A stretch of 63,340 bases of DNA, filler included, from Nemertoderma westbladi (lineage: Eukaryota; Animalia; Xenacoelomorpha), in the NCBI GenBank assembly GCA_032718475.1. It is 3 parts of 3 records of this genome, joined end to end, with 100 filler letters (N's around TTAATTAATTAA, not from the genome) between each part and the next. Parts side by side here need not be neighbours in the genome. Positions count along the whole stretch, not along the records: positions 1 to 25,424 come from JAUCBJ010000191.1; 2 more parts are not named here. The stretch is one strand, 5' to 3'. The position numbers and the translations under genes were made by a program. Shown in pieces: positions 1 through 63,340 of the stretch; the stretch's first letter is position 1; each line of letters opens with the position of its first letter. The notes under the pieces are model-generated. The model saw only the letters and a program-made list of their open reading frames with translations. It made no database searches and had not been told where the DNA came from.

Positions 1-1511
1 TCCACAAAATGGGTGAAAGGCTCTGCACTACAGCTGGGTAAAAGCTTCCACAAAATGGTGCAAAGACTGGGTCAAAGCTTCCACAAAATGGGTCAAAGGC
101 TACGCAGCTGGGTCAAAGCTTCCACAAAATGGGTCAAGGTTCCACAGCTGGGTCAAAGCTTCCACAAAATGGGTCAAAGGCTCCACAGCTGGGACAAAGG
201 TTCCACAAAATGGGTCAAAAGCTTCACAGCTGGGTCAAAGCTTCCACAAAATGGGTCAAAGGCTCCACAGCTGGGTCAAAGCTTCCACAAAATGGGTCAA
301 AGCTTCCACAAAATGGGTCAAAGGCTCCACAGCTGGGTCAAAGCTTCCACAAAATGGGTCATAGGCTCCACAGATGGGTCAAAGGTTTCACAAAATGGGT
401 CAAAGGCTCCACAGCTGGGTCAAAGCTTCCACGAAATGGGTCAAAGGCTCCACAGCTGGGTCAAATGTTTCACAAAATGGGTCAAAGGCTTTACAGCTGG
501 GTCAAAGCTTCCATAAAATGGGTCGAAGGCTCCACAGCTGGGTCAAAGCTTCCACAAAATGGGTCAAGGCTCCACAGCTGGGTCAAAGCTTCCACAAAAT
601 GGGTCAAAGGCTTCACAGCTGCGTCAAAGCTTCCACAAAATGGGTGAAAGGCTTCACAGCTGGGTCAAAGCTTCCACAAAATGGGTCAAAAGCTCCACAG
701 CTGGGTCAAAGCTTCCACAAAATGGGTCAAAGGCTCCACAGCTGCGTCAAACCTTCCACAAAATGAGTCAAAGGCTCGACAGCTGGGTCAAAGCTTCCAC
801 AAAATGGGTCAAAGGCTCCACAGATGGGTCAAAGGTTTCACAAAATGGGTCAAAGGCTCCACAACTGGGTCAAAGCTTCCACAAAATGGGTCAAAGGCTT
901 CACAGCTGGGTCAAAGCTTCCACAAAATGGGTCAAAGGCTCCACAACTGGGTCAAAGCTTCCACAAAATTGGTCAAAGGCTCCACAGCTGGGTCAAAGCT
1001 TCCACAAAATGGGTCAAAGGCTCCACAGCTGGGTCAAAGCTTCCACAAAATGGGTCAAAGGCTCCACAGATGGGTCAAAGGTTTCACAAAATGGGTCAAA
1101 GACTCCACAGCTGGGTCAAAGCTTCCACAAAATGGGTCAACGGCTCCACAGATGGGTCAAAGTTTCCACAGAATGGGCCAAAGGCTCCACAGCTGGGTCA
1201 AAGCTTCCACAAAATGGGTCAAAGGCTCCACAGCTGGGTCAAAGCTTCCACAAAATGGGTCAAAGGCTCCACAGCTGGGTCAAAGCTTCCACAAAATGGG
1301 TCAAAGGCTCCACAGATGAGTCAAAGGTTTCACAAAATGGGTCAAAGGCTCCACAGCTGGGTCAAAGCTTCCACAAAATGGGTTAAAGGCTCCACAGCTG
1401 GGTCAAATGTTTCACAAAATGGGTCAAAGGCTCCACAGCTGGGTCAAAGCTTCCATTAAATGGGTCAAAGGCTCCACAGCTGGGTCAAAGCTTCCACAAA
1501 ATGGGTCAAAG
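1..1511. repeat. 41-bp tandem satellite made of two related 20/21-bp subunits (GGCTCCACAGCTGGGTCAAA + GCTTCCACAAAATGGGTCAAA); runs off the left edge
   Basis: Periodicity is directly visible. The overlapping repetitive ORFs (13..1459) are by-products of a stop-poor unit. Confidence 0.97.
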
Positions 1512-2540
1512 ATAAAGATTCCACACACCTACATTTTAGAAATGAATTACGGATGTCAATTCTGAAATTTATATTTATCTTAATATTTTATCTATTCTAA
1601 AGTTTATTGGTCTATATTTTGCCTTTTATATACGAACTACTGTACGTGCTACACACTTTATTCGCAGTTATAATGTCTCTAGTGTATATTGCTGGTAGTA
1701 CAGTAGCAAGTTTCTCACTATTATAATTGCAGTGCAGTCATTAGGTCTGTTATTGTAATCCCTTATCCCTTATTAATAATCAATATTGCATCCATATACT
1801 GTACAACATGTCCTGGAATATACTGTCTTTATTCACGGACCATTGACCTGAATAATGATTTTTCAACGAATCTTAATTAGATTGATTGCATTATATTTGA
1901 AACAGAGATAGATAGTTCCATCTCATTTATTCCCAGTTATTCGTCAAGGATTCCAAATATTTAACACAATATAAATTTCGTCGTAAAGTAACTGAGATAT
2001 GAGCGTTCGAATGTTGTATGGTGGACCTGCCCTAGGCTATTTTAATCTATTAAGTTATCTATTTTAATTATTATTATTTTCTAATAACTATTACTAATTA
2101 TTTTAAATTTTTAAATATTTTGCACGGCCAGTTTTCTAACATTACCAACAAGTCACTATAATGTTGAAAAATAACTGCGGTGTAACTGGCGCATTATCGA
2201 CGGATACACCTTTTTCATAAAGAATGTAACCGAAAATAAAAATTATGGCTCACCCAACAAGGAGGAGGTAGGTGAGTGGTTGAAACTATCTCTGTTTTAA
2301 ATGCCATGCAATCTCATTAAGATTTGCAGAAATATTTAAGGGAGGGGCACCTGAATAACGACACTATTCAAGTAGGCCTACATGGTTTTGGTAAATGTAC
2401 AGTACTAATTTATCTGGGAGACCGGCAACCCATAATACTAATAATAATGGGCATGTTGTTCTACTGTAGGGTATATACACTAGTGCTAATGCCAGGAATC
2501 ATCAAATCTGGCTCTGCCCATTAAAATGAAGCAAATAGTT

Positions 2541-2710
2541 ACTGTGTGGAACCTTTGACATGTCTAAAAGATTGTTAAAATAATGTGTGGAAGCTTTAAC
2601 CTTGTGGAACCTTTGGCACTACTGTTGAACCTTATATCATGTGGAACCTTTAACCCTGGGGAAACTTTAACCCTGCGGAACCTTTGGCACTACTGTTGAA
2701 CCTTTTACCT
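2541..2710 (-). repeat. Degenerate inverted copies of the satellite subunit (TGTGGAACCTTT[A/G]ACC); probable opposite end of a repeat-terminated MITE
   Basis: The reverse complement of GGTCAAAGGTTCCACA recurs several times. Confidence 0.6.
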
Positions 2711-3742
2711 ATAATATTCATAGGCCTATATCATTATTATTAATACTGTACTGTAGTAAACCAGTCCGCTGTACACTAGAGGTTTTGCCTATGGAGGTAC
2801 TAATCGTGAACGGAAACTGAACCACCTATAGTTGACCGTCAGTAGGCCTACCGGTACTGGGGTCTTCACCATACCAACAGTACCACAATACCCGGTACTA
2901 ATGGAGGCCTTGACCCTACCTGTACAGTGCAGTATCTATCTACGTATGTAGGGGTAGGCTACTTTGTAGGCAGTACATGCAGTGCATTTATTATTAATTA
3001 GTGGCAGTTTGGTTTACATAACACCCCAGAAAATAAATATCCGAAAAATAACTTGTAATAACAACTGAGAAAATACCGTACTGTAACTAAAACAACAACT
3101 ATTATAAAGGAAACATTAGACAGCTTATGGTTTATATCCGTATATCTAACATAACGTTAGTATTTGTTACTTATTTACTTAGTAATTCTAAGGCGAACTC
3201 AATTTAGTGTAGTTATACTACACCGTTGGGGCTGGTTAATAACAATAACAGTATTAGGCCTACAGTAATTAGATAGTCACTATCAACAGGTATAATATGG
3301 CCTTCAAACAACGCATCCTCGAGAGAACTTTGGTATCTGCCATTATTGGTCATCCATGTGTTTACCTGGAGTGATCAGGTGATCCTAATTACCTCAGCGC
3401 AGTGTACATTATTGGTTTGATGCTTATAGTAGCGACATCCGGTACCCAGATATACGTGTTTTTATAATGTATGTCTACTTACTGGTCAACGTTTGTAGGG
3501 CCTTATCGCCCCTTGCACCTTTACCGACCCCGTGGACCTTATCGCCCCTTGGGTACATATCGCCCCCAGGTCTTTATCGCCCATGGTACCTTATCGCCCC
3601 TATGACAAATATTTATTTTGAATGGGAGAAACGTTTAGGCTTAATAAGCCAAGGAATGCCTGTTCACCACCATGAGTGATCTTCCACAGTAAACCCTTCC
3701 TATGGTTCCCATTTATCGACCATAAAGGGTTTTTAAAGCCCC

Positions 3743-4286
3743 TGTACAGACTGAGATAACTCCCCACCAAATATGACTCCCCAGGCTTCTCAGCCTAGGC
3801 TGAGAACACTCCCCAGTTTTCTCCCTATTTTTATTAATTAACGGAAAGTAACAGGTTACAGTGGCGGGCTTTTCTAACCAAAACAATAAACGATAACTCA
3901 ATAACATACAGTGGGTTACAGTTTTTTTTTGCAATATACGAAAATAACACAGGTACGGATATGAATTATAACTCAATTAGGGGAGTCATCTCAGCCTAAG
4001 GGGAGTCATCTCATCCTAAGGGTGTGTTCTCAGCCTAGGCTGAAATAAATGGGGGGTGTTCTCAGCCTAGACGGAGATAACTGGGGAGTGTTCTCAGCCT
4101 AAGGGGTGTTATCTCAGCCTAAGGGGAGTGTTCTCAGCCTAGGCTGAAATAAATGGGGAATGTTCTCAGCCTAGGCTGAGATAACTGGGGAGTGTTCTCA
4201 GCCTAGGCTGAGATAACTGGGGAGTGTTCTTAGCCTAAGCTGAGATGACTGGGGAGTCATTTCAAGAGGGATCTCAGCCTTGTACA
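3743..4286. mobile_element. MITE with TGTACA(A/G)GCTGAGAT termini and CTCAGCCTAGGCTGAG subterminal repeats (further partial copies at ~4402-4490 and 4674-5270)
   Basis: TGTACAGACTGAGATAACTCCCC at the left end and ATCTCAGCCTTGTACA at the right end; palindromic internal units. Confidence 0.7.
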
Positions 4287-5220
4287 CCCCTCGCCCAAAC
4301 AGTACTGCGACGGAATGAAAGCCCAGATTGTTACCACTAGACCAAGAGGCTGCTTATGCTTAGTCTATGAATTTAATATGAATATTTATAATTGTGGCCA
4401 CTGTACAAGGCTGAGATAACTCCCACTTGAAATGACTCCCCAGTCATCTCAGGCTAAGCTGAGAACACTCCCCTGTTATCTCAGGCTAAGCATGGTGGAC
4501 AGCCCATGACTTTCTTGAGACGCATCTTAAAGGACACTGGCCTTAAAGATGCGGATGATCTAGCAAATGTCATGGGTGATAGGGAGTTGTGGCGGTGCAA
4601 TTTTGTTGACAAGCCGGCACAGCATTCTTAAAAATGCAGCTGCAATGCAGCATGCCGATCCTAGTAGTAGTAGTAACACAGGTACGGATATGAATTATAA
4701 CTCAATTAGGGGAGTCATCTCAGCCTAAGGGGAGTCATCTCATCCTAAGGGTGTGTTCTCAGCCTAGGCTGAAATAAATGGGGGGTGTTCTCAGCCTAGA
4801 CGGAGATAACTGGGGAGTGTTCTCAGCCTAAGGGGTGTTATCTCAGCCTAAGGGGAGTGTTCTCAGCCTAGGCTGAAATAAATGGGGAATGTTCTCAGCC
4901 TAGGCTGAGATAACTGGGGAGTGTTCTCAGCCTAGGCTGAGATAACTGGGGAGTGTTCTTAGCCTAAGCTGAGATGACTGGGGAGTCATTTCAAGAGGGA
5001 TCTCAGCCTTGTACACCCCTCGCCCAAACAGTACTGCGACGGAATGAAAGCCCAGATTGTTACCACTAGACCAAGAGGCTGCTTATGCTTAGTCTATGAA
5101 TTTAATATGAATATTTATAATTGTGGCCACTGTACAAGGCTGAGATAACTCCCACTTGAAATGACTCCCCAGTCATCTCAGGCTAAGCTGAGAACACTCC
5201 CCTGTTATCTCAGGCTAAGC
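3945..5220. repeat. 547-bp direct duplication (3945-4491 = 4674-5220) flanking a LINE 3' fragment; probable very long target-site duplication
   Basis: Both copies begin TAACACAGGTACGG and end CTCAGGCTAAGC, at a constant 729-nt offset. Confidence 0.9.
4487..4675 (+). mobile_element. 5'-truncated RTE-like LINE 3' end with (TAG)n tail
   Basis: Encodes HGGQPMTFLRRILKDTGLKDADDLANVMGDRELW...PAQHS*, nearly identical to the LINE C-terminus at 60461-60610(-). The 3' UTR has a GCTGCAATGCAGC inverted repeat followed by TAGTAGTAGTAG. Confidence 0.9.
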
Positions 5221-6601
5221 TGAGAACACTCCCCTGTTATCTCAGGCTAAGCTGAGAACACTCCCCACCAATAATTAAACTGCATAAGAATAACGGCGAT
5301 AAAGACCCTGGGGCGATAAATTCCTAAAAACTCAGAACAGAAGGGCGATAAGTTCCGAACTAAAATGCAATTTATAGGGGCGATAAAGTTCCAGGGGCGA
5401 TAAGGTCCTGCTTCGAAAAAAAATTTTGGTTTTCACTTTTCAATTTTATTGGAATTTTATATATGAAGAATTTTTATTTATTTTTAATTCCTTCTTATTA
5501 AGTTGCCTTATTAAGGCATAAGGGGTAAGCTGCAAACTGAATTATAACAGCAGAAAATGTGGTACAGTATATTTCGCTACTTAGCATGGGCCGGGTGTCC
5601 CACGCCCTACCGAAGAACAACGGCTGGCACTCCCTGAATCCCAGGGGCACAGGGAGGTCAACAGTTTCAATGCCACCACCCCGGTACGTCAACATATAAT
5701 TCATGGCACAACAAAAAATATTACGTGATGATAAATGACATTCAGTATACTTCCTTGTTTGTAATACTTTTTATAAAGGTGAAACTTTACGTGTACTAGT
5801 CCTTACGCAGGGTCTTTGTGACAAAGCCGAACTTTCTGTAATTCTGAAGTTAGCCGCTGCGCTAGAGTGCGAAATATCTGAAAGTGGGAGAAAATCATAA
5901 TCCTTTCCGTTATAAACGGCAAGGTAAAGGAACAGGTTACATTGGCAAGTTATTCTAACCAAAACAATAAACGATGGTCAAGAGCACAGGTTCCAATTTA
6001 ATTTGTGTTCGTAATAACATCTGTCGGTTGTCTGCTGCCGGTTGTCGGCGTAGCGTTTTTACCCGAAATAGTAGACGGTTTTCACTTTCGATATTTATCC
6101 AACATGCGCCGCTTTCTGTGTACGAATTACAACCTATTAGGGTGTAGTGGTTGAAAAAAGGGACTGCGGGGTAGTTTTCGTTTCCGCACGAAAGCTTTAA
6201 AGGGATTACCCAGGGTCCATCTGCGCCTTGCATACGTAAATGGTAGAACTGAATGAGTAGCCTACTACAGTAGTTTCCACTGAGATTGTGGAGTACCGGT
6301 ATAATTCTGGGGGGACCGCACTGGAAATACGTTGTCAGTCTTTGTGGGTAATCCATGGCGTAACGGCTGAAGAAAATCTCACTTTTCATTAATAAACAAC
6401 AATAAATGTATGTCATTTAATCCTGTTGTAATTTTTAACCAAAACAATAAACACGATATCATTAAAGAATAAGGGAGAGCAGCAGTTTACTGAGGGTGTT
6501 TCTTTTTTTTTCTACTTTGGGTTTTCTTTTGTTCTTTTGTGAGTTAAGTAACACCCTCAGTTATTGACTGTTGTCCAGGGGTTTCATTTGCAAATATTTT
6601 A

Positions 6602-7210
6602 TGTTAGCGGATCCAATCCGCTGCACCACCCCGCAGAGAATGGGGAAAGTCGTGATTTACGAATCACGATTGGATACGCAATATTGCATACTAGAGGGAA
6701 CAAGGCAATATACATTGCCAACCAGAGAGAGAGAGATGCCGGCACATATCAGGGGGAAGCCAACACAGGACCAGGAAAGACAGGGAATGGCTAAGGGAGG
6801 TAAACCAACCAATAGCGGAATGGCACACCATCAATTAGCGCGCATTTACTGGTAGGCCAATACAGTAAGCAATGTGTGTAACCTCCAATGTAATATCCAT
6901 ATAACTGTTAGTCAGTGTTAATTATGATTCAGTTGGCTACTAGTCGTGGTAGAAGTTATACGGTTTAAACCGTCGTCGTTACTGCTATTTATGTGCAATA
7001 CTGATTGTGTTATCATTACCGGTACCCATATTTCTGAGATTATTAACAACAATAATTGGGTTTACCCTAAGACTCAGAACCTTATTGTACCGGCCTTCGG
7101 CCTTTCAGCCCCCAAGCTTTAGTGACAACCACATCAGCTGACGTGGCGACGCGTATTGACCACGAATCACACACCGGTCGGGATCCCTCGCCAACTCGGA
7201 TCCCGTCACA
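6602..7210. mobile_element. Solo LTR (609 bp) with 5-bp TSD TTTTA
   Basis: Starts TGTTAGCGGATCC and ends GGATCCCGTCACA (imperfect inverted ends, TG...CA). TTTTA lies at 6597-6601 and 7211-7215. Confidence 0.8.
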
Positions 7211-7243
7211 TTTTATAATTTCTAACGAATTGAATTTTTTCAG

Positions 7244-7430
7244 CGGAGTTCCATAAGAACTTGTCGGTGGCGTTGTTGGAAGAAGTTATGAAACCAATGA
7301 AAACGTTGACAGATAGTCAGGTGCGAGTCCGAAGACCTATTGAGCACAATGTTAACAGAAGCTGGACGAATCTATCAGAAAAGAGAGCGGAAATGGTTAG
7401 AGCAAAGAAAAATGCATCAGCGAGGGCCAG
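7244..7430 (+). CDS. NOSTRIN: NOSTRIN-like F-BAR protein, internal exon A (EFHKNLSVALLEEVMKPMKTL...KKNASARAR)
   Basis: ttttttcag acceptor and gtgaat donor, open frame. Resembles the NOSTRIN F-BAR helix; phase-2 end fits the next exon. Confidence 0.85.
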
Positions 7431-7605
7431 GTGAATATTAATTAAATTACCTATTTATATTTTATACAATCCGAACAATTATTACTTAAATACTGAAGTA
7501 AAATAAAATAGGAGCGAAACTAACATTTTGCATTTCCATTTAGTAATTTACTCTTTAATTGTCGTAAATGATTTTTGTTAGCTTATGCATGTTATTTATG
7601 TTTAG

Positions 7606-7751
7606 AGAACGAGAATTTGCTAATGATCAAGTGTTCGATGCACAAAGAAACGAGAAAGATAAAGATATAGTTAAACTGAAACCAAAACTGGAGAGGGCTG
7701 AGGAAGCTGCGTCTAAAGCTGACCAAGAATATTACAGTCTGGCCATTACAA
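7606..7751 (+). CDS. NOSTRIN: NOSTRIN-like exon B (EREFANDQ...EEAASKADQEYYSLAIT)
   Basis: tttag/gttagt boundaries, phase-compatible; F-BAR KADxEYY motif. Confidence 0.85.
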
Positions 7752-7752
7752 G

Positions 7753-7884
7753 TTAGTACTATGGATATTGTTCGGAAAATGTGAAAAATTAAGCACGTCA
7801 CCTACCGCGGGTTGAACCTGCGCTATACGAGCGTTCCCGGCCTCAGCGCTAACCAGTTCAGACACTTTAACCCTGACACTTACT
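7753..7884 (-). mobile_element. Decayed copy of the tRNA-like/hammerhead element, with ribozyme core deleted
   Basis: The reverse complement GTGTCTGAACTGGTTAGCGCTGAGGCCGGGAACGCTCGTATAGCGCAGGTTCAACCC...GTGACGTGCTT aligns with 11405-11540 but lacks most of CTGATGA and one arm of stem II. Confidence 0.75.
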
Positions 7885-8031
7885 GAATATTTAATTAAAA
7901 TTTGTACCCCCCCCCCCCCCCCCCCCCCCCTGTTTCACAGTAACACATTTATTAAGGTCGTTAGGTTCGCTGTTAGAGATAGGATATGCATCTATGTCCA
8001 TCGCGCAGTCTAGTCTACTATATTTTAATTC

Positions 8032-8780
8032 TATATAAAAAATAAACAGGTAAAACCTCGTGTCTTTCACCCCGCAAACTAACAAAAACATAGAATCAGG
8101 ACATTAACGCCCAAAATAGTTCTCAGCCACTAGGGCCATCAAAAACCGCAAACAATACAAACAAAAACAACATAAACAAAAAAACAGCAAACAAAGTTTG
8201 ACAAACAGAGTTTGGTGCGATTATAGTAGGTCATTGGTGCGATTATAGTAGGTCATTGGTGCGATTTTAGTAGGTCATTGGTGCGATTATAGTAGGTCAT
8301 TGGTGCAATAAAGATAGGCTTTGGGTAATCCTTTGTCCAGCTGACAAGGTGTCTAGATTACCGCGTACTGGGTCTCAGACCCCGAAACGCAACCATATAT
8401 TTGATAAAATTAATTATTTTTGCCTTAGTTATATCCCTTTGCGGCGACAAAATGTCATATATTTTCTTCTAGAATATAGGCTTAGCCTTTGTGCAGTATA
8501 CTACCGGTATCATTTAGTGTATGGTGGTTAGGCTTAGGGTTAGGGTGCGATGCATACCTGTATGTTGAGCAGCTTTAATATATTTGTGTTATTTGTTTAT
8601 ATTGTAGTTTGTTTGTATTGTTTGCTGTTTTTTTGTTTATATTGTTGTTTGTTTGTATTGTTTGCGGTATTTTGATGGCCCTAGTGGCTGAGTACTACTT
8701 TGGGCGTTAATGTCCTGATTCTATGTTTTTTGTTAGTTTGCGGGGTGAAAGACCTCGAGTACCTGTTCATTTTTTATATG
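8032..8780. mobile_element. MITE with ~170-bp inverted arms, four internal 22-bp tandem repeats (TTGGTGCGATTATAGTAGGTCA, 8212-8307) and a short TTAGGG-like tract
   Basis: TCTTTCACCCCGCAAACTAACAAAAA...GGGCCATC is mirrored by GATGGCCC...TTAGTTTGCGGGGTGAAAGA. Confidence 0.85.
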
Positions 8781-9020
8781 TATATACAATTTTATATATA
8801 TTTGTTCTGGAACATATCCCAAAATTCTGGAGAAAAATAGCTTTTTATTCTGGTTGCTATGCCAAAAATTCCCATAAATCTATATTGCCATTGGATTTCC
8901 CAAAGTTTTGATATCTTTGGTTTGTGAAACAACCCAATAGGTATGGGTCCCCAATTAATTATACCATGATACGGCAACCAACTGCAGTAGGCCTACCACT
9001 TGTGTTGCCAGGCTACTAAC

Positions 9021-9247
9021 GGGTGAGTATAAAACAAAGACCAAAGACCCAATTAAGTAACCTGTATAATCTTGTAACTTTGTTAACTTTCGTTTATTGT
9101 TTTGGTTCCCCCAACACGCCCCTGTACTGCTCCTTTACTAACCTGCTCCTTTAAATGGCTATGTGACCTAACGCTCTTTGGGATCTAACGCGACTTTACC
9201 TCTTTGTATTGTACAGTGGGTCTTGTGTCTTTGTTTTGTACTCACCC
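9021..9247. mobile_element. Short MITE
   Basis: Terminal inverted repeats GGGTGAGTATAAAACAAAGAC and GTCTTTGTTTTGTACTCACCC. Confidence 0.8.
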
Positions 9248-10528
9248 TGCTACTGAAACCAGATAATGTTTGCACAGCAACAAATTTCAGTTACTCAGTT
9301 AAAAACAATGTCATCTATTTTCATAAATGGCCAGGTTGGTTAATTCTAAGCGGTTCGTTGTATGTGGGCGTGGGGGATTGAACCTATGTATGTTTATTAT
9401 ATGCATGTCTGATGTTCTGTATTAAATAATCTTCCAAATTTCATTTATGTCATTTATTACCGATGTAATTGATTGTTTATTTGAGACAAACGAACGCTTA
9501 TAAGACATCATATTGGCTTGTTGTCCATTGTTGCTCTTATTATTATTCAAAAAAATCTTTGATCAGCTGTTTTGCTCCTGTTGCCATGACAACCAGTGAC
9601 TTCAAAGTGACCAACCATCTAATAGCAAAATTATTATATACTGGGGGTAGGAGTTGAACTTCTAACCTCCAAGTTGACAACATAGATAGATTTCATTTTT
9701 TTATTTGTTTTTAAGATTAGATGAATTAAATTTCGAGTTGATCTGTTGCTATGTGAAACAGAGATTATTCTCGGATATACCAAAATTCTGTGCAATTTTC
9801 ATGAGGTTATATGGTGTCTTTTTGGCTGCACTCTAGATCGCCCCAATTTTGTGGGGTTTTTTTGGGTACCACTCCCCCTATACCAGATTTAACCACTGAC
9901 AGTAAGTACCTTGTTGTTGGCTGTGGGCCTTACTTTATGATCTAAGAAATATTAGAATAAGATAAGGTCATTCATGACAAGTTACAGTACTAATGATACT
10001 GTAATGTGATATAATACATGACAGTAATAGGCCTACTTATATGGAATTGTTATTACAAGTTATTATATTGAATAAGGTTATTATATTGTTATAGGTGACT
10101 AAATAGTACTAGAATAAGGGAAAAATAATAGAACAAGTTAGTTAATAATACTAGAATAAGGGAAAAATAATAGAACAAGTTAGTAAATAATATATATTAC
10201 CATACAGTATATGATTATTACTTAGTAATTGAGCTAGTATCCTAATGTTGATACTATAACTACACGAAGTTGTATGTAGTGTATAGAAGACATTTAACTG
10301 TGAAATTTCTAAATATGATGCCAGTAACCGTTAGTTTTGTAATTTAGGAAAGTGATTAACACATTATGGTAATTATTTATTTCGCATGTACATTTAATTT
10401 AATCAATTAATTAATTTTAATTAATTTAAACTATAAATAGAGGGGGGGGGGCGGTGCTTTCTACCCGGGTGCAAATTTGCCACACATAATCAGCCACCGT
10501 AATAACCATTTTCTTCTGTTTATTTTAG

Positions 10529-10658
10529 GTGAACGCGCTCGTCAAATGTGGGAAACCGTTCAGCAGAAAGCATTATTACAATTTGAAATGATGGAAAAGG
10601 ACCGTATTCATGTTATAAAGGAATTGTTTGAGAAGTACAATGTTCATTTACTAAGCAA
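10529..10658 (+). CDS. NOSTRIN: NOSTRIN-like exon C (SERARQMWE...EKDRIHVIKELFEKY)
   Basis: ttttag/gtaagt boundaries, phase-compatible; F-BAR WE...E..RI motif. Confidence 0.88.
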
Positions 10659-10896
10659 GTAAGTTTAAAAAGTACAACACTCAGAAAGCAAGAACGCTCA
10701 ATCATTAAGCAAGTTGACATGAATAGGTAACTACTAAAAATAATTGTGTATATATTATTAAAATGAAATTTAAATGCGTTGTAATTACTATTGTTTTCAT
10801 AAAAAAAAATACGTTAGGAAATACAACGAAGTATTTGGAAGTTGAAAATGTTATTGTTATAGTTTTTTTTTTTTATATATTTTTTTTTATTTCCAG

Positions 10897-10997
10897 GGTC
10901 CCTCAAATTGAACAAAATACACAGCAAGTGACGACAACTCTAAATTCAGTAGATGATATTCAAGACATTACTGCAGTATCCGGAGAAAAAGGCACAG
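10897..10997 (+). CDS. NOSTRIN: NOSTRIN-like exon D (VPQIEQ...VDDIQDITAVSGEKGT)
   Basis: ttccag/gtgaga boundaries, phase-compatible; end of F-BAR (VD..QDI). Confidence 0.85.
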
Positions 10998-11409
10998 GTG
11001 AGAGCGCCGAATAATATGATACCAAATGTATTTTATTTCGAGTTTTTCTTCTGGGTAATACTGTAGTAGATTTATTTTGTTCCAGAATAATTTAATAAAT
11101 TGCACAATTTGAAAATAAATCCAACACCAAATTTAGAGTTATTCATAGTCGACAATCAACTAAGCCAAGCTGGTATATTTATTTCAGTTGAATTTGATTT
11201 TTTAGATTAAGTCCTGTACTTGATTTTGATTTATATGATTTATTAATATCACCTGGCAACAATACTCGAGCTGAATATTTATTTATTTGTACTTTCCTCC
11301 TCTTTCACTCTAACATACTTGAGGCCGGTAGGTCCGCTGTTAGAGATAGGATATGTAACGTAACACTGCCTGTTCAATAGAAGTGGATTAGGTGGGAGAG
11401 TGAATGTCA

Positions 11410-11540
11410 GGGGCAAGTGGCTGAACTGGTTAGCGCTACTGATGAGGCCTGATAGGCTGAAACGTACGTATAGCGCTGGTTCAACCCCCGGTGACGTGCT
11501 TTCTCATTTTTTCCATTTCTGAACAAAACTATAATATTAC
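11410..11540 (+). mobile_element. SINE-like element with Pol III A box (TGGCTGAACTGG, 11418-11429) and B box (GGTTCAACCCC, 11478-11488) bracketing a hammerhead ribozyme
   Basis: Both boxes match the tRNA-type internal promoter consensus at plausible spacing; a related copy lies at 7753-7884(-). Confidence 0.65.
11431..11478 (+). ncRNA. Minimal type I hammerhead ribozyme; predicted cleavage after GUA at 11470
   Basis: Stem I TAGCGCTA/TAGCGCTG; CTGATGA at 11439-11445; stem II GGCCT-GAT-AGGCT; GAAA at 11459-11462; short stem III C-GTAC-G with palindromic loop; GTA triplet. Confidence 0.85.
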
Positions 11541-11816
11541 ACCTTGATTTTGATTAAACCCCGCCCCTGAAGCTACCCTGTCACTACCCGTTTCCACTAG
11601 CCTATCTACTAGCGGTCTGAAGCTTCGCGAGCCCCTCAAACACATCTGTTGAACGGCGAATGTAATTAAACATATGGAGAGCCCTCTCTGTATTTTATTT
11701 CCGTATTTCTCAGTATATCATATTTCTTCCATGTTACTGTAAATAAAACTGAAGAGCAATGTTTTAATTGTTGTATTATTTCCGTATTTAAGTTAAATAT
11801 TGAGTATATTATACAG

Positions 11817-11995
11817 GGGCTCTTGAACCAGAGCAATGGTTGTATGACGTCATAGAAGTTGATCTTATGTTCCCCATGGACGTTAAGAGAAGAAAACGTT
11901 TTCTTGAACAAAAGTTAGCGACGGTATCCAATGAAATTCGTTCAGAATTGAAAGGGAAAGAAGGAGTGGATAAGCTGAACCGGGTATACAATGAG
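11817..11995 (+). CDS. NOSTRIN: NOSTRIN-like exon E, start of HR1/REM-1 (EQWLYD...MDVKRRKRFLEQKL...GKEGVDKLNRVY)
   Basis: atacag/gtaact boundaries; resembles the NOSTRIN MDxxRRKxxLxxKL...KEG pattern. Confidence 0.9.
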
Positions 11996-12712
11996 GTAAC
12001 TTAATTTTATACAAAGAATTACGAATCTTCAATTACAGTTATTTAGTTTGTTATCTAAAGTATTCGCTAGTGTATACAACTAACATGCCCTGCTAACACG
12101 GCTTAATAGCACTCAATTAAGTATTCTAAGTGGGGGCATGGGCGCAATCAAACAATCTACAGGGGTAAATCGACTCAAATAACAGCTGATTACTCCCAAA
12201 AATTTAACCATAACCTGTTCTATTGAAGTGACTTTCGTTTATTGCTTTGGTTTGAATAACGTGCTACTGTAACCTGCTCCTTTCCTTTAATTGATAATTT
12301 AACATCGGAGCGAGAAATTAATTCGAAGTGCGCGAGATGGAATTTGCCTCCCCCATGTCTCCATAATCTAATGTTTTCCTGGTATCATGGTTTTCCGGTG
12401 ATATTTATGATTAAAAATGAAACACATATTCTTACGCAGTTGTCAGTTTGTTGTTGTATTTATTTATTATTTGTCTCCTATTGGCATTGTGTATGACAAA
12501 CTACATCATCTCTCCTCGAGCCAATATTGATTGATCTTTCCGGTCGGGTGTTGTGCATGCCTAAAACTAATAAGTTGGAGCTGTTACTCTGAAACTATTG
12601 ATTAGTATTACTACTGTAGAAGTTCAATATAAATATTCTAAAATTATATTAACAAAACTATTTACATAATTACAGAACAATAGAAAAAATTGAATACGAG
12701 ATAAAATTGCAA

Positions 12713-14980
12713 TTAATCAATGCGAGTATATACAAAGATTAAACAGCGATCGATTTCCTCGGCCGCTCTTGTTCTCATTTTGACGTGGGAGTATCCCTGT
12801 TCTATAGACGTGAAGGGCAGCGCATACTGGCAGATAAAATCATCGCCACTCCGCTTATCGTAGTCGTAAACAGCTAATCGAAGGATCGCAAGACTCGGCA
12901 TACTGACCACGAAATCAAACTCCTCCTCCCACACTGGATTAAAACCGTTGTTGTTGACGACTTTCGTCTGAACTTCGTCCAAATCCTTGGGAACACCATG
13001 AACTTGGATCCGCACGTACGGATCGATAACTTCGCCCTTTTCCGAGTTGTTCGGTTTCGGGAGTTCATGTCCCGCGATTACACGTAGATGCAGCGTTCTC
13101 GCATGTTTACGCGAGACGCGCCCGGGGTCGTAACTGGACCCGGGGCGGGTCAAAGCCTCGGGTTTCAGTATGAATCCGCACCCGCCATTATCCCGGAAAC
13201 GAGCTTCGTTTAGCTGCATTTCCAGACAGCGGGTCTGATAGTTGAGAGCAACTATTTGACAGCCAACAGTCCACAGGGGGACCGGGTTGTAGTTGTCTGA
13301 TGCAGTGCGACGCCCCGCTGGATAAATCCTCACCAATCGCGAGGCATTACTTGCGGTAAACTCCTTAGCATTTTGATTCAGCAACTGCAGCGCTTTATCT
13401 TCGTTTAAGGAAGATATCCGATCGGCGGTGTATTCACTCACCGCGTGTTTAAAACCTTGAAATTTCGCTCCTCTCAGGTAAAACAAACTCGCCAATTCCG
13501 GGGCAACTGCTATCTTCTTTTTACCTTTCTTTCCTGCCATCTCATTCTGAATATTTACATCATCTATTTCCGCTGCTTCATCCTCATCCGAGACATTTAT
13601 AACATTATCATCATCTAATATTGATGGTTTAGAACCTTTTCCTTTAATGATAATTTTCATTCTTAGCTTTTCAGGAGAGTCGAGAAACCCCGTAACAGGT
13701 GGTTCAGTGCAGAGCCAGTCAGATAAATACTGGTTAATGTATCGAGCAATCTTTCTTTGAACCGGGACTGAACAATGGTTCTCAAAACTCAATATCAATG
13801 GATATTGGCTGATTCTAAACGCATAATGGGACACCGCTTCTAGGATGTCTCGCACAGCAATCTTGGAAGTCAGTGTATGACCGTGGTAGACAATGGGTTC
13901 CCCATCCACTCCGTCCCACAAATCCAACTCTAAACACCTGCAGCCCAGCATAATGGCTCGTATGTACGCTTCTACGGAGCTAGGCCCCATCAGCTGGTCC
14001 TGGGTCAGATAGGTGTTGTGTGAAGAGGCAATAAAGTAGTGGGAAAGTGGTTGACTCATATCCTGATAGACCCTCAGGTGACTTTGGTTGAATATATTGC
14101 AGGCATTAGAAAGGAGAAAGCATCTGAAACCTGTAAGGCTTAGTAGTCCATTTGCTATGTTATGGGGTTTCTTTTCGTAGCTCTGAACCACCTGGAGGCA
14201 GGTTTCTTTTGAAACATCAGACCACTTTTGGGCCGAAACCAGAAATCTCCTAATAACATCGAGATCCATAAATTGATTATTACTATACATCCCAAAGACT
14301 TCGTCAATATCTTTTCTTTGAGTTAACTTTGAATAAAATTCCATAAATTCATCTTCTGTTAAATATGTAGCCTTCCTGTTGCTTTTCTCTGACCTTTTTG
14401 CTATTTCGTGAAATAAATTGTAAGTAACTGATTTCTCGAGCTTTATATTTAATTTTTTGAGAAGATCCGTCATTTCCTTCAAGGTAACTCGTTCGTCTCT
14501 GTCCTTATCGGCCCGAACGAAAACCTTTCGAACCCAAACGTCTTCATCTGCATCGGTATCAACATCCATGAGATGCGATAATCCTCGAATCCATATATCA
14601 GACAGTTCGGTCGAATCGGCTACAAAATCCCATGTATCGCCTCTTTCGTTGATAATAAGACTGAACGCCCTCTTCTCCCTATCTGTTAGAGAATCCTTAT
14701 GACCGGCGAATACAGCTGTTCTATAACCGCTCCTCACTTCCTTGATATTAATAATTTGTACAACATTGGGTTTTGTGTTTGTGACTGTTTTCTTGGATGG
14801 GGAATAGGATATTGAGTCGGCGTCTTTATTCAATGTTAGAGTTTTAGTCTTCACCCAATTTTTGAATGAGTATCTCAGAATCGAGGATCCTTCTTTCATT
14901 GTTTTTATACATTCGGCTATATGTGGGGGGCTGGATGTTTTGGGTCCATTTTGCTTCGAATAAGGATTTCGTTCCCCCAT
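12713..14980 (-). CDS. PLCD: Phosphoinositide phospholipase C, delta-like (PH, EF-hand, X, Y, C2); 755 aa, intronless, nested antisense in a NOSTRIN intron
   Basis: X-box YFIASSHNTYL, GCRCLELDLWDG, VYHGHTLT, SFENHCS; Y-box RIYPAGRR...QIVALNYQT; C2 DPYVRIQVHG...NNGFNPVWEE. Ends just after C2, as in the delta class. Confidence 0.95.
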   Translation of the reverse strand: MGERNPYSKQNGPKTSSPPHIAECIKTMKEGSSILRYSFKNWVKTKTLTLNKDADSISYSPSKKTVTNTKPNVVQIINIKEVRSGYRTAVFAGHKDSLTDREKRAFSLIINERGDTWDFVADSTELSDIWIRGLSHLMDVDTDADEDVWVRKVFVRADKDRDERVTLKEMTDLLKKLNIKLEKSVTYNLFHEIAKRSEKSNRKATYLTEDEFMEFYSKLTQRKDIDEVFGMYSNNQFMDLDVIRRFLVSAQKWSDVSKETCLQVVQSYEKKPHNIANGLLSLTGFRCFLLSNACNIFNQSHLRVYQDMSQPLSHYFIASSHNTYLTQDQLMGPSSVEAYIRAIMLGCRCLELDLWDGVDGEPIVYHGHTLTSKIAVRDILEAVSHYAFRISQYPLILSFENHCSVPVQRKIARYINQYLSDWLCTEPPVTGFLDSPEKLRMKIIIKGKGSKPSILDDDNVINVSDEDEAAEIDDVNIQNEMAGKKGKKKIAVAPELASLFYLRGAKFQGFKHAVSEYTADRISSLNEDKALQLLNQNAKEFTASNASRLVRIYPAGRRTASDNYNPVPLWTVGCQIVALNYQTRCLEMQLNEARFRDNGGCGFILKPEALTRPGSSYDPGRVSRKHARTLHLRVIAGHELPKPNNSEKGEVIDPYVRIQVHGVPKDLDEVQTKVVNNNGFNPVWEEEFDFVVSMPSLAILRLAVYDYDKRSGDDFICQYALPFTSIEQGYSHVKMRTRAAEEIDRCLIFVYTRID

Positions 14981-15629
14981 TATTAGGTAATCATATATTA
15001 TTTATAATAGTTTTCAATTCACACTATATATCGATGTTTATTACTGTTCATTATATAAAAACACTCCCTATAATTCAATTAAGTCTACTCACTACCTGTA
15101 ATTATAATTGTAATATTATCTTGATGATGATATGTTAGTAGGTCATTTATAAATTGTATAAAGTCAAGTAATAATAATAATTTTAATCTTCTACAGTAGT
15201 TTAGGTAATTTAGTTTGAAATATTGCCAGCCTTCTTGTATGGATTACAAATGAATATATTATCACGAACACGAACACCGTGTCCTAAGTGTACCGCACGC
15301 TATCACCCTGGCCAAAATTCCCTCCCTAAATGAGTGTGAAGGATAATATGGATATTATTATTAGTAGTAAATAGTACTGGTAATAAAGTAATTTTTAGGT
15401 CTACATTGTAGACAATAGAGGGCCGGATTAAACTAAAATTAATTGTGAGCTAATTATCTTGAACATTGAAACCACAGCGATTGTAATGTATTGTGTATAC
15501 AGTACAATATGGTCGGGGTCTAAACAACTAATCTATAAACAACCTAATACATTGTAGGTCAGATAGAAGGCGACTCGCGACAGTGTTGGGATCATTATAT
15601 CTATATTGTAGAGACTCAGGGAAGTCTAT

Positions 15630-15850
15630 ATAGTGTCAAGAATGATGCCGCCATCTATAGGTTGTAGGTTCGAGCCCCGCCAGCTTTAACTCAGACTTTC
15701 ACTACATGGGGTGTCGTTAAGAGGAGGAGAACCAATTGAATCACTCGGGGAAAAACAAGGTATAGGAGAAACGCAAACCCCTACCATCGGGTAGCAGTTA
15801 TCGAAAGAGGAGTCTTCAGGATCAGGAGCCTCCGGTCTCGGCTGACTGTT
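15630..15850 (+). mobile_element. Possible decayed tRNA-derived SINE
   Basis: B box GGTTCGAGCCC at 15667-15677; A box unclear and boundaries uncertain. Confidence 0.3.
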
Positions 15851-16267
15851 TGGTTGTACTTTGGTTGATATAGTCTAACAATGCAGATGGGGTAGGGGTG
15901 GGGTTGGGATTTTCCCAGATCCTTTACCTTATTTGATAAGTTAACAATGAGACGAGATAATTATCCGAGATTGGATTTGCGTCAATTGGATCGCTTTAAA
16001 GTTCGGTTATAATAATTCAAACCTTCCCGCTATTTCTAGTAATATGGATTTTTTTCCCTTTTCCTTTGTGTAGTATTTTTCGAATCAATCTTTGGTGCCA
16101 ATTTTGTACCTAATAAAAGTAACAAACAAAAACAAATTGGCAACATAACAAAATTGATTTTAACAATATTTAGCAGGATGAAAGAAAGCCTTCGCGCAGC
16201 ACGAGAAATTAAGTGAAGCCTTATTTATAGAACAAATATTACTTTTTTTTCGAATACTCGAATATTA

Positions 16268-17188
16268 CCATGGCCTACTATATTTATATGGCCTAACAGG
16301 TCACTTGAAGTGGCCTCTTAAAAAGAGGCAAGTTTTTTTTACAACAATTTGATATTTTGATATGGGGAGAGTTCTATAAATTTTCATTTGCTGCAAATTG
16401 GTCAACGGAGGTAATTGAAGTCTCTTCGTTAAGTAAGATACTACACTTTATAGTAGCTAGTATTTTAGATAGGTTTAGCTAGTAATTTCGACACTGGTTC
16501 CGACATCCTACTTCCTACTATTAATATTTTGCAGTAGCTAGTTCTTATTACTATTTGTATAGAAAATGTTCCAGAACATGTTAGCTAGTCATTTAAAAAA
16601 AATTATGTTCTAGAACAAATATTTTTTGTTCTAGAACATTTTTTAGAAAAAAATCTGGATTCTATTTAAAACGCATGGAATCGTTCTAAAACGTGTTTAA
16701 AACCCATAAAAAAAATTTCAAAATTTTTTTTTTTCACAATTTTTTTTTATTCATTTTAAATACGTTTTAGAACGATTCCATGCGTTTTAAATAGAATCCA
16801 GATTTTTTTCTAAAAAATGTTCTAGAACAAAAAATATTTGTTCTAGAACATAATTTTTTTTAAATGAATAGCTAACATGTTCTGGAACATTTTCTATACA
16901 AATAGTAATAAGAACTCGCTACTACAAAATATTTATAGAGGGAAGTAGGATGTCGGAACCAATGTCGATATTACTAGCTAAACCTATCTAAAACACTAGC
17001 ACCATAAAATTTGTTATCTTACTTAACGAGGATGCTTCAATTACGTCCATTGACCAAATTGCAACAAATGAAAATTTATAGAACTCTCCCCATATCAAAA
17101 TATCAAAATAGTGTAAAAAAAAACTGGCCTCTTTTTAAGAGGCCACTTCAAGTGACCTGTTAGGCCGTATAAATATAGTAGGCCATGG
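16268..17188. mobile_element. ~920-bp foldback/palindromic MITE with TA flanks
   Basis: TA|CCATGGCCTACTATATTTAT...ATAAATATAGTAGGCCATGG|TA. The ~450-bp arms are close reverse complements around ~16725. Confidence 0.92.
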
Positions 17189-18757
17189 TATTACACATAT
17201 GACTAACATGAAACTTGAATTAAGACTAATACAAAACAAAATAAGTAGTTCTGAAATCATTTACTAGAGGATAGATGTTAACTTTTTATTACTATTAAGA
17301 AAAGTTAACTTTTCCCCACTATGGAATAAAACGCTACTTTTCATATTTTAGTTTTCACAATTTTTCACAATATTCACAAGTTTTCACTTAGACAACAATT
17401 TTTCTGTTAGGGTTTTTCTGGATGGTGATTTCATTTCCAATGAAAGTTTTTTCGTTTGCTGGCAGCCAAACTGTATGTTTGGTTATCCGACTGTCAGTAA
17501 TATTTTGACAGACTGACTGACAGACCGACATCCACAAAGACAGACACTGCGTCGTCAAATCTAAAAGTTTAAAAACTGACTTCAGAAATGAAATCTCTGA
17601 CCAGGAAAACCCTTAGAACAGAAATTTTAGCTGGGTTGCGTGCTTGCTTACATTTCGACAGACTGACCGACAGACAGCACAGTCAATCCAACCAAACGCA
17701 CTCTAACACCAAGCGGGTGAATAATAAATCCATTTGAGCTGCAATCCGTAAATAAGTGATGGACGCTAGTACCGAAAGCTCTATCATAACTAAAAGATAA
17801 TATAATTTGGTAACTTTAAAGGATTTTAATAAAATTGTTATGCAAGCTTTATCTACTGTACTTTAATGGTCCAGAGCTACTTACAATCTTACAGTCGTAG
17901 AATGTGATTAAATAACCATAATATTTATCTACCAAAATAACCGTTATTATTAATCAACTTCCACGAAATAATATATTAGCTGACTACCATTACTGTATGT
18001 AATAATCTCCCCCATGCAGGCCATTAATACACAATAACTAATTGATTTTTATCTACATTATTTCATCAGAAATGTATCTTTATATCGAATCCGCATCTCA
18101 GTGGTTTCATTCTATTTAACCTGGGCGACCTAGCAACGCCCACTGTCAAATTCTTTGGCAGTGACTAGCTGACCGAGACTGTGTGTAGGTTGCAGTTGCT
18201 ATGATACAATAGGATTTGCTGTTAATCTAAACAAACTTTCGCCCTCCCACCTCCTACTAATAGGGGGAACGATTCGGTGTAGCAGTTGCTTTATTCCCCC
18301 TTCCGGAATGACCTTGACTCCCATCTTCAAAACTTAATTATTATTATTCTCAGATTTTCGATTCGGTGTATTCACCTGTACAGTATGTATCACTGTAAGT
18401 AAGTAAGTTAGTTATGTGTAAATTCATTGAGAATTTTGACAGTCGCATCTTGCAAAAATAACGCCCAATTTAGAATACGTCCAATTAGTCCTTCTTTACT
18501 TCTAATGATCAACTTTATAATAATTAGTGTGTAGCGAACTTTATACTTAGTGTGATTAACTTTATTCTTATTGTGACGAAGATTTTACTAAATGTAATTA
18601 TAATTCACTTTATACCTAGTGTGACGAACTTTATAATTAGTGTGATTAACTTTATCCTTTGGGTGGTGACTGATTTTCTACATTCTTCTGAGAGTGCGTG
18701 TTGGTAATGAATGCAAGTGGCTCTGATTAAAATTAATGTGACTTACTTTTCTTACAG

Positions 18758-18982
18758 ACCCCTGACTTCTCGGGCGGAGTGGAGTCCATGCTCGATGTCA
18801 AGATGCAGATCATCCATAGCAACGCGATGATAGACTTCCTGGAGGCGAGCGCCTATAGGATGAAGAACTCATTGGCCAGTATTACCAACAACCAATTGGA
18901 ATCTCCGCCGTACGATTTGGCTCAATACATCATCGATAATAAAGATAAATCTGGATCAGATAAAACTATTTGTATTATGAAG
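18758..18982 (+). CDS. NOSTRIN: NOSTRIN-like exon F, second HR1 helix (TPDFSG...MIDFLEASAYRMKNSLA...)
   Basis: cttacag/gtttgt boundaries; phase 0 matches exon E; resembles NOSTRIN xxDxLEAxxYKxxxxLA. Confidence 0.88.
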
Positions 18983-19129
18983 GTTTGTTATTGTGGTGTT
19001 ACTGTGTACAGTTGTACATATCATATACACAGTATTTCTTCGAATAAGAGCCCGGGCGTTTAAGTTTATAATTATCAAAGAAATACGATACGAGAATATA
19101 AACATTAGTACATGACGGAGATGAGGAGA

Positions 19130-21044
19130 TTATTACTGTATTTTATTACTGTATTTTATTACTGTATTTTATTACTGTATTTTATTACTGTATTTTATTA
19201 CTGTATTTTATTACTGTATTTTATTACTGTATTTTATTACTGTATTTTATTACTGTATTTTATTACTGTATTTTATTACTGTATTTTATTACTGTATTTT
19301 ATTACTGTATTTTATTACTGTATTTTATTACTGTATTTTATTACTGTATTTTATTACTGTATTTTATTACTGTATTTTATTACTGTATTTTATTACTGTA
19401 TTTTATTACTGTATTTTATTACTGTATTTTATTACTGTATTTTATTACTGTATTTTATTACTGTATTTTATTACTGTATTTTATTACTGTATTTTATTAC
19501 TGTATTTTATTACTGTATTTTATTACTGTATTTTATTACTGTATTTTATTACTGTATTTTATTACTGTATTTTATTACTGTATTTTATTACTGTATTTTA
19601 TTACTGTATTTTATTACTGTATTTTATTACTGTATTTTATTACTGTATTTTATTACTGTATTTTATTACTGTATTTTATTACTGTATTTTATTACTGTAT
19701 TTTATTACTGTATTTTATTACTGTATTTTATTACTGTATTTTATTACTGTATTTTATTACTGTATTTTATTACTGTATTTTATTACTGTATTTTATTACT
19801 GTATTTTATTACTGTATTTTATTACTGTATTTTATTACTGTATTTTATTACTGTATTTTATTACTGTATTTTATTACTGTATTTTATTACTGTATTTTAT
19901 TACTGTATTTTATTACTGTATTTTATTACTGTATTTTATTACTGTATTTTATTACTGTATTTTATTACTGTATTTTATTACTGTATTTTATTACTGTATT
20001 TTATTACTGTATTTTATTACTGTATTTTATTACTGTATTTTATTACTGTATTTTATTACTGTATTTTATTACTGTATTTTATTACTGTATTTTATTACTG
20101 TATTTTATTACTGTATTTTATTACTGTATTTTATTACTGTATTTTATTACTGTATTTTATTACTGTATTTTATTACTGTATTTTATTACTGTATTTTATT
20201 ACTGTATTTTATTACTGTATTTTATTACTGTATTTTATTACTGTATTTTATTACTGTATTTTATTACTGTATTTTATTACTGTATTTTATTACTGTATTT
20301 TATTACTGTATTTTATTACTGTATTTTATTACTGTATTTTATTACTGTATTTTATTACTGTATTTTATTACTGTATTTTATTACTGTATTTTATTACTGT
20401 ATTTTATTACTGTATTTTATTACTGTATTTTATTACTGTATTTTATTACTGTATTTTATTACTGTATTTTATTACTGTATTTTATTACTGTATTTTATTA
20501 CTGTATTTTATTACTGTATTTTATTACTGTATTTTATTACTGTATTTTATTACTGTATTTTATTACTGTATTTTATTACTGTATTTTATTACTGTATTTT
20601 ATTACTGTATTTTATTACTGTATTTTATTACTGTATTTTATTACTGTATTTTATTACTGTATTTTATTACTGTATTTTATTACTGTATTTTATTACTGTA
20701 TTTTATTACTGTATTTTATTACTGTATTTTATTACTGTATTTTATTACTGTATTTTATTACTGTATTTTATTACTGTATTTTATTACTGTATTTTATTAC
20801 TGTATTTTATTACTGTATTTTATTACTGTATTTTATTACTGTATTTTATTACTGTATTTTATTACTGTATTTTATTACTGTATTTTATTACTGTATTTTA
20901 TTACTGTATTTTATTACTGTATTTTATTACTGTATTTTATTACTGTATTTTATTACTGTATTTTATTACTGTATTTTATTACTGTATTTTATTACTGTAT
21001 TTTATTACTGTATTTTATTACTGTATTTTATTACTGTATTTTAT
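19130..21044. repeat. Apparently perfect 13-bp tandem array (TATTACTGTATTT), about 147 copies
   Basis: Direct periodicity. The 693-aa ORF simply repeats LLLYFITVFYYCI (3 units = 13 codons). Confidence 0.97.
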
Positions 21045-21393
21045 CCAGGACGAGATTTGCTTCAATACCCCTCCTCCCTCCTGTCTCTCCATATGTCACA
21101 ACAAACTGTGGCAGCCCCACATACATTGTACAGTCTCAGAAACTTTGTTATTACGGTCGCCTAGCAACCCTAGAGTTTAGTACTGCCGACTGACAGAATT
21201 GTACCACGGTACTGCAGTATGCCTTCAGCCTGTCAGCAATCACTCGAACTTGAGTTATATACGTTTTCGTTTCGTGGCTGGACGCCATCGCCACATTGGT
21301 GACCCAGCGTCTCAAGACGAACTCTTGAGACCGCGACTCGCAACACGATCCTGCAATCGAACTGGAACAGCCACCGAAACTGTGTTGACGACA

Positions 21394-22098
21394 ATGGCCG
21401 AAGCGACCGCCAACGCCGTTTCTATTAAACTGCCTCCATTCTGGACCACCCAACCCGAGGTGTGGTTCGCCCAGGCGGAGGCGCAGTTCCACATTCGGAG
21501 CATCACCGAGGACGCTACCAAATATTATTACGTGGTGGGGGCCCTCGACCAGGAGACAGCCGCTCGCCTCCTAAAACTCATACGGAACCCTCCAGCTACT
21601 GATAAGTACCTCAAACTCAAGGGCCAACTTCTCAAGGCCTTCGGGCTCTCCCGACGCGAGCGCGCAGCCCGACTCTGGGACCTCGACGGCCTCGGTGACC
21701 GGCGCCCCTCGCAACTCCTCGGAGAAATGCAGGCGCTCCTCGGCGACGACAACGCGGGACTCCTCTTCGAGGAGGCCTTCCTCCGGCAGATGCCCGCCGC
21801 AATCCGCCTCCAACTAGCGGAGGAGGACTTCCGCGACCTCGACAGGGTTGCGGACCGGGCCGACGCGCTGTGGGAGGCCTCCCGGCAGACCTCACTCGCG
21901 GCCCACGCCGTCAGGAAACCGACGCCGGTCCCGCCACAGCGAACCGGCAAGAACTCCTCGTCGGCGTCGACTCCCGCCCCGCGGGCCCCGAACTCGAACC
22001 CGGACTGGTGCTATTATCACCAGACGTTCGGCCCCACAGCCAGGAAGTGCCGCCAGCCCTGCAGTTACCAGGGAAACGCCCCGGCCGGCCGTTTGTAG
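21394..22098 (+). CDS. gag: Gag
   Basis: VSIKLPPFW...[10 protein letters not shown]-terminus and a CHCC knuckle [18 protein letters not shown]. Confidence 0.92.
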
Positions 22099-22116
22099 CA
22101 GCTACAACGGCCGGCC
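22071..22116 (+). promoter_or_regulatory. -1 programmed ribosomal frameshift signal: G_GGA_AAC plus downstream hairpin
   Basis: X_XXY_YYZ heptamer in the gag frame (22071-22077), 5-nt spacer, then stem GGCCGGCCGTT-T-GTAG/CTAC-AACGGCCGGCC (22083-22116). pol is in the -1 frame. Confidence 0.85.
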
Positions 22117-25100
22117 ACACCGACCTGCTGCTGTTTGCCTGGGACCGCGTTTCAGGGAAACGCTTCTTGGTCGACACCGGGGCGGAGGTAAGCGTTATTC
22201 CCGCGACGACTCGCGAGGAACGTTCGGGACAGAGCGGGCCGCCCCTCCTCGCCGCCAACAAAACGTACATCCGAACGTACGGCGACCGCTCCGTCAAACT
22301 CGACTTCCACTATCGCCGGTTCCAGTGGAAGTTTATCGCGGCCGACGTCGCCCAGCCTCTCCTCGGAGCCGACTTCCTCCGAGCGAACAACATGTTGGTC
22401 GACCTGAGAGGCCGCCGTCTGGTCGACGCCGAGACGTTGACCTCGATCCCGTGCGGGCGGACTACGGGCCACGCCCCCCACCTCGGTTCTGTCACCGCCT
22501 CGGACGACGAGTTCGCTCGGCTCCTCGCCGAGTTCCCCGATATTACGATCCCTCGGTTCTCTGACCCCACCGCGAAACACGGGGTCGAACATTACATCCC
22601 CACCGAGGGACCCCCGGTCTACTCCCGCGCCCGTCGTCTGCCTCCAGACAAACTCGAGATCGCGCGGGACGAGTTCCGGAAGATGGAGGAGATGGGGATC
22701 ATCCGCCGGTCCAACAGTCCCTGGGCGTCACCCCTCCACATGGCCCCTAAACCCTCGGGTGGATGGCGGCCGTGTGGCGACTACCGACGCCTCAACGACG
22801 CCACGACTCCGGACCGGTACCCCATCCCCCATATCCAGGACTTCTCCTCCAGACTGGCAGGGGCGAAGATCTTTTCTAAGATCGATCTGGTGCGCGGCTA
22901 CCACCAGATCCCCGTAACCGAGGCCGACATCGCCAAGACCGCGGTTATAACCCCGTTCGGCCTGTTTGAATTCCTTCGAATGCCGTTCGGGCTGAAGAAC
23001 GCGGCCCAGGCCTTCCAGAGACTGATGGACACGGTGTGCCAGGGACTCGACTTCCTCTTCGTCTACCTAGACGACGTCCTCGTCGCGAGTCGGTCCCCCA
23101 AGGAACACCGTGACCACCTCCGTCAGCTCTTCACGCGCCTCCAAGAACACGGCCTCGTGATCAACCTCGCCAAGTGCGAGTTCGGTCGGTCGACCATCGA
23201 CTTCCTCGGCCACCGAATCTCGGCCCACGGCGCCGTCCCGCTCCCCGACAAGGTCGCCGCCATCCGGGAGTTCACCCAGCCGACCACCGTCAAGGGCCTT
23301 CAGGAGTTCGTGGGGATGGTGAACTTCTATCATCGGTTCGTCCCCGCGGCCGCCGCCATCATGCGGTCCCTCTACGCGGCCCTTGCCGGTAAACCCAAGT
23401 CCCTCGACTGGACCCCCGACATGGCGGCGGCGTTCCGGAACGCCAAGGAAGCCCTCGCCAACGCCACGATGCTCGCCCACCCCAACGCCAACGCACCGAC
23501 GGCGCTCACCGTGGACGCATCCGGCACGGCGGTGGGCGCCGTTCTAGAACAGCTCGTCGGCGACTCGTGGCGCCCCCTGGCGTTCTTCAGCCGCCAACTT
23601 CGACCCCCGGAGGTGAAGTACAGCGCGTTCGACCGGGAACTCCTCGCGCTGTACCTCGCTGTCCGCCATTTCCGGTACTACCTGGAGGGCCGCGTATTCA
23701 CCGCATACACAGACCACAAACCCCTGACGTTCGCATTCGCCAAGATCAGCGACCCGTGGTCGAATCGGCAACAACGGCACATCGCCTACATTTCCGAGTT
23801 CACCACGGCGATCGAACACGTTGCCGGCAAAGACAACTGTGTGGCGGATGCGCTCTCCAGGACTACCGTCAGCGCGGTACGAACCCTCCTCCCCGGCCTC
23901 GACTACACGGCTATGGCGGCTGCCCAACTCGCCGACCCCGAGCTGCCAACCTACCGCTCCGCCGTGTCCGGCCTCCAACTGGAAGACGTCCCGCTCGCCC
24001 CCGCCAACGTCACTCTTCTTTGCGACGTTTCTCTCGGACACCCGCGCCCCGTCGTCCCCGTCGCCTGGCGACGGCGCGTCTTCGACGCCCTACACGGCCT
24101 GTCTCACCCCGGCGCTCGTACCACCAAGAAACTCGTCGCCGACAGGTTCGTGTGGCACGGCCTCCGCAAAGAGGTGGGCGAGTGGGCGAAGACCTGCATC
24201 CCTTGCCAGTCTTCCAAGGTGCAACGCCACGTCCGCGCGCCCCTCGGCACCTTCGCCACCCCCCACCGCCGGTTCGACCACATCCACGTGGATCTGGTCG
24301 GCCCTCTACCACCATCGCGCGGGTTCACTCACCTGCTGACGATGGTAGACCGGTTCACTCGGTGGCCAGAGGCCGTGCCCCTCACCGAGACCTCCACCGA
24401 GAGTTGCGCCCGGGCTCTCATCTCCAACTGGATATCTCGGTTCGGCGTCCCCGCGGATCTCTCCTCCGACCGCGGTTCGCAGTTTACCTCCCAGCTCTGG
24501 TCCGCCGTCAACCAGCTGCTGGGCACCCAACTGCACCGCACCACGGCCTACCACCCGCAGGCGAACGGACTGGTGGAACGTTTCCACCGCCACCTAAAGT
24601 CCGCCCTGCGGGCCTCGCTCACCGGCCCCGATTGGGTCGACGAGTTGCCGTGGGTTCTCCTCGGAATCCGGACTGCTCCCAAGGAAGACTTGGGGACCTC
24701 CTCCGCCGAGCTGGTCTACGGTGCCCCCCTCACCGTCCCGGGCGAGTTCCTTCCGCCGGCTACGAGCGCCCAGCACTCGCCGTCCACGATCCTCCCTCAA
24801 CTCCGGGATACGGTCGGGCGGTTCGCTCCGGTACCGACGTCACGCCACGGACTGACTCCGTCGTCGGTTCCACCGGACCTCCACGACGCTACCTACGTTT
24901 TCGTCCGGCGCGACGCCCACCGGACGCCATTCGAACGCCCCTACGAGGGGCCTTACAAGGTCCTCACCCCCGGACCCAAAACATTTAAGATCGAGATGGG
25001 CGGTCGAACTGAAACGATTTCAGTCGACCGACTCAAACCGGCCCATCTCGATTTTACCGAGCCGGTCGTTATCGGCCAACCGCGGCGCCGAGGTCGACCC

Positions 25101-25220
25101 CCGAACGCACCTCCGGTACCTCCTACACCGCCGGTACTAACGCAAAGACCACCAACCCCAACCCAACCGCCCGTACAAACTCGATCGGGCCGGACGGTCC
25201 GTCCACCTGATTATCTGTAA
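22071..25220 (+). CDS. pol: Pol (protease, RT, RNase H, integrase), uninterrupted
   Basis: LVDTGAEVS; RMPFGLKNA and YLDD; VDAS...TDHKPL; HGLSHPG...[25 protein letters not shown]. Confidence 0.96.
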
Positions 25221-25424
25221 TACGTTTCGAGACTGGGGGGGGTCATGTGGCAGCCCCACATACATTGTACAGTCTCAGAAACTTTGTTATTACGGTCGCC
25301 TAGCAACCCTAGAGTTTAGTACTGCCGACTGACAGAATTGTACCACGGTACTGCAGTATGCCTTCAGCAATCACTCGAACTTGAGTGATATACGTTTTCG
25401 TTTCGTGGCTGGACGCCATCGCCA

Positions 25425-25524
25425 NNNNNNNNNNNNNNNNNNNNNNNNNNNNNNNNNNNNNNNNNNNNTTAATTAATTAANNNNNNNNNNNNNNNNNNNN
25501 NNNNNNNNNNNNNNNNNNNNNNNN
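25425..25524. other. Artificial scaffolding linker (N44-TTAATTAATTAA-N44)
   Basis: Exactly 100 bp with a six-frame stop cassette; identical structure at 54474-54573. Confidence 0.97.
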
Positions 25525-26953
25525 AGCTGGGTTCCAGATATCCTCTCAACCATGGAAATTCAACCCACCTCATGCGCCCTGGTATGGTGGGGCATACGAA
25601 AGACTCATCCACTCAATTAAAGCAGCTCTGATGACAATCCTACCTTCTCCGCGAGACTTTTCTGATGAAATGTTCAGAACACTACTAATGGAGATTGCGG
25701 ACTCCATAAACCATCGACCATTGGTTCGTATTTCCAATGATCCAGATGCTGGGGAAGCTCTTACCCCAGCCCACTTCCTTAATCCCCGTCCTTCATCTCT
25801 TCAAGTTTATGAGCATCATGATGATAGTGATCATTCTGCTTGCTATTTGAAATCCTATTACAAGGCAGTTGCCTTACATGTTGATACTTTCTGGGGAGTT
25901 TGGAAGACTCACTACCTTCCAACTCTTCAAATGCGAAACAAGTGGTTTGCCCAAGCTACTAATATTTCCATTGATGACCTTGTTATCGTTGATGAACCAA
26001 ATGTCCCACGCCACAAGTGGCTTCTGGCCCGTGTGCTTGAAGTCCACCCTAGTGAAGATGGACTTGTCCGTTCTGTTACCCTTAAACTTTCGAATGGCTC
26101 GATATTGAAGCGCCCTATCCGACGCTTAGTATTACTTGAGTTGGCCAGAGGCCACCATGGTAATTATGGGGAATTCCCCAAAAGTACTGAAACAGAAGGC
26201 TTAGGTCATCCTTCTAACTCAGCCCTTCATTCGTAAATGTACATATAAATTACTTAGGCCCTATTAAGTAGTTGGTTAAGTAATATGTGTAGGTACTATT
26301 TCTATTGTCTGTATTGTAGCTACTGTAATATCACTAAAATAGAAAATAGAGAAAATTTTACTCAATGAAAATTTTGGGAGCGGAAATACTACCCAAGATT
26401 ACTTTCATGGCTTGCAATTGCATCTTTTTTTTTTATAAATTTCTTAACCCTAAATTTCTTTTTTTTTTGGGTCATTATAATTGGAGTTATTGTTCATTAA
26501 AAATTTAAATTATAGTTGCATTTGAAAAGATGCTCCTATGATTTAAAACTTCCTTAGATACATTACTTCTGTAACCTTAAGTTACAGATATATTTGCTTA
26601 ACCTTAAGTTGTGCAAATATTTAAAATTATTAAACGGCTGGACTAGTCCAGTAACAAGCTTTAGTTAAACAGCTCTTGAGGTTGCTCGCTTAAATCACTG
26701 GTGCGATTTAGTTGGCTTTCTTGCCTGGAATGCTCCAGGAACGTTATGTGGTTCTACCGGAAGTCGACTCCTCATCCTCCTCGACTTCTTCTGGCTCCTT
26801 TAGACTCAACGCGGTTTCGGATACGAGACTACCTGCTCTAGGAGCTATCCTCTCTCAAGAATCCTACCGTATCTATATTTGGATTTGGATGCGCATGTGG
26901 ATTTCTAAATGCTTATGTCCACCTTGAACCACCGTGTGCGCCAGCCCAATACA
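25525..26953 (+). mobile_element. BEL/Pao retrotransposon 3' part: integrase C-terminus (to 26236) and possible 3' LTR (~26387-26953)
   Basis: WKFNPPHAPWYGGAYERLI, INHRPL, LTPAHFL, FWGVWKTHYLPTL, DGLVRSV, RPIRRLV. LTR limits are uncertain. Confidence 0.85.
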
Positions 26954-28559
26954 CCTTGACTTGAGTCATAGCCATAGTCATCGGGTCGTTTGATCGCTTC
27001 CTAAAGTGCTTTATGATGAATGGTCGCGATTTATATACGTTTTCTTGTTACTTTCACTGTCGCTTTCAGTGGTGTAAAGAGGATTCATTGGGGGAGTTTG
27101 GGCCATTTACCAGATATATAGGCCTATATAATAAACGCGAATAATGGAATACGCGATTTTCCAAAAGGTTTATTCTTAAACAGAAGACAAAAGAAATTTC
27201 ATGTTCGATGTTGGGTCTGGTAATCGTACCATCAGGGTTGCACCACTACTACATTTGCCGCACCTTCAGAAACGTGCTATCTTACATTAAATTCCCAATA
27301 TTTGTAATATATCTAATTTATATATATATGCAATCTATGATATGCAATTATATTCGTGCAATTTAATTATAATACGTAATATAATAGGGTCGGCCAACCT
27401 AGTGGTTTTCTCCAAGTCTCCAATTTTTCTATATTTTTTTTATATGTGTATATTTGTGCTGTTAATCTGTTCTTTATTGTTATTGACGAAGCCTAAATAT
27501 TTAGTTTAGTATTATTAGAAAGTATATTAGATGTTTAACATCAGTAGTCTGTATGTTTGATATCACTCATTATCTGGATATATTTTTTTTGTTTGTTTGT
27601 TTCGTGTTCCCTTTGTTTCGATATTTGATTATTATTTTTGCTGATGATTTTTTATGTAGCAATTTGCTGTGGTCCATCAATTGTATATAGCCTATCAGTA
27701 CTAGGCTATAGGGAGCGGTGTCAACGGCGGTTTGCCGATGTTGGTCCACAGGCAAATTGGCGCTGTGTTTTTATTATCATTAATGTAAAAAACCAAGATA
27801 ATTTGTTTGTAGATAGATTGCCCTACCACATGAGATGAAATGTCTACATTTTATACTGTATTTTCCTCCAGTTATAACTTTGAGTATAGTTATACTGTAT
27901 ATGTATACTTTCTTTATACAGTCTGACCGTGTCAGTCTGCATTCATTAACTTTATACATACTTTGTACATCTGACCGTGTCAGTCTGCAGTCATCACTTT
28001 CAATTGCCCGTCTGACCGTGTCAGTCAACCTTTACTTGTGATAGCGGTACCGTGTACCGTCTGTACCGTGTACAGCTCAAGGATGGATTATTGGGGCATT
28101 TGAAATTCTGAAACACAGCGTTTGTAGGGTCCAAACCCCTACAAACTGTTATCTCGCCTTATTTTCGGATATATTTCAATATTCAGTCGATATTCCACGA
28201 TTTCTACTGCTGTAATGTTGACCTACAGTTTGGTTGTTGATGTTGGTGCTTATTGCTATAGACCTATTGCCGATATTATTGAACCACAATAATTATTACT
28301 GGAGACAGCTCCTAGGTTGGGGGCCGATTATTATCAATCCGGTGAGTTTTTGGAGTTATTTATAAACCTCTTGGGTATAACCTAATTAAAGCTTGATATC
28401 ATAATAACCTCCCACGTTAGACAGTTAGATAGGCCTAGGTAGCCAGTTCATTGACCTCAATTATAGACACCATTTATCCGTTTGTGAGCGAGATAGTTTT
28501 CTCGAATTCAAGTTACAACGCCCATGACAGCATGACCCCCTTTATTGCGTAATCGCAGC

Positions 28560-29050
28560 CATGCAAAGTCGTTCCATCCTTCTGAGAAATCACATTGTTA
28601 AAATCGACTTTGACACGGTGGGATAATAGATGATGAGATACGACAGGAACTCCTAGCTAAGTCTACAAGATACGGTAAACCTTTGCCGCAATCGAGAATC
28701 AGCAGCTAAGGATGATAAAAAATTTAAAGAGAGAACAGATGCAATGGTTGCCACAAATTCACAAACACGGGTTTGGAAGACATCTACAGAAGTCGGAAAC
28801 GGAATAGCTCAACCGAAACATCTAATAGGCCAGTACAGAAACCGAGAAAAACAATGGAATGTTTTAATTGTGGGGGAAATTGGCCTCATAGAGATGAGCC
28901 TTGTTTCACAGCAAATAAAATTGCCAGAAATGTGGGAAGTGGGGCCATCTAGGCTCTAAATGTATATTAAGAAGCGGAAAACCCTATGACCGACTCCGCC
29001 AAAGAGAGCTACAGGTTCAATCTAAGTAGCATATATTGATTGAGGAAGAA
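28560..29050 (+). pseudogene. Degenerate Gypsy gag remnant (zinc-knuckle region)
   Basis: 28851-28965 reads TMECFNCGGNWPHRDEPCFTANK, then after a frameshift CQKCGKWGHLGSKC. Boundaries approximate. Confidence 0.65.
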
Positions 29051-29524
29051 CTAAAACATAAACCTATAACATAAGCAAAGATTTCGTACCTTCGCCGATA
29101 TCTTTAGTTTAATTTAAGAGAAGAAGAAATGGTGTAATAAATAAACCAATTCGCAATGATAAAAAACCCAGGAAACATGTTGGCAGGCCTACTGTGTGTA
29201 TAGTTAATATAAAAATTACCAAATTAGTGCAAAAGTTAATAAACATGTAGTAAGTGAGATATACAATACTGAGCTGAGCACCGTAATTTATATAATAAAA
29301 TATATATAATACCATTGGTAGCAAATAATACTTAGCCTAGAGGTTATAATAATTACCGCTGAGACCAAGCCAACCTTTCAGCTGTGGGTCCCGTCCCCGC
29401 AGGGGCAAACGATCACAATTTCACCCTGACCACCCACCCCCCGCCCCCACCCTAAAAAGCTCCATTTGTTTGTATTCATAGAAAGCTGACCATGCAAGGA
29501 TTCCAAATGTTTAAAAATATATGT

Positions 29525-30728
29525 GAGCACGCCGGGGCCCCAGAGCATGCCGGGGCCCCCGAACGAGCACGCCGGGGCCCCCGAACGAGCACGCTGGGGC
29601 CCCCGAACGAGCACGCCGGGGCCCCCGAACGAGCACGCCGGGGCCCCCGAACGAGCACGCCGGGGCCCCCGAACGAGCACGCCGGGGCCCCCAAACGAGC
29701 ACGCCGGGGCCCCCAAACGAGCACGCCGGGGCCCCCGAGCAAGCACGCTGGGGCACCCGAGTGAGCACGCTGGGGCACCCGAGTGAGCACGCCGGGGCCC
29801 CCGAGCAAGCACGCCAGGGCCCCCGAGCGAGCAGGCCGGGGCCCCCGAGCACGCTGGGCCCCCGAGCATGCCGGGGCCCCCGAGCGCACCAGGGCCCCCG
29901 AGCGCACCGGGGCCCCCGGGCGCACCGGGGCCCCCGAGCGCACCGGGGCCCACGGGCACGCCGGGGCCCCTGAGCACGCCGGGGCCCCCGAGCACGTCGG
30001 GGCCCCCGAGCACGCCGGGGCCCCCGAGCACGCCGGGGCCCCCGAGCACGCCGGGGCCCCCGAGCACGCCGGGGCCCCCGAGCACGCCGGGGCCCCCGAG
30101 CACGCCGGGGCCCGCGAGCACGCCGGGGCCCCCGAGCACGCCGGGGCCCCTGAGCACGCCGGGGCCCCTGAGCACGCCGGGGCCCCCAAGCACGCCGAGG
30201 CCCCCGAGCACGCCGGGGCCCCCGAGCACGCCGGGGCCCCCGAGCACGCCGGGGCCCCCGAGCACGCCGGGGCCCCCGAGCACGCCGGGGCCCCCGAGCA
30301 CGCCGGGGCCCCCGAGCACACCGGGGCCCCCGAGCACACCGGGGCCCCCGAGCACACCGGGGCCCCCGAGCACACCGGGGCCCCCGAGCACACCGGGGCC
30401 CCCGAGCACACCGGGGCCCCCGAGCACACCGGGGCCCCCGAGCACACCGGGGCCCCCGAGCACACCGGGGCCCCCGAGCACACCAGGGCCCCCGAGCACA
30501 CCGGGGCCCCCGAGCACACCGGGGCCCCCGAGCACACCGGGGCCCCCGAGCACACCGGGGCCCCCGAGCACACCGGGGCCCCCGAGCACACCGGGGCCCC
30601 CGAGCACACCGGGGCCCCCGAGCACGCCGGGGCCCCCGAGCACGCCAGGTCCTCTGAGCACGCCGGGGCCCCCAAGCATGCCTGGAACCCCGAGCACACC
30701 AGGGCCCCTGAGCACGCCGGGGCCCCCA
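29525..30728. repeat. GC-rich minisatellite, 18-bp unit GAGCAC(G/A)CCGGGGCCCCC, with 22-bp variants at the left
   Basis: Direct periodicity; the collagen-like ORFs on both strands are artefacts. Confidence 0.96.
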
Positions 30729-31540
30729 AAATTATTACACTTATAGAAGGAAATGTTTTCTGGTGGGTAACCTGGATCTAGCCTGACTGACAGTCTGAAT
30801 ATTGTCCAATCTTTTGGAAATATTTTTCGGAATATTTCCACTTTTTTTTCTTTCAGGGGACCAATTTTGTTTCTTTCGGAGGCCCCAGTTTTTTTTTTAT
30901 TTCGGGGGGAGGAGAGAGATGAAACTATCTCTGTTTCAAATTTAATGAAATATCATTAAGATTTGTAGAACAATTTGGGGGGAGGGGGGCGTCTCACTGA
31001 ATTACGACACTATCTTCTTCCAGGACATGGTCACTGAAATATAAATTACGATGCTCAGTTGACTAACGCACGATGAGAACTGTCATTGCTCCTTGACCAA
31101 GTAAAATAACCATCATCTACCAGTAATTTACTTCGTGATGAGTGCCTATAACTTGCCCGCAGTTCAGCAGTTATATTTAGAAATGTTAATAATTAAAGCC
31201 CTACAGGCAGTGATAATATTCACAAAATATTGTCCATTTTATCGTCAGGTAAATGGTAGGCCTAGATGAATCATGTGTATTAAGCTACTGTATTAAGAAT
31301 CTGTTACTGTGTTAGGAGCAGGTACAGAGGCGGTTTATGGGAACCAAAACAATAAACGACCGGGGGGGGGGGGGGGGGGGTCGCATATGAGCATAAATAG
31401 GTAGTTGTAGTTCTGCCATAGCTTTACCAAGGACATGGTGTTCTCCTCACGAGTCAGTCTCAGTTGGCATACCAGACAAATAAATACTGAAATATATAAT
31501 AAAAATATAATTTGGTCCTGCAGTTAGCTTTATTTACCTA

Positions 31541-32158
31541 TTACTTTATTATCCCCAAGGCCCGTTCGATCCTATTGTCCTCATCCTCTCCCAACTTCTG
31601 CGCCGTCTCCATCAGTTTTCTCTCAAACATTTTGCTGGAATCGAACCCCGCCTTCCCCTTCCCGAAGGAATTCGGACCCGAAGATGTTTTGGTTTCCCTC
31701 CCAACGTTTCTCATTTTCATCCTCGCCTCCGCGGGTAGTTCCTCAGTTTCGGAATCTGATTCACCAAACACCGACGGTTTCGCTACCGTTGCTGTAATTC
31801 GAGGGGATTCAATTCCAATGGTCGCACCAATTTTATTACTATTACGTTTTGCACCGGGAGCGCCAAGTTTTATTGATATTGCGAGTTTGGGTTTGGAGTT
31901 ATGGGAGACCGGTTTATCTTTTACGTTTTTATTCGCCTCAATTTCTCTAATAACGGTACCACTAATTGAGTTCGATTCCGCGGGCTTAGGTTTTTTCACA
32001 ACACTGGAATTCCCTTCTGTACCTTCCGGATCTTCACCAGTTAGTACCGGTAACCGATTCACCATAGATTGTTCCTGTGGTAGAGGTTCGGGATTTGAAG
32101 TCCCGGACGATTTAGACCAAGCAGACCGATCGAAATTATTAAATTTTCGTTTAAGCAT
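31541..32158 (-). CDS. PCNP: PEST proteolytic signal-containing nuclear protein-like, 205 aa, single coding exon
   Basis: AISIKLG, VFGESDSETEELPAEARMKMRNVGRETKTSSGPNSFGKGKAGF and FERKL match the conserved PCNP C-terminus. Confidence 0.9.
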   Translation of the reverse strand: MLKRKFNNFDRSAWSKSSGTSNPEPLPQEQSMVNRLPVLTGEDPEGTEGNSSVVKKPKPAESNSISGTVIREIEANKNVKDKPVSHNSKPKLAISIKLGAPGAKRNSNKIGATIGIESPRITATVAKPSVFGESDSETEELPAEARMKMRNVGRETKTSSGPNSFGKGKAGFDSSKMFERKLMETAQKLGEDEDNRIERALGIIK

Positions 32159-32645
32159 GACGGTAAGCTGAAGCTGGTTACAGTGTGACAGGGTTACCAG
32201 GTTACAGTTTAGGTACTTTAGGGTCCGTCAGATCAACGAGTCAGGTTCATGTGTTTAGTACTGTAGTACCGGTTCTTTTGTCTTTTAGAAGTGCGAAATA
32301 TACTAGTGCAGTAGTGCAGTAGCTGAGTACAGGAGTAGTGTGTCTAGTGATAGTGCTGTAGTCTGGTAGTGCAGTACAGCAGTGGTGTCAGAGTTTAGTT
32401 AACTAGGCAAGGCATACAGTACTGCAGTAGGCCTACTTCACCCTGCTGCAGTGTTGCCTACTGTAGGGCGAGCCACGAAAGTAAGCGAGCTTAGCATAAG
32501 TACCACTATCTCAATCGGTGTGTCACTCGCTCTGCCTGTCCTGTCCAATATTTCAATTTTATATTCAGTCTGTACCGGTACTCTTTCATGGAAATTAATT
32601 ATTTAAATTAGCAGTAAAGGAATTTATATGTAAATAAATTATACA

Positions 32646-32888
32646 TAATATAATAATATTGGTTATTTATATAGCGCTTTTCTACGCTCAGCATACTCAA
32701 AGCGCTTTTATTATCATTACCCCCAGCAAAGCCAGGTTCCCATTATACCGCTGGGTTGACGTAGGCACTAATGTCTAAAGTGTCTTGCCTAGGGACACAA
32801 CAGTGCGAAATTTATACAGCCTTTAGTCGGATTCGAACCTGCGCCACCAACACTATTGTGTAAGCAGTTCAGGCGCCGTATCCACTCG
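32646..32888 (-). mobile_element. tRNA-derived SINE with Deu/Nin-like central domain and AAAGCGCTATATAAAT-type tail (duplicate at ~46330-46573)
   Basis: On the minus strand: B box GGTTCGAATCC, GTGTCCCTAGGCAAGACACTT, ACCCAGCGGTATAATGGGAACC, AAAGCGCTTTGAG...AAAAGCGCTATATAAAT. Confidence 0.8.
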
Positions 32889-32931
32889 ATAAAAATCATA
32901 CAGCTGGAATTTCCAAACACTAATCCATTAA

Positions 32932-33151
32932 GGGTGTAAACGCCATGCAGATAAACCGACACCCAACGCCAACAACCACTATTAGAGCTAATTAATGTTA
33001 TTTATTAATTGAGGGAAAGGAACAGGTTACAATGGAACTTTATTCCAACCAAAACAATAAACGAGAGTAGAGTCACGAATCATATACATTATACATTACA
33101 TTTTCATATTTGCTATTGTCGGCTGTCGGTTGTCGGCGTAGCGTTTACACC
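32932..33151. mobile_element. Short MITE (related decayed copy at ~5775-6066; duplicate at ~46618-46828)
   Basis: TIRs GGGTGTAAACGC and GCGTTTACACCC. Confidence 0.7.
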
Positions 33152-33309
33152 CAATTATAGTTTATACTGTATAATTTGTTCAAGTGATTTGCTTTAAGAA
33201 ATGTGTTTTTAATTGACCTACACGTAAATAACTAATTAAAATGCCCCTTCTCTCCACGCTAATTCCATGTCCCCATAGAAGTCTGAAGGTATGGCGTGCT
33301 TGCTATTGC

Positions 33310-33668
33310 CTGGCTGGGAACCAGTCCACCTCACCACTACTCCAGCAATGCAATAGTGCTATATTAAACTGGCTGTGAACCAGTCCACCTCACCACTACT
33401 CCAGCAATGCAATGGTGCTATATTAAACTGGCTGTGAACCAGTCCACCTCACCACTACTCCAGCAATGCAATGGTGCTATATTAAACTGGCTGTGAACCA
33501 GTCCACCTCACCACTACTCCAGCAATGCAATGGTGCTATATTAAACTGGCTGGGAACCAGTCCACCTCACCACTACTCTAGCAATACAATGGTGCTCTGT
33601 ATATTAAACTGGCTGGGACCAGTCCACCTCACCACTACTCCAGCAATGCAGCAATGGTGCTATATTAA
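33310..33668. repeat. 59-bp minisatellite (~6 units, resuming at 35147-35230; ~5 units at ~46986-47281)
   Basis: AACCAGTCCACCTCACCACTACTCCAGCAATGCAATGGTGCTATATTAAACTGGCTG repeated at 59-nt spacing. Confidence 0.92.
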
Positions 33669-35146
33669 CCATATTAAATCCGGGGGTGGGTGGTCAATAT
33701 GACCCCCCCCCCGTGTTTTTTTTTGTTATAATTCTGAAACAAACGCAGTTGGGTATCTGAAATTTTAGGACTTTTCCTAAAATTCTATTGTATTCCTAGT
33801 CGTGAAAACCGTTTTCAAAAATATTGGGTAGTTTTCGAGTTTACTGTAGCACCATTTTTTAACACTACTTTTGGCACTTTTTTTGAGACGTTTTTTGAAA
33901 ATTACATTTCAGTAAATATGATTTGTAACATCTCTATTTTTGATTTACACCGGTTTTGTGGTGTTAGCAATTGGATATAAATTGATTTAAAAATTTCAAA
34001 CTTGTTTTTTTCCCCGGGTGCCAAATTTTGGTGCCGCAGCACCAAATTTTGAAATATGTCAATTTTGTAAATTGATTGTTTGACACTTGTTTTTTACGCA
34101 ATTGGGGTTTTTCGGGGTTCTGGTTTCGATGGAATATATACGAGTTGCACCAGGCGTATCAAACTTGTATTTTTCGGTGTTGTGTGCAAATTTTGGTGCT
34201 AGCACGAAATTTTGAAAATCCATTCAATAGATAAAATTGCTTGTGACAATTTATTTCTTGCGTTTTAGAGGTTCATGGCTGTTCTGAATTCAATGGAATA
34301 TATAATTATCGAACTAGACATCTCAAACTTGTATTTTTCGGAAATGGGTGCAAAATATGGTGCGAGCACCAAATTTTGAAATCCATGAAATATATCAATT
34401 GATTGTGTCACCTTGTTTCTTGCGTTATACGTGTTTGTGAGGGTTCTGAATTCAATGGAATCAGTAAAACTTTTCAAACTTGAATTTTTCGGAGGTGGGT
34501 GAAAATTGTTGTGCCAGCACCCAATTTTTGAAAATAAGCAAATTGATCAGTAGATAGTATCATATTGTTTCATGCGTTATACGGGTTTATGAGGGTCCTG
34601 AATCCGATGGAATCAATAAAAACTGCACTGGACATGGCAAACTTGTACTTTTTGGTGATGGGTACGAAATTTGGTGCTACAGTAGCACCAAAATTTGACA
34701 AATTACGCCGAAAAATACAAGTAGCAATGAACTGGCATATTTGAAATGTATTCCATTAGAATCAGCGCCCCAGAAAACCTGAAAATGTGAATTCATAGCA
34801 TCGTATAAGTGAATAAAAAATTTTGTGTTCTAACTGAAAAGTTACATGTTTTTTTCATTTTTTTCCAACGCAGAGAGGACTAAACAGCCATTTATAGTAA
34901 TCATATCATTTTTAAATATTTTCCAATGTATTTTGCGCCCCCGAAAACCTGTATTGAAGAACAATTAGCCGAAAAATGCAATTTTCAAAGTTTGTGAAAA
35001 TTGTGCACTACTTTTAATTTTGGTGCGCAATATAACCACCCCAGTACATTTTTTTTAAATTTTTTATTGGTCGGATCCAGACTAGTGATACCAGACTAGT
35101 GACTAGTGATATTTGTATAACATTTTATAGCCCGGTACTAATAGGG
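33669..35146. mobile_element. piggyBac-type non-autonomous element with TTAA TSD (duplicate 47282-48737)
   Basis: TTAA|CCATATTAAATCCGGG...CCCGGTACTAATAGGG|TTAA; the minisatellite unit resumes after the second TTAA. Confidence 0.85.
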
Positions 35147-35730
35147 TTAAACTGGCTAGGAACCAGTCCACCTCACCACTACTACTCCAGCAATGCAATG
35201 GTGCTACTGTATATTAACTGGCTGGGAACCTACAGTATATCATCTCAAACATTGACTGCGAAAGGAGCCAGACAGATAACTTATTGTTTATTTCGTAAAA
35301 TGATTGGCTAGGGTATTTAATGGTAATTCTTTAGAATTAGCTAAATAATTATGTTGAGGCATTGACATGGTAAATTAATTTAATAATATTTCAGTACCAA
35401 TACTATCGGCATAAGGAGTTTTACTATTTCTTACAAATTGGGTCGCATCACGCCTAAATTATCGTACTTTTAAAACCCAAATTCTCTGTTAATACCTGGG
35501 TGTCATCAATCCTTTGTCCTCCTTTGGGTTGGGGTGGGTGGAGATAAACGTAAACATTTATACAGTATATTAGTAGACCATTGTGGTTACGTAGTACCGG
35601 TAGTTCGGTATAATTTATCGTTATTTCATATAGATTGTGATAAGATTTGTAATCCGAGGTTTCATCGGTCTATTTTGATGGTTGAGGGGTTTAGATTGCA
35701 CATTGCAGATGTTTGGAGTATATTCTAGTT

Positions 35731-36306
35731 AGGTCTTGATAACTCCACCTACTGGCTCCAGAAGTCGAGGAAATCATGCCAAGTACCTAACTGATCTAGA
35801 CTTTGCTGATGACTTAGGAGTACTCTCAGAATCATTAGAGGGAGCCCAACGGCTCCTCAGCTCATTAGAACATGCTGCTTCTAGTGTTGGTCTTTTTATT
35901 AACTCCAGAAAGACCAACATTTTGACAGTTAACTTTGAAAGTTCTCAGCAAGTCTCTGATCGGAAGAGCATAAGCTCAAAGGATGGTATGCTTGAGCATA
36001 TGGACGACTTTTGTTACCTGGGATCATGGATCCGGAAGTCAGGTGAGGACCTTCGAATACGTAAGGGAAAGGCATGGGCAGCCTTGAATAGGCTTTCCAG
36101 GATTTGGAAGTCACCGAGAATTAATCGGAAACTTAAGGTCCGATTATTTAGAGCAGCAGTAGTTCCAGTACTCCTCTATGGGAGTCCATGCTGGGCTCTA
36201 AGTGCTGAGGACACCAAATCTCTGGATGGCACATTCACAAGAATGCTACGCCGGGTTCATTGTGTCAAGTACAATGCACAAATTTCCAACCAGACACTAT
36301 ATAACA
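35731..36306 (+). mobile_element. RTE-like LINE reverse transcriptase C-terminal fragment (duplicate ~49323-49856, frameshifted)
   Basis: DLDFADDL, FCYLGS, RKGKAWAA, VLLYGS, RMLRRV. Confidence 0.92.
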
Positions 36307-37240
36307 TTGGAGACTATGAGTCCATAGCTTTCCAGTTCGTTTTTTGAACTGGGTTCCAGCCGAAAACAATCCATTTCCAGAGATAAAATCCTGAAGATGG
36401 GCGGAATTTCGGTTAACACTATTGCTATAGACCCAGGGCGATGTAGGTGATTGATGCAGACTTGCATTAAAGTCTCCCAGGAATGTTAAGAATGCATGCT
36501 GATCCACTCCATCAGTAGCCGCTTGTAGATTCTGGTAGAAATTTTCCACCTCCTCTACAGGGGCAACACTAGTTGGAGAGTAGCACACAATCAGAATCAC
36601 CTTAGGAAACTTCTTAGCCAGTCTTCCAGAACATGAGAAGTGGCAACGGATGATGCGGTTAGAGATATGGTCTATTTTGTCCAATGCTGCATGTGCAGTT
36701 GGATTCATCAATAGACCAATTCCACCATTGCCACTATCATCTGCTGAAGCGAGGGCGAGTCGCCAACCGCCCCCATGTCCTTAATCAGAACCTCATCAGT
36801 CTGTCCAGTCTGCATTCGGTACTCTTGAACACCCACTGCACTAAGAGAAAGCTTATCTGCCAAGGCAGTCAGCTCACCTTGTCGCATTGGGGACCCGAGT
36901 GTTAGGGTGTTTACTGAGGCTAGTCTAGTGACTTGCCTCAGATTCACCAATGGCTTTGTTGGTCGGGGTGGAACATGAGAGTAGCCTCCAACTCCAGAAT
37001 CCCTCTCCCCTTCACAATCAGGCCTTCCTGGTGACCCAGGGTTTGGGCCAGAAATGTCATCAGGAAAGGGACTCAAAGAATTGTTTGCCGCTCTCTCTCC
37101 AGTAGGGGGTGAGACAGGCAGCCGGTCAGGAGATAACTGACGCCTGTGAGGCCGATTGTGTCCGGTAATTCCACTGGCCTCTAGTGGCTGGACCTCCGCA
37201 TTACTAATGTAATCCATAGTGGAGGTTGGGGGGTGCTTTT
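36307..37240 (-). mobile_element. RTE-like LINE 5' part with disrupted APE endonuclease, inverted relative to the RT fragment
   Basis: LASVNTLTL...VGVQE (36708-37217 frame) and VCYSPT, LGDFNA, KLWTH (36265-36711 frame). Confidence 0.88.
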
Positions 37241-37241
37241 T

Positions 37242-39375
37242 TTAGTGCACGTGCAGATGATATATAAATATGTGTGGGAGATTTGAGAACTGCATACGGA
37301 ACAGACACCATCATTAAATAAAACACCACCCCGATAAGAGATAACTGTCAAGTTTCAACTTTAGGCAGATTGTAAATAACAAAATTTCCAGAAAATGATC
37401 ACTTTCAGATCCACCCTCTACCTGCGGACTGGTGAAATGCAGACGGCGCTGCAGTTTGGTAAAGATGGGGTTTATGGTGAAGTAAAATGCCTGCCTTTCA
37501 AGTTTCAGCTTAAACAGATTGTAAATAACAAAATTGGTGTAGATGTTCACATTCAGACATTTCGCCCTCTAGCGGTAGACTGAAGAACTGTAGACGACTC
37601 TGGGACTCCGTAAAGATACAGAATATGCTGTAGTAGATTCCTGCCAAGTTCCAGCTCAATAGGATTAAAAAGAACCAAATGGGATGAGGTGTTCACTATC
37701 AGATATGTCGCCCGCTAGCGGCAGATGGGGGGACTGTATACAACTCTGTGACTCCGTAAAGGTACAGCCTATGCTGTAGTAGATGCCTACCAAGTTGCAG
37801 TCTAAACCGTTAGTAAATAACAAAGTTGGAGAAGATGTTAACTTTCAGACATTTCACCCTCTAGCGGTAGACTGGGGAAGTGAATAGGATTCTGCAACCC
37901 CGTAAAGATACAGCCTATGATGTAGTAGATACCAACCAAGTTTCAGCTCAAAATGATTAAAAAGAACCAAATGGGATGAGGTTTTCACTATCAGACAATT
38001 CGCCCTCTAGCGGCTGACTGTAGAACTGTAGACGAATCTACTACTCCGCAAAGATATAGCCTATGCTATAGTAGATGCCTACCAAGTTTCAGTCTAAAAG
38101 TATTGTAAATAACAAAGTTGGAGGAGATGTTAACTTTCATACATTTCGCCTTCAAGCGGCAGATGCGGGTAATGTAGACAACTCTGCGCGACTCAGTAAA
38201 GATATAGCCTATGCTGTAGTAGATGCCTACCAAGTTCAGTCTAAATGGATTATAAATAACAAAGTTGGAAACAACGAAATGGGAGAAGGTTTTCATTTCA
38301 GACATTTCACCCTCTAGCGGCAGACTGAGGAATTGCAGATTGGTCAGAGTTGTCCACAAAAACGCAGTCTATGGTGTAGTAGACCTCTGCAAAGTATCAG
38401 CATAAAAGCATTATTAATAACGAAATGGGATAAGGTTTTCACTTTCAGACATTTGGCCCCCTAGTGGCAGACAGAGGAATTGCAGATTGGTCAGAGTTCT
38501 CCACAAACACGCAGTCTATGGTGTAGTAGACCTCTGCCAAGTATCAGCCTAAAAGCATTATAAACAACGAAATGGGATAAGGTTTTCACCTTCAGATATT
38601 TCGCCCCCTAGCGGCCGAATGGAGAACTGCAGGTAGTTGGGCGTCCTCCACAGACACACACCATATGGTGTAATACACATCTGCCAAGTGTCAGCCTAAA
38701 AGCATTATTAATAACGAAATGGGATAAGGTTTTCACTTTCAGACATTTCGCCCCCTAGCGGTAGACTGGAGAAATGCAGACTGAATCTAGCTCCTCCCCA
38801 AACACGCTGTATGTTGTAGTAGACCTCTGCCAAGTATCAGCAAAAAAGCATTTTAAACAAAGAAATGGGATAAGGTTTTCACTTTCAGATATTTCTCCCC
38901 CTAGCGGCAGACTGGGGAATTGCAGATTGGTCAGCATCCTCCCCAAACACACAGCCTATGGTGTAGAAGACCTCTGCCATGTATCAGCTAAAAGGCTTTA
39001 ATAATGACGAAATGGGAGATGTTTTCAGTTTCGAATATTTCGCCCACTAGCGGCAGACTGGAGAACTGCAGATTGATCAGTGTCCTCCCAAACACACAGT
39101 CTATGGTCGGGAACAGATCTGCAAAGTATCATTTAGAACAGATTAAGTCTGGTATCAAAAAGTAGCATAATAGTCGAGACCCAACATGTAGAGTGACAGA
39201 ATGAACTGCTAGGCCTACTGCGCTACCGGTACCAAATTCACGAAATCTGCATTCACGCAAACAAACGCGTAAAATAAGACTCGAGATAGCGACAGTGCAC
39301 GTGCTCGTGACAAGAGCTTTCGTTCGATGTATCGCGAGCTCCGATTGGTGCTTGTGTGTAGAAACGTATAGCTTG

Positions 39376-39415
<40 letters not shown>

Positions 39416-39436
39416 CATGCTATTTATATATATAGA
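37242..39436 (-). mobile_element. Non-autonomous Helitron 1 (3' end truncated; X/Y subfamily chimera) with ~146-bp internal repeats
   Basis: Minus-strand 5' TCTATATATATAAAT...(GTCT)n. The left part matches Helitrons 3 and 4; the right part matches Helitron 2. Confidence 0.8.
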
Positions 39437-39440
39437 TATA

Positions 39441-41397
39441 CTAGAAAGCCAGTGGCCCTTCGGGCCACGGCTTTCTAGTTCACAAGCCTATTCACCATTC
39501 CAAACACTAATTAATTAATTAAATTAACAAAACTTCATATGATTGAGAGTGTTCTCTCAAACAAAAGGACTGATGCTGTTTTACTTTTCAGATATCTACA
39601 CTGGTCAACGTCCTTCACATAGATGCAGCCTTATGATGTAGTACAGTAGACCTCTGACAATTATCAGCGTAAAAGTATTTTTAATAAATAAATGTGAGAA
39701 TGTTTTTACTTTTCAGATTCAGATATTTCGCACCCTAGCAGTAGACTGGAAATCCGGAGACTGGTTAGCGTCCTCCCCATACAAACAGCCTATGGTCAAG
39801 CATACCTTTCCCAAGTATAAGCAAAAAAGCATTAGAAACAACGAAATGGGAGAAGGATTTCACTTGAGACATTTCACCCTCTAGCGGCAGACTGAGAAAT
39901 TGCAGATTAGTCAGAGTTTTCCACAAACACTCAGTCTGACAATTATCAGCCTAAAAGCATTAGAAACAACGAAACGGGATAAGGTTTTCACTTTCAGACA
40001 TTTCGCCCCCTAGCGGCCGAATGGATAACTGCAGTTTGTTCGGCGTCTTACCTAGACACACACCCTGTGGTGTACTATACATCTGGCAAGTGTCAGCCTG
40101 AAAGCATATTAATAACGAAATGGGATAAGGTTTTCACTTTCCGACATTTGGCCCCTTATCGGTAGACTGGATAAATGCAGACTGCTTCTAGCTCCTCCCC
40201 AAACACACAGTCTATTGTGTAGTAGACCTCTGTCGAGTATCAGCAAAAAAGCATTATAAACAATGAAATGCATAAAGGTTTTCACTTTCAGACATTGCGC
40301 CCCCTAGCGGCAGACAGAGCTATTGCAAATTGGTCTTAGTTCTCCACAACCACGCAGTCTTTGATGTAGTAGACCTCTGACAAGTTTCAGCCTAAAAACA
40401 TTATAAACATCAAAATGGGATAAGGTTTTCACGTTCAGACATTTCGCCCCCTAGCGGCCAAATGGAGAACTGCAGTTTGTTCGGCGTCTTACCTAGACAC
40501 ACACCCTATGGTGTAATACACATCTGCCAAGTGTCAGCCTAAAAGCATTATTAATAACGAAATGGGATAAGGTTTTCACTTTCAGACATTTGGCCCCTTA
40601 TCGGTAGACTGGATAAATGCAGACTGCTTCTAGCTCCTCCCCAAACACACAGTCTTGGTGTAGTAGACCTCTGCCAAGTATCAGCAAAAAAGCAGTATAA
40701 ACAACGAAATGGGTGACGGTTTTCACTTTCAGACATTGCGCCCCCTACCGGCAGACAGAGGAATTGCAGATTATTCAGAGTTCTCTACAAACACGCAGTC
40801 TATGGTGTAGTCGACTTATGCCAAGTATCAGCAAAAAAGCATTATAAACAACGAAATGGGATAAGGTTTTCACTTTCAGATATTGCTCCCCCTAGCGGCA
40901 GACTGGGGAATTGCAGATTGGTCAGCATCCTCCGAAAACACACAGCCTATGGTGTAGTAGACCTCTGCCACGTATCAGCTAAAAGGCATTAATAATAACG
41001 AAATGGGAGAAGGTTTTCGGTTTCTGACATTTCGCCCCCTGGCGGCAGACTGGAGAACTGCAGATTGATCAGTGTCTTCCCAAACACACAGTCTATGGTC
41101 AGGAACGTATCTGCAAAGTATCATTTAGAACAGATTGAGTCTGATGGTGCAACCGCTGTTATATAGTTTCCTACAGAATGAACTGCTAGGCCTACTGCGC
41201 TACCGGTACCAAATTCACGAAATCTGCATTCACGCAAACAAACGCGTAAAATAAGACTCGAGATAGCGACAGTGCACGTGCTCGTGACGAGAGCTTTCGT
41301 TCGATGTATCGCGAGCTCAGATTGGTGCTTGTGTGTAGAAACGTATAGCTTGGACAGACAAACAGACAGACAGACACATGATATTTATATATATAGA
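39441..41397 (-). mobile_element. Non-autonomous Helitron 2 (subfamily Y)
   Basis: 5' TC + TATATA + (GTCT)n; 3' GC-rich hairpin TGGCCCGAAGGGCCA followed by CTAG. Confidence 0.85.
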
Positions 41398-41428
41398 TAG
41401 ATAAATTATACATATTTATATATATAGA

Positions 41429-44088
41429 CTAGAAAGCCTGTGGCCCTTCGGGCCACAGCTTTCTAGTGCACGTGCAGATGATATATGAATATGTGTGGGA
41501 GATTTGAGAACTGCATACGGAACAGACACCATCATTAAATAAAACACCACCCCATAAGAGATAACTGTCAAGTTTCAACTTTAGGCAGATTGTAAATAAC
41601 AAAATTTCCAGAAAATGATCACTTTCAGATCCACCCTCTACCTGCGGACTGGTGAAATGCAGACGGCGCTGCAGTTTGGTAAAGATGGGGTTTATGGTGA
41701 AGTAAAATGCCTGCCTTTCAAGTTTCAGCTTAAACAGATTGTAAATAACAAAATTGGTGTAGATGTTCATATTCAAACATTTCACCCTCTAGCGGTAGAC
41801 TGAAGAACTGTAGACGACTCTAGGACTCCGTAAAGATACAGAATATGCTGTAGTAGATTCCTGCCAAGTTCCAGCTCAATAGGATTAAAAAGAACCAAAT
41901 GGGATGAGGTGTTCACTATCAGATATTTCGCCCTCTAGCGTCAATGGGGGGGACTGTATACAACTCTGCGAATCTGTAAAGGTACAGCCTATGTTGTAGT
42001 AGATGCCTACCAAGTTTCAGTCTAAACCGTTAGTAAATAACAAAGTTGGAGAAGATGTTAACTTTCAGACATTTCACCCTCTAGCGGTAGACTGGGGAAG
42101 TGTATAGGACTCTGCAACTCCGTAAAGATACAGCCTATGATGTAGTAGATACCTGCCAAGTTTCAGCTCAAAATGATTAAAAAGAACCAAATGGGATGAG
42201 GTTTTCACTATCAGACAATTCCCCCTCTAGCGGCTGACTGTGGAACTGTAGACGACTCTACTACTCCACAAAGATATAGCCTATGCTATAGTAGATGTCT
42301 ACCAAGTTTCAGTCTAAAAGGATTGTAAATAACAAAGTTGGAGGAGATGTTAACTTTCATACATTTCGCCCTCTAGCGGCAGACGCGGGTAATGTAGACA
42401 ACTCTGCGCGACTCAGTAAAGATATAGCCTATGCTGTAGTACATGCCTACCAAGTTCAGTCTAAATGGATTATAAATAACAAAGTTGGAGAAGATGGTAA
42501 CTTTCAGACATTTCACCCTCTAGCGGTAGACTGGGGAAGTGTATAGGACTCTGCAACTCCGTAAAGATAGAGCCTAGGATGTAGTAGATACCTGCCAAGT
42601 TTCAGCTCAAAAGGATTAAAAAGAACCAAATGGGATGAGGTTTTCACTATCAGACAATTCGCCCTCTTGCGGCTGACTGTGGAACTGTAGACGACTCTAC
42701 TACTCCGCAAAGATATAGCCTATGCTATAGTAGATGCCTACCAAGTTTCAGTCTAAAAGGTTTCTAAATAACAAAGTTGGAGAAGATGTTAACTTTCATA
42801 CATTTCGCCCTCTAGCGGCAGACGCGGGTACTGTAGACAACTCTGCGCGACTCAGTAAAGATATAGCCTATGCTGTAGTAGATGCCTACCAAGTTCAGTC
42901 TAAATGGATTATAAATAACAAAGTTGGAGAAGATGTTAACTTGCAGACATTTCGCCCTCTAGCGGTAGACTGAGAAATTGTAGACGACTCTGCGACTCAG
43001 TAAAGATTCAGCCTATGCTGTAGTAGATGCCTACCCAGTTTCAGTCAAAACGGATTGTAAATAATAAAGTTGGAGAAGATGTTAACTCTCAGACATTTAG
43101 CCCTCTAACGGTAGACTGGGGAACTGTAGACAACACAGTGACTCCGGAAATATACAGCCTATGCTGCAGTATATAGCTACCACGTTTCAGCTCAAAAGCA
43201 TTAAAAACAACCCTATAAGATCAGGTTTTCACTATCGGATAATTCGCCCTGTAGCGGCAGACGGTGGAACTTCAGACGGCTCTGAGTATTACGTTGCAAC
43301 GAGTTAGGGCGAGACCTATCTAACGAGCTATAGTAAGCGAGATTTCATCGAGATTAGATGTATAATATTAGATAAAATAATAATACAGTAAGTATAGGCC
43401 TACAGAAATAATTATTTTACTTTTAATATTCATAACAGTAAAACAAAAATGTTATAAACCTCTCCTTCCATGCAGCCAATGATTGAGAAAGCAGAATTAC
43501 ACTTGAGCAGTTCGCAACAGACAACCCAAACCCACCCCAATCAACACTACAGCCTGGCTTGCTCCTTATCTGTGCCCAGTTGCTGCGATTTCAATAATTA
43601 CCTTAACGTTGCTATGATACAGAAAAAAATCCTTCCCTATATTCACTACAGCACTAAGAATAGGCCAATTCGATCGTGCTTGGCGAATATGACATATTTA
43701 TACACTATTTGGTTTTTAATCAATAAATAATCATAGATATTTATATTAAACACTCGAATAAAATAAAAACTTTGTGAGAATGGGACACGGCGAATCTACT
43801 CATGTTAATTTTATACCAGATGGGATAAATGTTAGCCCTCTAAATAATTAATTACCGATAGAAGAACCGAAATAATTCGATAAATTTCGCCCGAAAATCA
43901 CGAAAATCGCCCTCTAGCGGCAGACGGGTGAACTTCAGACGACTCTGAGTATTACGTTGCAACGAGTTAGAGCGAGACCTTTCTAACGAGCTATAGCAAG
44001 CGAGATTTCATCGAGATGGGTTCGATTGTATAGCTGATGACAAACAGACAGACAGACAGACAGACAATGCATATTTATATATATTAGA
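41429..44088 (-). mobile_element. Non-autonomous Helitron 3 (subfamily X)
   Basis: Same TC...hairpin-CTAG termini; about 12 internal ~146-bp units. Confidence 0.85.
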
Positions 44089-46320
44089 CTAGAAAGCCTG
44101 TGGCCCTTCGGGCCACAGCTTTCTAGTGCACGTGCAGATGATATATGAATATGTGTGGGAGATTTGATAACTGCATACGGAACAGACACCATCATTAAAT
44201 AAAACACCACCCCCATAAGAGATAACTGTCAAGTTTCAACTTTAGGCAGATTGTAAATAACAAAATTTCCAGAAAATGATCACTTTCAGATCCACCCTCT
44301 ACCTGCGGACTGGTGAAATGCAGATGGCGCTGCAGTTTGGTAAAGATGGGGTTTATGGTGAAGTAAAATGACTGCCTTTCAAGTTTCAGCTTAAACAGAT
44401 TGTAAATAACAAAATTGGTGTAGATTTCCACATTTAGACATTTCACCCTCTAGCAGTAGACTGAAGAACTGTAGACGACTCTGGGACTCCGTAAAGATAC
44501 AGAATATGCTGTAGTAGATTCCTGCCAAGTTCCAGCTCAATAGGATTAAAAAGAACCAAATGGGATGAGGTGTTCACTATCAGATATTTCGCCCTCTAGC
44601 GGCAGATACGGACTGTATAGAACTCTGTGACTCCGTAAAGGTACAGCCTATGCTGCAGTAGAAGCCTACCAAGTTTCAGTCTAAACCGTTAGTAAATAAC
44701 AAAGTTGAAGAAGATGTTAACTTTCAGACATTTCACCCTCTAGCGGTAGACTGGGGAAGTGAATAGGATTCTGCAACCCCGTAAAGATACAGCCTATGAT
44801 GTAGTAGATACCAACCAAGTTTCAGCTCAAAATGATTAAAAAGAACCAAATGGGATGAGGTTTTCACTATCAGACAATTCGCCCTCTAGCGGCTGACTGT
44901 GGAACTGTAGATGACTCTACTACTCCGCAAAGATATAGCCTATGCTATAGTAGATGCCTACCAAGTTTCAGTCTAAAAGGATTGTAAATAACAAAGTTGG
45001 AGGAGATGTTAACTTTCATACATTTCGCCCTCTAGCGGCAGACGCGGGTAATGTAGACAACTCTGCGCGACTCAGTAAAGATATAGCCTATGCTGTAGTA
45101 GATGCCTACCAAGTTCAGTCTAAATGGATTATAAATAACAAAGTTGGAGAAGATGTTAACTTTCAGACATTTCGCCCTCTAGCGGTAGACTGGGGAATTG
45201 TAGACGACTCTGCGACTCAGTAAAGATACAGCCTTTGCTGTAGTAGATGCCTACCAAGTTTCAGTCTAAACGGATTGTAAATAACAAAGTTGGAGAAGAT
45301 GTTAACTCTCAGACATTTAGCCCTCTAACGGTAGACTGGGGAACTGTGGACAACTCCGGAAATATACTGGTGGAAACTCAGAGACTCCGGAAATATACAG
45401 CCTATGCTGCAGTATATAGCTACCAAGTTTCAGCACAAAAGCATTAAAAACAACCCAATGAGATCAGGTTTTCACTATCGGACAATTCGCCCTCTAGCGG
45501 CAGACGGGGGAACTTCAGACGGCTCTGAGTATTACGTTGCAACGAGTTAGGGCGAGACCTATCTAACGAGCTATAGTAAGCGAGATTTCATGGAGATTAG
45601 ATATAATATTAGATAAAATAATAATACAGTAAGTATAGGCCTACAGAAATAATTATTTTACTTTTAATATTCATAACAGTAAAACAAAAATGTTATAACC
45701 CTCTCCTTCCATGCAGCCAATGATTGAGAAAGCAGAATTACTCGTGAGCAATTCGCAATAGACAACCCAAACCCACCCCAATCAACACTCCAGCCTGCTT
45801 GCTCCTTATCTGTGCCCAGCCAGCTAGCTGCGAGTTCAATAATTACCTTAACGTTGCTATGATACAGAAAAAAATCCTTCCCTATTCAATAAGAATAGGC
45901 CAATTCGATCGTGCTTGGCGAGTATGACATATTTATACACTATTTGCCCATTTAATCAATAAATAATCATACATATTTATATTAAACACTCGAATAAAAT
46001 AAAAACTTTGTGAGAATGGGACACGGCGAATCTACCCATGTTAATTTTATACCAGGTGGGATAAATGTTAGCCCTCTAAAACATTAATTACCGATAGAAG
46101 AACCGAAATAATTCGATAAATTTCGCCCGAAAATCACGAAAATCGCCCAGCGGCAGACGGGCGAACTTCCGACGGCTCTGAGTATTACGTTGCAACGAGT
46201 TAGGGCGAGACCTTTCTAACGAGATATAGCAAGCGAGATTTCATCGAGATGGGTTCGATTGTATAGCCGATGACAAACACACAGACAGACAATCGATATT
46301 TATATATATAGATATATAGA
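44089..46320 (-). mobile_element. Non-autonomous Helitron 4 (subfamily X), directly head-to-tail with Helitron 3
   Basis: Junction ...TTAGA|CTAGAAAGCC at 44088/44089; fewer internal units than Helitron 3. Confidence 0.85.
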
Positions 46321-49300
46321 TAAATTATACATAATATAATAATATTGGTTATTTATATAGCGCTTTTCTACGCTCAGCATACTCAAAGCGCTTTTATTAT
46401 CATTACCCCCAGCAAAGCCAGGTTCCCATTATACCGCTGGGTTGACGTAGGCACTAATGTCTAAAGTGTCTTGCCTAGGGACACAACAGTGCGAAATTTA
46501 TACAGCCTTTAGTCGGATTCGAACTTGCGCCACCAACACTATTGTGTAAGCAGTTCAGGCGCCGTATCCACTCGATAAAAATCATACAGCTGGAATTTCC
46601 AAACACTAATCCATTAAGGGTGTAAACGCCATGCAGATAAACCGACACCCAACGCCAACAACCACTATTAGAGCTAATTAATGTTATTTATTAATTGAGG
46701 GAAAGGAACAGGTTACAATGGAACTTTATTCCAACCAAAACAATAAACGAGAGTAGAGTCACGAACTTAGGTTACATTTTCATATTTGCTATTGTCGGCT
46801 GTCGGTTGTCGGCGTAGCGTTTACACCCAATTATAGTTTATACTGTATAATTTGTTCAAGTGATTTGCTTTAAGAAATGTGTTTTTAATTGACCTACACG
46901 TAAATAACTAATTAAAATGCCCCTTCTCTCCACGCTAATTCCATGTCCCCATAGAAGTCTGAAGGTATGGCGTGCTTGCTATTGCCTGGCTGGGAACCAG
47001 TCCACCTCACCACTACTCCAGCAATGCAATGGTGCTATATTAAACTGGCTGTGAACCAGTCCACCTCACCACTACTCCAGCAATGCAATTGTGCTATATT
47101 AAACTGGCTGGGAACCAGTCCACCTCACCACTACTCCAGCAATGCAATGGTGCTATATTAAACTGGCTGGGAACCAGTCCACCTCACCACTACTCTAGCA
47201 ATACAATGGTGCTATATTAAACTGGCTGGGACCAGTCCACCTCACCACTACTCCAGCAATGCAGCAATGGTGCTATATTAACCATATTAAATCCGGGGGT
47301 GGGTGGTCAATATGACCCCCCCCCCGTGTTTTTTTTGTTATAATTCTGAAACAAACGCAGTTGGGTATCTGAAATTTTAGGACTTTTCCTAAAATTCTAT
47401 TGTATTCCTAGTCGTGAAAACCGTTTTCAAAAATATTGGGTAGTTTTCGAGTTATAGCACCATTTTTTAACACTACTTTTGGCACTTTTTTTTGAGACGT
47501 TTTTTGAAAATTACATTTCAGTAAATATGATTTAAATATGATCTATTTTTGATTTACACCGGTTTTGTGGTGTTAGCAATTGGATATAAATTGATTTAAA
47601 AATTTCAAACTTGTTTTTTTCCCCGGGTGCCAAATTTTGGTGCCGCAGCACCAAATTTTGAAATATGTCAATTTTGTAAATTGATTGTTTGACACTTGTT
47701 TTTTACGCAATTGGGGTTTTTCGGGGTTCTGGTTTCGATGGAATATATACGAGTTGCACCAGGCGTATCAAACTTGTATTTTTCGGTGTTGTGTGCAAAT
47801 TTTGGTGCTAGCACGAAATTTTGAAAATCCATTCAATAGATAAAATTGCTTGTGACAATTTATTTATTGCGTTTTAGAGGTTCATGGCTGTTCTGAATTC
47901 AATGGAATATATAATTATCGAACTAGACATCTCAAACTTGTATTTTTCGGAAATGGGTGCAAAATATGGTGCGAGCACCAAATTTTGAAATCCATGAAAT
48001 ATATCAATTGATTGTGTCACCTTGTTTCTTGCGTTATACGTGTTTGTGAGGGTTCTGAATTCAATGGAATCAGTAAAACTTTTCAAACTTGAATTTTTCG
48101 GAGGTGGGTGAAAATTGTTGTGCCAGCACCCAATTTTTGAAAATAAGCAAATTGATCAGTAGATAGTATCATAATGTTTCATGCGTTATACGTGTTTATG
48201 AGGGTCCTGAATCCGATGGAATCAATAAAAACTGCACTGGACATGGCAAACTTGTACTTTTTGGTGATGGGGACGAAATTTGGTGCTACATTAGCACCAA
48301 AATTTGACAAATTACGCCGAAAAATACAAGTAGCAATGAACTGGCATATTTGAAATGTATTCCATTAGAATCAGCGCCCCAGAAAACCTGAAAATGTGAA
48401 TTCATAGCATCGTATAAGTGAAAGTGCTGAGTTACATGTTTTTTTCATTTTTTTCCAACGCAGAGAGGACTAAACAGCCATTTATAGTAATCATATCATT
48501 TTTAAATATTTTCCAATGTATTTTGTGCCCCCGAAAACCTGTATTGAAGAACAATTAGCCGAAAAATGCAATTTTCAAATTTTGTGAAAATTGTGCACTA
48601 CTTGTAATTTTGGTGCTGCAATATAACCACCCCAGTACATTTTTTTTTAATTTTTTTTTGGTCGGATCCAGACTAGTGATACCAGACTAGTGACTAGTGA
48701 TATTTGTATAACATTTTATAGCCCGGTACTAATAGGGTTAAACTGGCTAGGAACCAGTCCACCTCACCACTACTACTCCAGCAATGCAATGGTGCTACTG
48801 TATATTAACTGGCTGGGAACCTACAGTATATCATCTCAAACATTGACTGCGAAAGGAGCCAGACAGGTAACTTATTGTTTATTTCGTAAAATGATTGGCT
48901 AGGGTATTTAATGGTAATTCTTTAGAATTAGCTAAATAATTATGTTGAGGCATTGACATGGTAAATTAATTTATTAATATTTCAGTACCAATACTATCGG
49001 CATAAGGAGTTTTACTATTTCTTACAAATTGGGTCGCATCACGCCTAAATTATCGTACTTTTAAAACCCCAATTCTCTGTTAATACCTGGGTGTCATCAA
49101 TCCTTTGTCCTCCTTTGGGTTGGGGTGGGTGGAGATAAACGTAAACATTTATACAGTATATTAGTAGACCATTGTGGTTACGTAAGTACCGGTAGTTCGG
49201 TATAATTTATCGTTATTTCGTATAGATTGTGATAAGATTTGTAATCCGAGGTTTCATCGGTCTATTTTGATGGTTGAGGGGTTTAGATTGCACATTGCAG

Positions 49301-49856
49301 ATGTTTGGAGTATATTCTAGTTAGGTCTTGATATCTCCACCTACTGGCTCCAGAAGTCGAGGAAATCATGCCAAGTACCTAACTGATCTAGACTTTGCTG
49401 ATGACTTAGGAGTACTCTCAGAATCATTAGAGGGAGCCCAACGGCTCCTCAGCTCATTAGAACATGCTGCTTCTAATGTTGGTCTTTTTATTAACTCCAG
49501 AAAGAGCAAAATTTTGACAGTTAACTTTGAAAGTTCTCAGCAAGTCTCTGATCGGAAGAGCATAAGCTCAAAGGATGGTATGCTTGAGCATATGGACGAC
49601 TTTTGTTACCTGGGATCATGGATCCGGAAGTCAGGTGAGGACCTTCGAATACGTAAGGGAAAGGCATGGGCAGCCTTGAATAGGCTTTCCAGGATTTGGA
49701 AGTCACCGAGAATTAATCGGAAACTTAAGGTCCGATTATTTAGAGCAGCCAGTAGTTCCAGTACTCCTCTATGGGAGTCCATGCTGGGCTCTAACTGCTG
49801 AGGACACCAAATCTCTGGATGGCACATTCACAAGAATGCTACGGAGGGTTCATTGT
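46320..49856. repeat. Segmental duplication, copy 2
   Basis: Matches 32634-36263; begins at a Helitron 5' end and ends at a BEL LTR terminus. Confidence 0.95.
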
Positions 49857-51608
49857 TGTAAAGGCTTTTGCGGATATAACCAGTCATTTTTCTCCGCAAT
49901 GAACTGTTTAGTTGTTTTAGCGGACATAACAAGCCATTTTTCCCGCAAAGTACTGTGTAGGTGTTTTAGCGGACATAAAAAGCCATTTTTTCTGTATGTG
50001 TACTTTAGCGGACATAACAAGCCATTTTATGCCGCAATACGCCAAATACTCTTAATACAGTGTGGTTCAGATGACGAAATCTATCAGCTGATTTTGATGT
50101 CGATGTGGAGCTTTCTTAACTCTCTTTGTTCAGCTCACTCGACCAATCAGAGCGATTTTCATTTTATTTGCACAGAAGCCTACGGGAAATCGCGCAATGC
50201 ATGACGGTTTTTGTTTACCTTTTCCTGAGCCCCAAAACATCGGCTTTGGAATTATTCTGAGTTTCAGACTTTAGCCAAACAATCGACGGCTTTGATTATA
50301 GGAACGTATAACTGTTATCGCAGCCCATATCATACTATACATACCTTTCACCGCATTATTTTACTGCTATTTACTGTCGGTTATTGATTGTTATAAGTTG
50401 ATGGATATGTTGTTATATTTGGAGAATATCGATAAATAATCATAAAACCCCAATCTTCTTGATATACTGAAGGTAAGAGGGACTAGTTACCTGTAGCAAC
50501 TGCTACTTACATTATAGTGGTTTTGGAGTGAATTGAATGCTATTTCATAATCCCTACATGTGTCAGTTACTATTCTCCTTATATATGATCAAATTTAGTG
50601 AAGGTCGGCAGATTAGTGTGCAGCAGTGTGCGGTAGTGTGCATGAGAGTGACAGATAACAAAGCATTTCCTAAAGAATGCGCTTTATACGAAAATCATTA
50701 GCCATCCCGTTGTGTTTAGTGTAAGTCATAACTCTGTTTACATACTTAAAGCGCCACGTCCTAAAGGAACTGTTAATATTTCCCGAAAGTAAATAATATT
50801 TGTCAGAGATATTATAGTAACGAGCAATCGAATAATACAGTAAGTCTACACCGCAATAAGGTCAGAGCCTCCGAATCCAGTCTCCCTTAACTGTGGGTGA
50901 ATGGTCGCGCATAGGCTGGCTTCGGCTAATGTAACTTTATATCTTATATGCAACAAATACTTGTTATAGGCTAAAGTCGATTTATAAACTAGAAGACACC
51001 TAAAATTAGCGGGTTAAACTGCTAAAGGTCTAAAAGCGCGAACAATAACAGTTATAGATTTTTCCTTTATTGCACAGTAGACAATAAATACAGTTTACTA
51101 TTGTTCTGGTAAGAACAATAACATTATTCTAGTTTATTTATTGCAACGTAGGCAATAAAGTCGAAAGTACCGGTATCTATTAATTAATGGAATTTTGGGA
51201 ACTTTATAAATTGCGTAAAAATGGCAATTTATTAAATTCATTAAAAGGCATGAATTTAAATTGATTCCCTGCAATTTTATTATTTGCTAATTAAATGGAC
51301 ATATTTGGATTCCAGAACATGTCTGGGAACACAAGATCTATTGGATAACGCGAAAGCGATATCCATAAATGAAAACATTTATTGATGTAAAATCAACAAG
51401 GTACAATATATTGATGTAATAATAGGTAAAGATATGTTACTCACAATAAGTACAACAGATATAGGAGTGCGGAATGTATAATGTGTAAATCAGCTGTAAG
51501 TACATAGTGTAGATTAGTGAACTGTACTAACCAAACACATTAATTGGCAATATAAGTACTAAAGATATAATTGGCAATATAAGGTCTAATATCATATTAT
51601 TCTCTACA
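49857..51608 (-). mobile_element. Probable 3' LTR (~1.75 kb) of the BEL/Pao element
   Basis: On the minus strand, PPT AAGGGGGCGG directly precedes TGTAGAG (51608), and the LTR ends CTTTACA (49857) exactly where LINE homology breaks. Confidence 0.75.
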
Positions 51609-52000
51609 CCGCCCCCTTGCTTTGTATAAAAAGCAACACACATACTGTACTACCATAAATAATAGAAATGGGGCAATGGGCCACGGTTGCTTCTGACAAT
51701 GTGGGTAACAATAAAAAACAATAAAGATGTAAATAGTAAATAATACAGAACACAGCAATACGCGATATGTATTTTGTATTATAATATCGCTCATAAATAT
51801 GCAACCACCACCATTGCAATGCTGTTTATAATTAATTGAGTTTATAATAAATTAATCATACAAATCTAACACCGTATAAGCACGCTACGGTGTTAATAAC
51901 GAGTTATGTGAATACAAGAAATACAATTTATATATACTACTGTACCTACTGTATATTAACCAACGTCACCCATGCCAAGACAAGATTCGGGTTGTTTGAG

Positions 52001-54473
52001 TTAAGTTTTGTAAAAACCAAGTATTTTGTTTTGTTTAGCGTTGCGGGGATGTTTTGATTGCAGAGTAGACTCAATTTTTTGTTCTACACTTGAATCAGTT
52101 CTTGGTTTAATCTTGTCCATGCTAATGGTTATATTTTCTAATCCTGTTGGGTTTGGTGGAACTTCCAAGGGGATTAAATGTTTAATAGAGCGAGTCAAAT
52201 ATGTAGCCTCTTTGCCTCTTTTTGCTATTTTAATTCGTACTGAACGAATTTCACCATCTCTGCTTTCGAATAATTTGTCGACCCTGCAGATTTTCCACAA
52301 ACAACGGGGTAATTTTTTGTCACACAATAAGCAAATGTCGCCTATGGCGGGTTTGATCAAATTCGATTCAGACCGATTATTGGTGCGGTGGCTTTCGCGT
52401 AACTCTTTTAAGTAGTGGTCACGCCAAAATTGCCAAAAGCAATTAGCCGCAATCTCTTGATATTTTTTTCTGTTTTTGAGGGTTTTTGCGGTTATTTCTA
52501 AATTTTGGGATTTGACAAACGGGTGGGGTAATGCACAGAGCCTCTTCCCAACCAGGAAGTGACTTGGAGTAAGGACATCAAAACACTCTGTGTCGTCAGT
52601 ATGTATATAAGTCAGCGGCCTACTATTTACAACTCCTTCACAAGTTACAAGTAAGGTTGCAAATTCGTCATCTGTTAGTACAGCCCGTCCCATTACTTTA
52701 CGTAGGTTGGATTTTACACTGCCAACCAGCCGTTCTATGAAGCCATACGCAGATGGATACCTCTCAACATTGAACTTCCATTCAATTGATAAATTTCCGA
52801 ATGCGTGTTTAACTGCTTCACTATTTAATACTTTATTGTATAACACTAATTCTTGGGATGTTTTTTTAAATGTACTGGCATTGTCACTTAATATCAGTGA
52901 TGGTATACCCCTACGGCTTATAAAACGTTGCAATGCTGATATAAATGACGTCACATGTAAACTTGGGACAAGTTCTAAGTGGATCGCCCTGGTTACTGCA
53001 CACGTCATTAGGGCGACATAAACTTTAGTGATACTACCTTGTGGGTCACTAAGTGTACGTGTTACGTTTAGAGGACCGCAGAAATCGATTCCTACATTGG
53101 TAAATGGGGATGATTCTTCGGTTAATCGTTCTATTGGTAGTGGACTAATGTCAGGTGATTTATATGGCTTACCCTGTATTACTTTGCAACTAATACAGTT
53201 TCGTAGCACACGTTTGATGACTTGGCGACCACGAGGTAACCAATAGTTTTCCCTTAGCTGTGCGAGTGTGGCTCTAACGCGACCATGCATAACCTGTTCG
53301 TGGGCAGTGCGAATTATTAATACTGTATAGTGGTCATTTGCTGGAAGTAATATTGGATTTTGAGAATTCCAAGATAGAAGTGGCGTCTTCGCCCTGCCCT
53401 TTGAACGAATAATCCCGCCACAATCGATGAACAAATTCAATTGATTTACTAACTTTGGGCACTTACCTTTCCCTTGTGTTAAATATTGGATGATAGGCAT
53501 GTAATGTTGTGATTGTATATGTTTTATTAATAACATTTCTGAGGTTTGAATTTCTTTGGTTGTGACTGTATTATCTAGTATAAGTGCGTTACTTGTGCCT
53601 TTACCTATTTTTGCTTTCACATTAGCAATGAATCTTAACACCCATCCCAATATACGAAGTGGTTGAAGTTTTGAACTATATTCCGTATAATCAATAACAT
53701 TAGATATAGAACAGTTTTGTTGAGAAATTACAGTGGTAATGGGACACTCTGGCCAGCTTTCCTCTCCACCAGAAAGAAGAAATTTCGGACCATGGAACCA
53801 CAATTCCGAATTAATCAGTTTTTTTGTGCTGATTCCTCTTGTAGGAATATCAGCCGGATTATCATGACCTGGGCATAATAGCGCCATCTAGCGTTCATTT
53901 TTTCTGTCAACACGTTTATACTTTGGACTCTATTCTGTACAAACTGTTTATATTGTTTATTGCCATGTAGCCAATACAGTACGTCGTGAGCATCAGTCCA
54001 AAGATAGACAGTGGAATCCTGTAACTGAAGCTCACTCATGACATCATACGCTAAATATGAAAGTATATACGTTCCAAGCAGTTCCAGCTTGGGAGTGGAG
54101 GGCGGTTTATTACTTGCCTTTGATTGCGGGGTTACTTTAGTTCTACTTGTTACTAATGAAACACTGTAACTGTTATCTGTATATATCGCCCTAATATATA
54201 TAACTGCTGCATACAGACGATCACTGGCGTCTGAGAAGCCATGTAATTCTACTTGATGAACTTGTTTATGAGTATCAAAGTAGTATCTTGGAATTGAAAC
54301 TTGATCGAGAGTTCGTAAGTTGTCTAAACATCTGTGCCATAATGTTAATAAATCGTCAGGAAGGGGTTCTTTCCACTGCAACCCTTTTTGACAAGCAGAT
54401 CGGAAAATAGATTTCCATGGGGCTGTAACCGGAGCTAATATGAAAAGTGGGTCAAAAACTCGGGCTACTAGCT
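52001..54473 (-). mobile_element. BEL/Pao pol 3' part (RNase H and integrase) with one frameshift near 53880
   Basis: ELHGFSDAS, PKLELLG, WTDA; CPGHDNPADIPTRG; GIDFCGP, RAIHLELV, SDNAST, VNSRPL, LTPSHFL. Confidence 0.95.
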
Positions 54474-54573
54474 NNNNNNNNNNNNNNNNNNNNNNNNNNN
54501 NNNNNNNNNNNNNNNNNTTAATTAATTAANNNNNNNNNNNNNNNNNNNNNNNNNNNNNNNNNNNNNNNNNNNN
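54474..54573. other. Artificial scaffolding linker
   Basis: N44-TTAATTAATTAA-N44. Confidence 0.97.
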
Positions 54574-56173
54574 TTCACATAGATAATAAAACGTTAATGT
54601 TAACCAATACCCACCACCAGCCAACGTTATTAGGCAACCAATGTACACCCCAGGGTCTGAGTCCGCGTTAGTCGATTGTGGCAAACTGGGCCCTACGAAT
54701 GCTTTTGTTGTGCATTGAACTTTGACATTGATTAGTTCTTGTATTACAGTAAACCTTGAAACGTTTCCCATCTGACATGACCAAGCGAAGAGGGACATCA
54801 GGAATTAAGGCAAGGGATTGGCCTATATACTACTATTCTATTGAAACTATATTCTAGCTATAAATAGTTACAGTATATACCTATACTGTATGACTATTAA
54901 ATCATTGATATGTTTTAATTAATATATATTGAATAAGTAGCCCCCTACATATTTTAAAAAACACAATTTGGTTGAGTAACCTAAACAGTTTCGAATATCT
55001 GTTGGTTTAAATTTTTCATTTAGTTGCCACATTGAACATTGTTTGTTATGTTCAACTAAATTTTGTAAATTACATATTATATTTAATTTATTTTTGAAAC
55101 ACGTTAAGTAAAAACCTCAACCGGTAGTTATGCTAGGACCAAACCATTTAAAAAAAACTAAAAAGCAAATGGGCGTAGACGTCAGCTGATTGTAGGTTTC
55201 ATTCCGCAGCTGAATGCATTCTCAAGGGGAAAGAACGGGTAATTTAATGAAGAGAGACGCTCTGTAACTAACCAAAGGGAAGCAGCACCACAAACTTGCG
55301 ACAATCATGGTTCTGTTTGTTGATGACCGGTCTGTGTGTGCGTATAATTTTTTACATAGTATAGGGTCTATTCGGCAGTTCAATTAGCCTATTCTATTAA
55401 AACCCGCAGTATATTATATGCTGTACTTACTGTACTGTATACTCTTTTTTATTTGTTGTTGGTGTTTTTGCCTTCTAGGTGTAGGCCTATCTTATCATCA
55501 GTTATATTTTTTGTTTGGGAATGACTTTAATATAATAAATAATTATTATTATGCAGATGTAAAAAAAGTGATTTTTCGGGATCTGAGATCGGTTTTTCGA
55601 TAAGTTGTTTAGTTCTCGAGTTATTATGTAAACAAACATTCCGTGCAAATTTTTATGTGAACATAATAATATTATCGGAACTGATTTACCGTACTGTATA
55701 ATACGAAATGCGCCATAACGTTTTTAGAAACAAAATTCAGTCAACACAATTATGGTATAAAATGTTTGTTTTTCCTATTTTTGCTAACAATGATACAATT
55801 TTATTGCACAGTTTAAAGGTCGATTGAAAAACGTCGTCAAAAATCTATTTCGATTTAGTCATTGTACAATAATATAAACATCTTTAACATTACATTGTCA
55901 AAAGTAAACTTATTTTTTTTCATTGCTTATGATTTGGATGCAATAAAGTATAAAATACTTTTGAGGCCTTAATTCCAAAAACTGCGGAATATTCTAAATG
56001 TTTTTCTATTTGATAGTCGTTCAGGTGTCCAATAACTCGAAAACAACTGATATTGCAACCAATGGAACAACTGATATCAGATTCGGATTCAGCATAATTT
56101 GTTATTTAAAAAAGCATCGTCTTTGTCTATTTCTCCTCTTATTATTTTCTTTTTTGTTTACTTTTTAAACATC

Positions 56174-56611
56174 ATGTCTCTGAAAGGTAAAGTTGCCTTA
56201 GTAACCGGAGCCTCTACTGGTATCGGAAAGGGAATCGCACTCCAACTATCAGACGCCGGAGCGAAGGTCTACATAACTGCGCGAACGAAAGAACGGAAAC
56301 CAGATCAACCGGGGATGTCGTTGGATGAGGTTGTAGAAGAGGCGGCGGAGAGAGGCGGAAAAGTCACAGCGATTAAATGCGATCATTCTAAAGAAGAAGA
56401 CATAATTTCTGTATTTAAATCGATAGAGGAGAAAGAGAAACGATTGGATATTCTGGTGAATCATTGTTTCCCTACTGGGTTATTGTATAACGGTCAATTA
56501 GGATCGCCTTTCTGGGAATGGCCAATCGATACGTTTAGTAGAATGTCGAGCAGTGGACTGAATGTTCACTACATCGCTTCTTCGTTAGCTGCTAAAATGA
56601 TGATAAAACAG
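56174..56611 (+). CDS. DHRS1-like short-chain dehydrogenase/reductase, exon 1
   Basis: MSLKGKVALVTGASTGIGKGIALQL, KVYITAR, CDHS, RLDILVN and PFWE are DHRS1-type motifs. The donor position is inferred (CAG|GGATGT, non-canonical). Confidence 0.8.
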
Positions 56612-57515
56612 GGATGTGAATGTAGCTTGACAACATGAGTTTTACAATAAGGTAACAACAGTGGGGAGCTGGGAATCTAATTAATTCGTTACAAATTGTC
56701 AAAAATTCAAATTATCATAATGTCAGAGGACGAACAATCCCATACAATCCATTTATTTCAACGATGAGAACGATCTGTTGTTTTTCCAAATAAGTCGGCA
56801 GTTTTGAGCGGAAATGGTCAAACTTTAAATGAAATTATCAAATAATTACTTGTTCAAATTTTCATATTATTATACTCCTCCGTCATTTTGTACCCAAATT
56901 CTATAATTTATGGCTCATTTTAATGGTTTTTGGATCTTGAAAATCTCTCCAGCACGATTTTAAATTTTTGTTCAAATATTATTGATTAATTTAATTAAAA
57001 AATTATAGTTTATAAGATCTGCTGGAGTGTTTTTGTACATTCCAAAAAAAGACAACAAAGTTTCAACAAATTAGAAAAAATATTAAGAGACTAGTGGTGT
57101 TTTTAGTGAAATGTAGATAGAGACAGTACATTTTTAGCCTCCCCACGTTAACATAACACCAAATAACAGATGTATTGACCTAAAACACGGTCTTTCAGAT
57201 GTTTTAAAAAACAATCTCCCGAGGGGTTACACCCAAACCCAGAGAGACACCCTGAAGATTAAGTGGATAATTGTGGGGGAGGGATGTCACTGAATTTTAA
57301 TTAATACACTGAGTGCCACTGTAACCTGGTTCTTTCCATTCACTTAATTGATAATTTATCATTAAGACGCGATATTAATTCGCCGAGATGGTATCCCCCC
57401 CCCCCCCCCCCCCCCCCATTCTCTCCCCTACATGATGTAGGCCTGTATATTATAAATAACCTGTTTCGGTACTTTAACCTGTTGTCTCGCTACCATCCAT
57501 ATATCCCTTACTAAG

Positions 57516-57983
57516 GGCGGCGGTCTAATTGTCAGCACTACCGACTTATCGGACGAACAGATAAAGGATTTACGGAGCAAAGGAGCGGCGTCGGACGGTG
57601 GGGACAACCCCGACTACTACGCCGGGACCGGCCTCGCGGCCAGTATGGTCAAAGCCGGGTTGGATAGGATGACACGGATGATGGCCATTGAGTTGCGGCC
57701 CCATAATGTAGTCGTTGTCGGGTTACAACCCGGATTCATAATGACGTCATATGTGGAGAAGTTTAAACGGAAGATTGACAGCGGACATTGGGAACCACAC
57801 GAAGATAAGTTTATTAAGTACATCGGTCCGTGGTTCGGGGTAATGAAACCAGCTACCATAGAGTCTCCAGGGAAAGGTGTTGTTGCTTTGGCAACAGATA
57901 CCGATGCTATGAAGTTCTCAGGCAAACTTCTAGATAACGACTCATTGGCTAAGCATTACAAATTCGATATTATCTACGTCTAG
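57516..57983 (+). CDS. DHRS1-like SDR, exon 2
   Basis: Acceptor ctaag, then GGGLIV...KAGLDRM..MAIELRPHNVVVVGLQPG...ESPGKGVVALATD...SGK..LAKHYKF. Confidence 0.8.
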   Translation, partial: GGGLIVSTTDLSDEQIKDLRSKGAASDGGDNPDYYAGTGLAASMVKAGLDRMTRMMAIELRPHNVVVVGLQPGFIMTSYVEKFKRKIDSGHWEPHEDKFIKYIGPWFGVMKPATIESPGKGVVALATDTDAMKFSGKLLDNDSLAKHYKFDIIYV

Positions 57984-58185
57984 TTTGTGGTACTTTAGAT
58001 AAGTCTAAGACTTCGTTTTAATTTATAACTATTTTTAATATTTCGTAATATTTCCAGAGCTCTATAAAAAAGCGACACTTATTGAAACTGAAACTTATTT
58101 TATGTCTCTAATGACGTCTTCTGACCAAGATAACCGATTTAGTGCTAATATTTAGTTAAAGTAGCCTGGTAATCATAGGATGTAG

Positions 58186-58310
58186 GACAATTCGGTCCCG
58201 GACAATTCAGTCCGGACAATTCGGTCCCGGACAATTCGGTCCCAAAACACTAAATAAATGGGACCGAATTGTCCGGGACCGAATTGTCCGGGTCCGAATT
58301 GTCCGGTTCC
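58186..58310. mobile_element. Tiny MITE of inverted 15-bp tandem repeats (GGACAATTCGGTCCC x4 / GGGACCGAATTGTCC x3)
   Basis: Directly visible, with a ~16-nt spacer. Confidence 0.85.
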
Positions 58311-58756
58311 TGATAGCAACTTTTTAGTGCTTTTTTGATATTGGTGAAGGTTCTAGAATATTAGTAGATATATTTTTTTATGGTAGCTTTTGTTTTTTAC
58401 TAGCTTCTGTATAATTTTTTGAAAATTTAAAAATACTGTATTTTTTTTTTATTTTTGATATTGGTAAGTGTTATTGATATTTCAGAATTAGGTCTAAACT
58501 GTTGCAAATTATATTAATTACCAAAATTATTGATGATATTATAACAGTTTAAGCTGAACATCGTGTGGCGGTACAGTTTTTAAATCTAAATTCAGCAAGT
58601 GTGCTGAATGAGATCCAGCTGTTATCTAGGATAATAATTTAGGCTTGTAAAACAACTAACAACACATATACGGTACATACTGTACGCAATATATAAAAAA
58701 AAATCAGTTTTAAACATTTTAAATACATACTATTACTAGCTAGTAAATAATTCACA

Positions 58757-59037
58757 AGCCTCCACACACGGAGCAACTTGTTTCTGAAACTTGTTTCTGA
58801 AACTTGTTGCTGGACCCCCTCACACACAGAAACGTGTTTCCGAAACTTGTTTCCGTGTGTGAGGACTCCAGACTCAAGTTTCTGCAACTTGTTTCTGAAA
58901 CTTGTTGCTGGACCCCCTCACACACAGAAACTTGTTGCTGCAACTTGTTTCCGAAACTTGTTTCTGTGTGTGAGGGGGTCCAGCAACAAGTTGCTGGAAG
59001 AAGTTGCAGAAACAAGTTGATCCGTGTGAGGGGGGCC
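58757..59037. mobile_element. PIF/Harbinger-like MITE with internal AACTTGTTTCTG repeats
   Basis: GCCTCCACACACGGAGCAACTTG mirrors CAAGTTGATCCGTGTGAGGGGGGCC; TTA flank on the right. Confidence 0.7.
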
Positions 59038-60020
59038 TTAAGAGATATAAAATAGCCGCAACTCTCAAAAACACCCAAAATAGAGTAAATAAACGTGCTG
59101 GCTCAAGTATCACAGTGCAAATGAATGAGATAGTGGCGCAAATTAGGTCGCGAATGCGTAATTACGATATCTTGTTTCGTTTATACTTTTAAGAGAAATA
59201 ATTAAAAAATATAAAATGGAATGGGGTGTGGGAATTAAGCTGTATAATTTTTTAAGTACAATTAATTCACTCATATAGTAGAAAATAATTAATTTCCATG
59301 AAAGGACACACTGGAAATGCCGTTACTAACATAATTAACTGCTATTTTATTTTATCTTCTCGAAGGCCACACATAAATTCTCATTGAAATCTTTTCTCAA
59401 ATTTATCAACTTTTGCCAGACTACATGACTTTAGTGGCTCGCCCCACATGTACCGAATGCCACTTGCCAGCACTTGTAGTTGTAGCCTAATCCTATAAGA
59501 ATTATCAAAATGCACGAAAGTTGAGGGTCTATGTATTTGTACCAAAAATTGCAGATGGGGGGGGGGGGGGGGGGGGGTAACTGGACGCAATAAAAATTCA
59601 TCCCTCTCCAGGGAAAATTCAACGCAAATAACAGCTGATTACTCTCAAAAATAACACTGTAACCTGTTCAATTATGTTTAGTTTATTGTTTTGGTTAAAA
59701 TAACGTGCCACTGAACCTGCTCCTTTTCCAAAATTGAGAGTTAAAGTAATTTAACATTGAGATGGTATATTAATTCGCCAGTTTCCTCCCCTTTCTCAAT
59801 ATTTGAATTAATACTGTAGGATTCCCTACGTGTTTAGTGTGATGTATGCAGAACGTGAAAATTATAATGGTAAAATATGAAAGATTTCATACATTGGAGA
59901 TTGGACCATACTTTCATATTCTAAATAAACTCCACCACATAAAATGGGCACAGCAAACTTCGCAATGAAACGGGATTGGCAAAAAGGTAGAAGGGCTCAA
60001 ATATTAGGAGTTAAGCGCAT

Positions 60021-60068
60021 TACTACTATAGTAGGATCGGCATGCTGCATTTTTTTTCTTTTAGAATG
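60021..60068 (-). mobile_element. Isolated 3' tail of the same RTE-like LINE
   Basis: The reverse complement ATGCAGCATGCCGATCCTAC...TAGTAGTA matches 4645-4675. Confidence 0.7.
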
Positions 60069-60450
60069 AACACCCCAGATCGGGGTAAACTATATTAATT
60101 CATTAAAAGTAATATAATACAGTAGTACAATAATATTACACATACACAGGGTGTCCAAGACTATGGAGCGCCCTGTAACTTGTGAATTATATACCTGTTA
60201 AAATTAGACCGAACCGTCGGAAATGTTAAAAGTATAAATATATTCATATTCATGATAAAAATTATTCAATGTTAAAAATATATGAAATTGACAATGTATT
60301 ATAGATTAATTAATAGCGGGGGGCGGACGTGCAGTTAAAAACGTGCAGATGGTCGCTGCAGCACTCGCAGCAGAATCTACAACTGCATTCCAGGCTAAGT
60401 GAGTGGAACGGGGTGGGGTTCGTACACAGTTTATTGTGGAACCCATGGCA

Positions 60451-60830
60451 AGCTGCATTTTTAAGAATGCTGTGCCGGTTTGTCGACCAAATTTCGCCGC
60501 CACAACTCCCTATCACCCATGACATTTGCTAGATCATCCGCATCTTCAAGGCCAGTGTCCTTTAAGATGCGACTCAAGAAAGTCATGGGCTGTCCACCAT
60601 GCTTATTCACTCCATGAGGCTGCCGAAGTACAAGATTATGTACTGGCTGGTCCTCACGGCGAAAGCAATGTCCTGCAAAGCGGAGGCGATTTTGTTCTAG
60701 TGTCAAGCTTGGGGGAACCAATGAGACACCTTGTTATATAGTGTCTGGTTGGAGATCTGTGCATTGTACTTGACACAATGAACCCGGCGTAGCATTCTTG
60801 TGAATGTGCCATACAGAGATTTGGTGTCCA
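60451..60830 (-). mobile_element. RTE-like LINE 3' fragment
   Basis: Overlaps 36210-36306 (DTKSL..TFTRMLRRVH) and 4487-4641; encodes RLRFAGHCFRR. It links all three LINE pieces into one family. Confidence 0.9.
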
Positions 60831-62002
60831 AAGCGCAACCTGAATGTAAACAGATAGTTGCACAAGTTTACCATTTATATGACTACCACACAGCATAAAG
60901 TTAATGGCTAATAAAATATTGCTAATTATTAATTTAATTATCAATCATATTGGTTTTCATAAAAAAGCAAATAATAACTCACCATCATATTACATTTTAT
61001 TATTATAACTATAAATATTTTAAACCGATCTAAAACTACTCTGTATAGTTACTAGGCCTACACCTTTTCAAAATGTATTTCTGAAAACATCACATATTGA
61101 TTTCAAGACTGCTGGTCTAACTGCGTTTCAGTTTTTTTGAAATTTCATAATGTTACAATATGATTTGAGTAAATCGATTTCGATCTCAGAATATAGGCCT
61201 ACCTACTGTACCATTTGCATTTCAATTCAACAATTACATTTAAATTTCAAAATGAGCCATTTTGATTTCATACATTTATTTTCAGAATGAGTTGTTTGAA
61301 TTTTATAAATCAAGTTTCTATTTCAGAAATTACATATGGATTTCAGATAAGGGAAGAAGAATTTTGAAATATATCAAACGTGTTATAGAAAAATAAATTT
61401 AGATTAATTCAATGTAGATTTCAGTATTCTGTTTCATGAAGTTATAATTGTTCCGTTTCATAGTCAGAACTCTTCAGATACCCCAGTATTATTCCATTTC
61501 GCATTCAGAAATTAAAATTATGAAACCGAAATGGAAATTTTGGAATCAAAATTCTGAAATTGAACGGAATGTTTTTTCAAGTAATAAACTCAAGTAGTGC
61601 TTAAATAAAATATATTCTGAAATGAAAATATAGTTTTCTAAAATCCAATATAAATATTTCTGAAAATATAAATTTAACTTCGTGACCACATTTTGAAAAT
61701 TTCTGGAATGCAACTGGAATTTCGAATTTTGGAAGTCCAATTGGTTTATTTATTCTGAAATTCAAAATCTAACATTGAAATGGAATAATTCTGAAATTAA
61801 ATAGATTTACTACAATCAAATTAGAACATTCTGGAATAAAATAGAAAATTTAAATTGAATTACAACTGCGTTAAATTTATATGGGATTTATGTAACAGGA
61901 ATACGATAACTACATTACTCATTTAGCCTACACTAGGTCTACCCGTCTACATACTGTAGAAAGTCTATATACGATTAATTAAAACTTAAACTACTTAAAA
62001 TA

Positions 62003-62244
62003 TTAATTAAGTGCAGCTCCAGCTGCAGCTCCAACACCGGCTGCCGCAGCAACAGCAGCCTTCCCAACACCGGCCACAGCAACACTCTGTGCCACTGAGA
62101 ACAGACCCGTAGTTGCACCACCATAGACTGCGGATTGAATGCCTGCAGCCATGCTCCCGGCCGCTACTCCACCAGCCGTGAAGCCTACTGCGGGTAAAAC
62201 AAAAGGCGCCGCTAGTACCGTTGTGACACCGATGACCGCACCAA
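62003..62244 (-). CDS. IFI6/IFI27 (ISG12)-family small hydrophobic protein, exon 2
   Basis: tttttgcag acceptor; GAVIGVTTVLAAPFVLPAVGFTAGGVAAGSMAAGIQSAVYGGATTGLFSVAQS...AALN*, containing the GFTxxGxAAGSxAA signature. Confidence 0.9.
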
Positions 62245-62374
62245 CTGCAAAAAATATAGGCCTATATACCGTAATAATTAGAGTACAATTACATACGTGA
62301 GTCGAAATGAGTGCCTTCCAGGTAAGACTTACAGTTAATAATGTGTAAAAGTTTATTATGTAAATAGTACTTAC

Positions 62375-62387
62375 ATATTAAATCCAT
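62375..62387 (-). CDS. IFI27-like exon 1 (MDLI+T); spliced product 84 aa
   Basis: ATGGATTTAATAT|GTAAGT consensus donor; phase 1 matches exon 2. Confidence 0.8.
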
Positions 62388-62882
62388 CGTTGTATTCGTA
62401 GAAGAAAAGGTTAGCGAATGAATATGTTCCGGTAGGCTATATGTTGACGAATAATCTGAATAATGTGTTGAATAGATGTATCAAAACTTTATTACCGGTG
62501 GGCCTACTGGCCTATAGAAAATATTTCAACAAATTGCAGAATAAACAAACAGGCCTATTTAAACTAATTAAACCTGGGAAGTAAATCCAAGGCAGGTTAG
62601 TAAAAGAAGCCCGAAGCCGGTTACATAGGCGGTTTGAAAGGAACCAAAACAAATAAACGAAACTCGTCATAATTTCGATTACTTCTCAAGGCTTATTGGA
62701 TAAATCGAATAGGCCTACAGAAACTTCGCATTGCATTTCGGATAAACTGCTACACAGACGACCGCCAACCACCAACAACAGGCTGATAGCCGTCGACCAT
62801 CAAGTGCTGGGCTTTGTGTGCTTTCTGACTAAGTTATCGGCGTGTATCAATGTTTACATTTTACAATATAGTAATAATAATA

Positions 62883-63268
62883 CACCATGTCCCGTAATAT
62901 AGTGTCATTTTCTGATGAAACGGACCCCCCCCCCCAGGTTTTTCTACAAATCTTTATCATGATGCTTGAAATTTGAAACACAACTAGTTCCACTCACCGT
63001 CGATGACCGCATGAAGCCGGAATTTTCGATTTTGCCTTTAAATTTTGTTTATAAGCGTTTTAAAAAAGTGTCTTTTGCGAAATCGCACCCTCAGTATCGT
63101 GGCCATTCTTCGCATTTGTCGTAACTTTTACATATCATTAAAAAGCTCGCGTTGCAAGGATTCGAAATATGTAACAATATCTGAATTTCGTTGAGAAACA
63201 GCTGAGATATAGGCGTTCAAATATTGCATGTGTCATCAGAAAATGACACTATATTACGGGACATGGTG
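62883..63268. mobile_element. Tc1/mariner-type MITE with TA TSD
   Basis: TA|CACCATGTCCCGTAATATAGTGTCATTTTCTGATGA...TCATCAGAAAATGACACTATATTACGGGACATGGTG|TA. Confidence 0.9.
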
Positions 63269-63340
63269 TATATCATATAACTAACTGTATGGAAAAACCA
63301 TTCCATGGAAAACACAAACAGAAAACTGATCACAGTACAG

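Follow-up and report, generated by a model that had tools for sequence, protein, structure and literature searches.

What kind of mobile element carries a hammerhead ribozyme between the two internal promoter boxes of a tRNA gene? The question is raised by a locus in a 63,340-nucleotide stretch of DNA from Nemertoderma westbladi, hereafter the window, where a preliminary description had proposed a compact, self-transcribing and self-cleaving retroelement. The locus is read here as a nearly unit-length, dispersed copy of a very abundant non-coding repeat, likely an animal non-LTR retrozyme, with the hammerhead motif enclosed by a promoter motif of tRNA origin to which RNA polymerase III (Pol III) is likely recruited; we hold this reading with slightly better than even confidence. 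It builds on direct observations of the motifs, a target-site duplication, the abundance of the family and the fit of its variation to the fold. The features are collected in Table 1.

Table 1. Positions, along the window, of the element and its parts, of a second copy and of the host intron.
Feature	Position	Strand	Remarks
Left target-site duplication, 13 bp	11219-11231	+	Exact repeat of 11543-11555
Right target-site duplication, 13 bp	11543-11555	+	Exact repeat of 11219-11231
Whole insertion, 311 bp	11232-11542	+	Family-like sequence from ~11238-11242 to 11541
Non-coding body upstream of tRNA-like part	11242-11403	+	No run of 4 T
Outer helix, 5' strand	11404-11409	+	Predicted by folding to pair with 11492-11497
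Pol III A box motif	11418-11429	+	tRNA D-loop, positions 8-19; 0 mismatches to consensus; 11425 is A or G in the family, both of which fit
Hammerhead motif, type I	11431-11478	+	Between A box and B box, at the spot of a tRNA anticodon arm; cut predicted after 11470
Stem I, 5' strand	11431-11438	+	Pairs with 11471-11478; formerly 3' side of tRNA D arm
Core CUGAUGA	11439-11445	+	Variation of at least 1% solely at free position 11443
Stem-loop II	11446-11458	+	11446-11450/11454-11458, five pairs, three-base loop; first pair G-U in window copy, G-C in most of the family
GAAA, one-pair stem III and triplet GUA	11459-11470	+	GAAA 11459-11462; C-GUAC-G 11463-11468; predicted cut after 11470
Stem I, 3' strand	11471-11478	+	Pairs with 11431-11438: 7 Watson-Crick and 1 G-U
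Pol III B box motif	11478-11488	+	tRNA T-loop; 0 mismatches; no variant of at least 1% in X1 or X3
T6 tract, predicted Pol III terminator	11507-11512	+	The element's one run of at least 4 T
Second, decayed copy, arm 1	7750-7884	-	Matches 11399-11544; core destroyed by deletions; blastn 72% over 134 columns, E 1e-12
Second copy, inverted arm 2	7876-7990	+	Matches ~11264-11357; head to head with arm 1
Host intron, GT-AG	10998-11816	+	Before exon for TOCA-family HR1 domain; element in sense

The preliminary description had placed a complete type I hammerhead core between an A box and a B box, at the position of a tRNA anticodon region. Every motif was recovered at its place, with the ribozyme lying between exact boxes that begin at 11418 and 11478. 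The hammerhead descriptor has a single match in the whole 63-kb window; 300 shuffled windows gave 2 loose matches and none with a stem I of at least 7 and a stem II of at least 5 pairs. The motif is not a product of chance, since the descriptor is complete and none as good occurs in the shuffled windows. The Rfam model Hammerhead_1, suggested earlier as a check, has no match to the element; the sole Rfam hammerhead match there is Hammerhead_3, whose 19.7 bits (E 0.67) fall far short of the 48.5 cut-off. An Rfam search over the whole window returned 11 matches up to E 5, none of them at the element. The preliminary description had named the minimal type I hammerheads of Penelope-like elements and animal retrozymes as known counterparts. 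Helix II of 4–5 bp, helix I of 6–8 bp with a distal helix and the lack of an extra base after A9 instead place the motif, by its geometry, with the canonical animal retrozyme type. Animal Penelope hammerheads are mostly minimal, with a helix II of 7–8 bp, a helix I of 4–5 bp and an extra base after A9 (PMC4209133).

As a monomer, the window copy does not have the hammerhead as its best predicted fold, and stem I has a probability of ~0.49; when the family's common letters are put in, the hammerhead rod becomes the best fold and stem I reaches ~0.9. Folded as two strands, the sequence gives as its best structure a double hammerhead in which the cores are open and stem III, of 8 bp, is intermolecular. 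A perfect 8-nt palindrome, ACGUACGU, overlaps stem III at 11462-11469, and together with the two-strand fold it supports the earlier proposal that the palindromic stem III is suited to dimers. The predicted energy gain on dimerisation is ordinary, being matched by 57 of 100 shuffles, and it is the topology alone that counts; folding of the whole region is unremarkable (z 0.28). The axolotl hammerhead HHR_Amex1 likewise has a one-pair stem III and a palindromic tetraloop; it reaches 6% cleavage as a monomer and cleaves well when dimeric (PMC7229834).

The two exact promoter boxes are 48 nt apart, a workable spacing. When one mismatch is allowed in each box the window holds 12 box pairs, among which the 11418/11478 pair alone is free of mismatches. 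These scores refer to consensus sequences for the two boxes, and the landmark score to a list of tRNA landmark positions. All 19 of the 19 D-loop and T-loop landmarks are kept, unpaired ones included, such as G18 and G19 in a bulge; the joint D-loop and T-loop pattern has one match in the window, at 11418, against 10 in the 300 shuffled windows. The boxes had also been proposed to pair with one another and so to lengthen stem I past a 4-nt bulge. This held, with 7 of 8 pairs formed between the B box and 11419-11426 on the A-box side, beyond a bulge at 11427-11430. A UG stands six pairs past the cut and loop 2 is readable as five bases ending in A, a layout that may allow the loop 1–loop 2 contact. 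If this layout holds, the helix between the boxes would be the distal helix that closes loop 1.

In tRNA numbering, the 32-nt core presumably replaces positions 28–44, and stem I is formed by the D arm's former 3' side and positions 45–52. The tRNA stems are decayed, with 2 of 4 pairs in the D stem and 3 of 5 in the T stem as judged by eye. ARAGORN finds no tRNA gene at the element at its default, 95 and 90% thresholds, and neither does the Rfam tRNA model; a match at an 85% threshold was rejected for its different D arm and invented intron. Judged from the sequence, the tRNA cloverleaf with its anticodon arm is gone from the element. E. coli tRNA-Ile(GAU) and tRNA-Ala came out about equal as parent tRNA, their scores being reached in 16 and 45 of 2000 shuffles, and neither was assigned. 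Derivation of CUGAUGA from the anticodon loop of tRNA-Ile is unsupported because tRNA-Ile and tRNA-Ala align about equally well.

The outer helix strand at 11404-11409 falls in what is presumably the Pol III start zone, where by rule transcription would begin near 11404. The T6 tract begins 37 nt past the predicted cut, and in the family it shows no substitution of at least 1% in X1 or X3 (two of the data sets introduced below) and an extra T in ~1%. A Pol III gene of such a layout is predicted to yield an RNA of ~110 nt that ends 37–42 nt past the cut. For yeast, a T6 tract is reported to free the polymerase without help, with incomplete pausing (bioRxiv 2021.08.27.457903). An RNA of ~110 nt cannot be the template of a 311-bp copy. 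Because the conserved T6 predicts the 110-nt RNA, unit-length RNA would need read-through or transcription by Pol II. Conservation of the A and B boxes could also stem from pairing within the RNA instead of promoter use.

The two 13-bp target duplications are distinctive, as only 2 of 274 windows of like geometry hold such a repeat and one of these is the 11219/11543 locus itself. The target site is AT-rich and ends in ATT. The longest stop-free frame in the element is 74 aa, GC content over 11300-11600 is 46.5%, and the window copy has no poly(A) or simple-repeat 3' tail. The tRNA–hammerhead portion makes up the 3' third of the insertion, with the A box starting 186 bp inside. Contigs of the family that leave the alignment before 11405 carry on as element sequence, and copies reach at least 170 bp upstream of the A box. 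An ordinary SINE head is ruled out because the copies run on upstream of the tRNA-like part; nor is the element a compact 130-nt SINE, since an internal Pol III promoter cannot transcribe at least 170 bp upstream of its own A box in the same copy. Of the compact self-transcribing retroelement first proposed, retroposition, high copy number and the interlocking of boxes and ribozyme have stood; compactness has given way to 311 bp in place of 130 bp, and self-transcription to the short RNA predicted from T6. An LTR or TRIM element was rejected on the 13-bp duplication; the TRIMp3 elements Helenus and Ajax reportedly have short duplications of 4–5 bp. The window copy crosses the predicted cut site intact, so its template was either uncut or religated there. 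Around the second copy (7750-7990) a target duplication of more than 6 bp was not seen.

Family members were surveyed by aligning to the window locus the contigs assembled in four public runs (X1–X4) from this organism; 4 of the 6 runs listed contain the stretch, and none of these is listed as RNA. In X1–X3 summed contig depth is 2e4–5e5 inside 11242-11541 against 13–64 on the covered flanks, giving inside-to-flank ratios of ~900 to 12,700, where depth does not equal copy number. The family is very abundant. Depth is ~2.5–3 times greater over the 3' part of the element, and its drop near 11540 is partly an edge effect. C at 11458, which gives a G–C first pair in stem II, accounts for 67, 72, 60 and 86% of the summed depth in X1, X2, X3 and X4. 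The G–U pair reported in the preliminary description is thus correct for the window copy, and it is the minority state in the family.

Over 11396-11560, X1 and X3 together hold 15 variants of at least 1%, in a list that misses the variants at 11404-11425 near its left edge and was used from 11431 on. Seven lie in the ribozyme (11431-11478): at 11443 (N7), in loop 2 (11452, in about half), at 11458 (pair 10.1–11.1), twice in loop 3, at the cut base, where GUA becomes GUC, and in stem I, where a pair is broken (1.2% and 0.2%). The monomer fold accommodates six of the seven, whereas it would accommodate 42 of the 144 changes that are possible (binomial p 0.003), the seven being non-independent draws. 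One of the two loop 3 variants would weaken the homodimer. Taken by itself, the lack of variants at the 11 invariant core bases does not reach significance (p 0.14), and no two-sided compensatory change in the ribozyme stems was seen among the family variants. The family looks young, and its conservation may reflect recency.

Loose contig ends are found behind 11541 in X4 (5 contigs, agreement 0.74), with related lines behind 11545 in X1 and X2 (0.52), and before 11242 in X1–X3 (0.60–0.65) and before 11238 in X3 (0.97). The right-edge loose ends finish in the motif that opens the left-edge ones, and ~45 bases would link the two edges, an overlap judged by eye from 24 of 885 rows at a consensus agreement of 0.5–0.97. 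This suggests a head-to-tail or circular unit of ~345 nt. The window copy is single, not tandem. Among the 15 of 70 joints shown, there is no contig across a head-to-tail junction and no empty allele. In the survey that gave the variant list, 8 of the 15 joints shown change strand. Joints at 11471-11472, the first bases past the predicted cut, make up 2 of these latter 15 and occur in one further contig, a weak hint of cleavage in vivo from too few cases to weigh. Loose ends at 11528-11529 were considered as fixed 3' ends and dropped, as they look like sequence variants. Several contigs in X1–X3 jump from 11434-11457 to 11507-11509 and represent copies without the ribozyme tip and the B box.

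Metazoan non-LTR retrozymes are described as non-coding units of 150–450 bp with target duplications longer than 4 bp (PMC7229834). The window element shares these features, having a type I hammerhead motif with an intact core, 311 bp of non-coding sequence, a GC content below 50% and a 13-bp duplication. It resembles axolotl retrozymes of the Rtz_331/HHR_Amex1 type in its type I hammerhead, non-coding length (~350 nt), dispersed monomers and likely Penelope mobilisation (PMC7229834; bioRxiv 10.64898/2026.07.22.740005). Unlike metazoan retrozymes as described in these two sources, whose main texts name no Pol III or tRNA-type promoter for them, it has tRNA-derived A and B boxes enclosing the ribozyme, followed by T6.

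The nearest precedent for Pol III promoter and hammerhead in one repeat is the Sm-alpha/Sj-alpha family of Schistosoma, which combines a tRNA-related Pol III promoter with a type I hammerhead in a repeat of ~335 bp and needs tandem copies for propagation (PMC6765202, PMC2770079, PMC8490949). A figure legend describes Sm-alpha as 'a promoter followed by a hammerhead' (PMC6765202), and tRNAscan still calls a tRNA in it, with 2,342 tRNA-Gln-like copies reported (PMC2770079). The nested layout read from the window sequence differs from this arrangement: the ribozyme sits between the boxes in place of the anticodon arm, no cloverleaf is left, the boxes are part of stem I and the predicted cut separates A from B. 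With Penelope pseudo-LTRs the element shares a palindromic stem III region, inverted 5'-truncated arms and AT-rich targets (PMC4209133, PMC11167929, PMC8557442), and it differs from them in its canonical helix sizes and tRNA promoter boxes; no reverse transcriptase or GIY-YIG frame lies inside or beside the window copy. Like the element, Helenus and Ajax are non-SINE retroelements whose Pol III promoter is internal and tRNA-like; both belong to the LTR elements and have no described ribozyme, whereas the window element has a central hammerhead and a 13-bp duplication (Kojima 2024, PMC10886601). Our searches of the open-licence literature yielded no element in which A and B boxes enclose a hammerhead.

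Under the favoured reading, Pol III would start near 11404 in head-to-tail arrays of the ~345-nt unit and mostly stop at T6 (~110 nt). A minority of transcripts would read through one T6 into the next unit, the alternative being Pol II read-through. One read-through in an array would produce an RNA with exactly two hammerheads, the substrate for a double hammerhead, in which the two would pair via the ACGUACGU palindrome and cut after GUA. In the resulting unit RNA the B box would lie at the 5' end and the A box at the 3' end, and stem I together with the A/B helix would hold these ends for ligation, perhaps by RtcB, as in vitro for other retrozymes; the order A–ribozyme–B would be restored solely by a rejoined or uncut junction. 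A Penelope-type reverse transcriptase/endonuclease would then copy the circle or the uncut RNA into AT-rich DNA. The Penelope enzyme of the anole is reported to cut at ATT in AT-rich DNA, to start inside AC-rich RNA and to use uncut RNA (PMC11167929). Inverted, truncated arms are a described trait of Penelope-like insertions (PMC8557442), and animal retrozymes have been traced back to Penelope ends in a 2026 preprint (bioRxiv 10.64898/2026.07.22.740005). By analogy, the inverted second copy and the strand-changing joints point to Penelope-type mobilisation of this element. Long target duplications are also typical of LINEs, and a LINE enzyme is a possible alternative mobiliser.

The most serious challenge to a working Pol III unit is that the element is a retrozyme with a dead promoter, whose boxes are kept for their mutual pairing and the closing of loop 1 and whose arrays are transcribed by Pol II read-through, to which T6 is no obstacle. 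That the boxes pair at 7 of 8 positions would be expected on this account, as would the loss of the cloverleaf (D stem 2/4, T stem 3/5, nothing from ARAGORN), and a conserved T6 would block unit-length Pol III RNA; newt satellite hammerhead repeats also appear to be Pol II transcripts (PMC6765202). Against a dead promoter, all 19 landmark bases are kept, the unpaired G18 and G19 included, and the lone run of at least 4 T in 311 bp lies exactly at the terminator position of a tRNA gene, which fits a working Pol III unit. It is because of these unpaired landmarks and this T run that we favour a working Pol III unit, which we put just above even, and regard a dead promoter as unlikely.

Less probable again is that the copies form no separate retrozyme and are pseudo-LTR fragments, truncated on the 5' side, of an autonomous, coding Penelope-like element with a captured tRNA promoter. 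The head-to-head inversion in the second copy and the opposite-strand joints fit this, and so do the AT-rich target ending in ATT, as cut by the anole enzyme (PMC11167929), and the ~2.5–3 times higher depth over the 3' part. Yet there is no frame over 74 aa, the helix sizes are canonical where animal Penelope hammerheads are mostly minimal (PMC4209133), and the right-edge loose ends return to the left edge, not into coding sequence. Very improbable is an ordinary SINE or satellite of tRNA origin, with a hammerhead-like centre that is either dead or incidental. The Rfam hammerhead score is far under its cut-off and core-deleted copies exist (the second copy and the joints that skip the core), both in keeping with a dead centre; however, the descriptor is complete and absent from shuffles at full stem lengths, the canonical pair is present in most of the family and the variants lie at sites that tolerate change, and the tRNA part is not 5'-terminal and is followed by no poly(A) or simple-repeat tail.

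Engineered tRNA cassettes that carry a hammerhead in the anticodon region exist. A bolder extension of the favoured reading, which we think improbable, is that the element is a natural cassette of this kind with a built-in lock. The hammerhead would stand in for a Pol III gene's anticodon arm, both promoter boxes would double as the helix closing loop 1, and the cut would split the promoter, so that a promoter-competent DNA copy could arise from circularised or uncut RNA only. With the stop at T6, thousands of loci would make a 110-nt RNA that pairs by the palindrome with transcripts carrying a sense copy, so that introns and UTRs of the host are cut in trans. A ribozyme that depends on dimers and is produced at many loci as a short Pol III RNA would be naturally suited to cleaving host transcripts in trans. 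Compared with Sm-alpha, the one known Pol III–hammerhead repeat, the nesting would mean that the same bases act as DNA promoter and ribozyme helix, and that the promoter parts would change order on cleavage. Animal retrozymes make abundant small circular RNAs, and the exact Pol III boxes and terminator make the promoter question directly testable through predicted sizes of ~110 nt uncut, ~66 + 40 nt cut and ~345 nt for the unit. If the promoter is dead, the element remains a retrozyme built from a tRNA gene.

The element had been placed in sense within an intron of NOSTRIN. The intron stands, with one X4 contig joining the exon that ends at 10997 to the exon that starts at 11817; the gene name was not confirmed, and the downstream exon encodes a TOCA-family HR1 domain (Pfam PF25610, E 2e-6). 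Among 29 + strand frames scanned in 5300-12700, this exon alone is above the Pfam cut-off. The host-gene homolog search found nothing, and the best solved-structure match is FNBP1L at E 0.18. The animal is without close reference proteins; an unbroken 762-codon frame at 12713-15001 (-), phospholipase C delta-like, has 38–42% identity to its best animal matches. X4 does not cover the unique intron flanks and is probably a transcript assembly, labelled DNA by guess; otherwise it holds an intronless copy. It contains 123 element-like contigs, some of them long and running over the cut site; contigs are silent on level and strand. The preliminary description had allowed that the single copy might cut its host pre-mRNA. 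By analogy with dimer-dependent hammerheads this is unlikely, because of the dimer requirement, unless a partner RNA is given in trans.

Relatives were sought in other collections. Viral contigs gave 0 matches to a 27-base family pattern and 9 to a loose pattern, which when read showed no hammerhead-like stems; metagenomes had 0 family members, prokaryote genomes gave 9 matches, none with stems, and phage blastn gave 4 short matches (E 0.07–3) and no family member. A general pattern matched 17 times in metagenomes: 13 matches are without a hammerhead and 4 represent one unrelated type III repeat. Four contigs of one JGI data set (L014:36-125, L015, L018 and L022) share a 124–131-base repeat at the contig start and differ downstream. 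In the repeat a hammerhead-like motif of type III, scored by Rfam Hammerhead_3 at 27.6 bits (E 0.006) and thus below the cut-off, precedes a T-loop motif resembling a B box; the latter was a requirement of the search pattern, and no A box passed. It is possibly an independent hammerhead–tRNA hybrid.

Elsewhere in the window, long gag-like and 1173-aa pol-like frames at 21181-25220 (+) read like a Ty3/gypsy LTR retrotransposon, the family being assigned by eye, and are accompanied by a direct repeat of 187 bp (21107 and 25246); a 13-bp tandem repeat of ~1.9 kb (19130-21035) adjoins this LTR-like element. A 930-bp near-perfect inverted repeat (91%) at 16263-17193 is foldback- or MITE-like. A block duplicated at 32626-36263 and 46312-49856 with 97–98% identity contains LINE-like endonuclease/RT fragments and 59-bp tandem repeats, the latter with loose A/B box pairs that carry mismatches. 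Further tandem repeats have periods of ~41/82 bp at 1-1511 and 18 bp at 29523-30730.
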